Source: a bacterium
GTDB taxonomy: Bacteria; UBA10199; 2-02-FULL-50-16; JAJFLM01
Length of the DNA stretch: 64,000 nucleotides
Reading direction: 5' to 3'
NCBI GenBank assembly: GCA_965216315.1
Contig: CBDCFN010000016.1
Span: 1,920,001 to 1,984,000 of the forward strand
Positions within the stretch are counted from its first letter, which is position 1. Each line of letters begins with the position of its first letter. The notes under the pieces were generated by a model, which worked only from the letters and a program-made list of their open reading frames with translations, had not been told where the DNA came from and did not search any database. Below, piece after piece: positions 1 through 64,000 of this stretch. The position numbers and the translations under genes are program-made.

Positions 1-504
1 GAGAATAGACGACTTTGCAAGCTTCCACGTCGGACCCAATTCTTTACCAAATAAGATGCGCTTATAATCCCGTCGCACTTTGGTTCCCTCTTTCGCGCCT
101 AAACTGCCAAGCGTAGGACCATAGTAGGTCATGAGCTCTGTCTGTGAGCCAATGCGATCCAGCAACAGGGTCAGATCGCTGTATCCGATGATACGTTTAG
201 GATAACGGCGTAATCGCCCAAATTTTAGTTGTGGCAGGATGTGATGCAGACCGAAACCACCGCGCGCGAAGAGGATGGCCTTGATATCACTCCTATCGAT
301 CAGCGACTGCAACTCATTGAGGCGGCGCCGGTGCGTCCCTGCAAAGTACCGGTGGGACTTAAAGATATCGCTTCGAAAGACGGGTTGGAGACCCCATTGT
401 TCGAGAACACGTACACCGCGCATAAAGCGGGTCCGATTGACCGCCCCGCTCGGGGCCGCGATGCCGACTTTATCACCGGGTTGTAATGGCAATGCTGTTC
501 TCAT
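1..504 (-). CDS. ldcA: LD-carboxypeptidase (peptidase S66, LdcA family), truncated by the window edge
   Basis: Not in ORF track; hand translation from ATG at 504: MRTALPLQPGDKVGIAAPSG...ILFARGGFG...IIGYSDLT (S66 ARGGxG and GYSDxT motifs). Confidence 0.88.
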   Translation of the reverse strand, partial: MRTALPLQPGDKVGIAAPSGAVNRTRFMRGVRVLEQWGLQPVFRSDIFKSHRYFAGTHRRRLNELQSLIDRSDIKAILFARGGFGLHHILPQLKFGRLRRYPKRIIGYSDLTLLLDRIGSQTELMTYYGPTLGSLGAKEGTKVRRDYKRILFGKELGPTWKLAKSSIL

Positions 505-561
505 GGGCTACCGTTATACGTAGCCATAGAACGATGATCAAGAATAGATTACCTACAGCCT

Positions 562-1467
562 TTAATAGCCGTACTTACTCTCCCGCCCCAGCTCTTTCAA
601 CAGAGAATCCACCTCTTTTTTGAGCTCAACCATATCCAATTCACGCCCGACCATAAACTTATTCATATATTCTAGATGCAACTTCTCATGCTTCAACTGG
701 GCCTCGGTACGATTTCTTTCTTCTTCGATCTGCTTGCGCTTGAAAAAACCGGGGATCTCATATTCGCTGACATCCCTCGTCTGCTTCGTTTCTTTCTTTA
801 GATAGTCCTGGATATAGTCCTCAATCTTGGAGGGATGTGCCATAATGAAGCGACAGGCTGAATCACTTGCTGTCTTCGCCTTGCACATAATCTCCGATGC
901 CACCAGCGTGACTCCAAAACTCTCCTCGCACCAACCCGAAGAATATCCCGCATTCATGATACATACAGGCACCTGACTTGTTTTGTTCGCTTTAATCCAA
1001 GACTCGGATTCAAATGAATAGGGATGATTATACACGATGCAAAAGTTTTCATCCGGTGTCGGTTTTGACTCGGGAAGAATATCGACAAAGGCCCAGCCCG
1101 AGTAAGAAAACAGGATCGGGCCTGCCGAAAGTTTCTCAAGCGGATCTTTTAAGTCCATCCGCTCGTGAAAAGCCCGCGCATCCGTCTTACCAAGGGCATG
1201 CGCCAGGTCAAACAGGAGTTGCCGGGCCACTTCGAACGACTTCTCTTCTCCTTGATCACGGTAGAGATGCTTGACCGTCTCAATAAAGTCGACCGACATG
1301 GAAGCGGCACGCACGAGTATATATCGCTCCCCAAATATAGAGATCGTCCCCTTCGATGGATCTTCAATTTTTTCACTGAAATAGTGCGCGACCTTCTCTT
1401 GGGCCTCTTCAAAAATCGACTCGATCTCTTTAGGAACTTTGGCGGTTTTCAACATGACTAAGGTCAT
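562..1467 (-). CDS. XylR_N/V4R domain sensor protein with C-terminal coiled coil
   Basis: GTISIFGERYILVRA, PVCIMNAGYSSGWCEESFGVTLVASEIMCKA..CRF typical of V4R; start uncertain (1455/1467/1512). Confidence 0.8.
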   Translation of the reverse strand: MTLVMLKTAKVPKEIESIFEEAQEKVAHYFSEKIEDPSKGTISIFGERYILVRAASMSVDFIETVKHLYRDQGEEKSFEVARQLLFDLAHALGKTDARAFHERMDLKDPLEKLSAGPILFSYSGWAFVDILPESKPTPDENFCIVYNHPYSFESESWIKANKTSQVPVCIMNAGYSSGWCEESFGVTLVASEIMCKAKTASDSACRFIMAHPSKIEDYIQDYLKKETKQTRDVSEYEIPGFFKRKQIEEERNRTEAQLKHEKLHLEYMNKFMVGRELDMVELKKEVDSLLKELGRESKYGY

Positions 1468-1613
1468 TGTAGATATCGACGCATTAAGAAACAAGGACAA
1501 GATTTTATCCAAGCGACCGAATCACGGATAAACCAATAACCACGCACCTATTTTATTGGTTGAAAGCAAATTTTCTTCGCAACTTCTAAGCATCGCTTTC
1601 GAGATAGCGACAT

Positions 1614-2756
1614 ATGAATGCACTGTCTGCGAATATCGTCAATTCGCAACTGATCGGGGCCTTGACGCTCACGGCCCACTACGTCACGGCCGGTCAACCC
1701 GTGGCGGAAGCCTGTCAACGTGCACGCTTGAGAACAGCCTTGCGAGAGTGTCAAAGCGATCCCCAATTAGTGCAGCTATCTCAAACAATCGACACGGTTG
1801 AACATCAAAACGAATCACAAACAACAGCGGCTCTTTGTGACGCGATTATCGTCGTCAAGGAACAACTTCGCGAAACAGACCCTGATTATCTCCTCTTAAC
1901 TGAGGCCCACCAACAGCTTCAGAGCTTGGAAGCAGGGAACAGTATTGCGCCGGAACGACGGCCCTCAGGAATCCAGGCACGAATCCCGTCGCGAACACAA
2001 TTAGTACGCGAGCTGGAAACACTATTAGCAGAAATGCAGGACCTCGCTCATGATATCAAAAGCCCCGTCCATGTAATATCCTCCTGCATCGAATATCTGG
2101 AACCAACAATTGATCCCGAAATCGCATCGGATATGCACTTAAGCCTGAATAATTTGAGGGGACTTATCACGGTTCTTGATCGCCTCTCCCAGCCGGAATA
2201 TCAAAAGTCAATCAATCATCCGATTGACTTGCGTCTTTATGTCCAACCCGCACTTATTAGCCGGATGTTTCGAAAACAAACAAAGCCCATTGGATTAAAC
2301 TGGCATGTTTCAAATGAACCATTGACGATTCACGCTAATGGAATCGCCTTAGGCCGCATCATTGATAATCTAATTACCAACTCGATTGAAGCGATGCAAG
2401 ATACCGAACGGCGCGAACTCCGAATCGCAGCGACGGCTATCGACTTAGATGACGATGACACCCGACAAAAAATTACCACCGTGATCGAGCAGGCAGGGAT
2501 TCATATTGGCCACGCGATTCATTATGGACAATACGTGCATTTAAAGATCGAGGACAGTGGGATGGGCATGGATGAGGAAACCATGCATCACATGTTTGAG
2601 CGCTACTTCTCGACCAAAGCGATAGCCGCCAACCATGTCCGCGGCCTGGGCATGCACCGTGCCCAAAAAGAGATCATTGCAATGAATGGTTCCCTGTACG
2701 TGATCAGTGAACCAGGTCAAGGAACGCAGTTTCATCTGTTCTTTCCGCAATACTAG
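1614..2756 (+). CDS. Soluble histidine kinase (HisKA + HATPase_c), no evident sensor domain
   Basis: H-box LAHDIKSP, N-box IIDNLITNSIEA, DSGMGM, FSTK, RGLGM, GQGTQF. Confidence 0.85.
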   Translation: MNALSANIVNSQLIGALTLTAHYVTAGQPVAEACQRARLRTALRECQSDPQLVQLSQTIDTVEHQNESQTTAALCDAIIVVKEQLRETDPDYLLLTEAHQQLQSLEAGNSIAPERRPSGIQARIPSRTQLVRELETLLAEMQDLAHDIKSPVHVISSCIEYLEPTIDPEIASDMHLSLNNLRGLITVLDRLSQPEYQKSINHPIDLRLYVQPALISRMFRKQTKPIGLNWHVSNEPLTIHANGIALGRIIDNLITNSIEAMQDTERRELRIAATAIDLDDDDTRQKITTVIEQAGIHIGHAIHYGQYVHLKIEDSGMGMDEETMHHMFERYFSTKAIAANHVRGLGMHRAQKEIIAMNGSLYVISEPGQGTQFHLFFPQY

Positions 2757-2897
2757 CTCCACCTGAATTTCCATCTTTCTTCAGAATGAGCATTTCTCAA
2801 TAAAGAACATTCGCATAGAAGATTTCCAATCTCTTATTTCCACAGAGAATCTCTTAATTTCCCTTTAAATACAATTAGTTAGATAATTTCCATCCTT

Positions 2898-2914
2898 TGG
2901 CACGGATGCTGCAT
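2898..2914 (+). promoter_or_regulatory. Putative sigma-54 promoter
   Basis: TGGCACGGATGCTGCA with GG-N10-GC spacing, about 50 nt before ATG 2965. Confidence 0.6.
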
Positions 2915-2964
2915 TTACAAACTCCCGAGATGAACTGTCACTGCTAATTTTAAGGAGCGTTGAA

Positions 2965-4356
2965 ATGAAAACCTCGAATCACCGCCGCTTGTCCGGCTTC
3001 GTCCTCATAATGTGCGTTGCTCTCACCCTTACGGCCTGCCCGAAACAGGACGGTGGGGATGACGCGAAACCAGCAGAAAAAAAGGCGGAACCAGCCGTCA
3101 GCATCGTCCCTGATTGCGACAAGACCGCAAAAAATCCCATTTACAAAAAAGCTGCAGAACTCACCCAAGAGATCATTGAAAAACTGAAACTTGGAGACAA
3201 GTTTAAAGACAAGAAAATCAAAATCGTCTTGGAAGAAGTCGTGCCTGGTAAAAAGAATCCACCCTTACTCGGATCCACCACAGTTGATGAAAGTGATCCC
3301 AATACTGTAACGATTACAATCTCCGCTTTTCTTCAGGTCAGTTATGATATGACGGCGAAAGGAGGAGATGCAGCCAAGAAGATTGCGGACCAAATCTTGT
3401 TGTACGTTCTAGCGCATGAACTTGAACATGCCTGCGCGGATTTGCCCGCCGATAGTCTTACCCGAAAATTCAACAAGGCCTATGACGCAGTCGGCAAGAA
3501 AATTGAGGAATTAGAAACGGCTGTCAAAGAGGGAAAAAAGACCGAAAAAGAAACCCGCAAGGAAATGAAAAAGCTCCTCATTGAAATGAAACGAGTCGAA
3601 CTCGAAAATGAAGAACATGAATTAGCGGAAGAGAAGCGCATCCAAAAAAAATCACGAGAAGAACACAAGAGCACGTTCGGTCTTCCTGACAATATTGTCG
3701 AATATCTCCAAGGCTTAGAGGCCAAGGTCAACGCCGCCCGCGAGGCAAAGATCAAGAAGCTTAAAAAAGAACTCAAAGACCTCGGAGTTGACATCGACAA
3801 AGAGCGAGAAGAGGACGCCAAGAAAAAAACCGAGGAAGAAAAGAAAGCGGATGACGACAAATCGAGCTTTTACCCCGAAGACTCAGGGTCCTTTTTTGGT
3901 AACGGCCTCTGCGGTCTAGGCACCGTTGACCTCGATGTCGTCGACGGCTCGGTCTTGCTTTACGGAGAAACAGGTGAACCCGTCACCCTGGAGTTGACCG
4001 AAGCGGGAGAAAACGCCGCAAGCGGCGTCGCCTATGTTTTCGACCTCCCTCATGATTGTCAGATATCACGGACCAGTGTCATGGTTGAATCCGAGTTGAT
4101 CTCACACGAATGCGTCTCCGTCACCGGAGTGCAAGACTGTGATGAAAAAAACGAAGAACTCGATACAAGTAATATTGAAAGTGAAAACCTGGATGGAATC
4201 ATGGTCCCAATTCACGACGACATCACAGTGGACGACCTAACAGGCGATGAGCCGGGCATCTACTGTTCTGCCGAAACCGAACAAGTCCTCATGGGCTTCA
4301 CCTTAAGCTGCCAGCACTCCAGCGGTGCCAGTTGTAACGAAGTCTTTAGTCTCTAG
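2965..4356 (+). CDS. Lipoprotein with HExxH zinc-metallopeptidase-like motif, coiled coil and Cys-containing acidic C-terminus
   Basis: Lipobox LTAC; LYVLAHELEH; K/E-rich helical middle. Confidence 0.55.
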   Translation: MKTSNHRRLSGFVLIMCVALTLTACPKQDGGDDAKPAEKKAEPAVSIVPDCDKTAKNPIYKKAAELTQEIIEKLKLGDKFKDKKIKIVLEEVVPGKKNPPLLGSTTVDESDPNTVTITISAFLQVSYDMTAKGGDAAKKIADQILLYVLAHELEHACADLPADSLTRKFNKAYDAVGKKIEELETAVKEGKKTEKETRKEMKKLLIEMKRVELENEEHELAEEKRIQKKSREEHKSTFGLPDNIVEYLQGLEAKVNAAREAKIKKLKKELKDLGVDIDKEREEDAKKKTEEEKKADDDKSSFYPEDSGSFFGNGLCGLGTVDLDVVDGSVLLYGETGEPVTLELTEAGENAASGVAYVFDLPHDCQISRTSVMVESELISHECVSVTGVQDCDEKNEELDTSNIESENLDGIMVPIHDDITVDDLTGDEPGIYCSAETEQVLMGFTLSCQHSSGASCNEVFSL

Positions 4357-4424
4357 CCACAGGAGGGACCCGCGCAAGCTGTTGATTTTGTTTGGTTCTT
4401 GTGCGGGTTCCCTGGAGATTTTCA

Positions 4425-4453
4425 TTGCATCCCCTCACCCCTTCTGTTAGACA
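4425..4453 (+). promoter_or_regulatory. Putative sigma-70 promoter for hisG-mrp
   Basis: TTGCAT-N17-TAGACA just upstream of ATG 4464. Confidence 0.4.
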
Positions 4454-4463
4454 AACCGGCCAT

Positions 4464-5351
4464 ATGGCCAAGAAAACCGCAAATATCCTCCGTTTAGGCA
4501 TCCCCAAGGGCTCCCTGCAGGAATCCACCGCGCGCCTGTTCCAGAAGGCCGGCTACCGCATCAATATTAGGAGCCGTTCCTACAAGCCCGAGATCGATGA
4601 TCCGGAGATCAACTGCCTCTTGATCCGAGCCCAAGAAATGGCCCGTTATATCGATGAAGGGCTGCTCGACTGCGGATTGACCGGCCGCGATTGGATGCTC
4701 GAGCAGAACTCCAAGGCCGTGGAAGTCGCCGAACTGCGCTACGCCAAGGCCGGGCTACGGCCCGTCCGCTGGGTCATTGCCGTCCCCAACGACTCGAAGA
4801 TCAAGAAAATCAAGGATCTTCAGGGCAAACGCATCGCCACGGAACTCGTCGGCCACACGACGCGCTTTCTCAAAAAACACGGCGTCACTGCCAAAGTGGA
4901 ATTCTCATGGGGCGCCACCGAGGTCAAACCGCCGGAGCTTGCGGATGCCATCGTTGAATTGACCGAGACGGGTTCGAGCCTGCGTGCCAACAACCTGAGA
5001 ATTCTAGATACAATCCTCGAGTCCAACACGCTGCTACTCGCTAATCGCGCCAGCTGGAAAGACAAATGGAAACGGCAGAAGATTGAGAACCTTTGCATGC
5101 TCCTCCAGGGAGCGATCGCCGCAGAAGAAAAAGTCGGTCTGGCACTCAACGCACCGAAGAAGAAAGTCGAGGAGATTTTAAAACTCTTACCCAGTTTGCA
5201 CTCACCGACGGTCAACGATCAGAGTGATTCAAGTTGGGTCTCGGTAGAAGTCATCGTCGATGAGAAGGTTGTGCGCGATATCATTCCCTTACTCCATCGC
5301 GCCGGTGCCACGGGAATAGTGGAATTTCCACTGAACAAAGTTATTCTTTAA
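4464..5351 (+). CDS. hisG: ATP phosphoribosyltransferase (long form)
   Basis: [39 protein letters not shown]-terminal regulatory domain ending [14 protein letters not shown]. Confidence 0.95.
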
Positions 5352-5909
5352 ATGAAGATCATTCAAGTCGGGATATTAGCCCTTGCATTATTTTTGCTCT
5401 GGGTGGTTCTGTCCGGATTCTTTGACGCCTATCATCTCCTTCTGGGTATTCTATCCGTCGCATTGGTCATTACTGCGGTCTGGAAGTTATCGCTGTTTCC
5501 GCGAAAAAAAATGGGTTCGGACGTCTGGACGAGTCTTGCGGGGACGATCCGCTGGCGTTATGGACTCGTCTACCCCTTTATTTTTGCGCTCAATGTAATC
5601 AAGGCCAATCTCCAAGTCGCGGCCCTCGTACTTGATCCCAGGATGCCGATTGATCCCGTATTATTACGGTTTAAAAGCACTTATAAAACCGATGCCGCCA
5701 AAGTTTTACTGGGAAATGCCATTACGCTAACTCCTGGAACGGTAACTCTGGATATAAGAGACCAAGATTTTTATGTTCATGCGCTGAGTCCTCGCCTTGC
5801 GGCCAGTCTGCTAGATGGAACCGATCATAATCACGTCGCCAAAATATTTGGCGAAAAATTACTCGACGGAGTTTCAGTAACCATAACACGCAACCCGGAT
5901 GATTTCTAA
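5352..5909 (+). CDS. mrpE: Mrp Na+/H+ antiporter subunit E
   Basis: GNAITLTPGTVTLD, YVHAL motifs. Confidence 0.9.
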   Translation: MKIIQVGILALALFLLWVVLSGFFDAYHLLLGILSVALVITAVWKLSLFPRKKMGSDVWTSLAGTIRWRYGLVYPFIFALNVIKANLQVAALVLDPRMPIDPVLLRFKSTYKTDAAKVLLGNAITLTPGTVTLDIRDQDFYVHALSPRLAASLLDGTDHNHVAKIFGEKLLDGVSVTITRNPDDF

Positions 5910-6184
5910 TGGACTTAACAGCCTTCCTAATTTTCATTTCGCTTCTCCTGGCCATGGCCTTGTTGATTCCTTTTTACCGGGTCCTGCAAGGACCCACTCT
6001 TTACGATCGCATGGCAGGACTGGGGGTTATCGGTTCCAAAACGCTGGTCTTATTGACTCTCGCCGGCGTGTTGTATGGTCGCCTGGACATGTTTATTGAT
6101 ATCGTTCTCGCTTATTCAATGCTCAACTTTATCGGCACCATTGCTATCTCCAAATACCTCCATGTTCGGGGAGGCAAAACATGA
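5909..6184 (+). CDS. mrpF: Mrp subunit F
   Basis: RVLQGPTLYDR, DIVLAYSMLNFIGTIA. Confidence 0.9.
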   Translation: MDLTAFLIFISLLLAMALLIPFYRVLQGPTLYDRMAGLGVIGSKTLVLLTLAGVLYGRLDMFIDIVLAYSMLNFIGTIAISKYLHVRGGKT

Positions 6185-6489
6185 TCTTACAAGGTTTTGC
6201 TATTTTTTTGCTGTGCATAGGAAGTTCGTTTTTGCTGTTAGGCAGTATTGGCGTCGTTCGCTTCCCTGATTTTTATTCACGAACGCATGCCATGAGTAAA
6301 CCCGACACCTTGGGCCTGATCTTAACCCTAACCGGCATCGCGATGCTCAATGGCTGGAATCTCGTTTCTCTTAAATTAATACTGGGTGTTTTCTTTATTG
6401 CAATCGCAAATGCTGCAGCCACTCACGTCTTAGGTCGCGCCGCCCTAACCAACGGACTTAAGCCGTGGTCACGAGAGGATAAGCAGTAA
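6181..6489 (+). CDS. mrpG: Mrp subunit G
   Basis: RFPDFYSRTHAMSKPDTLG. Confidence 0.9.
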   Translation: MILQGFAIFLLCIGSSFLLLGSIGVVRFPDFYSRTHAMSKPDTLGLILTLTGIAMLNGWNLVSLKLILGVFFIAIANAAATHVLGRAALTNGLKPWSREDKQ

Positions 6490-6734
6490 TGGTTTGGTTA
6501 ATCGGCGTAACATTGTTTTCTCTTGCCATCATTGTAGCCGTTGTGTCCCTCTGGGCCAAAGACCTCATGACTTCCGTCGTGACTCTCACCGTCTTCAGCT
6601 TTCTCATGGCGATACTCTATGCCTGGTTTGGCGCCCCCGATGTCGCTCTTAATGAAGCCGTGATTGGAGCCGGGATCAGTGGCGTTTTCTTTGTCATTAC
6701 CATTTATTATACAACCCGCAGGAGTCGCGACTAA
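6489..6734 (+). CDS. Mrp small subunit (DUF4040/MbhD-like fragment of MrpA)
   Basis: GAPDVALNEAVIGAGISG motif; operon position. Confidence 0.8.
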   Translation: MVWLIGVTLFSLAIIVAVVSLWAKDLMTSVVTLTVFSFLMAILYAWFGAPDVALNEAVIGAGISGVFFVITIYYTTRRSRD

Positions 6735-7024
6735 TGAACGTCATCAAAGCCATACGTTGGTTGTTACTCCTCGGGGTTGGATTTTTTTTAGCATATGGTG
6801 GGTTAACATTGCCGTTGCGAGGCGATCCGGATGCGCCTGCGTCTCAACATGTTTCGCCGCGCTACATTGAACGCAGTCTCGAAGAAACGGGGACGCCCAA
6901 TATAGTCACTGCTGTACTCGCCGACTATAGAAGCTTCGATACTCTTGGCGAAACGCTGGTTATTTTTACGGCAGGCATGGCCTGCTTCTTTGTCATGCGT
7001 TCCCGCAAGCGAGAAGAGACATGA
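6734..7024 (+). CDS. Mrp small subunit (MbhE-like fragment of MrpA)
   Basis: PNIVTAVLADYRSFDTLGE motif. Confidence 0.82.
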   Translation: MNVIKAIRWLLLLGVGFFLAYGGLTLPLRGDPDAPASQHVSPRYIERSLEETGTPNIVTAVLADYRSFDTLGETLVIFTAGMACFFVMRSRKREET

Positions 7025-7455
7025 AAACAGAATCACATAGCGTCATCATTCAAGGGGTAACACGCTTTATTATTCCCTTTCTCCAGATTTTCGGCCTCTA
7101 TATCATTTTTCATGGCCATTATAGCCCAGGCGGCGGCTTTCAAGGCGGCGCGATGCTTGCTGCAAGCATTTTGTTGGAACGCCTAGTCTTCGGCAGAGAG
7201 GCCACCATGAAACTATTCCCGATTAAAGTGGGGATTCCTCTCGGTATTATCGGATTGATTATCTTTGCTGGCGTCGGCGCATTCGGTCTTGATGCAACGC
7301 ATTCCTTTCTTGATTACGCCGCTCTCCCCCTTAAGGTTGGTGCCGCTGAATTGCGAGCCTTCGGCATTTTATTTGTCGAAATTGGCGTCGCATTAGCAGT
7401 ACTTGGCACTCTGGTTGCCGTCTATGATCAGCTGATGGAAGGGGGAGAATCTTAA
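7021..7455 (+). CDS. mrpB: Mrp subunit B
   Basis: HGHYSPGGGFQGG, EIGVALAV. Confidence 0.9.
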   Translation: MKTESHSVIIQGVTRFIIPFLQIFGLYIIFHGHYSPGGGFQGGAMLAASILLERLVFGREATMKLFPIKVGIPLGIIGLIIFAGVGAFGLDATHSFLDYAALPLKVGAAELRAFGILFVEIGVALAVLGTLVAVYDQLMEGGES

Positions 7456-7835
7456 TGGAATTCAGTTTTGACGTCTTTATAGGACGCTTTCCTTATTTCG
7501 CCACGATGATTCTTTTCTTAATTGGGCTTTTTGGGCTTTTCTTTAAGCAAAATCTTATCAAGAAATTAATCGGCATGAACATCATGCAAGCTGCCGTCAT
7601 ATTGTTCTTTATTGTCCATTCATATAAATGGGGCGCATCAGTGCCTATTCGCACTACGGAACTTGGGAATCTCGCAACTCAATATGTAAACCCCATTCCG
7701 CATGCTCTGATGTTAACAGCCATTGTTGTTTCCGTTGCCACAACGGGAGTCGCACTCAGCTTGATTATCAAAATTTACCAAAAATATCAGTGTCTCGATG
7801 AAACCGAGATCATCGAGACCAAGGAGAGCACGTGA
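7455..7835 (+). CDS. mrpC: Mrp subunit C
   Basis: NLIKKLIG, NPIPHALMLTAIVV. Confidence 0.9.
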   Translation: MEFSFDVFIGRFPYFATMILFLIGLFGLFFKQNLIKKLIGMNIMQAAVILFFIVHSYKWGASVPIRTTELGNLATQYVNPIPHALMLTAIVVSVATTGVALSLIIKIYQKYQCLDETEIIETKEST

Positions 7836-9310
7836 ACGCTCACGCACCCATTCTCATCTTATTGATTCCACTGTTTGGAGCACTCATAAGTCAGGGCCTG
7901 GGTCTCCGTTGGCCGCGGGCCAGTGCCGTGACGGCCGTGAGCGCCAATGCAATGCTACTTATTGTCAGTCTCATCGCCCTGCTCACCTCGTTAAATAGTA
8001 ACCCGTTTCATTATGCATTGGGCAGCTGGGTGGCACCTTATGGGATTGAACTGATCTTAGACCCGCTTTCTGCGTTCATCAGCGCCGTAATCGGCTTTAT
8101 TGCTTTAACTGTGTTGAGTTATGGAGCTTCTATCATTAAACAGCAGTTTCCTGAACGCCGCTCTTCCTTTTATTGTCTCGCCCTCATCTTAGAAATGGGC
8201 CTACTTGGCATGGTCATGACCGGTGACTTGTTTAATCTGTATGTGTTCCTAGAAATTTCCTCATTAGCCGCTTATGCGTTGATGGCCGTTGGCAATTCCC
8301 GCGCACCCCTGTCGGCACTACGCTACCTTTTTCTCGGCACGATCGGAGCTTCCTTTTATCTATTAGGATTGGGGTTTCTTTACGTCAGCACCGGGTCTCT
8401 CAACATGGCAGACGTCACCCTCATTATCAGCCAACTCAACCTCTCCCCTCCGTTGCTCGTCGCCCTAACATTGATGATCACCGGTTTTGCGATGAAAATG
8501 GCCCTCTTTCCCATGCACGGTTGGTTGCCCAATGCGTATACCTATGCCTCGGCAGCGGCCACAGCCTTGATTGCGCCGCTTATGACCAAAGTCAGTGCCT
8601 ATGTCATTATTCGCCTAACGTTTTTCCTCTTCAGCACCGCGCCTGAGGGCGTTATCCATCCCGTCACGACGACAATTGCGTGGCTTTCCTGTGGAGGCAT
8701 ACTGATCGGTTCTATCATGGCGATGGCACAAAAAGATCTAAAACGCATGCTCGCTTACTCTAGCGTCAGTCAGATTGCTTATATTGGCCTCGGTATCGGG
8801 ATGGCGTCTCCGTTAGGCCTCATCGGAGCTCTCCTGCATATCCTCAACCATGCTCTCATGAAGGCCTGTCTCTTTATGGGTTCCGGTGCGGTGGAGTCGA
8901 CGCATGGAGGCACAAGTGTCGCCGGTCTGCGCGGCATCGGACGCCGCATGCCGTGGACCGGAGCCGCTATCACCACCGCTTGTCTTGCAATGGTCGGCGT
9001 GCCGCCCACAGTCGGTTTTTTTAGCAAGTGGTACCTAGTGCGCGCCGCCTTGGATGCGAATCAATGGATCTTTGCCGCCGTCGTGCTGACAAGCAGTCTC
9101 CTAACGGCTGTTTATATGTTTCGCGTCATCGAATTACTCTATCTCAAAGAAATCGATGATACCTCTAAATATACGGCCAAGCCGCCGAAAGAAGCCCCGT
9201 GGTTGATGCGATTACCGACCTTCATCATCGCCATCTTTATCCTCTTGTCCGGTCTAGCGAGCTCATGGCTCGTATCCGAAGTGCTCCACAAGGTGGTCGC
9301 CCATGTTTGA
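7832..9310 (+). CDS. mrpD: Mrp subunit D (paralog 1)
   Basis: TGDLFNLYVFLEI, KMALFPMHGWLP, LKRMLAYSSV. Confidence 0.9.
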   Translation: MNAHAPILILLIPLFGALISQGLGLRWPRASAVTAVSANAMLLIVSLIALLTSLNSNPFHYALGSWVAPYGIELILDPLSAFISAVIGFIALTVLSYGASIIKQQFPERRSSFYCLALILEMGLLGMVMTGDLFNLYVFLEISSLAAYALMAVGNSRAPLSALRYLFLGTIGASFYLLGLGFLYVSTGSLNMADVTLIISQLNLSPPLLVALTLMITGFAMKMALFPMHGWLPNAYTYASAAATALIAPLMTKVSAYVIIRLTFFLFSTAPEGVIHPVTTTIAWLSCGGILIGSIMAMAQKDLKRMLAYSSVSQIAYIGLGIGMASPLGLIGALLHILNHALMKACLFMGSGAVESTHGGTSVAGLRGIGRRMPWTGAAITTACLAMVGVPPTVGFFSKWYLVRAALDANQWIFAAVVLTSSLLTAVYMFRVIELLYLKEIDDTSKYTAKPPKEAPWLMRLPTFIIAIFILLSGLASSWLVSEVLHKVVAHV

Positions 9311-10796
9311 GCTTCATGCCTGGCAACCTATTAGCGCGATGCTCGTCTCTTTGGCCGCCATCCCGCTTATTTTGCTCAGTCGAAGTCGCCCGAATCTGAG
9401 AGAATTTTGGACCTTATTAGCGGCCATTACCAAATTTTTAATCATCATTTCCATGCTACCCGCCGTATGGCGCGGGGAAACTCTTATATTACGTCTCATT
9501 GAGATTATTCCACATCTCCATTTAAGTTTCAGGGTCGATACGATGGGTGTCTTTTTCGCCTTGGTCGCCTCCAGCCTGTGGCTCGTCACGTCATTCTATT
9601 CCATCGGCTATATGCGCGGCGTGCAGGCCATGAAACAAACGCGTTATTTTGCAAGCTTTGCCCTGTGTCTTTCCTCGACAATCGGTATCGCTTTGGCTGG
9701 AGATTTACTGACCTTTCTCATTTGTTATGAAGTCCTGACCATTGCCACCTACCCGCTCGTCGTCCACAACGAAACCGAACAGGCAATTCGATCCGGGCGC
9801 AAATATTTGGTTTATACTTTGTCGGCCGGTGTTCTTTTAATCCTCGGGGTAATCTGGACGTATCAGCTGAGTGGCACCCTCACGTTTCAAGCCGGTGGCT
9901 TTCTGCAGAGCTCCTTGGCAAGCACACGTGAATTGTGGTGGCTCTTCATTATTTTTATCTCTGCGGCCGGCGTCAAAGCGGGCTTGATGCCTTTGCACAG
10001 CTGGTTGCCGGCAGCCATGGTTGCACCGACACCCGTGAGCGCGCTCCTCCATGCAGTCGCCGTGGTTAAGGCCGGCGTCTTTGCCATTTTACGCATTGTC
10101 GGCTTTGTATTCGGGCCGCACTTGCTCGAAGAAATCGGCGCCTGGAATCTACTGGCCTGGATAGCCGGCTTGACCCTGGTGATCGCATCACTCATCGCCT
10201 ACCGTCAGGAAGAACTGAAACGGAGACTCGCCTATTCAACGATCGCGCACTTAAGTTATATTGTACTGGGTGCGGCGCTACTAGGTTCCAGTGCGTGGCA
10301 AGGTTCACTATTACATCTCGTCAATCACGCGACTCTAAAAATTACGCTCTTTTTCGTCGCCGGTGCAATTTATGTTCAAACCCGGAAACAAAACATTTCA
10401 GAACTGAATGGCATTGGTCGCCAAATGCCCATCACCATGGGCGCCTTCTTATTGGCATCACTCGGACTCGCCGGCGTACCACCGATTAGTGGGTTTATCA
10501 GTAAATGGTACCTCGCCACTGGCAGTCTGGAACAAAATGAACCCATCTTTTTTGTCATGCTCTTGCTTGCGGGCCTGTTATGCGGCGGCTATCTGATACC
10601 GATTGCCTTTCGAGCCTTTTTCCGCACACCGACTGACGGGCCCAAAAAATTCAAAGAAGCTCCGGCCCTCATGGTGGTTCCACTGTGCATCACCGCACTC
10701 ATCTCACTGGTATTAGGTATTTTTCCCAATAGCTTAGGGCATTTGTTTGAGATGGCGGGTCATGTGGCCACGAGCGTCGCCGGAGTGAACCTATGA
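9303..10796 (+). CDS. mrpD: Mrp subunit D-like (paralog 2)
   Basis: KAGLMPLHSWLPAAMVAPTPVSALLHAVAVVKAG, LKRRLAYST. Confidence 0.85.
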   Translation: MFELHAWQPISAMLVSLAAIPLILLSRSRPNLREFWTLLAAITKFLIIISMLPAVWRGETLILRLIEIIPHLHLSFRVDTMGVFFALVASSLWLVTSFYSIGYMRGVQAMKQTRYFASFALCLSSTIGIALAGDLLTFLICYEVLTIATYPLVVHNETEQAIRSGRKYLVYTLSAGVLLILGVIWTYQLSGTLTFQAGGFLQSSLASTRELWWLFIIFISAAGVKAGLMPLHSWLPAAMVAPTPVSALLHAVAVVKAGVFAILRIVGFVFGPHLLEEIGAWNLLAWIAGLTLVIASLIAYRQEELKRRLAYSTIAHLSYIVLGAALLGSSAWQGSLLHLVNHATLKITLFFVAGAIYVQTRKQNISELNGIGRQMPITMGAFLLASLGLAGVPPISGFISKWYLATGSLEQNEPIFFVMLLLAGLLCGGYLIPIAFRAFFRTPTDGPKKFKEAPALMVVPLCITALISLVLGIFPNSLGHLFEMAGHVATSVAGVNL

Positions 10797-10999
10797 AAAT
10801 CTTATTCATTATACTCTGCGCACTGGGGCTTTTTGCCATCGCCGATATTGTCCTGCCTCTTAAGCACCATACTGGCGCCTTTTGGCAGAATATCCCGGGT
10901 GGTTATGCTTTACTGGGAGTCATCGGCTGCATCGCCTTAATTATCATCGCCAAGGCACTCGCCGGTCTGGGCATTCAACGGGAAGGAGAAAACGACTGA
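10793..10999 (+). CDS. Small 2-TM protein within the mrp operon
   Basis: Overlapping start/stop with both neighbours; WQNIPGGYALLGVIGC. Confidence 0.7.
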   Translation: MKILFIILCALGLFAIADIVLPLKHHTGAFWQNIPGGYALLGVIGCIALIIIAKALAGLGIQREGEND

Positions 11000-12732
11000 T
11001 GTTGTGGCCGCCTTTTCTTCCCCTCGTCATCGCCGCATTGGGCTGCCTTGTCTTGCCACGCAAGATGAGTGCCCTCTTAATTCCCGCAGCCGCCGCTACG
11101 ACATTACTGGCAATCTATCAGTTACCCACGGGTGATCACTTGAACTGGGCCTTCTTAGAGTATGAGCTCCATCCGCTCAAGGTCGATAATCTGAGCCGCA
11201 TTTTTGGTCTCATCTTCGCCCTTATCACCGCCATCGGTGGCATTTATGCGCTCGACTTGTTTTCTAAGCTCGAACAGATTGCGGCGCTTTTATATGCCGC
11301 CGGCGCCCTCGCCGTTACCTTTGCCGGTGACACCATCACCCTCTACTTCGGCTGGGAGATGATGGCCGTGGCCTCATTCTTTTTAATAGCGGCACGCAAA
11401 AAAAACCGCAGCCGCCGCGCCGCGGTTCGTTATTTTTTCGTTCATCTGGCCGGTGGGGTTCTCCTCGTTGCGGGTATCTTAATCGAACTCCATGCCACAC
11501 AGAGCATACTCCTTAACAGCTTCACAACAGAATCAGCAGGAATTGGCGCTTGGTTAATTCTCGCAGGGATCGCCGTCAATGCCGCGATTGTCCCCTTGCA
11601 TGCGTGGTTGCCGGATGCCTATCCGAAAGCAACGATCGGAGGCGCCGTCCTCCTTTCCGCCTTAACGACAAAGACCGCGGTCTATGCACTGGCACGGCTT
11701 TTTCCAGGATGGGAGCTTTTAATCGTCCTCGGTATCATCATGGCTCTCTATGGCGTTATCTTTGCCTTCCTCGCCGACGACATCCGGCTCGTGCTCGCCT
11801 ATCACATCGTAAGCCAAGTGGGATTCATGGTCGCCGGTATTGGACTCGGCAGCGAAATGGCGATCAATGGTGCGGTTGCGCATGCTTTTTGTCACATTCT
11901 TTATAAGGCGCTTTTGTTTATGGCCACCGGCTCCGTACTTTACGCCACCGGCAAATCACGGCTCTCGGAGTTAGGTGGGCTTTATCGGTCGCTGCGCTGG
12001 GTCTTTTTACTTTATATGGTCGGAGCCGTCTCGATTTCAGGCTGGCCCCTCTTTAACGGTTTTGTCAGCAAGTCGATGACAATTGATGCGGCCGGAGAAC
12101 TCCATCACTACACTGCTGTTACCTTACTTTACATTGCCAGCGTCGGAACTTTCTTATCCGTCGGACTTAAGTTGCCCTACTTTGCATGGTTTTCTAAACC
12201 ACTCCGGTCGCAGCCTGAGGCGTCCCGACAAAAACCTATTTCACCAAGCATGTATATAGGTATGGGGATTACAGCTCTTTTTTGCATCGTATTAGGCGTC
12301 TACCCCGACCTTTTATATCGCGCCCTGCCATATCCGGTTCACTACAAGCCCTACACGCTTGCGCACGTACTTCATGCGTGTGCCTATCTGATTGGAACCG
12401 GGCTCGCCTTCGCGCTCTATTTACCCAAAATTAAGATGAAATGGACTTACTTAATCGACACGGATTGGTTTTATCGACGACCTACAGCTTTGTATCGCGT
12501 TGTATTCGTAGATGTCCCCGCTAATTTCTTTGGCTGGGTCGAACGGTGCATTCTGCAGTTGGTCAGCGTGCTTACCTCCCTAAGCCGTAATCCGAGTCTT
12601 GCCTTCAAGACCATGGGCAAACCAAACAAAGACTATGACCCCGAACGGCAACGCCTTCCCTTAGCTTGGACGGTTTCGGCTATCTTGGGAACCACCCTTT
12701 TTCTGGGTCTCTGGCTGTTATTAGCCGGCTAG
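10999..12732 (+). CDS. mrpD: Mrp subunit D-like (paralog 3)
   Basis: ATG overlaps upstream TGA; PLHAWLPDAYP, AHAFCHILYKALLFM, GWPLFNGFVSK. Confidence 0.85.
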   Translation: MLWPPFLPLVIAALGCLVLPRKMSALLIPAAAATTLLAIYQLPTGDHLNWAFLEYELHPLKVDNLSRIFGLIFALITAIGGIYALDLFSKLEQIAALLYAAGALAVTFAGDTITLYFGWEMMAVASFFLIAARKKNRSRRAAVRYFFVHLAGGVLLVAGILIELHATQSILLNSFTTESAGIGAWLILAGIAVNAAIVPLHAWLPDAYPKATIGGAVLLSALTTKTAVYALARLFPGWELLIVLGIIMALYGVIFAFLADDIRLVLAYHIVSQVGFMVAGIGLGSEMAINGAVAHAFCHILYKALLFMATGSVLYATGKSRLSELGGLYRSLRWVFLLYMVGAVSISGWPLFNGFVSKSMTIDAAGELHHYTAVTLLYIASVGTFLSVGLKLPYFAWFSKPLRSQPEASRQKPISPSMYIGMGITALFCIVLGVYPDLLYRALPYPVHYKPYTLAHVLHACAYLIGTGLAFALYLPKIKMKWTYLIDTDWFYRRPTALYRVVFVDVPANFFGWVERCILQLVSVLTSLSRNPSLAFKTMGKPNKDYDPERQRLPLAWTVSAILGTTLFLGLWLLLAG

Positions 12733-13199
12733 GCGGCAAAGGAAAGATCCAGCTGGCGCGATACTTTGACGGGCGCCGGGCCTTCCAAATGGGGTGCCGC
12801 ACTCATCAGCTTCTTGAGATTGGCCGCCATCCAGCGTTCCGCTTCCCAATAATGGTGGTACTCCCGCTCCCTGCGCTTGAACTCGGCAGTATGGGCGATA
12901 CGGCGGCCGTTGACCTGTTCATAGGGGCACACCTGATGGCACATCTCGTGATGCATCACGGCCTCAACGACATAGAGCGGGACCCAGGCCTGGTCGAGGA
13001 CGGGGTGAATCCGAATGAGGCGCTCCTTATAATAGTAGGTCCCAAATTCCCGCGACCGCCGTGACTTCTGACCGCGTCCCTTGCCCCATTCGACCCGCGC
13101 CTTGACCTCACCGCCAAAGTAGAGGCCATTGAGACGTTTAAAGAACTTACGGAGGTTATAGATGCGGCCGGCTGCCGAGTTACGCTTGCTTTTTGGCAT
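12729..13199 (-). CDS. SprT-like zinc metallopeptidase
   Basis: F..LN..YFGG, IRIHPVLD, VMHHEMCH, HTAEF. Confidence 0.75.
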   Translation of the reverse strand: MPKSKRNSAAGRIYNLRKFFKRLNGLYFGGEVKARVEWGKGRGQKSRRSREFGTYYYKERLIRIHPVLDQAWVPLYVVEAVMHHEMCHQVCPYEQVNGRRIAHTAEFKRREREYHHYWEAERWMAANLKKLMSAAPHLEGPAPVKVSRQLDLSFAA

Positions 13200-13213
13200 G
13201 TTTCTTTATGTAA

Positions 13214-13732
13214 ATGGAATTTCAAGAGATGGCAAGCATGACACTAACCCCCCGCACCATGAAATGGGCCCTCAACCTCTATCCGCCGTATCTCTTCAGC
13301 GGCATCCGCATCAAGTATATCGCCCCGGATTGGAAAGAAATGATCGTCCAAGTGCGCAAAAGCCTGCTCAACCGCAACTATGTCGGGACGATCTTTGGGG
13401 GCACGATGTATTCCGCCGCCGATCCGATGTTTATGCTCATGCTCATCAAGATCATGGGGATTAAAGACTATATTATTTGGGACAAAGGAGCTGAGATCGA
13501 TTTCAAGAAACCTGGGCGGAGTCACCTGACGTACCACTTTGTCGTCAAGGATGCGGTAATCCGCGACATCAAGACACAACTCGAAACCGCGGAAAAACTG
13601 GTGCCGACTTTTTTAGTCAACGGCGTCGACAAAGAAGGCGGTATTTGCGTGACCATCCGTAAGACCGTCTACATCCGCAAAAAGAAGCCCGATCACGTCA
13701 GTCTCATCCACGAAGAGAAAACACCCGTTTAA
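13214..13732 (+). CDS. Hotdog-fold DUF4442/PaaI-like thioesterase family protein
   Basis: NLYPPYLFSGIRI, NRNYVGTIFGG, DPMFMLML, IWDKGAEIDFKKPG. Confidence 0.8.
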   Translation: MEFQEMASMTLTPRTMKWALNLYPPYLFSGIRIKYIAPDWKEMIVQVRKSLLNRNYVGTIFGGTMYSAADPMFMLMLIKIMGIKDYIIWDKGAEIDFKKPGRSHLTYHFVVKDAVIRDIKTQLETAEKLVPTFLVNGVDKEGGICVTIRKTVYIRKKKPDHVSLIHEEKTPV

Positions 13733-14646
13733 AGATGAGGCACATCGACGCCTCTTACGTCCGGCGGCGTCGCCGGAGCCTGTTGCAGCTTCCTCTCTTG
13801 AGGAGGACAGCTTAAGCACTCAGGTCCTGGACGCGGCCCAGGGAAGGGATCAGGCGGCATCTTCTCAATGAGATGGATCTCCCCCTTGAACTTATCGATG
13901 ACTGAAGGCCCGTCGTCGTCTAAATCGCAGGCATCTCCCTTGGCATCCCCGTCGCTGTTTAGCTGATCGGCATTGGCTATCGATTTGCAATTATCGACAT
14001 TGTCGAGCACGCCGTCGCCGTCCGTGTCGTCACAGGCATCGCCCTCACCGTCGTCGTTCCAATCATCTTGGCCCGCATTTGCAACAGCCGGACAGTTGTC
14101 GCACACATCACCGGCATTATCGCCATCACCATCGGCCTGATCGGTATTTGCCACGGCCTGACAATTGTCATCCATATTATTAATGCCATCGCTGTCGTCA
14201 TCATCCTCACCGGCATCACAAATACCGTTGCCATCCGTATCGACGCCATCATTGGCCGGATCACTCGGACCGTTGGTGCAATCATCACAGGTATCTCCAT
14301 CCGAGTCGCCGCAACTGGCGCTATCCGTGGGACTCGGATCCAGTGCATCACCTACGCCGTCGTTGTCGTCATCTGCATCACAGACGTCACCGCTCCCATC
14401 ACCATCGGTATCCAACTGATCCGCATTGGAGTTGCCAATACAGTTATCGGAGCTATCCGGAACGCCATCGCCGTCAAAGTCGGGCAGATCAGGCCCTGCT
14501 CCCTCCGAGGGAATTGTCCCGTCTCCACCAGCGTCACCGATTTCAGGGGTTAAGATATCAGGGGTGTCTCCAGAGTCAGCGCCTTGATTGGCACCGGAAC
14601 AGGCTGCGAGAAAAAAGATAGAAAAAATAATTAAAGAGCGTTTCAT
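13729..14646 (-). CDS. Lipoprotein with thrombospondin type-3 Ca-binding repeats
   Basis: Lipobox LAAC; repeated DNC...NxDQxDxDGDGxGDxCD. Confidence 0.85.
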   Translation of the reverse strand: MKRSLIIFSIFFLAACSGANQGADSGDTPDILTPEIGDAGGDGTIPSEGAGPDLPDFDGDGVPDSSDNCIGNSNADQLDTDGDGSGDVCDADDDNDGVGDALDPSPTDSASCGDSDGDTCDDCTNGPSDPANDGVDTDGNGICDAGEDDDDSDGINNMDDNCQAVANTDQADGDGDNAGDVCDNCPAVANAGQDDWNDDGEGDACDDTDGDGVLDNVDNCKSIANADQLNSDGDAKGDACDLDDDGPSVIDKFKGEIHLIEKMPPDPFPGPRPGPECLSCPPQERKLQQAPATPPDVRGVDVPHL

Positions 14647-14793
14647 AGGATCACTACCTCCATACAAAGGATTACAATTCACCCAGACACTCCAATATTA
14701 GTTTTCGGCGCAATCAGCCCCTTCAGTTGCGCGTCCAAGAGTGCTTTTTTCCGGCTGTTGACAATAACATACCAGAATCGTAGAGGTTTTACC

Positions 14794-15093
14794 ATGTCTC
14801 CAGCGGCTGCCAAAGTAGTAAAACCCAAGGCCAAGGCCCTTGTTCACGAGGATGCCTGTGTCGGCTGCGAATACTGCGTCCATTGGTGCCCGGTTGAGGA
14901 TTGTTTATGGCTCGAAGATCGTCCCGGTGCCGAACACGAACCACCGATCGTCAAGATCAACATTGAGACCTGTATTGGCTGCAAACAGTGCGAAGCCAAT
15001 TGTCCTTACGACGCCATTCACGTCTACAAACTCAAACCCGAAGAAGTGGAAGCGTGGATGCCGCTGCAGGGTGTCATACCAACTGAAGACTGA
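14794..15093 (+). CDS. 2x[4Fe-4S] ferredoxin
   Basis: CVGCEYCVHWCP and CIGCKQCEANCP. Confidence 0.9.
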   Translation: MSPAAAKVVKPKAKALVHEDACVGCEYCVHWCPVEDCLWLEDRPGAEHEPPIVKINIETCIGCKQCEANCPYDAIHVYKLKPEEVEAWMPLQGVIPTED

Positions 15094-15095
15094 AT

Positions 15096-15728
15096 TCAAG
15101 ACTTCTTGAGCCTTCTCATCTCTGCTTCCAGCAATTGATTCGCCTGCTCCTGAGATAGTTTTTTGCGAATGCTCTCTTCTCTGACCTTGCGGACAGCTTC
15201 AAGTGCATCGACCACATCATCCTGATAAGCTCGCTGCAACAGGCGCTTTTCAGCGGCCTCACCTAATTCCAGCAATAGTAAGGCATTAACACCATCAATA
15301 CCCGATTGCCAAAATTTAAAAGCACAGAGACGATCAACAATCAGATCTTCTATAGATATTATACACAGTGACTTTTTACCGATTTTCAGAATATCATACC
15401 GCTCGGAAGGCTTCAGAGCCTCACTCGGAAATTCAATATAGATCTGCCGTTTACGATCAATATAGTCCTTGCCCAGCTTTTCAAAACCTAAACCCTCCAT
15501 CACAGATATCACTTCAGTACCTCCTGGCGTCACCATATCGATATCCGCCGTCGCGTATCCTCCTTGGGTGTAGAACTCAACAGCCGCGCCACCGACTAAG
15601 ATAGGATCTTGCCCTACCTCTCGCAGGGCCTCGGCGATGATAGCCGCAATCTGCACGGCCCGCTCTGTACGCTCTTTGCGGGTCGCTGCTTTATCTAATG
15701 CTTGCTTGAGCTCATCAATCGAAGTCAC
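15096..15728 (-). CDS. Nucleotidyltransferase-fold protein (putative toxin partner)
   Basis: ILVGGAAV...ATADID motif (GG..DxD). Confidence 0.65.
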   Translation of the reverse strand: MTSIDELKQALDKAATRKERTERAVQIAAIIAEALREVGQDPILVGGAAVEFYTQGGYATADIDMVTPGGTEVISVMEGLGFEKLGKDYIDRKRQIYIEFPSEALKPSERYDILKIGKKSLCIISIEDLIVDRLCAFKFWQSGIDGVNALLLLELGEAAEKRLLQRAYQDDVVDALEAVRKVREESIRKKLSQEQANQLLEAEMRRLKKS

Positions 15729-16062
15729 GGAGTGCCTTTGCCTTATAAGCCTTCTGCCCCTTACGACTTAAGGAGTCCGCATCAAAGAGTCTGGCCGTCG
15801 CTTGCACAACGGCCTTGCGTTGACTGCGATCGCGCTGCCATGACTTCATCGTCAGAACACGTGTTTCCTGTGGTGCCGCCACTCTTTCAAGCAACGATAT
15901 GTATTCGCCGTAATCCATAAGCACCGCCGCAGGTCTCCCCTGATGAGTGATGACGAGACTCCGGCCGCCCTTGAGCAACCGCCTCATGAAAGCCGACAAC
16001 TTGGCCTTGACCTCCGAGAATGGTGCAAAATCAATCGTCCGAATATCCCATGCCTTTTTCAT
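15715..16062 (-). CDS. Phd/YefM-family antitoxin
   Basis: FSEVKAKLSAFMR...LVITHQGRPAAVLMDYGEY. Confidence 0.8.
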   Translation of the reverse strand: MKKAWDIRTIDFAPFSEVKAKLSAFMRRLLKGGRSLVITHQGRPAAVLMDYGEYISLLERVAAPQETRVLTMKSWQRDRSQRKAVVQATARLFDADSLSRKGQKAYKAKALRDFD

Positions 16063-16084
16063 AGTCTAAATTATAGTCTAAATT
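16061..16084. repeat. Tandem 12-bp direct repeat at the antitoxin start (candidate operator)
   Basis: ATAGTCTAAATT x2 (16061-16072, 16073-16084). Confidence 0.6.
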
Positions 16085-16361
16085 TTGATCATTTCAAGAA
16101 AAGCTTTCGCATGCTCTTATCATTAATGACAATATTACCATCTTGATAATGGACCCTGCGGAGCTGAATGCAGTAAAATCAAATATAATCAATAAGTTGG
16201 AGCCTTTTCGCCTGACGCAATGTCGACTTACTTATTGCTGCAATTAGTGAGTGGATTGAGTTATCCTTGAAACCAAGGGGTCTCGTAAAACGAGTTTCGC
16301 TGATCCGATTTTCCATCCTGGTGTCATTCCGCCTGAAGAGTAATAAGCCCACATATCGGCT

Positions 16362-16712
16362 TCACTCCTTTCGACTCAAGAAATCCAGCGCTATCGCTAG
16401 CGATTTGCGGACCGGCAAGGTCGCGACCATAATAACAAGGGCAATCCCAACAACGAGCATACGTGCGCCCCAATTCGTTGGAAAACCGATTAACAAAAAC
16501 CCGATAACGAATAGTCCGGTAATGGCGGCGGTACTGATATACATAAACGCCATCCCATCCACCTTATCGGCGAAGAAAACCCAACGGCAAACACGACATT
16601 GCTCATGAAGTTGGTTCCACCGCCTATAAAGAGTCGCCTTACCGCAACGAGGACAACGAAGTCGGAAGCCCCGTCTCAAAACCCTCCATAAAGTCAGCTG
16701 AGGTTCATACAT
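16362..16712 (-). CDS. DUF983-family membrane protein
   Basis: RGFRLRCPRCGKATLY, C..C, two TM helices. Confidence 0.75.
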   Translation of the reverse strand: MYEPQLTLWRVLRRGFRLRCPRCGKATLYRRWNQLHEQCRVCRWVFFADKVDGMAFMYISTAAITGLFVIGFLLIGFPTNWGARMLVVGIALVIMVATLPVRKSLAIALDFLSRKE

Positions 16713-16953
16713 CCCAACATCCTAATCAGTCTGAATCACAAACTCAAAAGCGTAAAAAGACCCTATAAATACTGGACATTTGCACGTGCTATATAAAATT
16801 TATATTATTTTTCGAGTAGTTATGTAGGTTTCCTATACCATGTCTAAGAGCGGGCTTTAAGTAGACGATATTAAGCCCCAAATAGAACGCTATCCACAAG
16901 GCGGAAAAACTGTAAAAACCCTTTATTTTCAGATAATTAGCCCCACTTTGCTC

Positions 16954-17015
16954 TTGACACTTTGAGGTCCCCCGCGTACATTGCCCAAGATGTGGGAAGA
17001 AGTGGGGAATATTGG
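16954..17015 (+). promoter_or_regulatory. dcw promoter with MraZ-binding repeats
   Basis: TTGACA-N17-TACATT (16954-16982); GTGGG at 16992 and 17002 with 10-bp period. Confidence 0.75.
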
Positions 17016-17034
17016 TTAATCTTGGAGAGCTAAG

Positions 17035-17475
17035 GTGTTTAGAGGCAGATACGAGCACAGCATAGATCAGAAAGGGCGCATCAGCATTCCCTCCAAGTTT
17101 CGCGAGATCCTTGGGGCCCAGTACGATGAGCGCCTTATCATCACCAACTTTGACCAATGCCTTTGGGCCTACCCGGTTGCCGAATGGAAAAAAGTCGAAG
17201 CCAAGGTGGCCTCTCTTCCCCAACTCAAGCCAGAGGTCAAAGCCCTCCAAAGATTTTTTATTTCCGCGGCCAGCGAATCGCCGCTTGATAAACAAGGACG
17301 CATTCTCATTCCACCGACACTTAGGGAGTACGCAGACTTAGATAAAGACTGCGTAATGGTGGGCATGAGTCAACGCATTGAAATCTGGTCACTTGATCGT
17401 TGGAACAAAGTCTTTATGGATGCCGAACAGACTTTGCAGGACTCTATTGAACAACTTACTGATTTGGGGATCTAA
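17035..17475 (+). CDS. mraZ: Transcriptional regulator MraZ
   Basis: MFRGRYEHSIDQKGRISIP, DKQGRILIP, RIEIW. Confidence 0.97.
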   Translation: MFRGRYEHSIDQKGRISIPSKFREILGAQYDERLIITNFDQCLWAYPVAEWKKVEAKVASLPQLKPEVKALQRFFISAASESPLDKQGRILIPPTLREYADLDKDCVMVGMSQRIEIWSLDRWNKVFMDAEQTLQDSIEQLTDLGI

Positions 17476-17476
17476 T

Positions 17477-17854
17477 ATGCATGCAAACAGCAACATTCAT
17501 ATCAAGCGCATTGATGACGTTGCAATAATTAAACCTCAAGGTGACCTTGAGCGCTATTTAGAAACAAACCTTTCAAAGTTGTTAAGCTCTCTCATAAATT
17601 CAAATTCTTTCAAGGTCATTCTCGATCTTTCTGAAGTCAACCATATTCACTACGACCTCCTCAAGCGTCTGACTCAAACTGTCGCGCTCTTCCAAGGGCT
17701 TGAAGGTGATTTATTATTTGCGTCCGCAACACCATATGTCAGAAAAATTTTTCAAGCAGTGGCCTGCGACGTTGGTCGCCATATTTTCAATTCAATTGGA
17801 GAGGCCCTTTTAAGTTTTGATAGGCCAACATTTTCGAGCCAGGCACTCCATTGA
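17477..17854 (+). CDS. STAS-domain protein
   Basis: IIKPQGDL, VILDLSEVNHI, PYVRKIFQ..IFNSIGEAL. Confidence 0.7.
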   Translation: MHANSNIHIKRIDDVAIIKPQGDLERYLETNLSKLLSSLINSNSFKVILDLSEVNHIHYDLLKRLTQTVALFQGLEGDLLFASATPYVRKIFQAVACDVGRHIFNSIGEALLSFDRPTFSSQALH

Positions 17855-18759
17855 CGAGTGATGAACGACATATTCCGGTAATGGTGAATGAAGTTTTAAC
17901 AGCATTGCAACCAGGACCCGGAAAGATTTTTTTGGATGGTACGGTTGGCTATGGCGGACACGCTCAAGCCCTCTTGAAGGCATCGGGAAGCGGCACACAA
18001 TTATTAGGGATTGATCGAGATTCAAAGGCACTCGCAGCGGCACATGAAAAATTGAAGGAATTCGGATCAAACGTTATGCTTTGTCACAGTACTTTTCATA
18101 AATTTGCTGAGGTTTTAGATGAAGCGGAAATTTCCGCTGTTGACGGTATGTTACTCGACTTAGGAGTATCATCTGTTCAACTTGACGAAGCAGGACGCGG
18201 CTTCAGTTTTCAGAACGATGGGCCCTTAGACATGCGTATGGATAGAGGGCTGGAGACAAGCGCAGCCGACATAGTTAATGAGTGGCCCGTCAACGACCTC
18301 GCTGATCTTATCTATGAATTGGGCGAAGAAAGACTCTCACGACGTTATGCACGTGCAATCGGTCAGGCGCGGACCAAAGCAAGAATTGAAACGACGAAAC
18401 AACTTGCCGATATTATTCTACGCGCCAATCCGCGCAAAGGTTGGCAGCGAATTCATCCGGCAACTCGCACCTTTCAAGCCCTGCGCATTGCCGTCAATGA
18501 AGAACTCAAGGAATTAGATGAATTTCTGAACAACTTCATCCCCTATTTGAGGCCCAACGGCCGCGTAGCCATCATCAGTTATCATTCATTGGAAGACAGG
18601 CGCGTCAAACAAGCCTTCCGGCAAGCCAAACTGGAGGGGAAATTAGCGCTTCTCAGTAAAAAACCGGAAATTCCGAGCAAAGAGGAGCTTGAATCGAATC
18701 CACGTTCCCGTTCAGCCAAACTGCGAAGTGCCATTAAGCTCAACCAGGAGAATCTATGA
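17851..18759 (+). CDS. rsmH: 16S rRNA m4C1402 methyltransferase
   Basis: HIPVM, DGTVGYGGHA, DLGVSSVQLD, HPATRTFQALRIAVN, NPRSRSAKLR. Confidence 0.97.
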   Translation: MTSDERHIPVMVNEVLTALQPGPGKIFLDGTVGYGGHAQALLKASGSGTQLLGIDRDSKALAAAHEKLKEFGSNVMLCHSTFHKFAEVLDEAEISAVDGMLLDLGVSSVQLDEAGRGFSFQNDGPLDMRMDRGLETSAADIVNEWPVNDLADLIYELGEERLSRRYARAIGQARTKARIETTKQLADIILRANPRKGWQRIHPATRTFQALRIAVNEELKELDEFLNNFIPYLRPNGRVAIISYHSLEDRRVKQAFRQAKLEGKLALLSKKPEIPSKEELESNPRSRSAKLRSAIKLNQENL

Positions 18760-19127
18760 AAGCGAGACGCAAACAAACAAAAGGCGTCATGACACGCATT
18801 CGGCGCAATGGTCGAATCGGAGCCGCCGCTATCCAAAAGAAGCGCCGCGTTCGAGATGCCGCTATCGTGCTGTCACTTTTTGTCATTATCTCACTTTTCT
18901 GGGTTTGGTCGCGTGTCGCTGTCCTGCAGACAGGGTATCGTGTTCATCACCTTGCACGTCAATATCATAAGTTGGAAGACAAATATCGCGCCCTAAAACT
19001 TGAAGAGGCAACATTAAAGACACCGCATCGTTTAGTACCTTTAGCTAAGAAGGATCTAGGACTGATGCAACCAAGTCCTGATCAAGTTGTAATCGTACCT
19101 GAATCAATCCGAATCGCTGAGCAGTGA
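18756..19127 (+). CDS. ftsL: Cell division protein FtsL
   Basis: TM helix plus coiled coil, position between rsmH and ftsI. Confidence 0.85.
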   Translation: MKARRKQTKGVMTRIRRNGRIGAAAIQKKRRVRDAAIVLSLFVIISLFWVWSRVAVLQTGYRVHHLARQYHKLEDKYRALKLEEATLKTPHRLVPLAKKDLGLMQPSPDQVVIVPESIRIAEQ

Positions 19128-21109
19128 CACAAAAACAAACGTTATTAGCAAAAAGAAAGCAAACGGCCAGCATCAAGAGGAGGATGTTTATGATTTTTCT
19201 CACCTTTGGTTTGAGTTTCGGCATACTCGGCTATCGAGGCGTCAAACTCCATACAAAGCCGGATAACAAAATCGAAAACCTGGCAGAACGCCAGTACACT
19301 AAAACGGTCAGACCCGTGCCGATACGAGGCAACATTTATGATCGACGCGGACAAGAACTAGCCGTTAGCGTATCAAGTTATTCCCTAGCCGTTCACCCTC
19401 ACTTGGTTAGCAATAGCAGTCAACTCGCACGGCAACTATCCACCATCCTCAATATGAAAAGCCGCGATATACGAAAGAAATTGAGCAGCAGCCGCAAATT
19501 TATTTGGATTAAGCGGCGTCTCATGCCAGAAGAAGTCGAACGGATAGAACGTCTCAACGAACCAGCGCTCAATCTCCAAAAAGAGGCACGTCGTTATTAC
19601 CCCAATCGTGAATTAGCCAGCCAAATACTCGGTGCCGTCGGCTATGATGGCGAGGGACTTGGCGGGTTGGAACTTTCCTATGATGATTATCTGCGCGGTC
19701 CCGAAGCTAAAGAAGTAGCCTATCGCGATGCACGTGGCGCTATTTTTGATAGCTCAGAAAATCTGCTCGATTCTGATGCGGTCTCACATCTTCAACTCAC
19801 CATTGATCGTAATGTCCAGTACGTTGCAGAAACAGAGCTAGCCACCGCAGCTCATCGCCTTAAGATCAAAAAAGGGACTGTCGTTGTCATGGATCCTCGT
19901 TCCGGGGCCATACTGGCAATGGCCTCCTACCCGCGATTTAACCCGAATACTTATTCCAACTATGAACTGGAGAAGTGGCGAAATGTCGCCCTGTCCGATT
20001 CCTTTGAACCGGGCTCCGTGTTTAAGGCGATCACCGCAGCGGCTGCGCTTGAATCAGGCAAGTTTGATACAGATTCGCATATTTATTGCGAAAATGGCCG
20101 TTTGCAAATTGGGAGTACGGTCATTAAAGATCATGAACAATACGGTAATCTGAGCTTTGGTGAGATTCTAAAATACTCTTCCAATATAGGAACGGCTAAA
20201 TTAGCCGACTCTATAGGCAAAAAAGAACTTTATAAGGTCATTCAGCGTTTTGGCTTCGGTAATAAGACAGGAGTTGATTTTCCTGGAGAAGCCCCCGGGT
20301 CAGTCCGTAATTACGAGACTTGGCATCCGGTTGATTTGGCTGCGGCTTCATTTGGCCAAGGATTGAATACGACGGCACTTCAAGTTGCCAGCGCTTATTC
20401 GACGATCGCCAACAACGGCAAACGAATGAAACCCTATTTAGTCGAAAAGATTACTCGACCAAACGGTGAAGTCATTAAAGAGTTTGAACCTAAAGCACTG
20501 GGAACAGTCATTCGCCCCGAAACCGCCAAGACAGTCGCCTTCTTATTGGAAGCGGTGACGCAAAAAGGCGGTACGGGCACCGCGGCAGCCATTCCAGGTT
20601 ATCGCGTTGCCGGTAAAACCGGGACGGCTCAAAAATTTGATACGGCTAAGAAGGCCTACTCGAAAACGGATTATTTCAGTTCCTTTGTTGGCTTTGCTCC
20701 GGCAGACAACCCCAGGCTTGTCGTCTACGTCGGCCTCGATAGCCCCAAAGGAGATCGGATATATGGAGGACAGATTGCAGCGCCAATATTCCGCAATGTG
20801 ATGAGCGCATCGCTCTATCAATTTAAATTGCCACCGACACAACGAACTCTGCCCCTGGCCCTCGAAGACACGGCACCACGTGGCGCAGATATCACAGATC
20901 ACGTCGGTAGCAGCCCATTAGCATCGGCATCACGAGTCGTCCCCGATTTTTCAGGTCTCTCCATCCAGCAAGCGATGGAATTAGTAAATGGCCGTGGTTT
21001 TACGATTGATATCGACGGCAGTGGGGTTGCGTATCGACAAGAACCCACGCCGGGCAGAGTTCTCAACGACGATGAGGTCTGTCGCGTTTATTTTAAGCAA
21101 GCGTCGTAA
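19124..21109 (+). CDS. ftsI: Penicillin-binding protein 3 with C-terminal PASTA domain
   Basis: RGNIYDR, EPGSVFK, SSN, KTGTAQK. Confidence 0.95.
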   Translation: MTQKQTLLAKRKQTASIKRRMFMIFLTFGLSFGILGYRGVKLHTKPDNKIENLAERQYTKTVRPVPIRGNIYDRRGQELAVSVSSYSLAVHPHLVSNSSQLARQLSTILNMKSRDIRKKLSSSRKFIWIKRRLMPEEVERIERLNEPALNLQKEARRYYPNRELASQILGAVGYDGEGLGGLELSYDDYLRGPEAKEVAYRDARGAIFDSSENLLDSDAVSHLQLTIDRNVQYVAETELATAAHRLKIKKGTVVVMDPRSGAILAMASYPRFNPNTYSNYELEKWRNVALSDSFEPGSVFKAITAAAALESGKFDTDSHIYCENGRLQIGSTVIKDHEQYGNLSFGEILKYSSNIGTAKLADSIGKKELYKVIQRFGFGNKTGVDFPGEAPGSVRNYETWHPVDLAAASFGQGLNTTALQVASAYSTIANNGKRMKPYLVEKITRPNGEVIKEFEPKALGTVIRPETAKTVAFLLEAVTQKGGTGTAAAIPGYRVAGKTGTAQKFDTAKKAYSKTDYFSSFVGFAPADNPRLVVYVGLDSPKGDRIYGGQIAAPIFRNVMSASLYQFKLPPTQRTLPLALEDTAPRGADITDHVGSSPLASASRVVPDFSGLSIQQAMELVNGRGFTIDIDGSGVAYRQEPTPGRVLNDDEVCRVYFKQAS

Positions 21110-21181
21110 TAGGGGCTCACGTCGCCCCCTCCATCGGCAAAGCCGCTGGAGCCTCCCCCTCTCGCTCACGTTGTTCGCTAG
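21109..21181. repeat. Dispersed intergenic repeat (copy 1)
   Basis: ATAGGGGCTCACGTCGCCCCCTCC...AGCCTCCCCCTCTCGCTCACGTTGTTCGCTAG; both ends match 60723-60843. Confidence 0.75.
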
Positions 21182-21199
21182 GGGGGAAAGAGAAGTTGA

Positions 21200-22699
21200 A
21201 TGAAACAAAAACTAAAGGAACTTATGAACGGCTTAGTTGACGCCGCCAACATTCCAGACATTGATATCGCAGGGATCACTTACGACTCGCGCCAAGTGAA
21301 ACCGGGATACCTCTTCGCAGCTCTCCCTGGAACCGAACACGACGGCCATGATTATGTCTCACAGGCGATTAGCAATGGCGCCAGCATCGTGATAGGATCA
21401 CAATCACTCACAAATCTTTCAGTCCCTTATATTTGTGTAGACTCTCCACGTCGCACCCTTGCTATTATAGCAGCCCGCTTTAACGGAGATCCAACCCGTG
21501 ACATGCCAGTCATTGGCATTACGGGAACAAACGGTAAAACAACTTGTTCTTATCTTATTGAATCAATTTTGAGTACAGCCGGATACCGGCCGGCTGTCGT
21601 TGGAACCATCAATTATCGATACGGAAGCGAGGTGACTACCGCATCTCATACAACGCCCGAGGCGGTTGACCTTCAGGCCTGGATTGCCGCCGCCAAGACA
21701 GGAGGCGCCAATGCCTTGGTCATGGAAATTTCTTCACATGGCATTGCGATGGATCGAGCCCGCGCTTGCCATTTAGACATCGCCGCCTTCACAAATCTCA
21801 GCCAAGATCATCTGGATTTCCATGGCACCCTTGAGGATTACTTTGAAACAAAGCGCCGGCTTTTTACCGAACTTCTCCCTGAAAGTCTCAAAGACAGGAA
21901 AACCGCGGTGGTTAATTGGGATGACTCTTATGGTCAGGAGCTAAGTGCCTCTATTGATATTCCAACCATTCGTATTGGTTCGGAAGAAGGCATGGATTAT
22001 CGCGCCACAGCGGCTCAATTGGATGCCAATGGAATTCGTGCAACTATCCAGACACCTGATGGCTCGTTCCCCATTACGAGCCCCCTGATTGGTGAGTTCA
22101 ACCTTCATAATATTCTCTTATCAATTGCATGTTGTCATCTTCTTGGCGTTTCTTTTCATCAGCTGGCTGAAGGCGTCCACAACCTCAATGGCGTACCCGG
22201 GCGACTTGAACGTGTCGCTAATAACCGCAAACTTAAAGTTTTTGTCGATTATGCCCATACCCCGGATGCCTTGCGTCGCGTCCTTGAAGCCGTCAAAGGT
22301 TTTACGTCCAAAGGCCGTTTGATCACGGTATTCGGCTGCGGTGGCGACCGAGATCCTGAAAAAAGACCTCTCATGGGTAATACCGTCGCAAGACTGAGTG
22401 ACATCGCAATCGTCACTTCTGACAATCCACGGACTGAAGACGCGCAACAAATTATTGACCAGATCATCCCCGGCATCCGCGCCCAACGCATTACGCCTTA
22501 TGAGGAGAAGAGCCGAAGAGGCTATATGATCGAGGCGGATCGTCGCAAAGCTATTTTCAAGGCCATCGAACTGGCGCGACCTAATGATATCGTTGTCCTC
22601 GCCGGCAAAGGGCACGAAGACTACCAAATTCTCGGAAAAGACAAGATTCATTTTGATGATCGTGAAGAAGCACTAAAGGCCTGCGAGGCCTTAGGATGA
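21200..22699 (+). CDS. murE: MurE (meso-DAP-adding)
   Basis: GITGTNGKTT, DYAHTPD, DNPR, AGKGHE. Confidence 0.97.
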   Translation: MKQKLKELMNGLVDAANIPDIDIAGITYDSRQVKPGYLFAALPGTEHDGHDYVSQAISNGASIVIGSQSLTNLSVPYICVDSPRRTLAIIAARFNGDPTRDMPVIGITGTNGKTTCSYLIESILSTAGYRPAVVGTINYRYGSEVTTASHTTPEAVDLQAWIAAAKTGGANALVMEISSHGIAMDRARACHLDIAAFTNLSQDHLDFHGTLEDYFETKRRLFTELLPESLKDRKTAVVNWDDSYGQELSASIDIPTIRIGSEEGMDYRATAAQLDANGIRATIQTPDGSFPITSPLIGEFNLHNILLSIACCHLLGVSFHQLAEGVHNLNGVPGRLERVANNRKLKVFVDYAHTPDALRRVLEAVKGFTSKGRLITVFGCGGDRDPEKRPLMGNTVARLSDIAIVTSDNPRTEDAQQIIDQIIPGIRAQRITPYEEKSRRGYMIEADRRKAIFKAIELARPNDIVVLAGKGHEDYQILGKDKIHFDDREEALKACEALG

Positions 22700-24087
22700 A
22701 ACTAAACGTTATGGAAGTTATTGAATCCAGTACCGCACGTATTCGGCAACAAGGAAACGCTGACTATTTCACTTCAGTGACAACAGATTCACGCCATGTT
22801 AAAGCAGGTGCCCTCTTCTGCGCGCTTTCCGGTGAGCATTTCGATGGACATAAATTTGTCAGCACGGCTTTTCGAAAAGGTGCAAGTGGCGCCTTAGTTC
22901 GCAAAGGAAAATCCATTAAAGCTCCGCGCGGTCGCTGGGTCCTCTCCGTCGACGATACTTTAACAGCACTCGGAGACATCGCCGCCGCTTGGCGTCGGCA
23001 TTTTAATATCCCGCTCGTCGGTGTTACTGGAAGCAATGGAAAAACCACAACAAAGGAAATGATCGCTCAGACTTTAGCTGCCCGTTACAAAGTTCTTAAA
23101 ACAGAAGGGAACTACAACAACCTGATTGGCGTTCCGTGGACCCTTTTCAAGCTAAATCGTCGCCACCAAGTCGCCGTATTGGAAATGGGAATGAATATTC
23201 CCGGTGAAATCGAGAGGCTCGCCACGATTGCGCAACCTCAGGTTGGCGTTATTACCAACATTGCGCGTGCCCATCTTGAGGGACTTGGATCGATAGCGGC
23301 TATTGCGCGCGCTAAAAGTGAGCTAATCCAGCAGTTACCCGGAGATGGACTCGCAGTCATCAACGCAGATGATCCCCGCGTCCTCCAAATTGCTCGCAAG
23401 ACACGTGCCGAAATCCTCACTTATGGTTTCGGTTCAGACGCCATGATTCGCGGAAAGAAATATAAGAGCAACGGCTTCTCCGGTTCGCAATTTGAAATCC
23501 GTCTAAACCATAAACTTCATACAATCCGTTTAAATCTGCCTGGCCGTTATAATGCGTTGAATGCCCTCGCCGCGGTGGCTATCGGCCAATATCTCAAAAT
23601 CCCCGCAACAGCTATGATTAGAGCATTGCGAAATGTAAAACTTCCGGGAAGTCGCCTCAAGCAAATCAAGCTTCGCAATGGCACTCACATCATTAATGAT
23701 TGCTACAACGCAAATCCGGATTCGGTTCTGCAAGCCCTTACCAACCTGACTTATGCACCAAAACGTCAACGCCGCGTGGCGATTCTTGGTGACATGCTCG
23801 AACTCGGCCAACACAGTGCGCGGACGCATCGAGAAATTGGGCGAGCCGCCGTTAAAGTCGGCGTTGATGAATTAATCGCCGTCGGCGAGCAAGCGGATGA
23901 TATCGCTCGCGGCGCCCGGCAAGCCGGACTCCATAAGGATCAAATACACTGTTACGAAAATGCCACGAAAGCAGGAAAGGCTATTTCCAAACATATTCAC
24001 GGCGGCGATTTGATTCTCGTTAAAGGTTCACGTGGAGTGCAATTAGAACGGGTTATAGATTCACTTAAAGGAAAGAGGGTCCGGTAA
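22696..24087 (+). CDS. murF: MurF
   Basis: TGSNGKTTTKEM, DCYNANPDS, LVKGSRG. Confidence 0.97.
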   Translation: MKLNVMEVIESSTARIRQQGNADYFTSVTTDSRHVKAGALFCALSGEHFDGHKFVSTAFRKGASGALVRKGKSIKAPRGRWVLSVDDTLTALGDIAAAWRRHFNIPLVGVTGSNGKTTTKEMIAQTLAARYKVLKTEGNYNNLIGVPWTLFKLNRRHQVAVLEMGMNIPGEIERLATIAQPQVGVITNIARAHLEGLGSIAAIARAKSELIQQLPGDGLAVINADDPRVLQIARKTRAEILTYGFGSDAMIRGKKYKSNGFSGSQFEIRLNHKLHTIRLNLPGRYNALNALAAVAIGQYLKIPATAMIRALRNVKLPGSRLKQIKLRNGTHIINDCYNANPDSVLQALTNLTYAPKRQRRVAILGDMLELGQHSARTHREIGRAAVKVGVDELIAVGEQADDIARGARQAGLHKDQIHCYENATKAGKAISKHIHGGDLILVKGSRGVQLERVIDSLKGKRVR

Positions 24088-25163
24088 TGTTCTACGAATT
24101 TCTCTACCCCTTACACGCGGAACATATCCTCTTTAATGTTTTTCGCTATATTACGTTCAGGTCTTTTGGCGGCCTTATGACCGCACTCGCTATTTATCTT
24201 CTCTTTGGAAAAATCTTCATTACACGCTTACGCTCCTGGCAAGCCACTCAATTTATCCGCGAAGAAGGCCCCCAAAGTCACCAAGTCAAGAGCGGAACTC
24301 CAACGATGGGTGGACTCCTCATGATAGTCGCCATTACGATTTCGACCTTGCTCTGGGGCAATCTGCATAGCATCCCCGTATTGTGCGTCTTAGCGCTCCT
24401 GCTCCTTTATGCAGGCATCGGCCTCGCCGATGACCTCATGAAGATCCGTGGTAAAACCAATCAAGGCCTCTCCGGACGCATGAAATTGCTACTTCAAGGC
24501 AGCATCGCCGCTGGCTTTGCCATCTGGCTTTTATATGGCCACGGCATAGATACCAGCCTCTCGGTTCCATTTGTTAAAACATTTCAGCCTGAATTATCAT
24601 TTTGGTACATTCCATTCGCAGTCCTCGTCATCGTCGGCGCCTCTAACGCAGTCAACCTTACCGATGGCCTCGATGGCCTTGCAGCGATGCCGACTATTGT
24701 CGCGTTCGCAACCTATGCTTTTATCGCCTATGCCGTTGGACATGCCAAAATCGCCGGCTATTTGCAGCTTCCTCACATCGTTGATGGTGGTGAGCTGGCG
24801 GTTCTCTGCGGAGCTATTATCGGGGCTGGCATCGGTTTTTTATGGTTTAACACGTATCCGGCTGAAATTTTCATGGGCGATGTCGGCTCTCTTTCGCTCG
24901 GCGGCGCCTTGGGCTTTGTCAGCCTATTCACCAAGAACGAATTGCTCCTCGCTATCGTCGGCGGAATTTTTGTTCTCGAAGCCCTCTCCGTTATCACCCA
25001 AGTTTGTTCATTTAAATTAACGGGACGACGAATATTTCGCATGGCACCGTTGCATCACCACTTTGAATTAAAAGGATGGCCTGAACCAAAAGTCATCGTT
25101 CGCTTTTGGATCATATCATTCATCTTGGCGATGATAGCATTGAGTACTTTAAAGTTACGCTAA
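24087..25163 (+). CDS. mraY: MraY translocase
   Basis: GTPTMGG, NAVNLTDGLDGLA, FMGDVGS, MAPLHHHFE. Confidence 0.97.
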   Translation: MFYEFLYPLHAEHILFNVFRYITFRSFGGLMTALAIYLLFGKIFITRLRSWQATQFIREEGPQSHQVKSGTPTMGGLLMIVAITISTLLWGNLHSIPVLCVLALLLLYAGIGLADDLMKIRGKTNQGLSGRMKLLLQGSIAAGFAIWLLYGHGIDTSLSVPFVKTFQPELSFWYIPFAVLVIVGASNAVNLTDGLDGLAAMPTIVAFATYAFIAYAVGHAKIAGYLQLPHIVDGGELAVLCGAIIGAGIGFLWFNTYPAEIFMGDVGSLSLGGALGFVSLFTKNELLLAIVGGIFVLEALSVITQVCSFKLTGRRIFRMAPLHHHFELKGWPEPKVIVRFWIISFILAMIALSTLKLR

Positions 25164-26542
25164 TGATTGAATTAGAAGGTAAAAAAATCGCAATTATTGG
25201 GGCCGGCCGAACCGGCCTGGCAGCCGCGCGCTTCTGTCATTCGCGCGGGGCTCAGGCTGTTGTCAACGATCTGCGAACCCGCGAGCAACTCGCAGGCGAA
25301 CTCGACGCTTTTACAGCGGTTAATGCCGAACTTAGGCTCGGCAATCATGAACGCGATGTGATCGCCGATTGTGATGCGGCAATCGTTTCCCCAGGCGTCT
25401 CCCCCGACCTCGAACCTTTACGTGCCTTTAAAGAACGTGGTCTTCCTGTCTTCGGAGAACTAGAACTTGCTTCCCGCTTTGCCACCGCCCCTATCATCGC
25501 CGTTACCGGCACCAATGGGAAATCAACAACCGTAACGCTTATTCACGACATGATGCTCGCCAGCGAAAAGAAGTCAGCGCTGGGTGGCAATATTGGAACT
25601 CCATTTTTGGAACTTGTTGACCGGGATACGGACTACGATGTTTTTGTGCTTGAGGTCAGTAGCTACCAGTTAGAAACAATTGAAAAATTTCATCCTCATA
25701 TTGCGGTCCTCTTAAACATTTCTCCGGATCATTTAAGCCGGCATCAGAATATTGCTGCCTATGCGACAGCCAAAGGCCGTATCTTTATCAATCAAAGCGC
25801 TGAGGATTGGTGTGTTTATAACGCTGACGACGCTCATGTTGAATCCGTGATTGCCGGCGTTCATTCCAGAAAACTCCCCTTTAGTCTGCGTCGCCCTATT
25901 TCGCCGGGATTATTTCGTCAGCGAAATCAAATCATCTGGTTTCATGAAGGACATCAGGAAAGTTATGATATCTCTCAATACGCGCTCGCGGGTGATCATC
26001 AAATTGAAAATGCCATGGCCGCGGTCGCTGCCGCTAAATTGAGTGGAGCCACTCTCGGTGGCATCCAGGAAACACTCGACTCTTTTCGAGGTCTTCCACA
26101 TCGTTTTGAATTTATCGCATCCATTCGAGGCGTAAATTTCATTAATGATTCCAAGGCAACCAATGTCGGCGCCGCTGTCCGCGCTATTCAGGGTGTCCCG
26201 GAAGGTCATCTCATCCTCCTTGCCGGCGGTGAAGACAAAGGCAGTTCTTACGAGCCTCTCCGGCAAGCACTCGTTGCGCAGCGCGCCAAGGCCGTCTGTG
26301 TCTACGGCGAAGCCGCCGGAGCGTTGCAAGAAGCCCTGAGTGAATCACTGCCAACTTTCCGGCAAACAACTATGGAAGAGGCCTTTACGCAGGCGCTTTC
26401 CCAAGCCGACGACGGTGATTTCATCGTCCTTGCACCGGCCTGTGCAAGCTTTGATCAGTTCAGCAACTTCGAACACCGCGGCGAAAGTTTTCGACAGCTC
26501 GTCATTCGGCAGGGACCCGCAGAAACGGAGGCCAGCGCATGA
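25163..26542 (+). CDS. murD: MurD
   Basis: TGTNGKSTT, EVSSYQL, NDSKATN, PACASFDQF; ATG overlaps mraY stop. Confidence 0.96.
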   Translation: MIELEGKKIAIIGAGRTGLAAARFCHSRGAQAVVNDLRTREQLAGELDAFTAVNAELRLGNHERDVIADCDAAIVSPGVSPDLEPLRAFKERGLPVFGELELASRFATAPIIAVTGTNGKSTTVTLIHDMMLASEKKSALGGNIGTPFLELVDRDTDYDVFVLEVSSYQLETIEKFHPHIAVLLNISPDHLSRHQNIAAYATAKGRIFINQSAEDWCVYNADDAHVESVIAGVHSRKLPFSLRRPISPGLFRQRNQIIWFHEGHQESYDISQYALAGDHQIENAMAAVAAAKLSGATLGGIQETLDSFRGLPHRFEFIASIRGVNFINDSKATNVGAAVRAIQGVPEGHLILLAGGEDKGSSYEPLRQALVAQRAKAVCVYGEAAGALQEALSESLPTFRQTTMEEAFTQALSQADDGDFIVLAPACASFDQFSNFEHRGESFRQLVIRQGPAETEASA

Positions 26543-27660
26543 ATCGACGCCATATCGATTACACCTTATTACTGACGACCCTTCTTCTCGTCGCTATCGG
26601 TATCACGATGGTTTATTCATCATCCGCTATTCTCGCACGCGAGCGTTATGACGATACTTATTACTTTTTAAAGAGGCAGCTGTTCAGCCTTAGTATCGGA
26701 TTTGGAGCTCTGTTTGCAGGCCGAAGCATTCCCCTCACCTTTTATCGACGCTTTGCTTACCCGATTCTTATCAGTGCGGTAATTTTTCTCGCTTTGGTTC
26801 AAATCCCGGGTCTTGGAGTCACTGCCGGCGGGGCCACCCGGTGGATCAGCATCGGCAGCTTCAGTTTTCAACCATCCGAATATGCCAAGATCGCACTCGT
26901 CATTTTCATGGCGTACATGCTCGATAAAAAGGAAAATCGCCTCAAGCACTTTGGGTTCGGCTTTCTTCCCCCCATGCTCATATCACTCGTGCTTATTTTT
27001 CTCGTCTTACTCGGCAAAGACCTTGGCAATGCCGTTTTAATGGCAAGTTCCGTAATCGCCATGATGTTTGTTGCCGGAGCCCGTTTCAGTTATCTGGTTG
27101 CGCTTTTACTGTTGGCCCTGCCTGCATTCTACAAACTCATTGCTTCGGTTTCTTATCGACGCCAGCGTATTTTAGCATTCCTCGACCCTTGGCAGCACCG
27201 TACAGAAGCAGGTTTTCAGATCATCCAAAGTTATTTAGCATTTCAAGCCGGTGGCATCTTGGGCGCGGGCCTGGGTCAAGGTCGGCAAAAACTTTTTTAT
27301 CTTCCTGAAGCTCACACGGACTTCATATTTTCCGTGCTCGGTGAGGAACTCGGACTGTGGGGCGTCCTCCTCGTCCTGCTTCTCTTTGGTTTCTGGATCT
27401 CACGAGCTCTCATGATATCATGGCGCGCCCAAGACAACTTCAGCCGTTATCTTGCCCTAGGCATCGGCCTTATCATTGGTTTTTTAGCAGTCCTTAATAT
27501 GGCTGTCGTGATGGGATTATTACCCACAAAGGGCATTCCTCTTCCCTTTATCAGCTATGGCGGCACATCACTGATCATTAACTTGTTTGCAGTCGGCATA
27601 TTGCTCAATATTTCCCGGCGCAGTGTCGAAGCCGAAGATGCGGAGGCGCCATGCACGTAA
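26539..27660 (+). CDS. ftsW: FtsW
   Basis: FQPSEYAK, YLPEAHTDFIF, LPFISYGGTS. Confidence 0.96.
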   Translation: MNRRHIDYTLLLTTLLLVAIGITMVYSSSAILARERYDDTYYFLKRQLFSLSIGFGALFAGRSIPLTFYRRFAYPILISAVIFLALVQIPGLGVTAGGATRWISIGSFSFQPSEYAKIALVIFMAYMLDKKENRLKHFGFGFLPPMLISLVLIFLVLLGKDLGNAVLMASSVIAMMFVAGARFSYLVALLLLALPAFYKLIASVSYRRQRILAFLDPWQHRTEAGFQIIQSYLAFQAGGILGAGLGQGRQKLFYLPEAHTDFIFSVLGEELGLWGVLLVLLLFGFWISRALMISWRAQDNFSRYLALGIGLIIGFLAVLNMAVVMGLLPTKGIPLPFISYGGTSLIINLFAVGILLNISRRSVEAEDAEAPCT

Positions 27661-28736
27661 TTCTTGCAGCCGGCGGCACCGGAGGACATCTCTTTCCCGC
27701 TCTTGCCCTTGGCCAGGCTTTCCAGCAATTCAACCACCGCGTTACCTATGTAGGCAGTGGTCGCCCGATGGATCTCCATGTCGAGAAACTCAGCGGCATG
27801 CCGTGGAGACACCTCAAAGCGGGACGGCTCAAGGGTATGGGTTGGCTCGCCAAACTCAAGAGCCTCTTTGCCATGCCGATGGCGCTGATGCAGGCACTGA
27901 TTATTCTCATTCAAGAGAAGCCGGATCTTGTTTTAGGACTTGGGGGCTATAGTACGGGGCCTATGGTTCTGGTGGCACGTATCGTTGGAATCTATACGGC
28001 TATACTGGAACAAAACCGTATCCCCGGCTTTACGAACCGCATCCTCATCTGGTTTGCCCACCGTGCTTTTATCGCATTCCCCTTAGTTCAATCGTATTGG
28101 AGCAACAAAAGTAAAGTCATCGTCACCGGCAACCCGGTACGAAACGAAATCATTCAACAGTTCCAGCAAACAGAGCGATCAACAGATCGTATGACCTTAC
28201 TCACCTTCGGCGGGAGTCAGGGAGCCCATTTTTTGAATCAGGTTATGCAAGAACTGCTACCACGCCTGCAATCCAAGGCGAAAGAGTTGGCTGTCATTCA
28301 TATTACAGGTGAAATCGAACATAAACAGATTCAAGCCGCTTATAATGATTATCCGGAACTCGCCGCCCAAGTCATTCCATTTTCAGATCAAATCGGTGCG
28401 CTCTATAAGCAGGCCGACCTTGTTCTAAGCCGTTCCGGAGCATCAACAATCACCGATCTCATAGAATTCGGGTGTCCTGCGGTTCTGGTTCCTTATCCGT
28501 TCGCAGCCGACGGGCACCAACATGCCAACGCACAATATCTCGTGGAGGCTGGAGCCGCCATAATGATTGATCAACAAGCCTTTAACGTGGACAACTTTTG
28601 GGATGACATCGAGCTTTGGCTCAAAGACCAAGGCCTATTAAGGGAAATGGGGGCCAAGGCCCGTGCCCTTGCACTACAGGAACCGCCGGCACAACGAATT
28701 ATAAGAGAATGTCAAAACCTAGTTGGGGTCAATTGA
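27651..28736 (+). CDS. murG: MurG
   Basis: GGTGGHLFP, GNPVR, GGSQGA, RSGAST. Confidence 0.96.
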   Translation: MHVILAAGGTGGHLFPALALGQAFQQFNHRVTYVGSGRPMDLHVEKLSGMPWRHLKAGRLKGMGWLAKLKSLFAMPMALMQALIILIQEKPDLVLGLGGYSTGPMVLVARIVGIYTAILEQNRIPGFTNRILIWFAHRAFIAFPLVQSYWSNKSKVIVTGNPVRNEIIQQFQQTERSTDRMTLLTFGGSQGAHFLNQVMQELLPRLQSKAKELAVIHITGEIEHKQIQAAYNDYPELAAQVIPFSDQIGALYKQADLVLSRSGASTITDLIEFGCPAVLVPYPFAADGHQHANAQYLVEAGAAIMIDQQAFNVDNFWDDIELWLKDQGLLREMGAKARALALQEPPAQRIIRECQNLVGVN

Positions 28737-28743
28737 GTAAGGT

Positions 28744-30114
28744 ATGTATAAAAATATTCAGCGCATACATTTCGTGGGAATCGGCGGTATCGGCATGAGC
28801 GGTATTGCAGAAATTCTCCTGAATCTCGGTTACGAAGTTTCAGGTTCGGATGTGCAACGCACGTTGGTAACACGACGCTTGAGTCGCTTAGGCGCTAAAG
28901 TCCGTTATGGCCACAAAGCGGAACATATCGGCAAGGCTCAAGTAGTTGTCACCAGCTCGGCGGTCAATAAAAGCAATCCCGAAGTCGCCGCAGCCTTGCG
29001 GTACGGTATTCCCGTCATCGCCAGGGCGGAGATGCTGGCGGAGCTCATGCGGCTTAAATATGGAATCGCCGTCGCCGGGACTCATGGGAAGACAACAACG
29101 ACTTCACTGATAGCCACGATATTGACAGAAGCAGCTTTTGATCCGACCATTATCATCGGTGGCCGAGTTCGGAGTCTTCGCTCCAATGCACGCTTAGGAC
29201 GTGGTGACTTTCTCGTGGCAGAAGCGGATGAATCCGACGGCAGTTTCTTACATCTCCATCCGACGATTGCAGTTGTCACCAACATCGACCCCGAACACCT
29301 TTCTCATTATAAAGACTATGAAGAGCTCAAACGCTCCTTCAATCGCTTTTGCGATGCCATCCCTTTTTATGGGGCCGCAATTTTTTGTGCCGACCATCCC
29401 GCTACTGCCAAGATCGCTGAAACATTCCAGCGTCGATATTGGACCTACGGTCTCGACAAGAAAGCGGACTTTATGGCCAAGAGTCTCCGCTTCGAAGGAC
29501 CGACCATGCACTTTACTGTGACTTTTCGGGGCAAGTCTCTCGGGCAACTCCAAGTTAGGCTGCCAGGGCGGCATAATGTTTCGAATGCACTCGCCGCCGT
29601 CGCCGTCGCGCATGAACTCGGTATCCCTTTTAAAAAGATTCGCAGCGCCTTGAAAAAATTCAAGGGCATTGGACGCCGGCTCGAAGTCCTCGCTGACAGT
29701 AAGGAATTGGTCGTGATCGACGATTACGCGCACCATCCGGTCGAACTGGAAGCAACTCTCAGTGCCCTTAAAAAAGGCTGGAAAGGCCGCCGTATCCGAG
29801 CTGTTTTTCAACCTCATCGCTATAGCCGGACCAAGGAATTATTTAAAGAATTTGCAGCGGCTTTCGGCGATTGTGATGAACTCATCGTATCCGATATCTA
29901 TGCGGCCAGTGAAGCACGCATCGTTGGTATTACGGGACGTCGTTTAGCCGAAAGCATCCGCAAACCTAAAAATGTGAAATACATGTCGGACTTTGACGAA
30001 ATTGCAAACTACTTATGGGAATCTCGGAATAAAAAAGATCTGATCGTCACCTTAGGTGCGGGCAATGTATGGAAAATAGCTAAGGAGATCGCAAAGCGGA
30101 GTAAACGAAACTAA
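28744..30114 (+). CDS. murC: MurC
   Basis: GIGGIGMSG, GTHGKTTT, EADESD, DDYAHHP. Confidence 0.97.
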   Translation: MYKNIQRIHFVGIGGIGMSGIAEILLNLGYEVSGSDVQRTLVTRRLSRLGAKVRYGHKAEHIGKAQVVVTSSAVNKSNPEVAAALRYGIPVIARAEMLAELMRLKYGIAVAGTHGKTTTTSLIATILTEAAFDPTIIIGGRVRSLRSNARLGRGDFLVAEADESDGSFLHLHPTIAVVTNIDPEHLSHYKDYEELKRSFNRFCDAIPFYGAAIFCADHPATAKIAETFQRRYWTYGLDKKADFMAKSLRFEGPTMHFTVTFRGKSLGQLQVRLPGRHNVSNALAAVAVAHELGIPFKKIRSALKKFKGIGRRLEVLADSKELVVIDDYAHHPVELEATLSALKKGWKGRRIRAVFQPHRYSRTKELFKEFAAAFGDCDELIVSDIYAASEARIVGITGRRLAESIRKPKNVKYMSDFDEIANYLWESRNKKDLIVTLGAGNVWKIAKEIAKRSKRN

Positions 30115-30128
30115 TACGGAAATAAAAA

Positions 30129-31073
30129 ATGCTATCTGATGAAATAAAAGAAAAACTCAAAACGGCAGCCAGTAAGATTTTTTTCGACGAACCTATGTCT
30201 CAACATACGACGATTCGGGTCGGAGGTCCGGCAGACGCGCTCATCTACCCGGCTAACATAGAGGAACTCCAAAACCTCTTGAGCATAGTCATCGAGCACA
30301 AACTCCCCATCTTCCATCTTGGCTGGGGCAGCAATCTCGTGGTTCAGGACGGCGGCATTCGCGGTCTGGTCATCAGTTTGGAACGGGGCTTTCAGAAGCT
30401 TGAGATACCCGAACAGACTGAGGCCGATGACATCACGCTACTGGTTGAGGCCGGCGTCAAAATACCCGCCCTGCTCGACTTTTGTGCGGAAAAAAGCCTT
30501 ACGGGACTTGAGTTTATGGCAGGTATCCCCGCTACCGTCGGCGGGGCCCTCTGGATGAATGCCGGGACCAGCCAAGGGGAAATTGGCGACCGTGTGTCCA
30601 GCGTCACGATCATAACCAAACAGGGCCGACTCAAGACACTCGAACAAAAGGCCTGTGGTTTTGCTTATCGAACCAACAATTTCCCTTCCGGTGCAACCAT
30701 CGTTGAGACACGTCTTCAACTGAAACGCGGTCAATCAGAAAAGATTCGCGAAACAATCAATTCACACCGAAAGTATCGCGTTGATTCGCAACCGTTGAAT
30801 CTACCCAATGTCGGAAGCGTTTTTAAAAATCCCAGCAAGAAACAATATGCAGGTCAACTGATTGAAGAAGCTGGGCTCAAAGATGTTCGTGTCGGTCATG
30901 CCCGTGTATCCGAAAAACATGGCAACTTTATTGTCAACGAAGGCAATGCCACGGCGAAAGACATCATCGCATTGATCGGATTGATAAAAGATAAAGTTAA
31001 AGAAAAATGTAATGTTAGACTTGAAACTGAAGTGCATATTGTAGGAGAAAAGAGTTGTGAAAGTTTATCGTAA
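30129..31073 (+). CDS. murB: MurB
   Basis: RVGGPAD, GIPATVGGALWMNAG, GSVFKNP, KHGNFIVN. Confidence 0.96.
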   Translation: MLSDEIKEKLKTAASKIFFDEPMSQHTTIRVGGPADALIYPANIEELQNLLSIVIEHKLPIFHLGWGSNLVVQDGGIRGLVISLERGFQKLEIPEQTEADDITLLVEAGVKIPALLDFCAEKSLTGLEFMAGIPATVGGALWMNAGTSQGEIGDRVSSVTIITKQGRLKTLEQKACGFAYRTNNFPSGATIVETRLQLKRGQSEKIRETINSHRKYRVDSQPLNLPNVGSVFKNPSKKQYAGQLIEEAGLKDVRVGHARVSEKHGNFIVNEGNATAKDIIALIGLIKDKVKEKCNVRLETEVHIVGEKSCESLS

Positions 31074-31080
31074 CGACAAC

Positions 31081-31102
31081 TTATCCACAGTTTTGTGGAT
31101 AA
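31081..31102. promoter_or_regulatory. Inverted pair of perfect DnaA boxes
   Basis: TTATCCACA (31081-31089) and TGTGGATAA (31094-31102). Confidence 0.75.
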
Positions 31103-31139
31103 GTTTTGGCAACACATTCAAAGTGATTAAAGAGTAAGC

Positions 31140-32069
31140 ATGTTGAAGTCATATAAAAGTTCAAGGATCGCTGTACTGATGGGCGGCAAGTCCAGGGAAA
31201 GAGAAATTTCCTTCAAGAGTGGTGCCGCCATACTCGCCTCCTTGGAACGGCAAGGTTATTCAGCCTTCTCAATCGATGCGAGTGACGACCTTGCAGCTGA
31301 ATTACTCGAAACGAAACCCGATGCAGCCATCATTGCGCTGCATGGACGTTACGGTGAGGACGGAACGGTCCAGGGAATGCTCGAAATGATGGGAATTCCT
31401 TACAGTGGATCCGGTGTCCTGGCCTCCTCTATTTGTATGGATAAGGCGCTCACCAAGCAATTACTCACAGCGGAAGGAATTGAGGTCGCCCCGTCGTGCG
31501 AAGTCGGGGCTGTGGATAACTTAAAGGCTCAGTTCGCAGCTCACCCAGTCCCCTTCCCGCTGGTCGTCAAACCAAACCGTGAAGGCTCAACGATAGGCAT
31601 CTCCATCGTCACGACAGAAGATGCCTTGCAAGCAGCGGTTGCCAAGGCCCTCGAATTCGACAGCACGGTTCTGCTGGAACAATTCATCAAGGGAGTGGAG
31701 GTCACCGTTGGTCTCATCAATGGCAAGGTGCTCCCCGCCCTTGAGATTGTCCCGGAAAGCGGCTTTTACGATTACGATGCCAAATACACCAAAGGCAAAA
31801 CAGAGTACATCGTGCCGGCCCGGATCTCTGAACGAGTCGCAGAGCTCATCGCCCAACAAAGCCAGCTAATTTTCAGACGGCTCGACCTCTCTGGTGTGGC
31901 ACGTGCTGACTTTATTATCGACGAAAATGATCGCGCCGTTTTTTTAGAAGTAAACACGATACCGGGAATGACAGAGACATCACTCATTCCGAAGGCCGCC
32001 GAGCATATTGGAATGAATTTTGATTTGGTTGTCGAGGAAATGCTCGCAAGTGTGAGTTTGAAAGCATGA
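31140..32069 (+). CDS. ddl: D-alanine--D-alanine ligase
   Basis: GGKSREREIS, LHGRYGEDG, YDYDAKY, EVNTIPGMT. Confidence 0.96.
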   Translation: MLKSYKSSRIAVLMGGKSREREISFKSGAAILASLERQGYSAFSIDASDDLAAELLETKPDAAIIALHGRYGEDGTVQGMLEMMGIPYSGSGVLASSICMDKALTKQLLTAEGIEVAPSCEVGAVDNLKAQFAAHPVPFPLVVKPNREGSTIGISIVTTEDALQAAVAKALEFDSTVLLEQFIKGVEVTVGLINGKVLPALEIVPESGFYDYDAKYTKGKTEYIVPARISERVAELIAQQSQLIFRRLDLSGVARADFIIDENDRAVFLEVNTIPGMTETSLIPKAAEHIGMNFDLVVEEMLASVSLKA

Positions 32070-32899
32070 AAAAACTATCGCAAACGAAAACTGTTAAGCG
32101 TCGCAGGGCAAAACCGACTCCACGTCGCCGAGTCCGTCGGCTTAAACTACCCAAGCTTAATTGGTCGGGGTTGTCTTGGTCTAAGCTTCAATGGAAGCCT
32201 TTCGCAGGAGCCTTTTTAGCTATCTTCTTTGTCGCGTGGTGGGTCCGTTATGATCCTGCCTCTTGGTTTCGTCTTAACAAAATTCATGTGGCTGGTCCGA
32301 CGCAACACCTAACGGTTGAAGAAATTGAAGAATTGGCGGCACCAACCTTTGGGCTCCCCTTAATGGGCATTGATCTCAATCCCATACAAAATCGAATCGA
32401 AGCCCATCCTTGGGTGCGAACGGCCAACTTAAGGCGACTACTTCCAGGTACCTTATATATACTTGTCGAAGAACATGTGCCGGCTGCTCATTTATTACTA
32501 CCGAAACCCTATCTCGTCAGTGACGAAGGTATCACTATAAAAAAAGTCGAGCCTCAAGATCCGACGGACCTACCCAGGATCTTAGGCCTCGAACAGATAA
32601 CAGATAATCATTTAATGCATCGACGCATTCTCGAAAGCTTGGCCGTTGCTCACAAACTGAAGACAACCGGGGCCTTAGAACCCTTCGGCTTGTCTGAAAT
32701 CAAGTGGGTAAACGGTCGGCGCTTAACCCTGATTACGGGGACGCGTCCATTCAACATCGAACTCGGGGGAGCTCCGTGGAGCGACAAGATAGATCGTCTT
32801 ATCCACGTACTTCCCCATGTTGAACGCGATGGCAGATTTCCAGTCCGAGTCGCATTGGACCAAAGCGACGGTGTGGTTGTGAGATATATCAATAATTAA
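32066..32899 (+). CDS. ftsQ: FtsQ/DivIB
   Basis: TM plus POTRA (HPWVRTANLRRLLPGTLYILVEE); position. Confidence 0.88.
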   Translation: MKKLSQTKTVKRRRAKPTPRRRVRRLKLPKLNWSGLSWSKLQWKPFAGAFLAIFFVAWWVRYDPASWFRLNKIHVAGPTQHLTVEEIEELAAPTFGLPLMGIDLNPIQNRIEAHPWVRTANLRRLLPGTLYILVEEHVPAAHLLLPKPYLVSDEGITIKKVEPQDPTDLPRILGLEQITDNHLMHRRILESLAVAHKLKTTGALEPFGLSEIKWVNGRRLTLITGTRPFNIELGGAPWSDKIDRLIHVLPHVERDGRFPVRVALDQSDGVVVRYINN

Positions 32900-32909
32900 G
32901 GAGGACGAC

Positions 32910-34136
32910 ATGGCTAAACGGGATGACAAAATAATCGGTCTTGATATTGGGACCACAAAAATTTGCGCGATTGTCGGGCAAGTGACGGACGATGGGGTTG
33001 ATATCATCGGTATCGGTTCCCACCCGTCACGCGGCCTGCGCAAAGGAGTCGTAATCAACATCGAATCAACGGTTGAATCGATCAAAAAAGCCGTTGAAGA
33101 AGCCGAGCTAATGGCAGGATGTGAGATACACTCTGTCTACGCCGGTATCTCCGGCGGCCATATTCGTGGTATCAACAGCCACGGTATCGTCGCCATTAAA
33201 AATCGCGAAGTCACTGCCGCAGACGTCGAACGGGTCATTGACGCCGCCCAAGCTGTTGCCATTCCTCTTGATCGTGAGGTTATTCATGTCATCCCGCAAG
33301 AATACCGAATCGATGATCAAGACAGCATTCGTGACCCTATCGGTATGAGTGGGGTCCGCCTCGAAGCCAAAGTCCATATTGTCAGTGCCGCAGTCACTTC
33401 CGCCCAAAACATCATCAAGTGTTGCAATCGTGCCGGTCTCAATGTCAGCGATATCGGTTTGGAGCAACTGGCCAGCGCCGAGTCCACGCTGAGCCAAGAA
33501 GAAAAAGATCTCGGAGTCGCCATCATTGATATCGGTGGTGGCACGACCGACCTTGCCATCTTCGTCAATGGGAGTCTCGTCCATACCTCCGTCCTGTCCG
33601 TCGGCGGCAACCATGTCACTAATGACATTGCTGTCGGTCTCCGCACTCCTGCAGCTGAAGCTGAGAAGATCAAGCTTAAGTATGGTTGTGCCCTCTCCTC
33701 TTTAACTCAAAAAGAGGAAACCATTGAAGTCCCGAGTGTCGGCGGACGTGCCGACCGCATCATGTCTCGCCAGATCCTGGCAGAAATCATCGAGCCGCGG
33801 ATGGAAGAAATGTTCGCCCTGACACGTCAGGAGATCATTAACTCCGGCTACGCCGACGTCATTTCTTCCGGGCTCGTCATTACCGGCGGCAGCAGTCTCT
33901 TGGAAGGCGCGTGCGAACTGGCAGAACAAGTCTTCAACCTGCCCGTCCGAACCGGCCAGCCCGAGGATATCGGCGGACTTGTCGAAGTCGTCCGCAGCCC
34001 GATCTACTCGACAGGAGTTGGGCTTGTCATTCAAGGCCAGCACGATCAAGGCGATAGTCGTTTCACCGTACGTGACAATTCCGTCTACGACAAAGTCAAA
34101 GGTCGCATGAAGGGGTGGTTAGCAGAAATATTCTAA
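32910..34136 (+). CDS. ftsA: FtsA
   Basis: GLDIGTTKI, IDIGGGTTD, C-terminal amphipathic helix. Confidence 0.97.
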   Translation: MAKRDDKIIGLDIGTTKICAIVGQVTDDGVDIIGIGSHPSRGLRKGVVINIESTVESIKKAVEEAELMAGCEIHSVYAGISGGHIRGINSHGIVAIKNREVTAADVERVIDAAQAVAIPLDREVIHVIPQEYRIDDQDSIRDPIGMSGVRLEAKVHIVSAAVTSAQNIIKCCNRAGLNVSDIGLEQLASAESTLSQEEKDLGVAIIDIGGGTTDLAIFVNGSLVHTSVLSVGGNHVTNDIAVGLRTPAAEAEKIKLKYGCALSSLTQKEETIEVPSVGGRADRIMSRQILAEIIEPRMEEMFALTRQEIINSGYADVISSGLVITGGSSLLEGACELAEQVFNLPVRTGQPEDIGGLVEVVRSPIYSTGVGLVIQGQHDQGDSRFTVRDNSVYDKVKGRMKGWLAEIF

Positions 34137-34176
34137 GCATCGCTAAATAACTCTAACTTCTTTTAAGGAGGAGTGA

Positions 34177-35415
34177 ATGTTTAAATTAATCGAAGAGAAT
34201 GTTATCCAAGGAGCTAAGATTAAAGTCATCGGTGTTGGGGGCGGAGGGGGGAACGCCCTCAATACGATGATCCAGTCCGACCTACAAGGGGTCGAATTCA
34301 TCGCCGCCAACACCGACATGCAGGCCATCGAATCGAATTTGGCAACAATCAAATTACAGCTCGGCAAAGCCCTCACCTCAGGACTGGGCGCAGGAGCCAA
34401 CCCAGATGTCGGACGATCCTCGGCGCTAGAAAGCGAATCAGAAATCACTGAGTTGCTTCGCGGTGCCGATATGGTCTTCATTACAGCCGGCATGGGGGGC
34501 GGAACCGGCACTGGAGCCGCACCGGTCATTGCTCGGATTGCTAAGGAAGTCGGAGCCCTTACCGTCGGAGTCGTTACTAAACCCTTCGGCTTTGAAGGTA
34601 AAAGGCGGGGCCGCCTCGCCGATGAAGGACTCCAAGTCCTGCAAGAAAATGTTGATACCTTAATAACGATCCCCAATGAACGCCTCCTCCAGATTGCGGG
34701 ACAAGACATGTCGATGATCGATTCCTTCAAACGAGTCGATGAGGTCTTGTTGCACGCCGTCCGCGGTATTGCGGACCTCATCACCGTCAACGGTCTCATC
34801 AATCTCGACTTTGCGGATATCCGCACGGTTATGGGTGAAACCGGAATGGCCCTGATGGGCACCGGTGTCGCCGCAGGCGAAAGTCGCGCGGTGGAAGCCG
34901 CCACGCGGGCCATCAGTTCTCCACTCTTGGAAAACGTTTCCATGGCTGGGGCTACCGGCATACTCATCAACATCTGCGGTAGCACCAACATGACACTCTA
35001 TGAAGTCAACGAAGCCGCTCAATTGATCCAGGAAGAAGCGGAAGAAAATGCCAACATCCTCTTTGGCGCCGTTCTCGATGAAAGCTTGGAAGATCAACTC
35101 CGAGTCACCGTTATCGCGACTGGTTTCAAACAACGGATGCAGTACAGCCATGCACGTTCTAACGTCCGCCCGCTTCGAGGCTGGGAACGTAAGAGCATTG
35201 TGGACACTCCGGAAATTGTGAGACCTGCGATCTCCGCAGAAGGAGAAACGGAAACACAATTACAAACTGTCAGTAGCAGTGAAAGTGAAGGACAAGCGGG
35301 CACACAGCTAGATATGCAGCGCTTGGTTCAAGAGATTGGTTTCTCAGGTGGGACGCAAGAGGTCGAACCCGATCAGTATGACATTCCCACTTTTCTGAGA
35401 AAGCATGCCGATTAG
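34177..35415 (+). CDS. ftsZ: FtsZ
   Basis: GGGTGTG, NLDFAD, C-terminal DIPTFLRK. Confidence 0.98.
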   Translation: MFKLIEENVIQGAKIKVIGVGGGGGNALNTMIQSDLQGVEFIAANTDMQAIESNLATIKLQLGKALTSGLGAGANPDVGRSSALESESEITELLRGADMVFITAGMGGGTGTGAAPVIARIAKEVGALTVGVVTKPFGFEGKRRGRLADEGLQVLQENVDTLITIPNERLLQIAGQDMSMIDSFKRVDEVLLHAVRGIADLITVNGLINLDFADIRTVMGETGMALMGTGVAAGESRAVEAATRAISSPLLENVSMAGATGILINICGSTNMTLYEVNEAAQLIQEEAEENANILFGAVLDESLEDQLRVTVIATGFKQRMQYSHARSNVRPLRGWERKSIVDTPEIVRPAISAEGETETQLQTVSSSESEGQAGTQLDMQRLVQEIGFSGGTQEVEPDQYDIPTFLRKHAD

Positions 35416-35471
35416 ACGCTTCATCAGGCCCCTTAAGGGGGGTTCATTAATTGTACCCTTGGAGGTATGTT

Positions 35472-37451
35472 ATGCGAAAATTACTCTGTCTAATCATTGT
35501 TGCCATTCTACCGTTCATAGTCAATTGCGCCGGCAGCGGATGGGGACCGAACTCTCCTAAAAATCCCAATCTGTACAAAGGTTCATTTAGCCGATCAGAC
35601 TTTAATGTACCGGTGGTGCTCAATGAGCATACTGCAAAATGGCTGGACTTCTATCAGAAGCGCGGTCGCAAACACTTTGCCCGGCACCTGAATCGATCTT
35701 ATCGATACATTCCCCAGATGAAGAAAATACTCAAAGAGCATGGCCTCCCAACAGACCTCGTTTATATCGCGTTGATTGAGAGTGGCTTTAACGCCAAGGC
35801 ACATTCCCACGCGAATGCGGTCGGTTTCTGGCAATTCATTTCGGCAACAGGACGTCGTTACGATCTCAAGATAAACCGTCATGTTGATGAACGACGCGAC
35901 TTTGTCAAAGCCACCCACGCAGCGGCACGCTACCTCAAAGATCTCCATAATATGTTCGGTCATTGGTACCTTGCGGCTTCCGGCTACAATGCCGGCGAAG
36001 GCACCATTATGCGAGCTATCAAAAAAACCGGTTCTAAAGATTTTTGGACACTCGCTGACAGCAAATATCTTCGCAGTGAGACCAAGAACTATATTCCCAA
36101 ATACCTCGCGGCAATGATTATCGCGAAAAATCCGGAGCGTTTTGGCTATGATAATCTGGAGCCGCAGGCTCCACTTGAGTATGAAACTATTCAAGTTCGT
36201 GGCAATCCCGTCGATTTACGCGTCGCCGCTAAGTTATTAAAGCGGGATAAAGCGGAACTGGAGACATTGAATCCAGAACTCAAGCTCGGCATGACCCCGC
36301 CCAATCGCAAATCGTACGCCCTGCGCGTCCCAAGCGGTCAGGGCGGACGCATGCGCAGCAAACTCGCCTCGATGCCCAAACATTTGCGTATGGCGCAACG
36401 TGAGCACCATGTTGTCGCCGGCGAAACGCTGGAATCCCTGGCCAAGCAAAACAATATGTCCCTCAAATACTTTGCGATGGCCAACGGCATGAGCGCAAAA
36501 AGCTCTCTCAAGCCGGGGCAAAGAATAGGCATCCCTTTTAAACCACCTCGCGACATGTGGCGTTATAAAGGTAGCGGCAAAAGTGGGGTTTATTATCATC
36601 GTGTTCGTGCCGGCGATTCTCTCTGGAAGATTGCACAGCGTTACAAAGTTCCCATGCGCAAACTTCGTAAGTGGAACAAGGGGAAAATCGGCAAACATTT
36701 AAAGCCCGGACAAAAAATTGCACTGCGCGGCAGTAAAAATAAATATCAAAAGAAAGCGAGCCAGTCTAAAACGGTCGTCGCCAGCAAGAGCAAGCGTTCC
36801 GGCAAAACGGTCAAGTACCGGGTCAAATCAGGAGATAGTCTTTGGACCATTGCCAGTGCTCACGGCGTCAGTATCAGCGAGCTCAAGTCCTGGAATCAAG
36901 GCACGCTTAAAAAACATCTAAAGCCCGGTCAAAGACTGGTCATTAAAGGAGCCGGCAACACAAAGGTAAAATCGAGTCAAAGTGTCATCGTTGCGAGTAA
37001 TGCGAACACAAGCAAAACGAAAAAAAGCACTGGCAATTATAAAGTACAATCGGGCGATAGCCTCTGGACCATTGCCCAAAAGAACAAAGTCAGTGTCTCC
37101 CAGCTGAAAAAATGGAATGAAGGCAATATTGGTCGTCACCTCAAACCCGGTCAGCGCATCAAAATTGTCAAGAGCGGGTCGGCTTCACAGTCTAAACCGC
37201 GCACGAACGCAGCGAAACCAACAACGGTTGCTAAGGCCGAGTCCACTCCGGCGATTTCAACTGCCACCAAACAGAAGACGATTATGCATAAAATCTCTTC
37301 CGGCGATACGTTATGGGATATCGCGCGCAAGTACGGTGTCAGTACGCGTGACATCAAAAAATGGAACGGGATTGACCAAGTCAAGCGCCTACGTCCGGGT
37401 AATAGGTTGAAAATCTACGTGAAACGGGCGGCGACGCCGTCGAAGGCCTAG
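35472..37451 (+). CDS. mltD: MltD-like lytic transglycosylase with multiple LysM domains
   Basis: LIESGF, AVGFWQFI, YNAGEG, ETKNY; repeated VxSGDSLWxIA LysM units. Confidence 0.88.
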   Translation: MRKLLCLIIVAILPFIVNCAGSGWGPNSPKNPNLYKGSFSRSDFNVPVVLNEHTAKWLDFYQKRGRKHFARHLNRSYRYIPQMKKILKEHGLPTDLVYIALIESGFNAKAHSHANAVGFWQFISATGRRYDLKINRHVDERRDFVKATHAAARYLKDLHNMFGHWYLAASGYNAGEGTIMRAIKKTGSKDFWTLADSKYLRSETKNYIPKYLAAMIIAKNPERFGYDNLEPQAPLEYETIQVRGNPVDLRVAAKLLKRDKAELETLNPELKLGMTPPNRKSYALRVPSGQGGRMRSKLASMPKHLRMAQREHHVVAGETLESLAKQNNMSLKYFAMANGMSAKSSLKPGQRIGIPFKPPRDMWRYKGSGKSGVYYHRVRAGDSLWKIAQRYKVPMRKLRKWNKGKIGKHLKPGQKIALRGSKNKYQKKASQSKTVVASKSKRSGKTVKYRVKSGDSLWTIASAHGVSISELKSWNQGTLKKHLKPGQRLVIKGAGNTKVKSSQSVIVASNANTSKTKKSTGNYKVQSGDSLWTIAQKNKVSVSQLKKWNEGNIGRHLKPGQRIKIVKSGSASQSKPRTNAAKPTTVAKAESTPAISTATKQKTIMHKISSGDTLWDIARKYGVSTRDIKKWNGIDQVKRLRPGNRLKIYVKRAATPSKA

Positions 37452-40084
37452 ATAAGGCGCGAAAAGAATTCGGCGACTCTGAAGGCCGTCAACTGTAGGG
37501 TCGTGGAGGCCCCGCGTCCCAGCAAACCGGACCACCAAGACCGCTTTTCATCGGTTTCACCCAGGCCAAAAGCCCGCGCGCCTTCTCGGCTCGCGGTTGC
37601 CAAGCCTTCAGTCGCCATACTGATGGCAAGGGCACTGACCAAAAAGGTTCCGAATTCCGGTGAACCTACGGCATAAAAGGCGCCGCCTAAGAGACCTGTT
37701 GTTGCCACGGGAATTCCCACCTTGGCCATCGCTCTCAGGGCGGACGTCCCTGAAGAGGCATTCTCCGTCGCCACTATATCGCTATCTCCCTCGGCAGATT
37801 GATCGGTCCCGCTTTCATCTTGCGTTTGACTTGCGGCTGTTGCCGGTAACGCTTTCTTCTGTTGAGAATTTGAAGCAACGAGACCTCCAATATCTAAGCC
37901 CCAGCGCAACCCTTGAAAAGCGAACAAGGCCGTACCCAATAAAAGACCCACCATCGGATACGTTGCGATCTCCGGCGCTTCCATGCCCGCATAGTGAGCT
38001 CCAATCATTAACGGCAAGACACGCTGGACCCACACGCGCCGCATGAACGGGGAAGACCCATCACGAACCAAACCGGCCGACAAAAACATCGAAGCAATGG
38101 CTGCTGAGGTCCCCATCGCAATCGATCCCGAATTACCGATAAGCTCAAGGACATTCAGAGGCTTGTCCGCGAGTGCGGTGACGACGGCATCAGCGGCCAC
38201 CGCCCCTCCATAATAGGACAAACCTGTTGGAACGCCATGGCCGGCTATCGCTCGTCCCCAGTCGGACAGATAAGGAGCCCAACCTTCTCGATAGGTATCG
38301 GTGACAACGGTTTCGCGATCCCCCTGCCGTGACATCCGTATCGTAACAGTCCCTTTGGCGCCCCCTAATAGAAAACCGATAACACCACTGCGCTCACTGA
38401 CATTAACCCCGTTGTACGTCGTAAGGACCTTATTCTCAAAATCCCGCTTCGAACAATTCGTCGTATAAACAATACCCGGCTCTTCGCCGCGAACCGCTAA
38501 TTTGACAAGCGGGTGGTCGGAGGGAGAGTCCGTATACACCCCGGCAATTCGGTATTCAACACCGAGCTCCTTTAAAGGCTCGAAAAGTCTTTCTTCTAAT
38601 AAGTCTATTTTTGATTCATCATGGTTCCAATGAAACTCTCCGGTCAGTTCTTTGTTACCTTCTTCCGTTTCACGGACTCCAAACCAGGTCCCCTGAACAT
38701 TTTCTGCCGGCACCCCATATTTTGCCAGTACCCCGGCAACAAGTTTTTCGGGAGAGGCGGATGAAATAATTACCAGGCGACCCGCGGCGATATGCTTGCG
38801 AAGCTCCTCCATCACAAAGGCACTATGCCCCATGTCGCCATAATACTTGATGAAGCGCTCAAAGCTGTCTTCGAATTTGTAGGGATCTCCTATCTCCAGC
38901 GCCTTGGCAATAATACGCTGCGTTGAATCCTTGTCGGCTTCCCCCTTTACTTTTTCTATTACGCCATTAATCAATCCCGGGATAACGACAGCGAGAGTCT
39001 TAATCAGAGAAACCCCCACGGAATGACGTGGATGAGGCACCACATCGAGGAGCAACCATTCCGCCCACAATTGGCCGTGCCTCACGACCAGGCCGCGACG
39101 TCGTCGCAAGGTACCGTCGTAATCAAATATAACCATTTCAACCGGCTCGTCCCGATAAGCCTCCGGATTGGAGCGTATCTTGGACAGGGTCAGGGCTTCG
39201 ATAGATCCTTCACGATGAGCGGCTCCCGCTGTTAAACGTCTCGCTTCACTCGCGGCCCGTGCGATCGCGTTTTTCGAATGCTTCTCCGATGCGGTAATCT
39301 GGCGGATCTTTAGAATCGTCGGCGCCTCGCGTGCCAATAAATCAAGTTGGGTTGGATTCAGGGTCGTTACCTGCTCCACCGCACCCACCGCCTTGCTCTC
39401 ACTGTGGACACCCAAAAGCTCTTGCGGCGTTTCTTCTAATAAAGCTTGATGTTCCTCCGTGAAACGGGCGTCCCCGCGCAGACTTCGCAATGCTTCAGCC
39501 ACGGGTGATGGAAAATCATCGAGAACTTCATCGGAGAGAACTATTTTGAGTGCATTTCGAAGGTGCCGTAGTTCCTTAACATCGAGGTCCAAACCGGCCT
39601 TTTCGAAGGCTGCAAGCACTCTTGCCTCGTCGGATAGCGCCTCGCTGCCTGATCCGGCCGCCATTCTTGCTTCGGCTGATTCCCTAAGCTGCGCCGTCAC
39701 CTCTTCGAGACGTTCCACCCCTTTTAGAACTGATTGGGGAGAGGTAGTGGACCCCGAAGAAGCCGGAACAAATTCCTTCAGAACTTCGATACGCTTGTCT
39801 TCGTTGAGCTCTTGAAGGAGCTGCGGTGAAGGGAGGCTATCAACTGAGCCTGTAAAGACGCGCGCAGCAGATTCCGCAGCGGACGACAATTCAAGACGGG
39901 TCAGGCTGGGCTCGTCTTCTACGATCGGACTCATGATCGTGCGCAAGGATCCTATCGCCTGCTGCGGCGGGATATCCAAACCTAGATTTGAAAGAATATT
40001 CACCGACTGCATTTGTAAGGCATTCGTGCTCGCAAGCGCCGGTGCCAATGAAGTGTTTAATGCGGCTGTACCAAAAAAAGTCAT
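37448..40084 (-). CDS. Large HAD-superfamily (IB-like) phosphatase with long N-terminal helical region and C-terminal TM segments
   Basis: IFDYDGTL, IISSAS, K, YTDSPSDHPL; start chosen from GGGAGA RBS. Confidence 0.65.
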   Translation of the reverse strand: MTFFGTAALNTSLAPALASTNALQMQSVNILSNLGLDIPPQQAIGSLRTIMSPIVEDEPSLTRLELSSAAESAARVFTGSVDSLPSPQLLQELNEDKRIEVLKEFVPASSGSTTSPQSVLKGVERLEEVTAQLRESAEARMAAGSGSEALSDEARVLAAFEKAGLDLDVKELRHLRNALKIVLSDEVLDDFPSPVAEALRSLRGDARFTEEHQALLEETPQELLGVHSESKAVGAVEQVTTLNPTQLDLLAREAPTILKIRQITASEKHSKNAIARAASEARRLTAGAAHREGSIEALTLSKIRSNPEAYRDEPVEMVIFDYDGTLRRRRGLVVRHGQLWAEWLLLDVVPHPRHSVGVSLIKTLAVVIPGLINGVIEKVKGEADKDSTQRIIAKALEIGDPYKFEDSFERFIKYYGDMGHSAFVMEELRKHIAAGRLVIISSASPEKLVAGVLAKYGVPAENVQGTWFGVRETEEGNKELTGEFHWNHDESKIDLLEERLFEPLKELGVEYRIAGVYTDSPSDHPLVKLAVRGEEPGIVYTTNCSKRDFENKVLTTYNGVNVSERSGVIGFLLGGAKGTVTIRMSRQGDRETVVTDTYREGWAPYLSDWGRAIAGHGVPTGLSYYGGAVAADAVVTALADKPLNVLELIGNSGSIAMGTSAAIASMFLSAGLVRDGSSPFMRRVWVQRVLPLMIGAHYAGMEAPEIATYPMVGLLLGTALFAFQGLRWGLDIGGLVASNSQQKKALPATAASQTQDESGTDQSAEGDSDIVATENASSGTSALRAMAKVGIPVATTGLLGGAFYAVGSPEFGTFLVSALAISMATEGLATASREGARAFGLGETDEKRSWWSGLLGRGASTTLQLTAFRVAEFFSRLI

Positions 40085-40434
40085 ATGTCTCCCATCAGCA
40101 AAAAAGGCGGTCACATCAGCGCCGCCTCTTATCCGCCTTATCGCGGGGCCCACAGGAATGTTGCGTCTATTTACCGAAGATAAGCCTATGATATGAAAAG
40201 GGTTTCAAAAATTTTCAAGCGAGAGAGACGTCCTCTTCGAGGAAGATGACGCACGTCCTCAAATGTACTCTCGGGAGTTTATCTCAATCTATGTTAGCCG
40301 GGACGAGTTTTAAATAAACTTGGCAATCCGGATTTTGTTTTCGAAAAAACCTGTATACAAATGAATACATTAATGTGATTTTGCCTGTTTTTGTTAGCCT
40401 TTCTTAGCAACATCTCTCTGAAGAATGCGATGCC

Positions 40435-43400
40435 TTGAGTATGGGAGACGGTGCGATTCCCAAGGGGAGTAATTCCCCAGGGGACAACTCCATTCAGCCA
40501 ACCGATCAACGGAATGTCGTGGGGACAAATTCCGCAGGGCCCAGTACGGCCTTCCAGAGCCAGCCTCAACTTCCCATCGACGGTTTCCTTGATATATCTT
40601 TGTCCGGACGCCTGCCTCATCGCGGCAAGGACGGTCGCGGCCCGTGGTTTGTGGATCGACATCGTTCACTAGAGCGTTTCGGTGGCGAATTTGCCGTCCG
40701 CGGGGGGCCCTTTGAAGTCAACGGAAAACTCCCGATCCGGAACGGATTCCTCGATCTAAGCGGCAACATACTCAACTTGACGGGCCTGAAATTCTACGAT
40801 GTCGGCGGCGGCACGGTCAGTGGCAATCTATGGAGTGCCGATGGCGCCCTCTTCACCGCCAAGCGTATTTCGCTGGATGAAAATGGTGTGCCGCGTCTTT
40901 ATGGCTCCACTCTCTTTGGAGCCCCCTTTGACGACAAACTCCGCATCGTCGGCAATAACCCGTACGTCTTTCCCTATGGCCTCAATGCCGGTGGCGAGCT
41001 CATCTGTCACGCGAACAATCGCGATACCGTCGTCACTCCCTTTGCGGCTTCCTCTTCGTTACGCGACAACGGGCTTCCGTCCAGCTGGGCTCTTACTTCC
41101 ATGTTGGGGCTCGGTGATGAAATGAAGGACGTCGCCAACACGGTTAGCGATGCCGGAATACTCGAGCTGTACAGCATGGTTTTTCATCAGTCCACTAGCG
41201 ACCTGGAATATGCTCGCAGCGAGCTGACGAATTATCAGCAGACGATCTCCCAAATGGATGCGGCTTCGTTTCGCGTGTTCTATGGACAGCTTTACGAGCT
41301 CGATGACGGGAGACTTTCTCGCATTCCCGATGATTTCCTCAACAAGGCACATGCAGCCTTTGCCAAAGATTTGATTTTTAATGCCGCTCCGCGAGGGTGC
41401 CGGCCCGACCCGAGCTTTGACATCAGCAATATGCCGGACTGGATGAAAAACGACCCGCTCATGCTGATCGACAACGCCCGCATTAACGGAGATTTTGCTT
41501 TTACGGACTCCCACATACGACTCCCATCCCTCCAGGGGAAACCACCCGTTTCGGTTCTCCTGGGGGGCGGAGTCACTAAGGCCACCGTTGATGTCAGTTA
41601 CAAGAACCCCGAACTCATTGCTTGGAAAGGTGGTGAACGCGATAAGGCAACCCTAGCCAATCTCCGCCATGAACGTGAATTCAATGCGGCGATTAAGACT
41701 CAATTCGATATTGTTTCCGTCAAACTGGGCGACAAAGAACTGCGTATCCCGCTGTCCGGCAATATGGACCTGACGGCGCAACTCAAGGGATTATTCCCAA
41801 CTCGCAAACCGGAAAACTTGACCGCCTATATAATGATGAATGGACTGGTGACGCTCAACGGAGACATTGTTGTCCCGGCGCTTGACGGTATGCCCGAAAT
41901 CAAGATTGAGCGCGGCAAAGGAACGAACCAAGTCAGTGCCAAAAATTTTTCGCTCACTCACAAGAATGGACTCATCACCGTGGGCGGTGAACTGGATGCC
42001 CACTTTAATTTCAATAAGCTACAGATTGGCAACATAACGGCACCAGGCCCTCATAACATCGACTTATCAGTCAAAGCAGATGAAAAGGCCGTCGTGATGG
42101 AACTCGGGGGTCGAATGACGCTACCACGTTCCGGCTATCCCATTCCCTTGCAAGTCGCCCTTTCCCGCGGCTACCTTGAACTCGACAAGTTGAAAGTCGT
42201 CATCGATAACCCCAGCTCCATCGACAATGTCAAAGGCACTTTTGGAGGCACCATCGCCCTGAAGGACCTTGCCGGAACGGTTGATAGCCACCCGGTCACG
42301 GCGAACGCCGCGGTTACGATCAAAGATGGCCGGTTTACTTTTAAGCAGGGACAGATCGATGCCGACTTCAAGCTCGGCATCGATGCTAAAGGCACAATTA
42401 ATAATCAAGGCGTCGATATCCAGCTCCAGAGTGATGTCGGCATCCATGACAGCGGTGTCTGCCAGGTTGATGGCACCAGTCTTTCTTGGCGCCACATCGG
42501 CATGCAGAATGTTGGTGGATCAATCAAGGCAAATTTTAACGGCATCGGCATAGATGCCCCGAAGGGCTCATTTGGCGATGGAACTGTCGCGGAATTTGAC
42601 GGTCAAGTGATTTCCCCCGGCATTCACATGAAAGCGGACGTCGATGGCCCGCGTTTCGGACTCTTTGCAACCACAACAATCAACACTCAAGTCAAGGGCG
42701 TTCAAATCGCCACCCCACAGGGAAAATTTGAAATCAGTGGACAGCTTGTCGGGACGATGAAATTTGTCAACATCTCCAAAGATCCAAAGGTCCCTGATTT
42801 TAAACCGGTCGTCGGTTCGATGCGTTTCGAGCTCCGCAATGGTCAAGTCGCCATGATCGAAGGTGGAAGCAAATTGAATGTTCTTAATGGGGCCACCCTA
42901 GAGATTAAGGACAATGATCAGGGTGTATTCAGCCTGATCGCACATAATCGAATTAATCTCGGTGGCGCGATGGCCAAATTCGGCTTAGGTGACATTCGTA
43001 AGACACTCGGCCTTCCGGGTTCCGTTTCCAACCACCTAAAGATCAGTGAAATCAAAATTGATCCTGCCGGCATTCATCAACACTATCCTGAGATGACACC
43101 GGCCGTGTTTGGACTCGCCAATGATCCATTATTGAAAATTGGCCCGACGGGCAATGAGCAATGGCATCAAACCAACCCACCCGACTTTTGTCCGGCCGAC
43201 CCGACAACATACAGTACGCAACCCGTCGCCACCTATTATGACCCGGGCACGATTGATACAATCAACATTCCTTCAATCATCCTGCGAGCGACCGGAGGCG
43301 GTACGACGCTGCTTTCCGCCCATGGCGGGGCTAAAATCAGCGGTCTCACTACCGACGAGCCCAAGGCCAAATATCACTTGGGTACGACGCTCAAAGGACG

Positions 43401-46400
43401 CAAGTTTAAACTGCCTCAAGGTGAGGTCAAAGTTGGCAGTAGTTATCTTTATCTTTCCGGCGTCAATGAAAAGGTAGGCCTCAGCCTACGACCCCCGCGC
43501 GAGATCAAAGTCGACGTAAAACATACGCAAGACGGCATTACTTATGAAGTGAAAGGAACTTTAAAACCGAAAGGTCGCATCCACGCCTCTGTTAATCTAA
43601 AAGGCAAAAGCATTACCATCCACAAACCGAAAAATCCGCATAGTTTTTCCGGCGATGTTGAGATCGTCGCCAAAGATAGTACCGGAAAAATTATTGGTAG
43701 CGGAAAAGTCGGGCTGGAAACAAAGTACAAGGTCAGTGGAACTGCAGGAACGGCTCGGGCCCGTTTCGATATCAGTGTTCCCAGTACAATTCTCTCTGGT
43801 GAACTGACCCACCCCGTGACCACTCAGGGCATAACTATTGCTAAAGGTCTGCGCTTTAAAATTCCCATCACGGGGTTCAAAGGCAAGATAAGTGCCGATT
43901 TCACCAACTCAAATAATCCCAGCATGACCAGCACATGGACGCTGCCGAGTGTCGGCTCCGGCGACAGTGTTCCCGAGGTAACCATCCCTGGGATCCAACT
44001 CGCCGGTCTCGGCGAAAAGGGACATCTTCAGGATATGACAGTCAACTTCCACCTCAACCCCAAAGGACAACAGGTGAAAGTCGACGCGAGCAAAACCGGC
44101 GGCATTACCTTTAGAGCTCTACCCGGACCCAGCGGCAAACCACGTAAGATTGAATTATCCTTTGCAGTCGATGAAAAAGGCAACAAGGTCAAGATCGCCG
44201 GCACCAGCACATCCTCCGCTTTAGTCAGTGGAAATGTCTTGCCAAACGGCGAAATCAAGATAGATGTAAGCCAGCTTTTGGTCGACAGCAAGACCAATGG
44301 AGCCGTTAAACAACCTGTTCAACTTGATTTAAATGGTCTGAATACACTTGCGAAGCTCCCGGGACTGCAGGTCTATTTCAATCCGCAGACTAAAAAGGTC
44401 CGCTTCGTCGTCAAAGCCGCTCCCTACAAAATGCCGGCTCAACCGAAAAGCTTTCAAGATTTCTTCAAATGGACCCCGCAGCAGTGGAAAAAGTACTATG
44501 CGGATGTTAACAAGCAGCAGCACCTCTTGCGCATGTCGGAACCCAACGTCGATGCCCTGCGCAAGGGAGCCGGCCTGCACATCCCGGCGGGTAAAGGCGA
44601 CATCCTCGTCAACCTGAAAAAATCGATTGATATCACCTTCCCGCTCGATAATCAGTTAGCAAGTAAAGTAACCGCGGGACTTAATGCAGTGCTCGATATC
44701 CGTCGCGCGCAACCCGCTCCTCCACCCTGCAACAAGCGCTGTCCGGCCATCATCCTGTCTCATAACCAAGACCCCAAGGGTGTCCTGTATTTCACTGAAA
44801 CACTGGATTCAAAGGGACAGCCGCGGATTCATCCGGATCTTCCGGGACTTCTCGAAAAAGGTTTGGGCATCAAGCGTGATGATGTCGATAAGCTTCTGCA
44901 GGATCGACGTATCGGCCTCCCTGAAGTTATTGACCACGTGTATAAAGATAAGAACGTCAGTCGCTATTTCAGCAAAGCCGATATAGAAAGTCTCCTCAAG
45001 ACTTATCTGACTTCTCCGGTGCCCAACGGAACCTTCCGTCAAATGGCACTCCGCTCCCTGGTAACATTAGCCACGATCCGTAAGATTGGCGATCTTAACA
45101 AGCCTCACAATAAACGTCTCCCCGTCCATGGCCATGTATTTGGACCGGATAGCTATCACAGCGTCTCCAAAGGAGATGGCAGTAACATGCAGTTCTTGGG
45201 TGTTCTGCCGGTTGACCCAGCCAAACTCGAAACCATTTTCAAAAACCCTCGCTTGATGGGGAAATGGGACCACTGGGTGGATCAAATCAAAGTCACCGGC
45301 AATGTCGTTAGCGGACGCCTTCTGCGTAAATATAAATTCACCGTCACGACAACGACGGCGCGCGAAGGCAACATTCGCCTCATTCATTTCCATCTAAAGC
45401 CCAAAAAGGGTGACAAGATGAAGGCCTATACGCGAACGGTCCGCCTCGTTCCCGTAAAGAATGTCAAAGATCCCAAGACCGGGCGCGTTATCAAACAAGG
45501 CACCCTCGTCATGATGGACGAGCATGCCGACTTCGAAGGTCGCGATACCGATCTCCCCTTCCCGCGGACGCGCATTCCCGTGAAGCCAAAGATAGCCTGG
45601 AAAGGTTTTCTAGAGGGAACACTCCGCGTTGTCGAGCCACCGACAAGTAACGTTTCCAAACACGGAATGAATCGTTTTGCGGTCTCGGCGAGCAACCTAC
45701 TCGCCCTGGCAAAAGGAGCGAAACCGGCCTTATCATATGACTCAAGCAGAGGAAGCCAGAGTAAGACGGTCCGCCGTGTCGATTTCCTCACGATGGGACA
45801 AAACAAGAGTTCGCAATGGGTCTTAAAGATAGACCAGAATGCCCGTTCCAATGATGTCCAACCCTATTTCAAGGCCTTGGGCATCCCAGATGCCAAGATC
45901 AATCAATGGATCAATAAAAAGGAACTCCCCCTGGACGATCTCAGAACCTTATCGGGCTTGGATCAATACCTCGACGAGGCGTCGTTCCGCGCGCTGGCCC
46001 ATGCGACGCTGAATCCATCGAGTTCTCAATTTGGTTCCACAACAGAGCGCTATTTCGTCACGCTCGGCCACTTCAAGAAACGCGCCAAGGCCTTACAAAC
46101 CCGCAGTGGCAAGCAATTGAAAGGTGATATCATCGTCTTTAAAGATAGTCGCTTCCATCCCAAAATTTCGCAGAAGAGTCGACGTCAAGGTGATACTGTC
46201 GATTCATTAGGATTCTACTACATACCCGGAACGCTTAATTGGCGTGGCACCAACATGAAACTAGACATCGATAAATTTACGGGAACTATTCACCATGCCG
46301 AGGATTACGCTCGCTTAGACGGTGGCAATTTCGGCAGCTCCAAGGTTATTCCGCACGCGACCTTGTCAGACCCGAGTAAGTCTCCCTCTCTCGCTGGGTC

Positions 46401-46839
46401 TGCCAAGGTCGACACAAATCGGGTCTATACAGGATCTCGCATCGATCTGCCGGGCGGGCTCAAATTGAATTATTTGATTAGCAGTCCCAAGGCTCCGGCC
46501 AAGGTTCACGGGAGCCGCATTTCGGCCTGGAAACTTGAACCGTCCCCACAAATGAATGATTTCTCCGACAATACCGGCTACTGGTTGGTTATCCCGGCGA
46601 AGCAAGGCGGCTTCTTCGTCTTGCGTGCTGGCATCCTGAACTCAAGCTCCGGAAGCGACAGTACGGGAACCGTCGCGGAAACCGGTCGTAAAGGCGTCGT
46701 TAATTTCATGGAGGCCATCGTCACCTCAGCACTTGAATATCAACGCACTGGTAAACGCACGGCCTGGAAGAGCAGCATGGGCCGTGTCCTCGATTATCAA
46801 GTCGGCCAAGTCCTCAACGAGTCCGGCAAGCCCCTCTAA
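40435..46839 (+). CDS. Giant hypothetical protein (2134 aa): beta-rich N-terminal/central region plus duplicated C-terminal module
   Basis: Uninterrupted 6.4-kb ORF; ATG at 40441 is a likely start; no classical signal peptide visible. Confidence 0.8.
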   Translation: MSMGDGAIPKGSNSPGDNSIQPTDQRNVVGTNSAGPSTAFQSQPQLPIDGFLDISLSGRLPHRGKDGRGPWFVDRHRSLERFGGEFAVRGGPFEVNGKLPIRNGFLDLSGNILNLTGLKFYDVGGGTVSGNLWSADGALFTAKRISLDENGVPRLYGSTLFGAPFDDKLRIVGNNPYVFPYGLNAGGELICHANNRDTVVTPFAASSSLRDNGLPSSWALTSMLGLGDEMKDVANTVSDAGILELYSMVFHQSTSDLEYARSELTNYQQTISQMDAASFRVFYGQLYELDDGRLSRIPDDFLNKAHAAFAKDLIFNAAPRGCRPDPSFDISNMPDWMKNDPLMLIDNARINGDFAFTDSHIRLPSLQGKPPVSVLLGGGVTKATVDVSYKNPELIAWKGGERDKATLANLRHEREFNAAIKTQFDIVSVKLGDKELRIPLSGNMDLTAQLKGLFPTRKPENLTAYIMMNGLVTLNGDIVVPALDGMPEIKIERGKGTNQVSAKNFSLTHKNGLITVGGELDAHFNFNKLQIGNITAPGPHNIDLSVKADEKAVVMELGGRMTLPRSGYPIPLQVALSRGYLELDKLKVVIDNPSSIDNVKGTFGGTIALKDLAGTVDSHPVTANAAVTIKDGRFTFKQGQIDADFKLGIDAKGTINNQGVDIQLQSDVGIHDSGVCQVDGTSLSWRHIGMQNVGGSIKANFNGIGIDAPKGSFGDGTVAEFDGQVISPGIHMKADVDGPRFGLFATTTINTQVKGVQIATPQGKFEISGQLVGTMKFVNISKDPKVPDFKPVVGSMRFELRNGQVAMIEGGSKLNVLNGATLEIKDNDQGVFSLIAHNRINLGGAMAKFGLGDIRKTLGLPGSVSNHLKISEIKIDPAGIHQHYPEMTPAVFGLANDPLLKIGPTGNEQWHQTNPPDFCPADPTTYSTQPVATYYDPGTIDTINIPSIILRATGGGTTLLSAHGGAKISGLTTDEPKAKYHLGTTLKGRKFKLPQGEVKVGSSYLYLSGVNEKVGLSLRPPREIKVDVKHTQDGITYEVKGTLKPKGRIHASVNLKGKSITIHKPKNPHSFSGDVEIVAKDSTGKIIGSGKVGLETKYKVSGTAGTARARFDISVPSTILSGELTHPVTTQGITIAKGLRFKIPITGFKGKISADFTNSNNPSMTSTWTLPSVGSGDSVPEVTIPGIQLAGLGEKGHLQDMTVNFHLNPKGQQVKVDASKTGGITFRALPGPSGKPRKIELSFAVDEKGNKVKIAGTSTSSALVSGNVLPNGEIKIDVSQLLVDSKTNGAVKQPVQLDLNGLNTLAKLPGLQVYFNPQTKKVRFVVKAAPYKMPAQPKSFQDFFKWTPQQWKKYYADVNKQQHLLRMSEPNVDALRKGAGLHIPAGKGDILVNLKKSIDITFPLDNQLASKVTAGLNAVLDIRRAQPAPPPCNKRCPAIILSHNQDPKGVLYFTETLDSKGQPRIHPDLPGLLEKGLGIKRDDVDKLLQDRRIGLPEVIDHVYKDKNVSRYFSKADIESLLKTYLTSPVPNGTFRQMALRSLVTLATIRKIGDLNKPHNKRLPVHGHVFGPDSYHSVSKGDGSNMQFLGVLPVDPAKLETIFKNPRLMGKWDHWVDQIKVTGNVVSGRLLRKYKFTVTTTTAREGNIRLIHFHLKPKKGDKMKAYTRTVRLVPVKNVKDPKTGRVIKQGTLVMMDEHADFEGRDTDLPFPRTRIPVKPKIAWKGFLEGTLRVVEPPTSNVSKHGMNRFAVSASNLLALAKGAKPALSYDSSRGSQSKTVRRVDFLTMGQNKSSQWVLKIDQNARSNDVQPYFKALGIPDAKINQWINKKELPLDDLRTLSGLDQYLDEASFRALAHATLNPSSSQFGSTTERYFVTLGHFKKRAKALQTRSGKQLKGDIIVFKDSRFHPKISQKSRRQGDTVDSLGFYYIPGTLNWRGTNMKLDIDKFTGTIHHAEDYARLDGGNFGSSKVIPHATLSDPSKSPSLAGSAKVDTNRVYTGSRIDLPGGLKLNYLISSPKAPAKVHGSRISAWKLEPSPQMNDFSDNTGYWLVIPAKQGGFFVLRAGILNSSSGSDSTGTVAETGRKGVVNFMEAIVTSALEYQRTGKRTAWKSSMGRVLDYQVGQVLNESGKPL

Positions 46840-46897
46840 TCCGCGGGGCTAAATAGCTCTAGCCTTATCCAGTCGAGTCCCTTAGTATTTCGCCCTC

Positions 46898-47566
46898 ATG
46901 GCTTCCACCTCCGTGCGCCATTTCAAAAGGTCTGCATTGATAGCGGCCGTTATCAATGGAATTGCCGCCTTATTAATGTTGGTCGCCCTTCGAGACGGAC
47001 TCTTACCGAGTATCGACATCAATATCCGAGTCGCTTACATCAATGATCATCCGCTCCTCTGGAAATTATCCTGGTGCTGTTGGATTTTTGCGGCCATCAG
47101 CTTGATATATTTCTTTATTCAGTGGGGGCTCTGGCTGGATGAACATTCACAGCGAAAAAATCGAACATTGCTGGTTCCGGGGGTCCTGATAGGCTGTCTT
47201 GGACTCGCCGCGGATACAATCGCTGAAATCCTTTATATTGCTTATATCCCACAGCTCGCACGCGCGCTTCTCATCCCCGAGTTAGAGCGACTGGAGCCAT
47301 TCGTCGCGATGATGACGGGATTCTTAGGGAATGGCTTGTATTGCATCGGCGGCCTGTTCCTGACCACCGCGGCCTTAAAGAGCCTCCAACCTGTCAGGCG
47401 CTGGTTTGCTATGAGCCTCCCCGTATGGATCTTTGGCTTAGGCCTTTCGTGGAGTGCCTTCACTGAGTCAGCTATGGGCATGCAAGTCACGACGGCCCTT
47501 ACGATGACAACCTTTATTATCTGGGCAGGCTGTATTGGGTTCTTTTTTCCCAATCGAATTAAATAA
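46898..47566 (+). CDS. Multi-pass membrane protein
   Basis: About six hydrophobic segments; apparent operon with next two genes. Confidence 0.7.
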   Translation: MASTSVRHFKRSALIAAVINGIAALLMLVALRDGLLPSIDINIRVAYINDHPLLWKLSWCCWIFAAISLIYFFIQWGLWLDEHSQRKNRTLLVPGVLIGCLGLAADTIAEILYIAYIPQLARALLIPELERLEPFVAMMTGFLGNGLYCIGGLFLTTAALKSLQPVRRWFAMSLPVWIFGLGLSWSAFTESAMGMQVTTALTMTTFIIWAGCIGFFFPNRIK

Positions 47567-47568
47567 AC

Positions 47569-48672
47569 ATGAGCACAGCGGTCGCGGTTATTGGAGGAAC
47601 GGGTGTATTTGGACAGTACATCGTCGAAGGATTACTTCAAAGCCCGATTGATTTTTCAATAACTGTCGCCGCCCGAAACAAAAAAACATTCGATAAGGTC
47701 TTTTCCGTGGTTTCACCCCGACTAACGTTCCAAAGTGTCGATCTCACCAATCCCGCCTCACTAGAGCAGCTTTTAGACGGAATTCAAATCGTCATTCTCG
47801 CCGCGGGGCCGTTCCAGGGATTTACGTCACAACTGGCGCTCACTGCCAGCCGTATGGGTGTCCATTATATTGATATCTGCGATGATCCCGCTTACATCGA
47901 ACGGCTCATCACCGTGTCCAAGGAACTCAATCAATCAAAAGCACTTCTTTTAAGCGGACTATCAAGCTTGCCCGGCATTTCGATGCGACTTATTGATATT
48001 GCGCATAATCGATTCGATCGGATTGACTCCGTTTCTATCGGTCTTTTTATCGGCAATAGTAATAAAAAAGGCCACGGAGCTGTCATGTCATCGCTTGACA
48101 GCCTCGACAAGACCGCTAGTGTTATTGAAAACGGGCAGCACAAAGAGATCCCTGTCTGGAGTGACAAGGAGCTGTATCTCTACCCGAAACCCATTGGAGT
48201 GATCCCCTCTTATTCCTTTAATTCACCCGATGCCCTCCTTGCCGCCCAGCATTTCAAGATTCGTGATTTACGGGTGAAAGTAGGATTTGAGTGGCGCCTG
48301 GCTCGCTGGTCCTTTTTGTTCTTCAAGCTTGCAACAAAATTTTGTAGCGTTCGACTGATTAAAGGCCTAGTCAGGGGCTTATTTCCCCTGTTTAGCTGGT
48401 TTCATCGCTTCGGATCTGAACGAGGTTGTGTGAGCGTCATCATGCGTGGCCACCAACAAAATGAGATTAAAACAGTGCGCGCATCACTCCTTGGACTTGA
48501 GAAAGGACAGAGAATGGCCAGCCTCCCTGCCGTGATCGCGGCCGAGGCCATCGCTAACAACGAGGTTCGAGGAACAGGTCTGACTGACCTTATTAGTTGG
48601 CTCCCCAGTAAAGCATTTCTGGACAAGCTCCAACAGAAAGGCTTTGAGCTGCGGATCGAGGAACTTAACTGA
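47569..48672 (+). CDS. Saccharopine dehydrogenase-like NAD(P)-binding oxidoreductase
   Basis: IGGTGVFG, AAGPFQ, HYIDICD, SGLSSLPGIS. Confidence 0.8.
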   Translation: MSTAVAVIGGTGVFGQYIVEGLLQSPIDFSITVAARNKKTFDKVFSVVSPRLTFQSVDLTNPASLEQLLDGIQIVILAAGPFQGFTSQLALTASRMGVHYIDICDDPAYIERLITVSKELNQSKALLLSGLSSLPGISMRLIDIAHNRFDRIDSVSIGLFIGNSNKKGHGAVMSSLDSLDKTASVIENGQHKEIPVWSDKELYLYPKPIGVIPSYSFNSPDALLAAQHFKIRDLRVKVGFEWRLARWSFLFFKLATKFCSVRLIKGLVRGLFPLFSWFHRFGSERGCVSVIMRGHQQNEIKTVRASLLGLEKGQRMASLPAVIAAEAIANNEVRGTGLTDLISWLPSKAFLDKLQQKGFELRIEELN

Positions 48673-49136
48673 TGTATGCCGCGCTTAAAATCATTCATAT
48701 TCTGGCCCTCATCCTATGGCTGGGCCCGGCTATCGGCGCCTACTGGATCCTCCTGAAAATGGGAGACCATGTATCGAGCCAACAAAGGCTTGTCATGGAA
48801 AGAGCCTATGAATTCGTGCTGCGCGTTGAACACTTTGCTTTTCTCATTGTGATTGCGTCGGGATTAGGATTGCTTCATGTAATCGGGAGCGTATTCCTTA
48901 AAGTAGATTGGTTTCTCACCAAGCTCTACCTGATCGCTGGTATCGTTCTCATCGAAATCTTTGATATTTACTTATCTCATTTTTTATTTCGAAGATTAAT
49001 TCGGAAAAGTGGTGAACCTTCGAGTCAGGCATGGAAGCAATTTACCAAAAACAGAAACATTTTTTATTTTATCAGTGTTCCTATTCTTTTATTTTTGGTC
49101 ATTGCCATTCTTTATCTGGTGATTTTCAAGCCCTAG
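48672..49136 (+). CDS. DUF2269-like membrane protein
   Basis: LKIIHILA N-terminus and YLVIFKP C-terminus. Confidence 0.65.
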   Translation: MYAALKIIHILALILWLGPAIGAYWILLKMGDHVSSQQRLVMERAYEFVLRVEHFAFLIVIASGLGLLHVIGSVFLKVDWFLTKLYLIAGIVLIEIFDIYLSHFLFRRLIRKSGEPSSQAWKQFTKNRNIFYFISVPILLFLVIAILYLVIFKP

Positions 49137-49145
49137 CAAACATTC

Positions 49146-49742
49146 TTAGGAACGTTTTTTCTTGGGCTCTAAGCGAAAGGAATCAAAGAACGTCTGAATA
49201 CTCGCCAAATCGGGTTTACTGTGGTCCGTCGTTGCGACCAGAACATACAACCGCTTCTGTACCAAATAAAACCGAGCCTGACCGAGTTGAGAAGGCACTC
49301 GGCTACTATTCAGCACCTTAAAATCCATCTCAGCTGCAAAATAGGGCCCCCACTTGGTAATGCGAAAATCGCGAATTTCACCTTTAGCCGCCTCAAGAAG
49401 TGCTTTCTTAGCCTCACGAAAGATCTTTTTATACCCTCCAAACATGACCGCTATGCCGGGTAGATCCGAATACGAGGCATCAAGCTCGAGATTGTGCCCC
49501 CGCCAGCTAAACAGATGCTCTTCGATATCGCCCAGTGGGCTGTTGACTATTTCATAATGATAAGAGGCTTGGCCGGGCAATAACATGCTGGCGCCTCCGG
49601 CCTCGGAGGTAAACCGTTCCCAGGAGCGCGACCGCGCAAAAGTAGCGCTGCTTAGTATGAGGCAAAGCAAAATAAGTAAGGAATATCGCCCTATTAGAAG
49701 TAGCGATTGGGTCATGCTTGATTGTACCGTGATCTTGCTCAA
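49146..49742 (-). CDS. Exported hypothetical protein
   Basis: Signal-like hydrophobic N-terminus; ends FFDSFRL; start uncertain. Confidence 0.6.
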   Translation of the reverse strand: MSKITVQSSMTQSLLLIGRYSLLILLCLILSSATFARSRSWERFTSEAGGASMLLPGQASYHYEIVNSPLGDIEEHLFSWRGHNLELDASYSDLPGIAVMFGGYKKIFREAKKALLEAAKGEIRDFRITKWGPYFAAEMDFKVLNSSRVPSQLGQARFYLVQKRLYVLVATTDHSKPDLASIQTFFDSFRLEPKKKRS

Positions 49743-49753
49743 AAGAGGAGCAA

Positions 49754-50542
49754 TTAATCGCGACCGGGGTATTTTCCTGCCAACGCCGCGCGAATAATGT
49801 CGAGAACATCCGAACTGAAATCAGCTTTGTCCGCCATCCACTGCAAATAGTTACGTTGATGCGCGACCATATCGCGTAAACGCATCCCTTTATGTTTACC
49901 GAAATTAATGACCGCCTCACCAGCCACCCAGACGAACTTGCCATTATAATCGACATAACGCGGATTCTTTTCGTGACAGTAATCGTGGAGACCTGTGCCG
50001 TCCGCTGGAAGGTCATACCGAGTCACCTGCGCCAATAGAATTTCAGCCGTCGCCTCGGCATCGGCCAATGCAGTATGGGCATTACCATGGTCGCGATCTA
50101 AATAATACTGTACTGCAGCAGATAGGTCGCGTCGTTCATTGCGATGATAAATCGTCATCGCATCGATCAGCTTTCTGTCTTCCGCAAACCCTACGATGCC
50201 AGCATCTTCGAATTCACGGACCAAAATCGGCAGGTCAAACTTTTCCATATTAAAACCGGCGAGGTCACAGGCATCGAGCATTTCGAAGATCTTCGGAGCC
50301 AACTGCGCAAACGAGGGCTGATCCTTTACCATCTCATCAGAAATGCCATGAATTTCCGTTGCCTCTTTGGGAATAGGAATGCCGGGATTGATCAGCAGCT
50401 CTTCACGGACGTCGATGACTCCCTCCGCATTGAGGCGTACCATTCCAAATTGGACGATCTTGGTTGTAGCGACGTCTACGCCGGTTGTCTCCAGGTCAAA
50501 GACGGCGATCGGCCGAGTCAGCTTGAGAGGCCCGTCAGACAT
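49754..50542 (-). CDS. DEDDh 3'-5' exonuclease (DnaQ-like) with C-terminal FGKHKG domain
   Basis: FDLETTG, GFN..FDL, HTALAD. Confidence 0.9.
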   Translation of the reverse strand: MSDGPLKLTRPIAVFDLETTGVDVATTKIVQFGMVRLNAEGVIDVREELLINPGIPIPKEATEIHGISDEMVKDQPSFAQLAPKIFEMLDACDLAGFNMEKFDLPILVREFEDAGIVGFAEDRKLIDAMTIYHRNERRDLSAAVQYYLDRDHGNAHTALADAEATAEILLAQVTRYDLPADGTGLHDYCHEKNPRYVDYNGKFVWVAGEAVINFGKHKGMRLRDMVAHQRNYLQWMADKADFSSDVLDIIRAALAGKYPGRD

Positions 50543-50625
50543 ATCCTATCGGTAGCCTTTAGGCCTTGTGGATGTCTAATGATTTCTCAGGGCAACTTTT
50601 CAGGGCGACGTGCGATAGGAGAGCC

Positions 50626-51324
50626 ATGCACGTAGGCCCCCTAAACAGCATTTCGGCCGCTCTCCTGCAGGGCATTGCGGAGACGGTCACCTATCAGCAC
50701 GTCGCCGAAGATTTGCTCAGACAGGCTGTCACCTTAGATGAAATCAGCCGACACGCGATTGTCTCCGGTTTCGGAGATATCGATGATGCAACCGAAACCC
50801 TCACCCTCGATCCAAATCGCATCAAAGATCCGGATGCATTTCTACGGGCACAAGAAGTCTTTGATAAGGTTCGAAGCTACGTTAACCACCTCGGAGAGCA
50901 GATCCCGCTGCTGGAAGATGTACTCTCCAAATTAGACTACTGGTCGCACAGCATGTCACATGTTTTTCACCTCTTCGACCAAACGCCACGGGTGATCGGC
51001 TACATCCACAATGTACAACGCAATCACATTTCCTACGAACCGGTCGAACGCTTTGATGTCCGCTATGCCCTCCAACACTATCTCGGCCTGGCGCCGGACC
51101 CTGTTTTCGGTTCTGGCATTGCTTACACGGATCCACAGGTCATTGACACACTCACGCCGTTCGGTTTCGGCGTTACAGTTTACCTGAATATCGCGCTGAA
51201 CCCGGATCTTATTGCGGAGGGAAGACTTCCCAGTCGCTTCGAATTTGGTAGGATCTCCAGGCCTGTCACTCCAGCCCCCGTCACTGTTGAATCCGACGGA
51301 ACCATACGCTTAGCAGCCGTCTAG
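50626..51324 (+). CDS. Hypothetical protein
   Basis: ORF with GGAGAG RBS before ATG 50626. Confidence 0.6.
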   Translation: MHVGPLNSISAALLQGIAETVTYQHVAEDLLRQAVTLDEISRHAIVSGFGDIDDATETLTLDPNRIKDPDAFLRAQEVFDKVRSYVNHLGEQIPLLEDVLSKLDYWSHSMSHVFHLFDQTPRVIGYIHNVQRNHISYEPVERFDVRYALQHYLGLAPDPVFGSGIAYTDPQVIDTLTPFGFGVTVYLNIALNPDLIAEGRLPSRFEFGRISRPVTPAPVTVESDGTIRLAAV

Positions 51325-52016
51325 CTACCATCAACAGTGAGGAAGCGGCCGCTGAGATATTTGAAGAGCTGAAATCCCACGACAGTGATGATGACTAACG
51401 CAAAGGGGCCCCAGACCTGATAGTTCGCCCAGGTTGCCGGGTCAGCGAGGCTCATCTTTTGGCCGGCCGCACCGAAAGATGTATATATAAAGGTGAGAGG
51501 TGCAACTCCTATAAGGGTCGCAAAAAAGAAATCTCGTAACTTGATCTTCGTCAGTCCCAGGCCATAGTGCAGGATCACCACGGGAGTCAAAGGCGGTAAA
51601 CGGAGCAAGAGAACCGAATGAAAGCTGGGGTTTTTAATATAATGCTCCCAGCGGCTGAGCCGTTCCGAGCGCGGCAACCATTTTTCAATACCACCTCTTC
51701 CCAACCAACGAGCTAACAAGAAGCAAATCGTTCCGCTCAGCATGGCACTCGTCAAATTCACCAGCGTTCCCATCAACACCCCAAAAAGCAATCCCCCGGT
51801 GACCGTCAAAATGAAACGTGGAAAAAAAAAGGTCGTGGCCACGACATAAAAAGCGCCATAACAAAGCGGGGCATATATTCCCTGGCTCCGAACCCATAAT
51901 AGTAGCCCAGATAAGCCATCTTCAGCGAGATAGGTGCCGAGCGGTGTCAAAAAATAAAGCCCCGCAACAGTCAAGACCAGGGCCAGTAGAAACATCATGC
52001 GATAGAGAGGGCTCAT
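51321..52016 (-). CDS. TVP38/TMEM64 (DedA/VTT) membrane protein
   Basis: GGLLFG..GT, LARWLGR, LRLPPLTP, ATLIGVAP. Confidence 0.88.
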   Translation of the reverse strand: MSPLYRMMFLLALVLTVAGLYFLTPLGTYLAEDGLSGLLLWVRSQGIYAPLCYGAFYVVATTFFFPRFILTVTGGLLFGVLMGTLVNLTSAMLSGTICFLLARWLGRGGIEKWLPRSERLSRWEHYIKNPSFHSVLLLRLPPLTPVVILHYGLGLTKIKLRDFFFATLIGVAPLTFIYTSFGAAGQKMSLADPATWANYQVWGPFALVIITVVGFQLFKYLSGRFLTVDGS

Positions 52017-52028
52017 GGAAAACGTCGC

Positions 52029-52454
52029 TTACTTGGCAAATCTCCTAACTATCCAGGAATCCACGGAAAACTTGCCCGGTCCCGTCACCAACAGCGTCAG
52101 ATAAGGAATTAAATACAGGAGCGCAAATTCCTGTTTCGAAAAGGGATCGTCGGCGTGAATAATAAAAATCGCGACCAGCATCGTAAAAGCGAGCGGAATC
52201 GCGGCCAGTCGCGTCAACAAACCAATCACTAGAGCTAATGAACAAAAAAATTCCGCGGACCCGGCCAAAAACAACGACGCCGCCGGTCCGATCCCGATCG
52301 GGTCGGCAAATTTTACCTCGCCGGCCTGAAAAAAGGCCTCGATCTTGCCCCAGCCGTGTGAAAACGCCATCATTAGCCCCACACTGACCCGCAACAATAA
52401 CAGGCCCAGGTCACTCGCCGAACCGGCCTTATCAGGCACCAAACAATTCATCAT
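52029..52454 (-). CDS. DoxX family membrane protein
   Basis: LLLRVSVG, HGWGK, GLLTRLAA, GPGKFSVD. Confidence 0.9.
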   Translation of the reverse strand: MMNCLVPDKAGSASDLGLLLLRVSVGLMMAFSHGWGKIEAFFQAGEVKFADPIGIGPAASLFLAGSAEFFCSLALVIGLLTRLAAIPLAFTMLVAIFIIHADDPFSKQEFALLYLIPYLTLLVTGPGKFSVDSWIVRRFAK

Positions 52455-52596
52455 TGTATCTCCCCTCGCTTTCCTATATACCGCTCATCTAAATAGCGGC
52501 ACCAAAAAAAATGAAACCATCTCCTAACTACATAAGGCTAAACGGTGCTATCTGGCCAGAAAAACCTTGTCACGTTAAACCAAATTACTAATTTTC

Positions 52597-54039
52597 ATGT
52601 TTTTACGGAACAAAGTTCAACTTCTCGCGTATCCGAACCGCATAGGTAGTAATCTCAAAGATTTACGGCTGTTTTTGGATCGCTATTTATCCAAATCTGT
52701 CGGCGGGGTGCACATTTTACCCTTTTATCCTTCAAACGCTGATAATGGGTTTTCACCCCTGACACATCTTGAAGTTGACCCTCAATTCGGAACCTGGCGC
52801 GATATAGAAGCAATCGCCAAGAAATATGATCTTTGTGCCGATCTCACTATCAACCACATCTCCGACGAATCCGCTGAATTTCTTGACTTCATCAAGCACG
52901 GGTACAAATCAAAATATGCGGATCTGTTCGTGCATGTTCATAAACTCGGTAATTTCAGCACGGACGATATGGCTAAAATTCATATCCGCAAGGAAAAGGA
53001 ACCTTTCAGAGATGTCTATTTTAAGAACGGTAAACAGGGTCAAGTCTGGTGCACTTTTACAACTCATCAAATTGACCTTAACTATGAGAGCCGGAACACA
53101 TTTGCTTTAATGAAAAAATATATGAAGTTTCTGGCCGGAAAAGGAGTCAAACTTTTCAGGATGGATGCGTTCGGATACATCACGAAACAGCGGGGTACGA
53201 GTTGTTTTTTTATTGAACCACAAATCTATGACCATCTGGAATGGTTTAAAAGTACAGCCGCCCAGTATCAGACCGCAATTCTCCCCGAAGTTCATGACCA
53301 TCCGAGTTTTCAAAGGGCCTTAAGCAACCGGGGAGCTTATTCTTATGGATTTGCGCTGCCCCCACTCCTTTTGTACTCGATACTTGATTGCAACAGCAAA
53401 TATCTAAAAGAATGGCTCAGAGCTTGTCCCCCCAACCAGGTAACCGTATTGGATACGCACGATGGAATATGCATTCCGGACGTGGAAGACCTTTTACCTG
53501 AAGATAAAATAGACGCCGTGGTGCAGAACGTCTCCGAAAGGAGTGCTGACCCGATCCTGCGCCGTTCCGCGGCTAATGTCCACAGTGTTGGGGCTATCTA
53601 TCAATTAACAACGACTTTTTATGACGCTCTCAAGAGAAATGACGATGCCTATATTGTCGCACGTGCCATCCAACTGTTCACGCCGGGCATTCCTCAAGTA
53701 TACTATGTCGGACTTTTGGCTGGTGAGAATAATATTGAACTCATGGAAGAAACAGGCTCCGTCAGAAATATCAACCGACATTATTTTACGAATGAAGATA
53801 TCAATAAAGCATTCAAGAAAAAAGTCGTTAAACGATTATTGCGTGTCATGGAATTCAGAAACAACTACCCCGCCTTTAATGGCCGATTTGACCTGCACTA
53901 TTCAAATGATTCCAGCCTGATAGTTTCTTGGACTAAAAACAAGCATTCCTGCAAATTATCCGTGGATTTTAATTTCAATAAAGCCATTCTCCATTATTTT
54001 GATAAGGCGACTAAAAAAACGAAAAAAATAACCCTCTGA
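52597..54039 (+). CDS. GH13_18 sucrose-phosphorylase family enzyme, probably glucosylglycerol phosphorylase
   Basis: GGVHILPFYPS, FRMDAFGY, LPEVH, LDTHDG; loops KIHIRKEK and VGAIYQ; adjacent to ggpS. Confidence 0.85.
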   Translation: MFLRNKVQLLAYPNRIGSNLKDLRLFLDRYLSKSVGGVHILPFYPSNADNGFSPLTHLEVDPQFGTWRDIEAIAKKYDLCADLTINHISDESAEFLDFIKHGYKSKYADLFVHVHKLGNFSTDDMAKIHIRKEKEPFRDVYFKNGKQGQVWCTFTTHQIDLNYESRNTFALMKKYMKFLAGKGVKLFRMDAFGYITKQRGTSCFFIEPQIYDHLEWFKSTAAQYQTAILPEVHDHPSFQRALSNRGAYSYGFALPPLLLYSILDCNSKYLKEWLRACPPNQVTVLDTHDGICIPDVEDLLPEDKIDAVVQNVSERSADPILRRSAANVHSVGAIYQLTTTFYDALKRNDDAYIVARAIQLFTPGIPQVYYVGLLAGENNIELMEETGSVRNINRHYFTNEDINKAFKKKVVKRLLRVMEFRNNYPAFNGRFDLHYSNDSSLIVSWTKNKHSCKLSVDFNFNKAILHYFDKATKKTKKITL

Positions 54040-54042
54040 TTC

Positions 54043-55620
54043 CTACCAGAAACAAATAACAAGCCATGCGGTCAGAACAACTAGGATCAGAGCTTGCACA
54101 CGATAGTCCTTATAAAACGGATAGCGTTGGTCCGGCAGGTAATCGGCGCGGCTCCATAAATAGGCTCCCAACTGAACACGTGTTTTGCCCGCGGGGTAGA
54201 CCCAGGTTAGAACCGTCATTACTCCCGTTGATACGGCTGTTAAGATCCCCGCGATAATCGTGAAATGCAGCATGACCATGCCAAGCTGAGACAAGATAAA
54301 CACAACGAGCGAAACAATGTGCCCGGTAATCAGGGTGTACAAGGCCGCCTGAGCGGATACACGTGACCAAAAGATACCGAGAATAAAAACCGCTGCCACC
54401 GGCGGCACAACATACGAAAAAGCCTGTTGGAGATAGGCAAACAAGCCCGGAAAATGGGCAATTTGCGGGGCCCATAACGCTGCGATTATCATTAAAATGA
54501 GTGTAGTGAAACGTCCGTAATTGCGAATTTGTCGCGGTGTCAATTCCAAGTGTTTTGGTTGGATGAAATCCATCACGATGAGCGTTGAAGCGGAATTTAG
54601 CGTGGAGTCAATGCTCGACATAATGGCCGCAATAAGAGCGGCCAAAACCAGTCCGACGACGCCTATGGGCAAGATGTTGGTAATGATCGTCGGAAAAACC
54701 AGATCCGGGTTTTGTAATGACGGAAATAACTGCAGTGCCATCACGCCGGGAAGAACCATAAAAAACAAAACAGGTAGTTTCAGTAATCCTCCCAGCATCG
54801 CCCCCCAGCGCGCATTTGCTAAATTCTTCGCTCCCAAGACCCGTTGTGCAATATATTGATTGGTCGACCAATAATAAAAACCCAGTATCGGAACGCCCAC
54901 CAGTGTTCCCAGCCAGGGCAAGGCAGGATCATCTATCGGTCGGATAACCGACATATGGCTTTGAGGAATCGTCGAAAACGCCTGAGCCCAAGAAAAATCA
55001 TAATTAGAAAAGATCATTCCCGTCATGAAGATACATCCGCATATCAGCACAATGGCCTGCAATACATCCGTATACACAACTGCCTTTAAGCCGCCTGCTG
55101 CCGTGTAAATCCCTGCAAATAAGGCCAGAGCAATGCAGACCTGCCAGATTACTAGTGAGGGGAAAATAACCTTCAAGACGAGGGCGCCGGCGTAAAGCCC
55201 TCCCGCCGTATCGACAACGATGCTTAGAAATATAGTAATTATTGAAAAATATTTCTGACAACGCGAATCAAATCTTTTTCCCAGAAATTCCGGGATCGTC
55301 GTGACCTTGTTCTTCAAATAAAGCGGAATAAAAAATATCGCCATGAAAACAAGGACCAGTGTCGCCATCCATTCATAATTAGATACAGAAATTCCGCTTT
55401 TATAGGCTTGTCCGGACAACCCGATCAGTGTCGTACTCGAGATGTTCGAAGCAAACAGTGAAAACCCGATGGCCATCCAACCTAAACTACGACCGGCAAG
55501 AAATAAGTCCTCTCCACTCTTGGTTCTTCGCGCCACTGCGATCCCGATTCCGAAAACAACGCAAAAATAGAGGATGATGATGGCGATATCCAGCGAGTGA
55601 ATAGGAAATGAAGACATCAA
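54043..55620 (-). CDS. Sodium:solute symporter (SGLT-like)
   Basis: FLAGRSL, SLFASNISS, GGLKAVVYTD, WSTNQYIAQR, AAIMSSIDSTLNS. Confidence 0.92.
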   Translation of the reverse strand: MMSSFPIHSLDIAIIILYFCVVFGIGIAVARRTKSGEDLFLAGRSLGWMAIGFSLFASNISSTTLIGLSGQAYKSGISVSNYEWMATLVLVFMAIFFIPLYLKNKVTTIPEFLGKRFDSRCQKYFSIITIFLSIVVDTAGGLYAGALVLKVIFPSLVIWQVCIALALFAGIYTAAGGLKAVVYTDVLQAIVLICGCIFMTGMIFSNYDFSWAQAFSTIPQSHMSVIRPIDDPALPWLGTLVGVPILGFYYWSTNQYIAQRVLGAKNLANARWGAMLGGLLKLPVLFFMVLPGVMALQLFPSLQNPDLVFPTIITNILPIGVVGLVLAALIAAIMSSIDSTLNSASTLIVMDFIQPKHLELTPRQIRNYGRFTTLILMIIAALWAPQIAHFPGLFAYLQQAFSYVVPPVAAVFILGIFWSRVSAQAALYTLITGHIVSLVVFILSQLGMVMLHFTIIAGILTAVSTGVMTVLTWVYPAGKTRVQLGAYLWSRADYLPDQRYPFYKDYRVQALILVVLTAWLVICFW

Positions 55621-55624
55621 ATCG

Positions 55625-57895
55625 CTACGATGTGGCTTTTTTTACAGAATCGAGAAAATCTTCGGCCCAAGTCTGGATATCATATTGGTTCACAATCTGA
55701 AAAAGTCTTTCCATATGCAGGACTTTGGTCTCCGGTTTTAGTTGGACTGCACGCTTCAATACACGCGCCATATCGGAAATATCATACGGGTTGGTCAACA
55801 AGGCTCCGTGCAGTTCAGCTGACGCGCCTGCAAATTCAGATAAAATCAGGACTCCCTCGGTATTTGTAGCATCTTTGGTAGCGACATATTCCTTGGCAAC
55901 TAGATTTAAGCCATCTCTCAACGGGGTCACCCAAGCAATGTCCGCAATGGTATAAAAACACAACACGTCCTCATATGAAAACGATTGAAAAAAATAACGA
56001 ACGGGATTCCATTGATAAGTCGCGAAGCGTCCATTAATTCTTCCTATCGCCTCATCGACTTCCGAGCGGATCGAACGATAGACTTTCATCCGCGGGTTTG
56101 GTGGTGTCCAAATCGTAATGAATTGCAATTTTTCATACCATTCGGGATTTTCCTCAAGAAATTTCTCGTAGGCTGCCAGCTTTTCCATTGGCCCTTTTGT
56201 GTAATCCAATCTCTCGACAGAAAGCACCGTGACTTTATCGGAAAATTCTCCGCGCAGCTTCTCAATCCTCTGTTTATTCTTCGGCTTATTGATCAAGTCA
56301 CGGATTAGTTTCACATCTGTGCCTACAGGATGAGCCCCCAGATAGACTGTACTCTCGACTGACTTGACTTTTTTAACTTCAGTGACCGCTCCGGACGCGC
56401 AACTATGCGTCAAATATCTTGGAGCCGCCGATTCCGATTCAAGGATCTCGAGCGGTCCATGCCCTCTCAAGGCATCAACAAAATTTTCTATATATCTCGG
56501 TATGTGAAAACCAATATAGTCACATTGGATGAGGCTACTTAATATCTCGCGACGCCACGGAATAATTGAAAAGGAGTCCGATGAAGGGAACGGCGTGTGA
56601 TGAAAAAACGCAATTTTGAGATCATGGCGGTCTTTTCTCAATAAACCCGGAACCATCCACAGGTTGTAGTCATGTATCCAGACCGTTGCGCCCGGATGGG
56701 CGATCTTCGACACTTCCTCTGCAAAGAGACGATTCACTTCCACAAACCGGTCCCAGTGCGCCTTGATGAAAGCGGTTTTGTCCGGAAACGAGTGCAACAG
56801 AGGCCAAAAGGCTTCTTTGGAAAAGCGTTGATAAAAAATTTCTATATCTTCTTTATCGAGCCATACCCTCGATAGCTTTAAATTAGGATAGTCGTCGGCG
56901 TCCGGCTGGAGAGCGGCGAGTTCTTCATTCGCCTGACGTTTATTACTGGCCGACGACGCGACCCAAACCCCTTCGCGCCCCTTGGAGAATAAACGCAGCA
57001 AGGTGGGCACTATGCCGTTCGGGCTTTTTAACCGCTTTTTAATATACTTGCCCCCCTTTTTCGCTTCCTCGAAAGGCAAGCGGTGATACACAATCACCAA
57101 TTGATCTGAATCACCCGCATTGACTTTTTCGCTTTTTTTAACAGTTTGAACGACCCCTTCTTTTGGTGCAACAATCCCACGCTGCGTTAACCCTTCGAGT
57201 ATGCCGCCGGTCCCCTCCTTGTTCGCGATAAACACGTGTGTCTTATTCTTAACGGAATTCACTAAATCTTCTTCGGAATTTCCGACGGCAATGCCATCAA
57301 AGGTCGTCTCAAAAAGCGAGAGGTCATTGAGCGTATCTCCAGCGACGACAACACTTCGAGGATCAATGTTTTCCAACTGAATGAGCTCCATTAACGTTGA
57401 TCCTTTTGAGACCCCCTTGGGTAGAAAATCAAGATAACGATCCGCTGAATACAGCACATCACAGTTCAATTTTTCAGCGGCTTGATATATTTCCTGGGAC
57501 AAGTTTTCTTTTTTTGTATAAAAAGAACAGCGCCTCTCTTGCGGTACATCTTGGCGTTCAAGCGACGGCGTATTTTCCAGCGCCTCTAGGACGACCGCCG
57601 TTCCGGGCCATTTTTTCTGAATTTCGCGTTGTAAAGGCTGGATCGGTTCCAGGTATTCACCGTCAACCACCGTGGCACCGACATCGGCAATGATATAATC
57701 CGGCCGGGGAATCACCGGATCTCTTAACAGAGGATAGACATTTTCCAAGCCGCGACCGGTAACAAAAATCAGCGTGGGGGGATGTTCCGCCGAAGAAAAT
57801 ATCTTATAGAGCTCATTTTTATCTCTTCTGTCGCCACCTAGAAAGGTCCCGTCCAGATCTGCTGCCAAGGTCAGGTTTTTCTTCACTTCATACAT
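55625..57895 (-). CDS. ggpS: Fused HAD-IIB phosphatase + GT20 glucosylglycerol-phosphate synthase
   Basis: ADLDGTF, GDTLND; YHRLP, SPNGIVPTL, HDYNLW, ERLDYTKG, RDGLNLVAKEY. Confidence 0.9.
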   Translation of the reverse strand: MYEVKKNLTLAADLDGTFLGGDRRDKNELYKIFSSAEHPPTLIFVTGRGLENVYPLLRDPVIPRPDYIIADVGATVVDGEYLEPIQPLQREIQKKWPGTAVVLEALENTPSLERQDVPQERRCSFYTKKENLSQEIYQAAEKLNCDVLYSADRYLDFLPKGVSKGSTLMELIQLENIDPRSVVVAGDTLNDLSLFETTFDGIAVGNSEEDLVNSVKNKTHVFIANKEGTGGILEGLTQRGIVAPKEGVVQTVKKSEKVNAGDSDQLVIVYHRLPFEEAKKGGKYIKKRLKSPNGIVPTLLRLFSKGREGVWVASSASNKRQANEELAALQPDADDYPNLKLSRVWLDKEDIEIFYQRFSKEAFWPLLHSFPDKTAFIKAHWDRFVEVNRLFAEEVSKIAHPGATVWIHDYNLWMVPGLLRKDRHDLKIAFFHHTPFPSSDSFSIIPWRREILSSLIQCDYIGFHIPRYIENFVDALRGHGPLEILESESAAPRYLTHSCASGAVTEVKKVKSVESTVYLGAHPVGTDVKLIRDLINKPKNKQRIEKLRGEFSDKVTVLSVERLDYTKGPMEKLAAYEKFLEENPEWYEKLQFITIWTPPNPRMKVYRSIRSEVDEAIGRINGRFATYQWNPVRYFFQSFSYEDVLCFYTIADIAWVTPLRDGLNLVAKEYVATKDATNTEGVLILSEFAGASAELHGALLTNPYDISDMARVLKRAVQLKPETKVLHMERLFQIVNQYDIQTWAEDFLDSVKKATS

Positions 57896-58170
57896 AAACG
57901 AGAAAACGGAGAACTATCGATCTCATCTGAGACCTCATTCGTCAAGGGGGGGGGCGGCCGAAGGACATGCTGTTCACGAGAAATACCCGCCATCCAATCC
58001 ATATTTTCGCAATTCTGCCCTGTTGGCCTACATTTACCGCATTGATAAAACCCTCATCGCATCAGACATTGCTGGATAATTGAGGGTAAAATGTTCCGAT
58101 CTGATACAGGTCGGGGATCACATTCACCGGGATGATCATAAAGAGTCCTTGAAATCATTGCGGATTTCCC

Positions 58171-58186
58171 TGGCACACGCCTTGCT
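58171..58186 (+). promoter_or_regulatory. Sigma-54 promoter
   Basis: TGGCACACGCCTTGCT, near-consensus -24/-12. Confidence 0.75.
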
Positions 58187-58214
58187 CTGTCCAAGAGCCA
58201 TGGAGGAATAATTT

Positions 58215-58655
58215 ATGAGCGACAGAACAAACGTACCGGGCACGAAGCAAACAAATCAAACTAATTGGAATTGGCGTGATAATCTACCTGGGAGTATCTC
58301 CCCAAAAGAGGCGCAAATCAGCGTCACTCCTGATGGCAGAATCGTTATCACTGCCTATGAACAGAGCAACAATGCCTGCAAAGGACTTCTTCGTTACAAA
58401 AAAGTTATTTATACGAATGGACAAGCAATCAAGTTTGGCGAGCGCGCCGACCCCGTTAGCCGTCCGCTTTCCAAGGACGACTGTGGTGGTCATGCCATGA
58501 TCACGTCTGCCTATATGAATGCGAATCGCGCCTACAAGGTCGAACCATCTAAACTCCTCGTAATAGGTTCCAAATTATATGCATCGGGCACTATCTCGGG
58601 TAAGGATTTATCAAATATTGTCGGTGCAGCAACACAATCCTATTTTTCCAAGTAA
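58215..58655 (+). CDS. Hypothetical protein
   Basis: GGAGGA RBS, sigma-54 promoter upstream. Confidence 0.7.
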   Translation: MSDRTNVPGTKQTNQTNWNWRDNLPGSISPKEAQISVTPDGRIVITAYEQSNNACKGLLRYKKVIYTNGQAIKFGERADPVSRPLSKDDCGGHAMITSAYMNANRAYKVEPSKLLVIGSKLYASGTISGKDLSNIVGAATQSYFSK

Positions 58656-58741
58656 AATAATTTATTAAACTTAAGGAGCAGTCGAGACTAAAAGCATAAC
58701 TAAAAACCGGCGAAATGGACGGGAATCGTTAGGAGAGAACA

Positions 58742-58908
58742 ATGTCCGAGAAAATAAATCACAAATTATGGACGGTAGTACTTGAAGGAATCGATCACAC
58801 GTATTCAAGACGATAGACGATTCAACGCGTGTCTACATAACTGGCAACAACCGCCCCTTGCTCAAACATTTTGACCAAGGCGTTTGTCTTAGCAAATACT
58901 ACGAATAA
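58742..58908 (+). pseudogene. Internally deleted paralog of the 58924-59448 gene
   Basis: MSEKINHKLWTVVLEGIDHTY resembles its N-terminus; out-of-frame TIDDSTRVYITGNNRPLLKHFD resembles its C-terminus. Confidence 0.65.
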
Positions 58909-58923
58909 ATATGGGAGAGCAAC

Positions 58924-59448
58924 ATGTCACGACTTAAACTACAATTACGTCAGGTTGAAATGAACGGTGACGTGCATAAATATATATTTCGGGTCACCGA
59001 TCCGTCTACCAAAAAAAGCTACGCCATTGTAGCCGTCGACGGGGACGGCGACGGCAAGATCGATCTCGACGCAACACAACGGCGTGATTATGTTACGTAC
59101 GTCGGCAATTGTGGACAATCGGCTAATCACGTCACGGCCCGCGATGTTTCAGCAATTCAAGATACGATAACTTATTTTCACCAACGCCGGGACGTAGAAA
59201 TAGCGCATGCCAACTTCCGCTATCGTTGGGAGCGCACGCCTGCCGGGATGATAGCAACCGGACTCAGCCTAGTCGCCTCGCTGGCCTCGAGGGCTTCGCG
59301 CATCGGAGCGCTTGCGAGAACGCGTATCCACTCGACCCATAATGATCAGGTCACTAAAGTGAGCTTTTATACGATCGATGGCGGCGTCCGCGTCTTCATC
59401 GCAGGCGATAATCGTGACCTGCTGAAGCGATTCGATAATCTTCTCTAA
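58924..59448 (+). CDS. Hypothetical protein with EF-hand-like DGDGDGKID motif
   Basis: ORF with GGAGAG RBS. Confidence 0.65.
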   Translation: MSRLKLQLRQVEMNGDVHKYIFRVTDPSTKKSYAIVAVDGDGDGKIDLDATQRRDYVTYVGNCGQSANHVTARDVSAIQDTITYFHQRRDVEIAHANFRYRWERTPAGMIATGLSLVASLASRASRIGALARTRIHSTHNDQVTKVSFYTIDGGVRVFIAGDNRDLLKRFDNLL

Positions 59449-59478
59449 AAAATCGGAGTTTATGATGACTGACATCAC

Positions 59479-60354
59479 TTAGTAAGTCCAAAACTCTAGC
59501 AAGCGAGGATCTAAAGCATAAAGTCTCTCTTCAGTCTTGTAACGAATTGTCAAATCTGACTTTGTTGGATCCCACCGATAACCACGACTCTCATGTATGT
59601 ACGTGTTGAAAGGCATGCCTGGAGAGGCTATCGACGATGACGTAGACGGATATTTATCATCTGGATGTGGCACAATACCATGCGACCAGAGAATTTTCTC
59701 CGTAACACCGACATATTGATAGAGGTGAACGGCGCCCTCTACGAACGGACAATCAGAGGCCAGACCCAGGGTTTCCGTCAGAAGGCGATATAAAGCCACG
59801 CCGCCGAGATTGATCTCATAATCCAGAAATTCCACCAGGTTTTTCGTACAACGGATGGCGATTGTAGAAGTACGCGATTCCTCTGACCTAGCTACGATGC
59901 GCAAGTCCTGTGGAGTGTCTCTATCCTCACCATAATCGAAATGTAACGTTGTTCCCTCCTTCGCTCTGGCCGGAAGGTGATAACTCATAATGCAATACGA
60001 ATCAGCGGAGAATTTCCTGAACGCCCATCGGTCAGAATAGCCCTCTTCCATTTCATCATTATCTAAATCCGGCTTCGTCATGCTCTCCATGAACTCCACA
60101 ACCTGGCGAGATTGACTAATAAAAGTGTTTGCATGTGTGGGGTCCAAGGCAACACTTTCTAATCGCGGGGATCCTTCCGCGTCTTGAATGACGGGGACGA
60201 TCACGGAGCCATGCTCGGGAACGGCTCGGAATGTATCGAGATAGTTGTCAATGCCACCGGCGGTCATAAAAGTAGTGACGGGATCGATTCCAGATGTCGC
60301 GCAGATACTGACAGTCAAATTTGCCGTCGCTGAGCTCCCTACTGAAAATAACAT
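59479..60354 (-). CDS. Hypothetical protein
   Basis: 291-aa ORF with AGGAGG RBS. Confidence 0.65.
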   Translation of the reverse strand: MLFSVGSSATANLTVSICATSGIDPVTTFMTAGGIDNYLDTFRAVPEHGSVIVPVIQDAEGSPRLESVALDPTHANTFISQSRQVVEFMESMTKPDLDNDEMEEGYSDRWAFRKFSADSYCIMSYHLPARAKEGTTLHFDYGEDRDTPQDLRIVARSEESRTSTIAIRCTKNLVEFLDYEINLGGVALYRLLTETLGLASDCPFVEGAVHLYQYVGVTEKILWSHGIVPHPDDKYPSTSSSIASPGMPFNTYIHESRGYRWDPTKSDLTIRYKTEERLYALDPRLLEFWTY

Positions 60355-60613
60355 ACCCTCCTATCGGAGGACATACATAATAGTTTCATTGTTAACGTCC
60401 AGCGACGCATTTTTATGTTTAGATTATTAGACACTTCATGACGCAATAGTATAACGCCTTGATTCAACGATTCAATAATTGAATCATGCCTCAAATAATT
60501 GCTCAGGCAATATACACATCTCCCCCTGAATTCGATCCCTCAGCCGTGGCGTCTAATATTCGGAAGCTGGCAGTTACCCAGGCCGTGTCGGAGACCATAG
60601 GCGTCGAGACCTC

Positions 60614-60642
60614 TTGCACCTTTTGATTAGACGTCTTAGACT
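60614..60642 (+). promoter_or_regulatory. Putative sigma-70 promoter upstream of the tmRNA locus
   Basis: TTGCAC-N17-TAGACT, 19 nt before the duplicated tmRNA 5' segment. Confidence 0.5.
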
Positions 60643-60661
60643 AAAGCCAGTTCTTTGAATT

Positions 60662-60860
60662 GGGGGCGATTTGGGTTCGACGGAATCGCCAGAAATGACG
60701 ATAGCAGGTCGAGGTTGACGTCATAGGGGCTTGCGTCGCCCCCTCCGGAAGCAAAGCTTGCGGGCCGATCGCAGAGCTCTCGGCATCTGAGGCACCAGAG
60801 GTGCTGATCCAAGCCTCCCCTTCTCGCTCGCGTTGCTCGCTAGACAACCTCGGCAAAACA
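60662..60860 (+). pseudogene. Duplicated 5' segment of tmRNA interrupted by a dispersed repeat
   Basis: 60662-60717 matches 60965-61020 at 53/56 nt; pk1-like stem partner CAACCTCGGC at 60845-60854. Confidence 0.8.
60723..60843. repeat. Dispersed intergenic repeat (copy 2, longer core)
   Basis: Ends match 21109-21132 and 21150-21181. Confidence 0.75.
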
Positions 60861-60964
60861 TATAAGGTGTTCTTTGAAACGATGAGGGATTGTTAAGGGG
60901 GAGAGAGTTTTTCTTCCCCTTAACTAGAAGCCAATCCGAAGCTGCGCTTTCGGTTGGCTGCAAT

Positions 60965-61321
60965 GGGGGCGATCCGGGTTCGACGGAATCGCCAGAAGTG
61001 ACGATAGCAGGTCGAGGTTGTCCGAACCTTGTCTAAAACGGACACAGGCTATAAACGCCGATCATGATGCGCCTTTGGCGCTTGCTGCTTAATTAAGCGG
61101 CCGTCTCTTAGGTTCTTGTCTGCGGGATTTAATGAGACGCCATTTGCAGACTGGCTCAGAGGACATTGTCTTCGAAAATCTGGGTGAGAAACTCCGAAGG
61201 CTAGCGGCCGAACCCCTGTCGATGGGGAAACTCGGTGGCGAATCACTAATCATCGACTAAGCCTGTAGCGATCGTCATGGAAGCCTTCCGGACGGGGGTT
61301 CGATTCCCCCCGCCTCCACCA
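60965..61321 (+). ncRNA. ssrA: tmRNA
   Basis: GGGGGCG/CGCCTCC acceptor stem with G3-U, T-arm GGGGGTTCGATTCCCCC, ACCA end; tag ORF 61057-61092 ADHDAPLALAA*. Confidence 0.96.
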
Positions 61322-62762
61322 ATTGATAAGTGGTCGACGTTTTGCGAGCAGGGACCACGGCAAATGGTAGGAAAAGCGCAGGGTTTTGGCCGAAACGCGA
61401 AAGTTCGAGCCGATCTTTTTTAAGAATTCCTTTTGGGAGGAGTAATCGTCGCCACTCGCCAGCGGACCCGCTTGGTGAGCCGCCTGGAGGAATTCGAGGC
61501 AGGGTTCGAGCCAACCCATTGCCCCGGTCTCAAGGGCCGTCAGCTTTTCCTCTAAACGCACCTTCTGTTTCAATAATGATTCCTTCTTGGCTTGATACTC
61601 GACGCGATCGATGATGCCGTCGAGATGGGCGTCCAAGAGACGATCAAGCTTGCCCTGAATGGCCGGCATCTCCCGGTCGAATTGTTCCTTAAAGCGTGCA
61701 AGGGGTTGGCGAGAATCCTGCTGCTCCTTGGCCCACCACGCGATCATCTGTTGATAGGCGTCAGCCGGCAGAGCGACCTTTGCGATCGCGGTGCTGATTT
61801 GTTTGGCTAAGTCTTCCTCTCGGACAAAGGGCTCGGTACACGGGCCTTTCTTCTTGGTGCAGCGATAATAGTGATATTTCTTTTTCTGTCGCTCTGCCGT
61901 GATGGCGCCGTCACAATTGGCGCAACTCGCCAGGCCAAGAAAGGGAAATAAGTGCTTACGATGTTTGTGAGGCACGCCGCTCTTGGTCAGCAGACCTTGC
62001 ACCTTATCGAACAAGTCTTTCGTAATAATGGGTTCGTGGGAGCCCTGATGCCACTCGCCGGAGAACTCGAATAAGCCGTAATAGAAAGACTTGGTGAGGA
62101 TGCGATAAAGGGCGGCGTGCACAAGTGGCTTATTTTTGCGGCTCAGCAAACCCCACTCGGGCGCCATGCGCCGTAGATCCTCCACCGTATAGCGCCCCGT
62201 CGCGTAGGTCTCGAAGAGTTTCTTGATCAGGGGCGCTCGCTCGGGATCGATGACAACCTTTCGGGTCTTTTGGTCATTGTCGTAGCCCAAGGGTGCGACC
62301 CCCGGCCATTCCCCACGCCTTAACTTTTGGCGAATCCCGCGGCCGAATATTCTCCGAAAGGTTGTCCACGTAATACTTGGACTGCCCAAAGGCGATATTG
62401 AGCATAAATTTGCCTTGTGGCGTGTTTTCGAACCAAAAAGTCGGGAACTTAAGCGCCTTAATATGCTCAGTATCTAAAAAGTAAATAATCCGGCCGCCAT
62501 CGACGGAATTGCGCGCGAGTCGATCCGGGTGCCAGGCGATAATCCCTTGGGCCTCACCGCGTTCAATGCGCTCCATCATGTCATTGAAAATCGGGCGGCC
62601 GGGGACCTTGGCCGTCTTGGATTCGGTAAAAATTTCCTTAATTGTTAAACGTTCTTTTTCAGCGAAGAGTTTTAGTTCCGCGATTTGTGATTCAATTGAT
62701 AAGACCTGTCGCTCTTCGCTGTCGCTGGATTTACGGGCATAGAGAAAATACTGGGAAGACAT
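61250..62762 (-). pseudogene. Large serine recombinase (resolvase + recombinase + Zn-ribbon + coiled coil) with one +1 frameshift
   Basis: YARKSS, DRLARN, APLGY, HEPII, CANC..YYRC..C; extra C at about 62341 splits ENIR/RGIRQK. Confidence 0.88.
61316..61391 (+). repeat. Left arm of perfect 76-bp inverted repeat (starts in tmRNA CCACCA)
   Basis: Exact reverse complement of 62920-62995. Confidence 0.95.
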
Positions 62763-62919
62763 GGTCGACGTGCTATCGCCTTTGGGCACGCGTGGCAAAT
62801 TGGAAATGGCGCCTCCCCGCGAAGGCAAGTGCGATCGGCGCCCGGCGCCGTCAGGTGCCGGCCAGGCGTCGCAGGGACTTTAAATTTCCCGGAAACGAAT
62901 GGGGACTTTCGCCAGTGCA

Positions 62920-62995
62920 GGCCAAAACCCTGCGCTTTTCCTACCATTTGCCGTGGTCCCTGCTCGCAAAACGTCGACCACTTATCAATTGGTGG
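62920..62995 (-). repeat. Right arm of perfect 76-bp inverted repeat
   Basis: Exact reverse complement of 61316-61391. Confidence 0.95.
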
Positions 62996-63444
62996 TGCCT
63001 GTGGACCAAAATTCGAACTTGGTTTCAAGAAAATGCGTGACCGCGAGGCCACTTGCTGCAAAAGCCGCGCCGAGCGGTCACTAAATGACTATTCCACAGG
63101 CACCTTCCCGCCACGCGCTCGTCACGGCTTGTGCAGCCCCGTGTGCCTCTCGTGCCGCCGCTTGGCCCAGCGCCGAGCCCCTGGCTACACAAGGCCTGGG
63201 CATCCGCCAGCCCCCGCACATAAAGCTGCCCAGGCCGGGGACGCAGAGGGCTGGGCGGGAGGGTGTTAGCTAGTAATGGACAATTTTTCGCCACCCGGAA
63301 GCGAGGCGCTGAAAAAGTATATAGAAATGATGGAGAATTTGTTGATTAAATAGCAGGATATCATGCCATATGTAGCAATAGCATGAAGATGTACATCAGA
63401 CTTACTAAGTATTTGACTATGGCCAACCAAAATACGGGGTTGCT

Positions 63445-64000
63445 ATGACGGTTATGAGCATTTTAGCGGGTATAATCGCCCTCTTAATTCTAGTCGTATT
63501 GAGCAACATTGCCAGTGCGGTACGAGGAAACAGACAGGCCATGGAATCAGCTTGCTCAGATATCAACGATAAAATTGGTGAGCTTAATAATATCTTATAC
63601 GAAATAAAAACCGCATCAGAAGAACTACTAGATGTGATCAAGACGGTAAGTGAAACTATGTATAATATGGAAGAAAAGACTCATGAACCGATCGTTGATA
63701 TATTTGGCCCTAATAACTTCCATACAATGTCTAATGATGAAAGGGAAAGCGTCAGCAGTGAGCTAGAAAAGAAAATTTCTGAGAACAAGACTTCGCAAGA
63801 CGAATTAGAAGATTGGATCAAAAGCTGGATCATATTTTTTTCACATACGTCATATATTTACGAGATTTTATCTAAAAAGGATCTTTTGAACAATGTAAGT
63901 CCCGAAACAAAGGAATTGCTTCAAGAGCGTCATGAACAAGCTCAAATGTTTGTTAAAGTAGTTGGTGAACTGAAGAATGGCAGCGATTTAAATAAGGTAG
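63445..64000 (+). CDS. AT-rich hypothetical protein with N-terminal TM helix, truncated by the window edge
   Basis: Hand translation MTVMSILAGIIALLILVVLSNIASAVRGNRQ..., open to the window end. Confidence 0.7.
   Translation, partial: MTVMSILAGIIALLILVVLSNIASAVRGNRQAMESACSDINDKIGELNNILYEIKTASEELLDVIKTVSETMYNMEEKTHEPIVDIFGPNNFHTMSNDERESVSSELEKKISENKTSQDELEDWIKSWIIFFSHTSYIYEILSKKDLLNNVSPETKELLQERHEQAQMFVKVVGELKNGSDLNKV

What the first reader, a model, noticed from the sequence alone, without database searches (positions are those of the whole stretch)
61250..63040. Candidate self-inverting serine recombinase cassette at tmRNA, with alternative C-termini
Seen: the recombinase gene lies between two perfect 76-bp inverted repeats (61316-61391, 62920-62995). 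The repeat encodes the recombinase's own last conserved residues (AKTLRFSYHLPWSLLAKRRPLINWW) and ends in the tmRNA CCACCA. Currently the gene is antisense to tmRNA and ends RRGESNPRPEGFHDDRYRLSR, read from tmRNA antisense. If the about 1.5-kb interior flips, tmRNA stays intact, the gene becomes co-oriented directly downstream of tmRNA, and it ends CLWTKIRTWFQENA* (62996-63040). Established: integrase att sites bounding an island are normally direct repeats at the far ends. Inference: this is an invertible switch coupling recombinase expression to tmRNA read-through and to a C-terminal swap, or the 5' leader base-pairs with the 3' end of its own mRNA.
Basis: partly seen in the sequence, partly recalled or inferred. 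Interest (0 to 1): 0.9.

Follow-up and report, generated by a model that had tools for sequence, protein, structure and literature searches.

The report
Mobile element with mirrored attachment site
The inverted repeat is real: it belongs to a 7.5-kb mobile defence island inserted at the end of the tmRNA gene, whose recombinase gene runs across its own insertion site and which keeps a mirror-image spare copy of that site, a layout shared by most relatives but apparently not described in print.

Summary
The 76-bp perfect inverted repeat, the two alternative C-termini and the intact tmRNA are all as described. The repeat does not mark a stand-alone invertible cassette. It is one arm pair of a 7,493-bp integrative element (window 61316 to 68808, past the window end). 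Public contigs join the tmRNA end directly to the far flank, with a 4-nt shared core (CCAC), so the boundaries are real.

The element reads: attL, large serine recombinase (frameshifted here), a complete attP in inverted orientation, Avs2 anti-phage cargo, attR. The "alternative" tail CLWTKIRTWFQENA is the native end of the recombinase. It survives only in the spare attP.

The same layout holds in relatives:
- 70 of 75 related loci with enough upstream DNA carry the repeat, nearly all at tRNA or tmRNA genes.
- A T-loop-like box sits exactly 5 bp further out in the spare attP than in the tRNA in 51 of 54 loci, which is the known serine-integrase attP/attB rule.
- No locus shows the recombinase segment flipped (0 of 93), so a two-state switch is not supported. 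A rare, self-eliminating flip is not excluded.

Why the spare site exists remains open. This scan has reported the same family repeatedly on other genomes. I found no paper describing it.

The parts
60965..61321 (+). tmRNA gene (ssrA), the integration target; it stays intact. Its T-loop box GTTCGA lies at 61298-61303.
   Evidence: ARAGORN; Rfam RF00023, 170.4 bits, E 1.2e-68
61316..61319 (+). 4-nt core (CCAC) shared by attL, the spare attP and attR; the crossover lies within or next to it.
   Evidence: Joint 1315->8809 of L008 with 4 letters fitting either side; three-site alignment
61316..61391 (+). Left arm of the 76-bp repeat. It is the core plus the P' arm of attL, and on the minus strand it encodes the last conserved residues of the recombinase.
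61250..62762 (-). Large serine recombinase gene. Its last 21 codons are read from tmRNA antisense. It is broken by one extra base at 62341-62342, which is absent from a contig of run X3.
   Evidence: ORFs; Pfam; 984 homologues; alignment; 'left out 1' at L008 2341
62774..62788 (.). 15-nt perfect inverted repeat partner of 62383-62397. It links the stretch 12-26 nt upstream of the start codon to codons about 122-127.
   Evidence: pair I2; not followed further
62920..62995 (-). Right arm of the 76-bp repeat: core plus P' arm of the spare, inverted attP, 157 bp upstream of the recombinase start codon.
62996..63147 (-). P arm of the spare attP. It carries the native tail codons (62996-63040, + strand) and a T-loop-like box TCGAAC at 63013-63018, 17 nt from the arm end against 12 nt in tmRNA. 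It is the left arm of the second inverted repeat, whose partner lies at window-equivalent 68657-68815.
63148..64000 (.). Start of the AT-rich cargo segment, which runs on to window-equivalent 68656. It holds a 242-aa ORF (63445-64173, no family) and then Avs2 (L008 4239-8393, minus strand). attR is at L008 8657-8812.

Best explanation
The repeat belongs to a 7,493-bp integrative element that a large serine recombinase (LSR) inserted at the CCA end of the tmRNA gene. The element's attP lies inside the 3' end of the recombinase gene. Integration therefore cuts off the enzyme's last 14 codons and replaces them with tmRNA-antisense sequence. This is attL, the left arm.

A second, complete copy of the attP region lies in inverted orientation 157 bp upstream of the gene. 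It holds at least 76 bp of the P' side and 159 bp of the P side, including the native tail codons. Its P half pairs with attR, 5.7 kb away, to give a second repeat around the Avs2 cargo.

Shown: the three junctions, the empty site, the family-wide layout, the 5-bp attP/attB register rule, and the conserved native tail. Inferred: that the LSR itself made the insertion, and that the excised form is a circle with two inverted attP sites.

What the spare site is for is not settled. My leading guess (about 0.25) is that a rare recombination between the long identical P' arms flips the gene, restores the full-length enzyme and leads to excision, so that flipped copies remove themselves. This copy is probably inactive because of the frameshift.
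For: - Three-junction logic. Site 1 is tmRNA end + core + P'. Site 2 (minus strand) is P + core + P'. Site 3 is P + core + a new flank.
- Empty site. Contigs of runs X1 (depth 9.5) and X3 (5.07) join L008 1315 to 8809, skipping 7,493 bp with 4 shared letters.
- The enzyme is an LSR. Homologues of 480-520 aa end in antisense-tRNA peptides such as RRGRDSNPRY (about 92 of 120).
- Relatives in genome contigs. 58 of 80 have a convergent tRNA or tmRNA overlapping the 3' end. 63 of 80 have the repeat, and 46 of 50 with at least 300 bp upstream have it. These include an isolate (L037) and a complete genome (L088).
- Relatives in metagenome contigs. 24 of 25 with enough upstream DNA have the repeat, and 25 of 25 with enough downstream DNA have a convergent tRNA. 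Of these, 20 fell in my window and 5 are listed beside it.
- Arms. The median is 91 bp; 56 of 93 are 100% identical and 90 of 93 are at least 95% identical.
- A second repeat around the cargo is found in 21 of 39 loci examined.
- The T-loop-like box lies 5 bp further from the arm end in the spare attP than in the tRNA in 51 of 54 loci where both boxes were found, out of 93. This matches the zinc-ribbon-domain (ZD) motif shift reported for LI integrase (passages of PMC3783163).
- A native tail motif is present in 46 of 63 spare copies. Third codon positions are the most variable (entropy 1.10, 0.89, 1.39), and the Arg codon is CGA in 44 of 46.
Against: - No recombination was observed directly. 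The empty site comes from a strain with a 96% tmRNA variant, so it shows presence/absence with exact ends, not excision in this strain. The tmRNA side of that joint is only 26 letters.
- The recombinase here is frameshifted.
- No recombination directionality factor (RDF) was identified.
- The P arms are only 95% alike while the P' arms are perfect, which is not explained.
- For the leading guess on function: no flipped copy was seen anywhere (0 of 93). That fits a self-eliminating state but equally fits no flipping at all.
- 8 of 120 database homologues carry a native-like tail. Their contexts could not be read, and they could be assembly paths through the repeat.
Confidence: 0.85

Rival explanations
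1. One reading: the 1.5-kb recombinase segment flips back and forth between two stable orientations, coupling expression to tmRNA read-through and swapping the C-terminus.
For: Perfect 76-bp arms. Flipping would fuse the gene to the conserved native tail. One relative (L066) has its cargo segment in the opposite relative orientation, so segments between such arms can flip.
Against: 0 of 93 related loci with the repeat have a co-oriented tRNA next to the upstream arm. A switch with comparable occupancy of both states should show up in consensus assemblies. The arms are attL and attP halves of a larger element.
Confidence: 0.05
2. RNA-level control: the recombinase is transcribed from a promoter beyond the spare attP, so its leader carries an antisense copy of its own 3' end. 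The long duplex, plus short extra pairings, silences or processes the message. This would resemble the protection of IS10 against outside transcription (recalled, no call).
For: The only promoter-like matches on the minus strand lie beyond the spare attP (63345-63316, 63487-63460, 63515-63487), with none between arm and start codon (weak: 4 found against 1.8 expected). There is a 15-nt perfect inverted repeat between the 5' UTR and the coding region. In one subgroup, a 68-bp mosaic next to the spare attP holds exact inverted copies of three short pieces of the gene, one just upstream of the start codon. These copies co-vary with their partners (the N-piece copy is inverted in 15 loci).
Against: Mismatches between arms show no significant excess of G:T over A:C on the sense strand (32 against 22, p = 0.22; 30 further mismatches of other kinds). 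RNA pairing does not need the P arm or the repeat around the cargo. A terminator-like hairpin on the minus strand inside the P arm (63052-63037) might stop such transcripts. No transcript data exist.
Confidence: 0.25
3. Single-strand fold: in single-stranded form (after DNA uptake, or on the lagging strand) the two arm pairs fold the element into a dumbbell. In this fold the spare attP strand splints the two element ends side by side at the core, allowing precise circularisation or loss without the recombinase. Folded CTX-phage and integron attC sites are comparable cases (recalled, no call).
For: It explains why the spare copy is inverted, why both arms are far longer than a protein half-site needs (median 91 and 104 bp), why they abut exactly at the core, why the orientation is fixed (0 of 93 flipped), and why the elements carry no transfer genes. 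Mismatch repair in the stem would keep the arms identical.
Against: No direct evidence of any kind. Identity of the arms can also come from ordinary gene conversion. Nothing shows these elements travel as single strands.
Confidence: 0.1
4. The spare attP works only as a protein-binding site. It would be either an operator where the recombinase represses its own gene, or a second usable attP that lets the circle insert through either site.
For: It is a complete attP with the P-type register, and it lies between the likely promoter region and the gene.
Against: Binding needs about 50 bp, yet the arms are 2 to 7 times longer and near-perfect. If both sites were used equally, half of the insertions would leave the gene intact and co-oriented with the tRNA. 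None of 93 does.
Confidence: 0.15
5. Assembly artefact: a fold-back or chimeric join created the inverted copy.
For: The genome is in 16 contigs and a strain variant of tmRNA is present (C2). Many related contigs break at the arms.
Against: The same layout occurs in 70 of 75 informative relatives from many assemblies, including an isolate and a closed genome. Public contigs X1 and X2 cover 62966-63147 and 62580-63141 with 0-1 differences (table 8).
Confidence: 0.01

Closest known systems
Dehalococcoides ssrA genomic islands with the serine recombinase DsiB (McMurdie et al. 2011, PMC3146451; passages read)
   Same: A serine-recombinase island integrated at the tmRNA gene, with the integrase next to attL on the reverse strand. 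The paper says dsiB always overlaps attL at its 3' end, so its stop codon lies outside the island, and the authors wonder whether it is fully functional only on the circle.
   Different: Those islands insert in the T-loop and leave a 20-bp direct repeat of ssrA. They carry a six-gene module with a second small recombinase, DsiA. The word 'inverted' does not occur in that paper's main text. Here the crossover is at the CCA end with a 4-nt core, there is no DsiA, and a spare inverted attP is present.
Phage-type large serine integrases (LI/A118, phiC31, Bxb1, SPbeta SprA)
   Same: The domain set is Resolvase + Recombinase + zinc ribbon. The core is short. The recognition box sits 5 bp further out in attP than in attB (against passages of PMC3783163).
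   Different: Those enzymes are not known to use tRNA genes. The Islander paper, PMC4383910 (passages), states that serine-family integrases are not known to target tDNAs. Their attP is not inside the gene and they carry no second inverted attP. No relative closer than 31% identity was found in 2.9 million viral contigs. NCBIfam XisF and CcrB hits are far below their cut-offs.
Hin/Gin/Cin DNA invertase segments (recalled, no call)
   Same: A serine recombinase gene lying between inverted repeats (Hin).
   Different: Invertases are small (about 190 aa) and use 26-bp sites and an enhancer, and both orientations coexist. Here the enzyme is an LSR, the arms are att-site halves, and only one orientation is seen (0 of 93).
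SSV1-type archaeal integrases and integration-dependent immunity of mycobacteriophages (recalled, no call)
   Same: attP lies inside a gene of the element, so integration changes or splits that gene's product.
   Different: Those are tyrosine recombinases, and no spare inverted copy of the site is kept.
Earlier reports of this scan: tRNA-targeting serine-recombinase elements with a spare inverted attP
   Same: The same layout: a convergent tRNA, attP inside the gene, an inverted complete attP, and two abutting repeat pairs.
   Different: Those were mostly in very small (CPR/Patescibacteria) genomes at tRNA genes. This one sits at tmRNA in a 2.96-Mb genome, carries Avs2, and has an empty site in public runs.

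Membership tests
Large serine recombinase (serine integrase) | N-terminal resolvase catalytic domain with the serine nucleophile, followed by a recombinase domain and a zinc-ribbon domain | tested here: met
   Pfam PF00239 (1.2e-17), PF07508 (1.3e-12) and PF13408 (2.3e-10). The N-terminus YFLYARKSSDSEERQ matches the family consensus. The gene is frameshifted in this copy.
Large serine recombinase (serine integrase) | attP and attB share only a short core, and the ZD recognition motif lies 5 bp nearer the centre in attB than in attP | tested here: met
   4-nt core. The box lies 12 nt (tmRNA) against 17 nt (spare attP) from the arm end here, and the 5-bp difference holds in 51 of 54 relatives. 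The rule is taken from PMC3783163. Only the tRNA-like half-sites were tested.
Large serine recombinase (serine integrase) | Excision needs a recombination directionality factor | tested here: inconclusive
   No gene is shared by all cargo segments. A 67-73-aa helix-turn-helix (XRE-like, by eye) ORF is found in 8 of 21. This element has none.
DNA invertase system (Hin/Gin type) | Small recombinase with a C-terminal helix-turn-helix | tested here: not met
   The enzyme is about 500 aa with recombinase and zinc-ribbon domains.
DNA invertase system (Hin/Gin type) | Both orientations of the segment occur in populations | tested here: not met
   0 of 93 related loci are flipped. In this organism it was not testable, because only contigs were available.
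Dehalococcoides ssrA island (DsiB type) | Integrated at ssrA with the integrase 3' end overlapping attL | tested here: met
Dehalococcoides ssrA island (DsiB type) | [quoted passage not shown] | tested here: not met
   Only 4 nt are shared, and the junction is at the CCA end.
Dehalococcoides ssrA island (DsiB type) | Six-gene integration module including the small recombinase DsiA | tested here: not met
   The element holds the recombinase, a 242-aa ORF and Avs2 only.
Spare-inverted-attP tRNA-targeting LSR elements (this scan's family, not in print as far as searched) | Recombinase convergent with and reading into a tRNA or tmRNA 3' end | tested here: met
   58 of 80 relatives
Spare-inverted-attP tRNA-targeting LSR elements (this scan's family, not in print as far as searched) | Complete attP in inverted orientation just upstream of the recombinase, giving two abutting inverted-repeat pairs | tested here: met
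   relatives
Spare-inverted-attP tRNA-targeting LSR elements (this scan's family, not in print as far as searched) | Spare copy keeps an open frame into a conserved tail ([IVA]-R-T-x-F) | tested here: met
   CLWTKIRTWFQENA here; 46 of 63 relatives

The most novel reading that the evidence does not exclude
Integration is a lock and inversion is the key. Inserting through the attP inside the gene clips the recombinase's conserved tail and disables it. A rare host-driven recombination between the long, identical P' arms then flips the gene onto the spare attP. That rebuilds the full-length enzyme directly downstream of the strongly transcribed tmRNA or tRNA gene and triggers excision. This would be direction control for a serine integrase without a separate directionality factor. 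It would also explain why flipped copies are never seen: they remove themselves.
Probability: 0.25. Interest if true: 0.85.

Novelty: new variant of a known kind. Interest (0 to 1): 0.72.

Why it matters
- Serine integrases are major genome-engineering tools. Their direction control and target choice are active questions.
- This family appears to read the universal T-loop of tRNAs and tmRNA as its zinc-ribbon motif, which would explain how one enzyme family can use many tRNA genes.
- The gene is cut by its own integration.
- The family always keeps a mirror-image spare attP whose role is unknown.
- A 2014 database paper still stated that serine-family integrases were not known to target tRNA genes (PMC4383910).
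- The elements are small (2.6-7.5 kb) and carry defence genes such as Avs2, so they are also a simple vehicle for moving immunity genes between genomes, across very different bacterial groups.

Tried and rejected
- **Reads.** All runs found were Logan contigs holding at most 0.30 of the sampled words. No joint that changes strand was listed. The recombinase segment was barely covered (depth 0-2.5), and 31-letter unitigs cannot phase a 76-bp repeat, so inversion in this organism stays untested.
- **Viral contigs.** 37 loci were found, all at 22-31% identity, so this is not a phage integrase family in that collection.
- **Metagenome contigs.** The single protein found no close relative (at most 42% identity in full-length matches; 47 loci). 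The same element in another state could therefore not be compared.
- **tmRNA flanks in 30 relatives.** They were too diverged (72% at best) to give the native downstream flank.
- **G:T against A:C mismatch test for RNA pairing.** 32 against 22, p = 0.22; not informative.
- **Rfam.** On L008 8700-11000 nothing came near threshold. On 12 loci without a called tRNA, two group I introns lay next to the gene end (L021, L088) and otherwise nothing.
- **Promoter scan.** Matches were weak.
- **Tails of 120 database homologues.** 8 are native-like.
- **L087 as a second example of a flipped cargo.** Dropped, because its far end carries a remnant of another recombinase 3' end.
- **Not run.** No structure prediction and no complex prediction.
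- **Literature.** Seven searches found no description of an inverted spare attP in serine-recombinase elements. Subscription-only papers and supplements were not seen.
Full report
**1. Observation.**
The window holds a tmRNA gene at 60965-61321 on the + strand, ending CCACCA (ARAGORN; Rfam RF00023, 170 bits). One search finds inverted arms 61307-61391 and 62920-63004 (85 nt, 95%).

Between the arms, on the minus strand, lies a large serine recombinase (LSR) with Resolvase, Recombinase and zinc-ribbon domains. It is split into two frames near 62341 (ORFs 62762-62274 and 62389-61250). Its reading frame runs on through the left arm into tmRNA antisense (...INWWRRGESNPRPEGFHDDRYRLSR). The right arm, read on the + strand, gives the same 25 residues followed by CLWTKIRTWFQENA and a stop at 63040.

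**2.
The window is G000:C16:1920001-1984000. A self-comparison that reaches beyond the window end shows a second inverted pair that abuts the first: 62989-63147 against 68657-68815 (159 bp, 95%).

Reading the three junctions and aligning them gives this picture:
- Site 1 is tmRNA end + CCAC + sequence a.
- Site 2, on the minus strand, is sequence P + CCAC + a.
- Site 3 is P + CCAC + a new flank.

This is the pattern attL, intact attP (inverted) and attR.

**3. The ends are real.**
Public contigs laid on L008:500-11000 include a joint from 1315 to 8809 that skips 7,493 bp, with 4 letters fitting either side. It is seen in run X1 (depth 9.5) and run X3 (5.07). The downstream flank in those runs is identical to the reference (0 differences over 8809-11000). 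The tmRNA there is the 96% variant that also sits on contig C2 of this assembly.

So a close strain has the empty site. This shows presence and absence with exact ends, not excision in this strain, and the tmRNA side of the joint is only 26 letters. A contig of X3 also lacks one base at L008 2341, which closes the frameshift. Intact copies of the gene therefore exist.

The cargo is Avs2 (PADLOC E = 0; NCBIfam NF041813, 1230 bits against a cut-off of 1000) plus a 242-aa ORF without a family.

**4. The layout is a family trait.**
The C-terminal part of the enzyme has 984 database relatives at E <= 0.001 among 4,509 candidates. An alignment of 21 of them shows that homology ends at a conserved ...PW...NW. 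After that, most carry peptides that are antisense translations of tRNA 3' halves. By pattern, about 92 of the 120 listed do so, 8 have a native-like tail and 20 have other or very short tails.

In 80 loci from one-genome-per-species contigs:
- 58 have a tRNA or tmRNA on the opposite strand overlapping the gene's 3' end (57 of the 72 with at least 150 bp downstream).
- Two more have a group I intron there, which suggests an intron-bearing tRNA.
- 63 of the 80 have an inverted copy of the gene's 3' end upstream of the gene, and 46 of the 50 with at least 300 bp upstream do.
- These include an isolate (L037) and a closed genome (L088).

In 35 metagenome loci with a full match, 24 of the 25 with enough upstream DNA have the repeat. 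All 25 with enough downstream DNA have a convergent tRNA (20 inside my distance window, 5 listed just outside it).

Over the 93 loci with the repeat, the arm median is 91 bp; 56 are 100% identical and 90 are at least 95% identical. In 21 of 39 loci examined, the DNA just outside the upstream arm has its own inverted copy 0.8-5 kb further on (median 104 bp). This is the same second pair as here. For L031 I read the three junctions, and they follow the same attL / attP / attR logic.

No relative closer than 31% identity was found in viral contigs.

**5. Two new pieces of anatomy.**

*The 5-bp register.* The tRNA T-loop box (GTTCGA, read here as TCGAAC) lies 12 nt beyond the arm end on the tRNA side. 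A look-alike box lies 17 nt beyond it in the spare attP. The difference is exactly 5 in 51 of the 54 loci where both boxes were recognised, out of 93. In this window the boxes are at 61298-61303 and 63013-63018. A 5-bp inward shift of the zinc-ribbon-domain (ZD) motif in attB relative to attP is what Rutherford et al. reported for LI integrase (PMC3783163, passages). The family thus seems to read the T-loop as its ZD motif, and the spare site is a true P-type half-site.

*The native tail.* The spare copy keeps an open frame into a short tail with a shared motif, a hydrophobic residue followed by x-x-x-[IVA]-R-T-x-F, in 46 of 63 loci. Of the other 17, at least 7 are cut by the contig end. The R-T part coincides with the DNA box (Arg is CGA in 44 of 46). 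Even so, third codon positions are the most variable overall (entropy 1.10, 0.89, 1.39). Both a DNA constraint and a protein constraint seem to act.

**6. Does the cassette flip?**
In none of the 93 loci is a co-oriented tRNA next to the upstream arm. The gene's 3' end always faces the tRNA.

Segments between such arms can nevertheless change orientation. In a subgroup, a marker next to the spare attP (an exact copy of 20 nt of the gene's N-terminal coding part) is inverted and adjacent in 15 loci. In L066 it is direct and sits at the far end of the cargo, which is what a flipped cargo gives.

With one flipped cargo among 19 loci that carry a marker, a similar rate would predict about five flipped recombinase segments in 93. 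The absence is suggestive, but it rests on small numbers and on related loci.

A two-state switch is therefore not supported. A flipped state that is selected against, or that removes itself, is compatible with the data. For this organism nothing can be said, because only contigs were available and unitigs cannot phase a 76-bp repeat.

**7. What the spare attP may be for.**
Four readings remain. The full evidence for and against each is in the best-explanation and rival-explanations sections; in brief:
- **Lock and key (about 0.25).** Clipping the tail disables the enzyme, and a rare recombination between the long identical arms restores it and leads to excision. This fits the conserved tail, the long perfect arms and the missing flipped state.
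- **RNA control (about 0.25).** The only promoter-like matches lie beyond the spare site (weak). A 15-nt perfect repeat links the 5' UTR to the coding region. The subgroup's 68-bp mosaic of three exact, co-varying inverted copies of gene pieces, one just upstream of the start codon, points to pairing. The mismatch spectrum gives no support (p = 0.22).
- **A single-strand fold (about 0.1).** The spare strand would splint the two ends together.
- **A plain protein-binding site (about 0.15).** This does not explain the arm lengths. If both sites were used for insertion, it predicts an orientation that is never seen.

No gene is common to all cargo segments. A small helix-turn-helix ORF occurs in 8 of 21.

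**8. What is known.**
The nearest published case is the Dehalococcoides ssrA islands. There the serine recombinase gene dsiB always overlaps attL, and the authors ask whether it is complete only on the circle (PMC3146451, passages). Those islands insert in the T-loop with a 20-bp direct repeat and carry a six-gene module. The paper's main text never uses the word "inverted".

Two other papers bear on this:
- The Islander paper states that serine-family integrases are not known to target tRNA genes (PMC4383910, passages).
- The tycheposon preprint mentions that 27 of 937 elements carry a large serine recombinase, without further detail in the passages I saw.

Seven literature searches found no description of the spare inverted attP. 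Supplements and subscription journals were not seen.

This scan itself has reported the same family many times on other genomes: 177 notes hold the search words, in at least 152 genomes. One of those notes gave me the lead to the Dehalococcoides paper.

**9. Verdict.**
The feature is a tmRNA-targeting member of a large family of serine-recombinase elements that carry a spare inverted attP and appear to be unpublished. This copy carries Avs2, has a frameshifted recombinase, and has an empty site in public data. The purpose of the spare site is the open and interesting question.

Noticed in passing
window 60656-60960: A 62-bp copy (92%) of the tmRNA 5' end lies 303 bp upstream of the real gene. 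The DNA between them (60718-60960) is built from short repeats present at many places in the genome. Contig C2 and public contigs carry a 96% tmRNA variant without this insertion.
   Followed up: partly
L008 4239-8393 (window-equivalent 64239-68393, outside the window): The element's main cargo is a 1,384-aa Avs2 anti-phage STAND NTPase (PADLOC E = 0; NCBIfam 1230 bits, above its cut-off). The neighbouring 242-aa ORF (63445-64173) matches no family.
   Followed up: partly
L008 8809-10660: Directly after attR comes a second AT-rich stretch with a 293-aa ORF that has a weak HATPase_c match and a 119-aa ORF. It may be an older island.
   Followed up: no
L008 10664-10872: An 85-bp stretch is 88% identical to DNA just downstream of tmRNA in a genome of another genus of the same family. 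In both genomes it is followed by a copy of the last ~15 nt of tmRNA. Here an 89-bp fragment (84%) of a related recombinase gene comes next. These are remains of earlier traffic at this site.
   Followed up: partly
G000:C16:2138771-2138832: Another P-arm remnant (87% to 63002-63063) encodes a native-tail-like peptide ending in a stop. It lies about 530 bp from a tRNA-Gln and is probably the far end of a decayed sister element.
   Followed up: partly
window 62383-62397 and 62774-62788: A 15-nt perfect inverted repeat joins the stretch just upstream of the recombinase start codon to codons about 122-127. About 0.01 such pairs are expected by chance in 5 kb (my estimate).
   Followed up: no
L031 5274-5341 and the same place in 14 other loci: A 68-bp mosaic next to the spare attP is made of exact inverted copies of three separate pieces of the recombinase locus: 20 nt upstream of the start codon, 28 nt coding KNVGSNFIL, and 20 nt coding QTAKEPG. 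The copies co-vary with their partners between elements.
   Followed up: partly
L066 4348-4367; L087 812-1128: In L066 the mosaic marker sits at the far end of the cargo in direct orientation, as expected for a flipped cargo segment. L087 has a remnant of another recombinase 3' end joined to a P arm at its far end.
   Followed up: partly
L021 6821-7085 and L088 7100-7373: Group I introns lie right next to the recombinase 3' end where no tRNA was called. These are probably intron-bearing tRNA genes used as targets.
   Followed up: no
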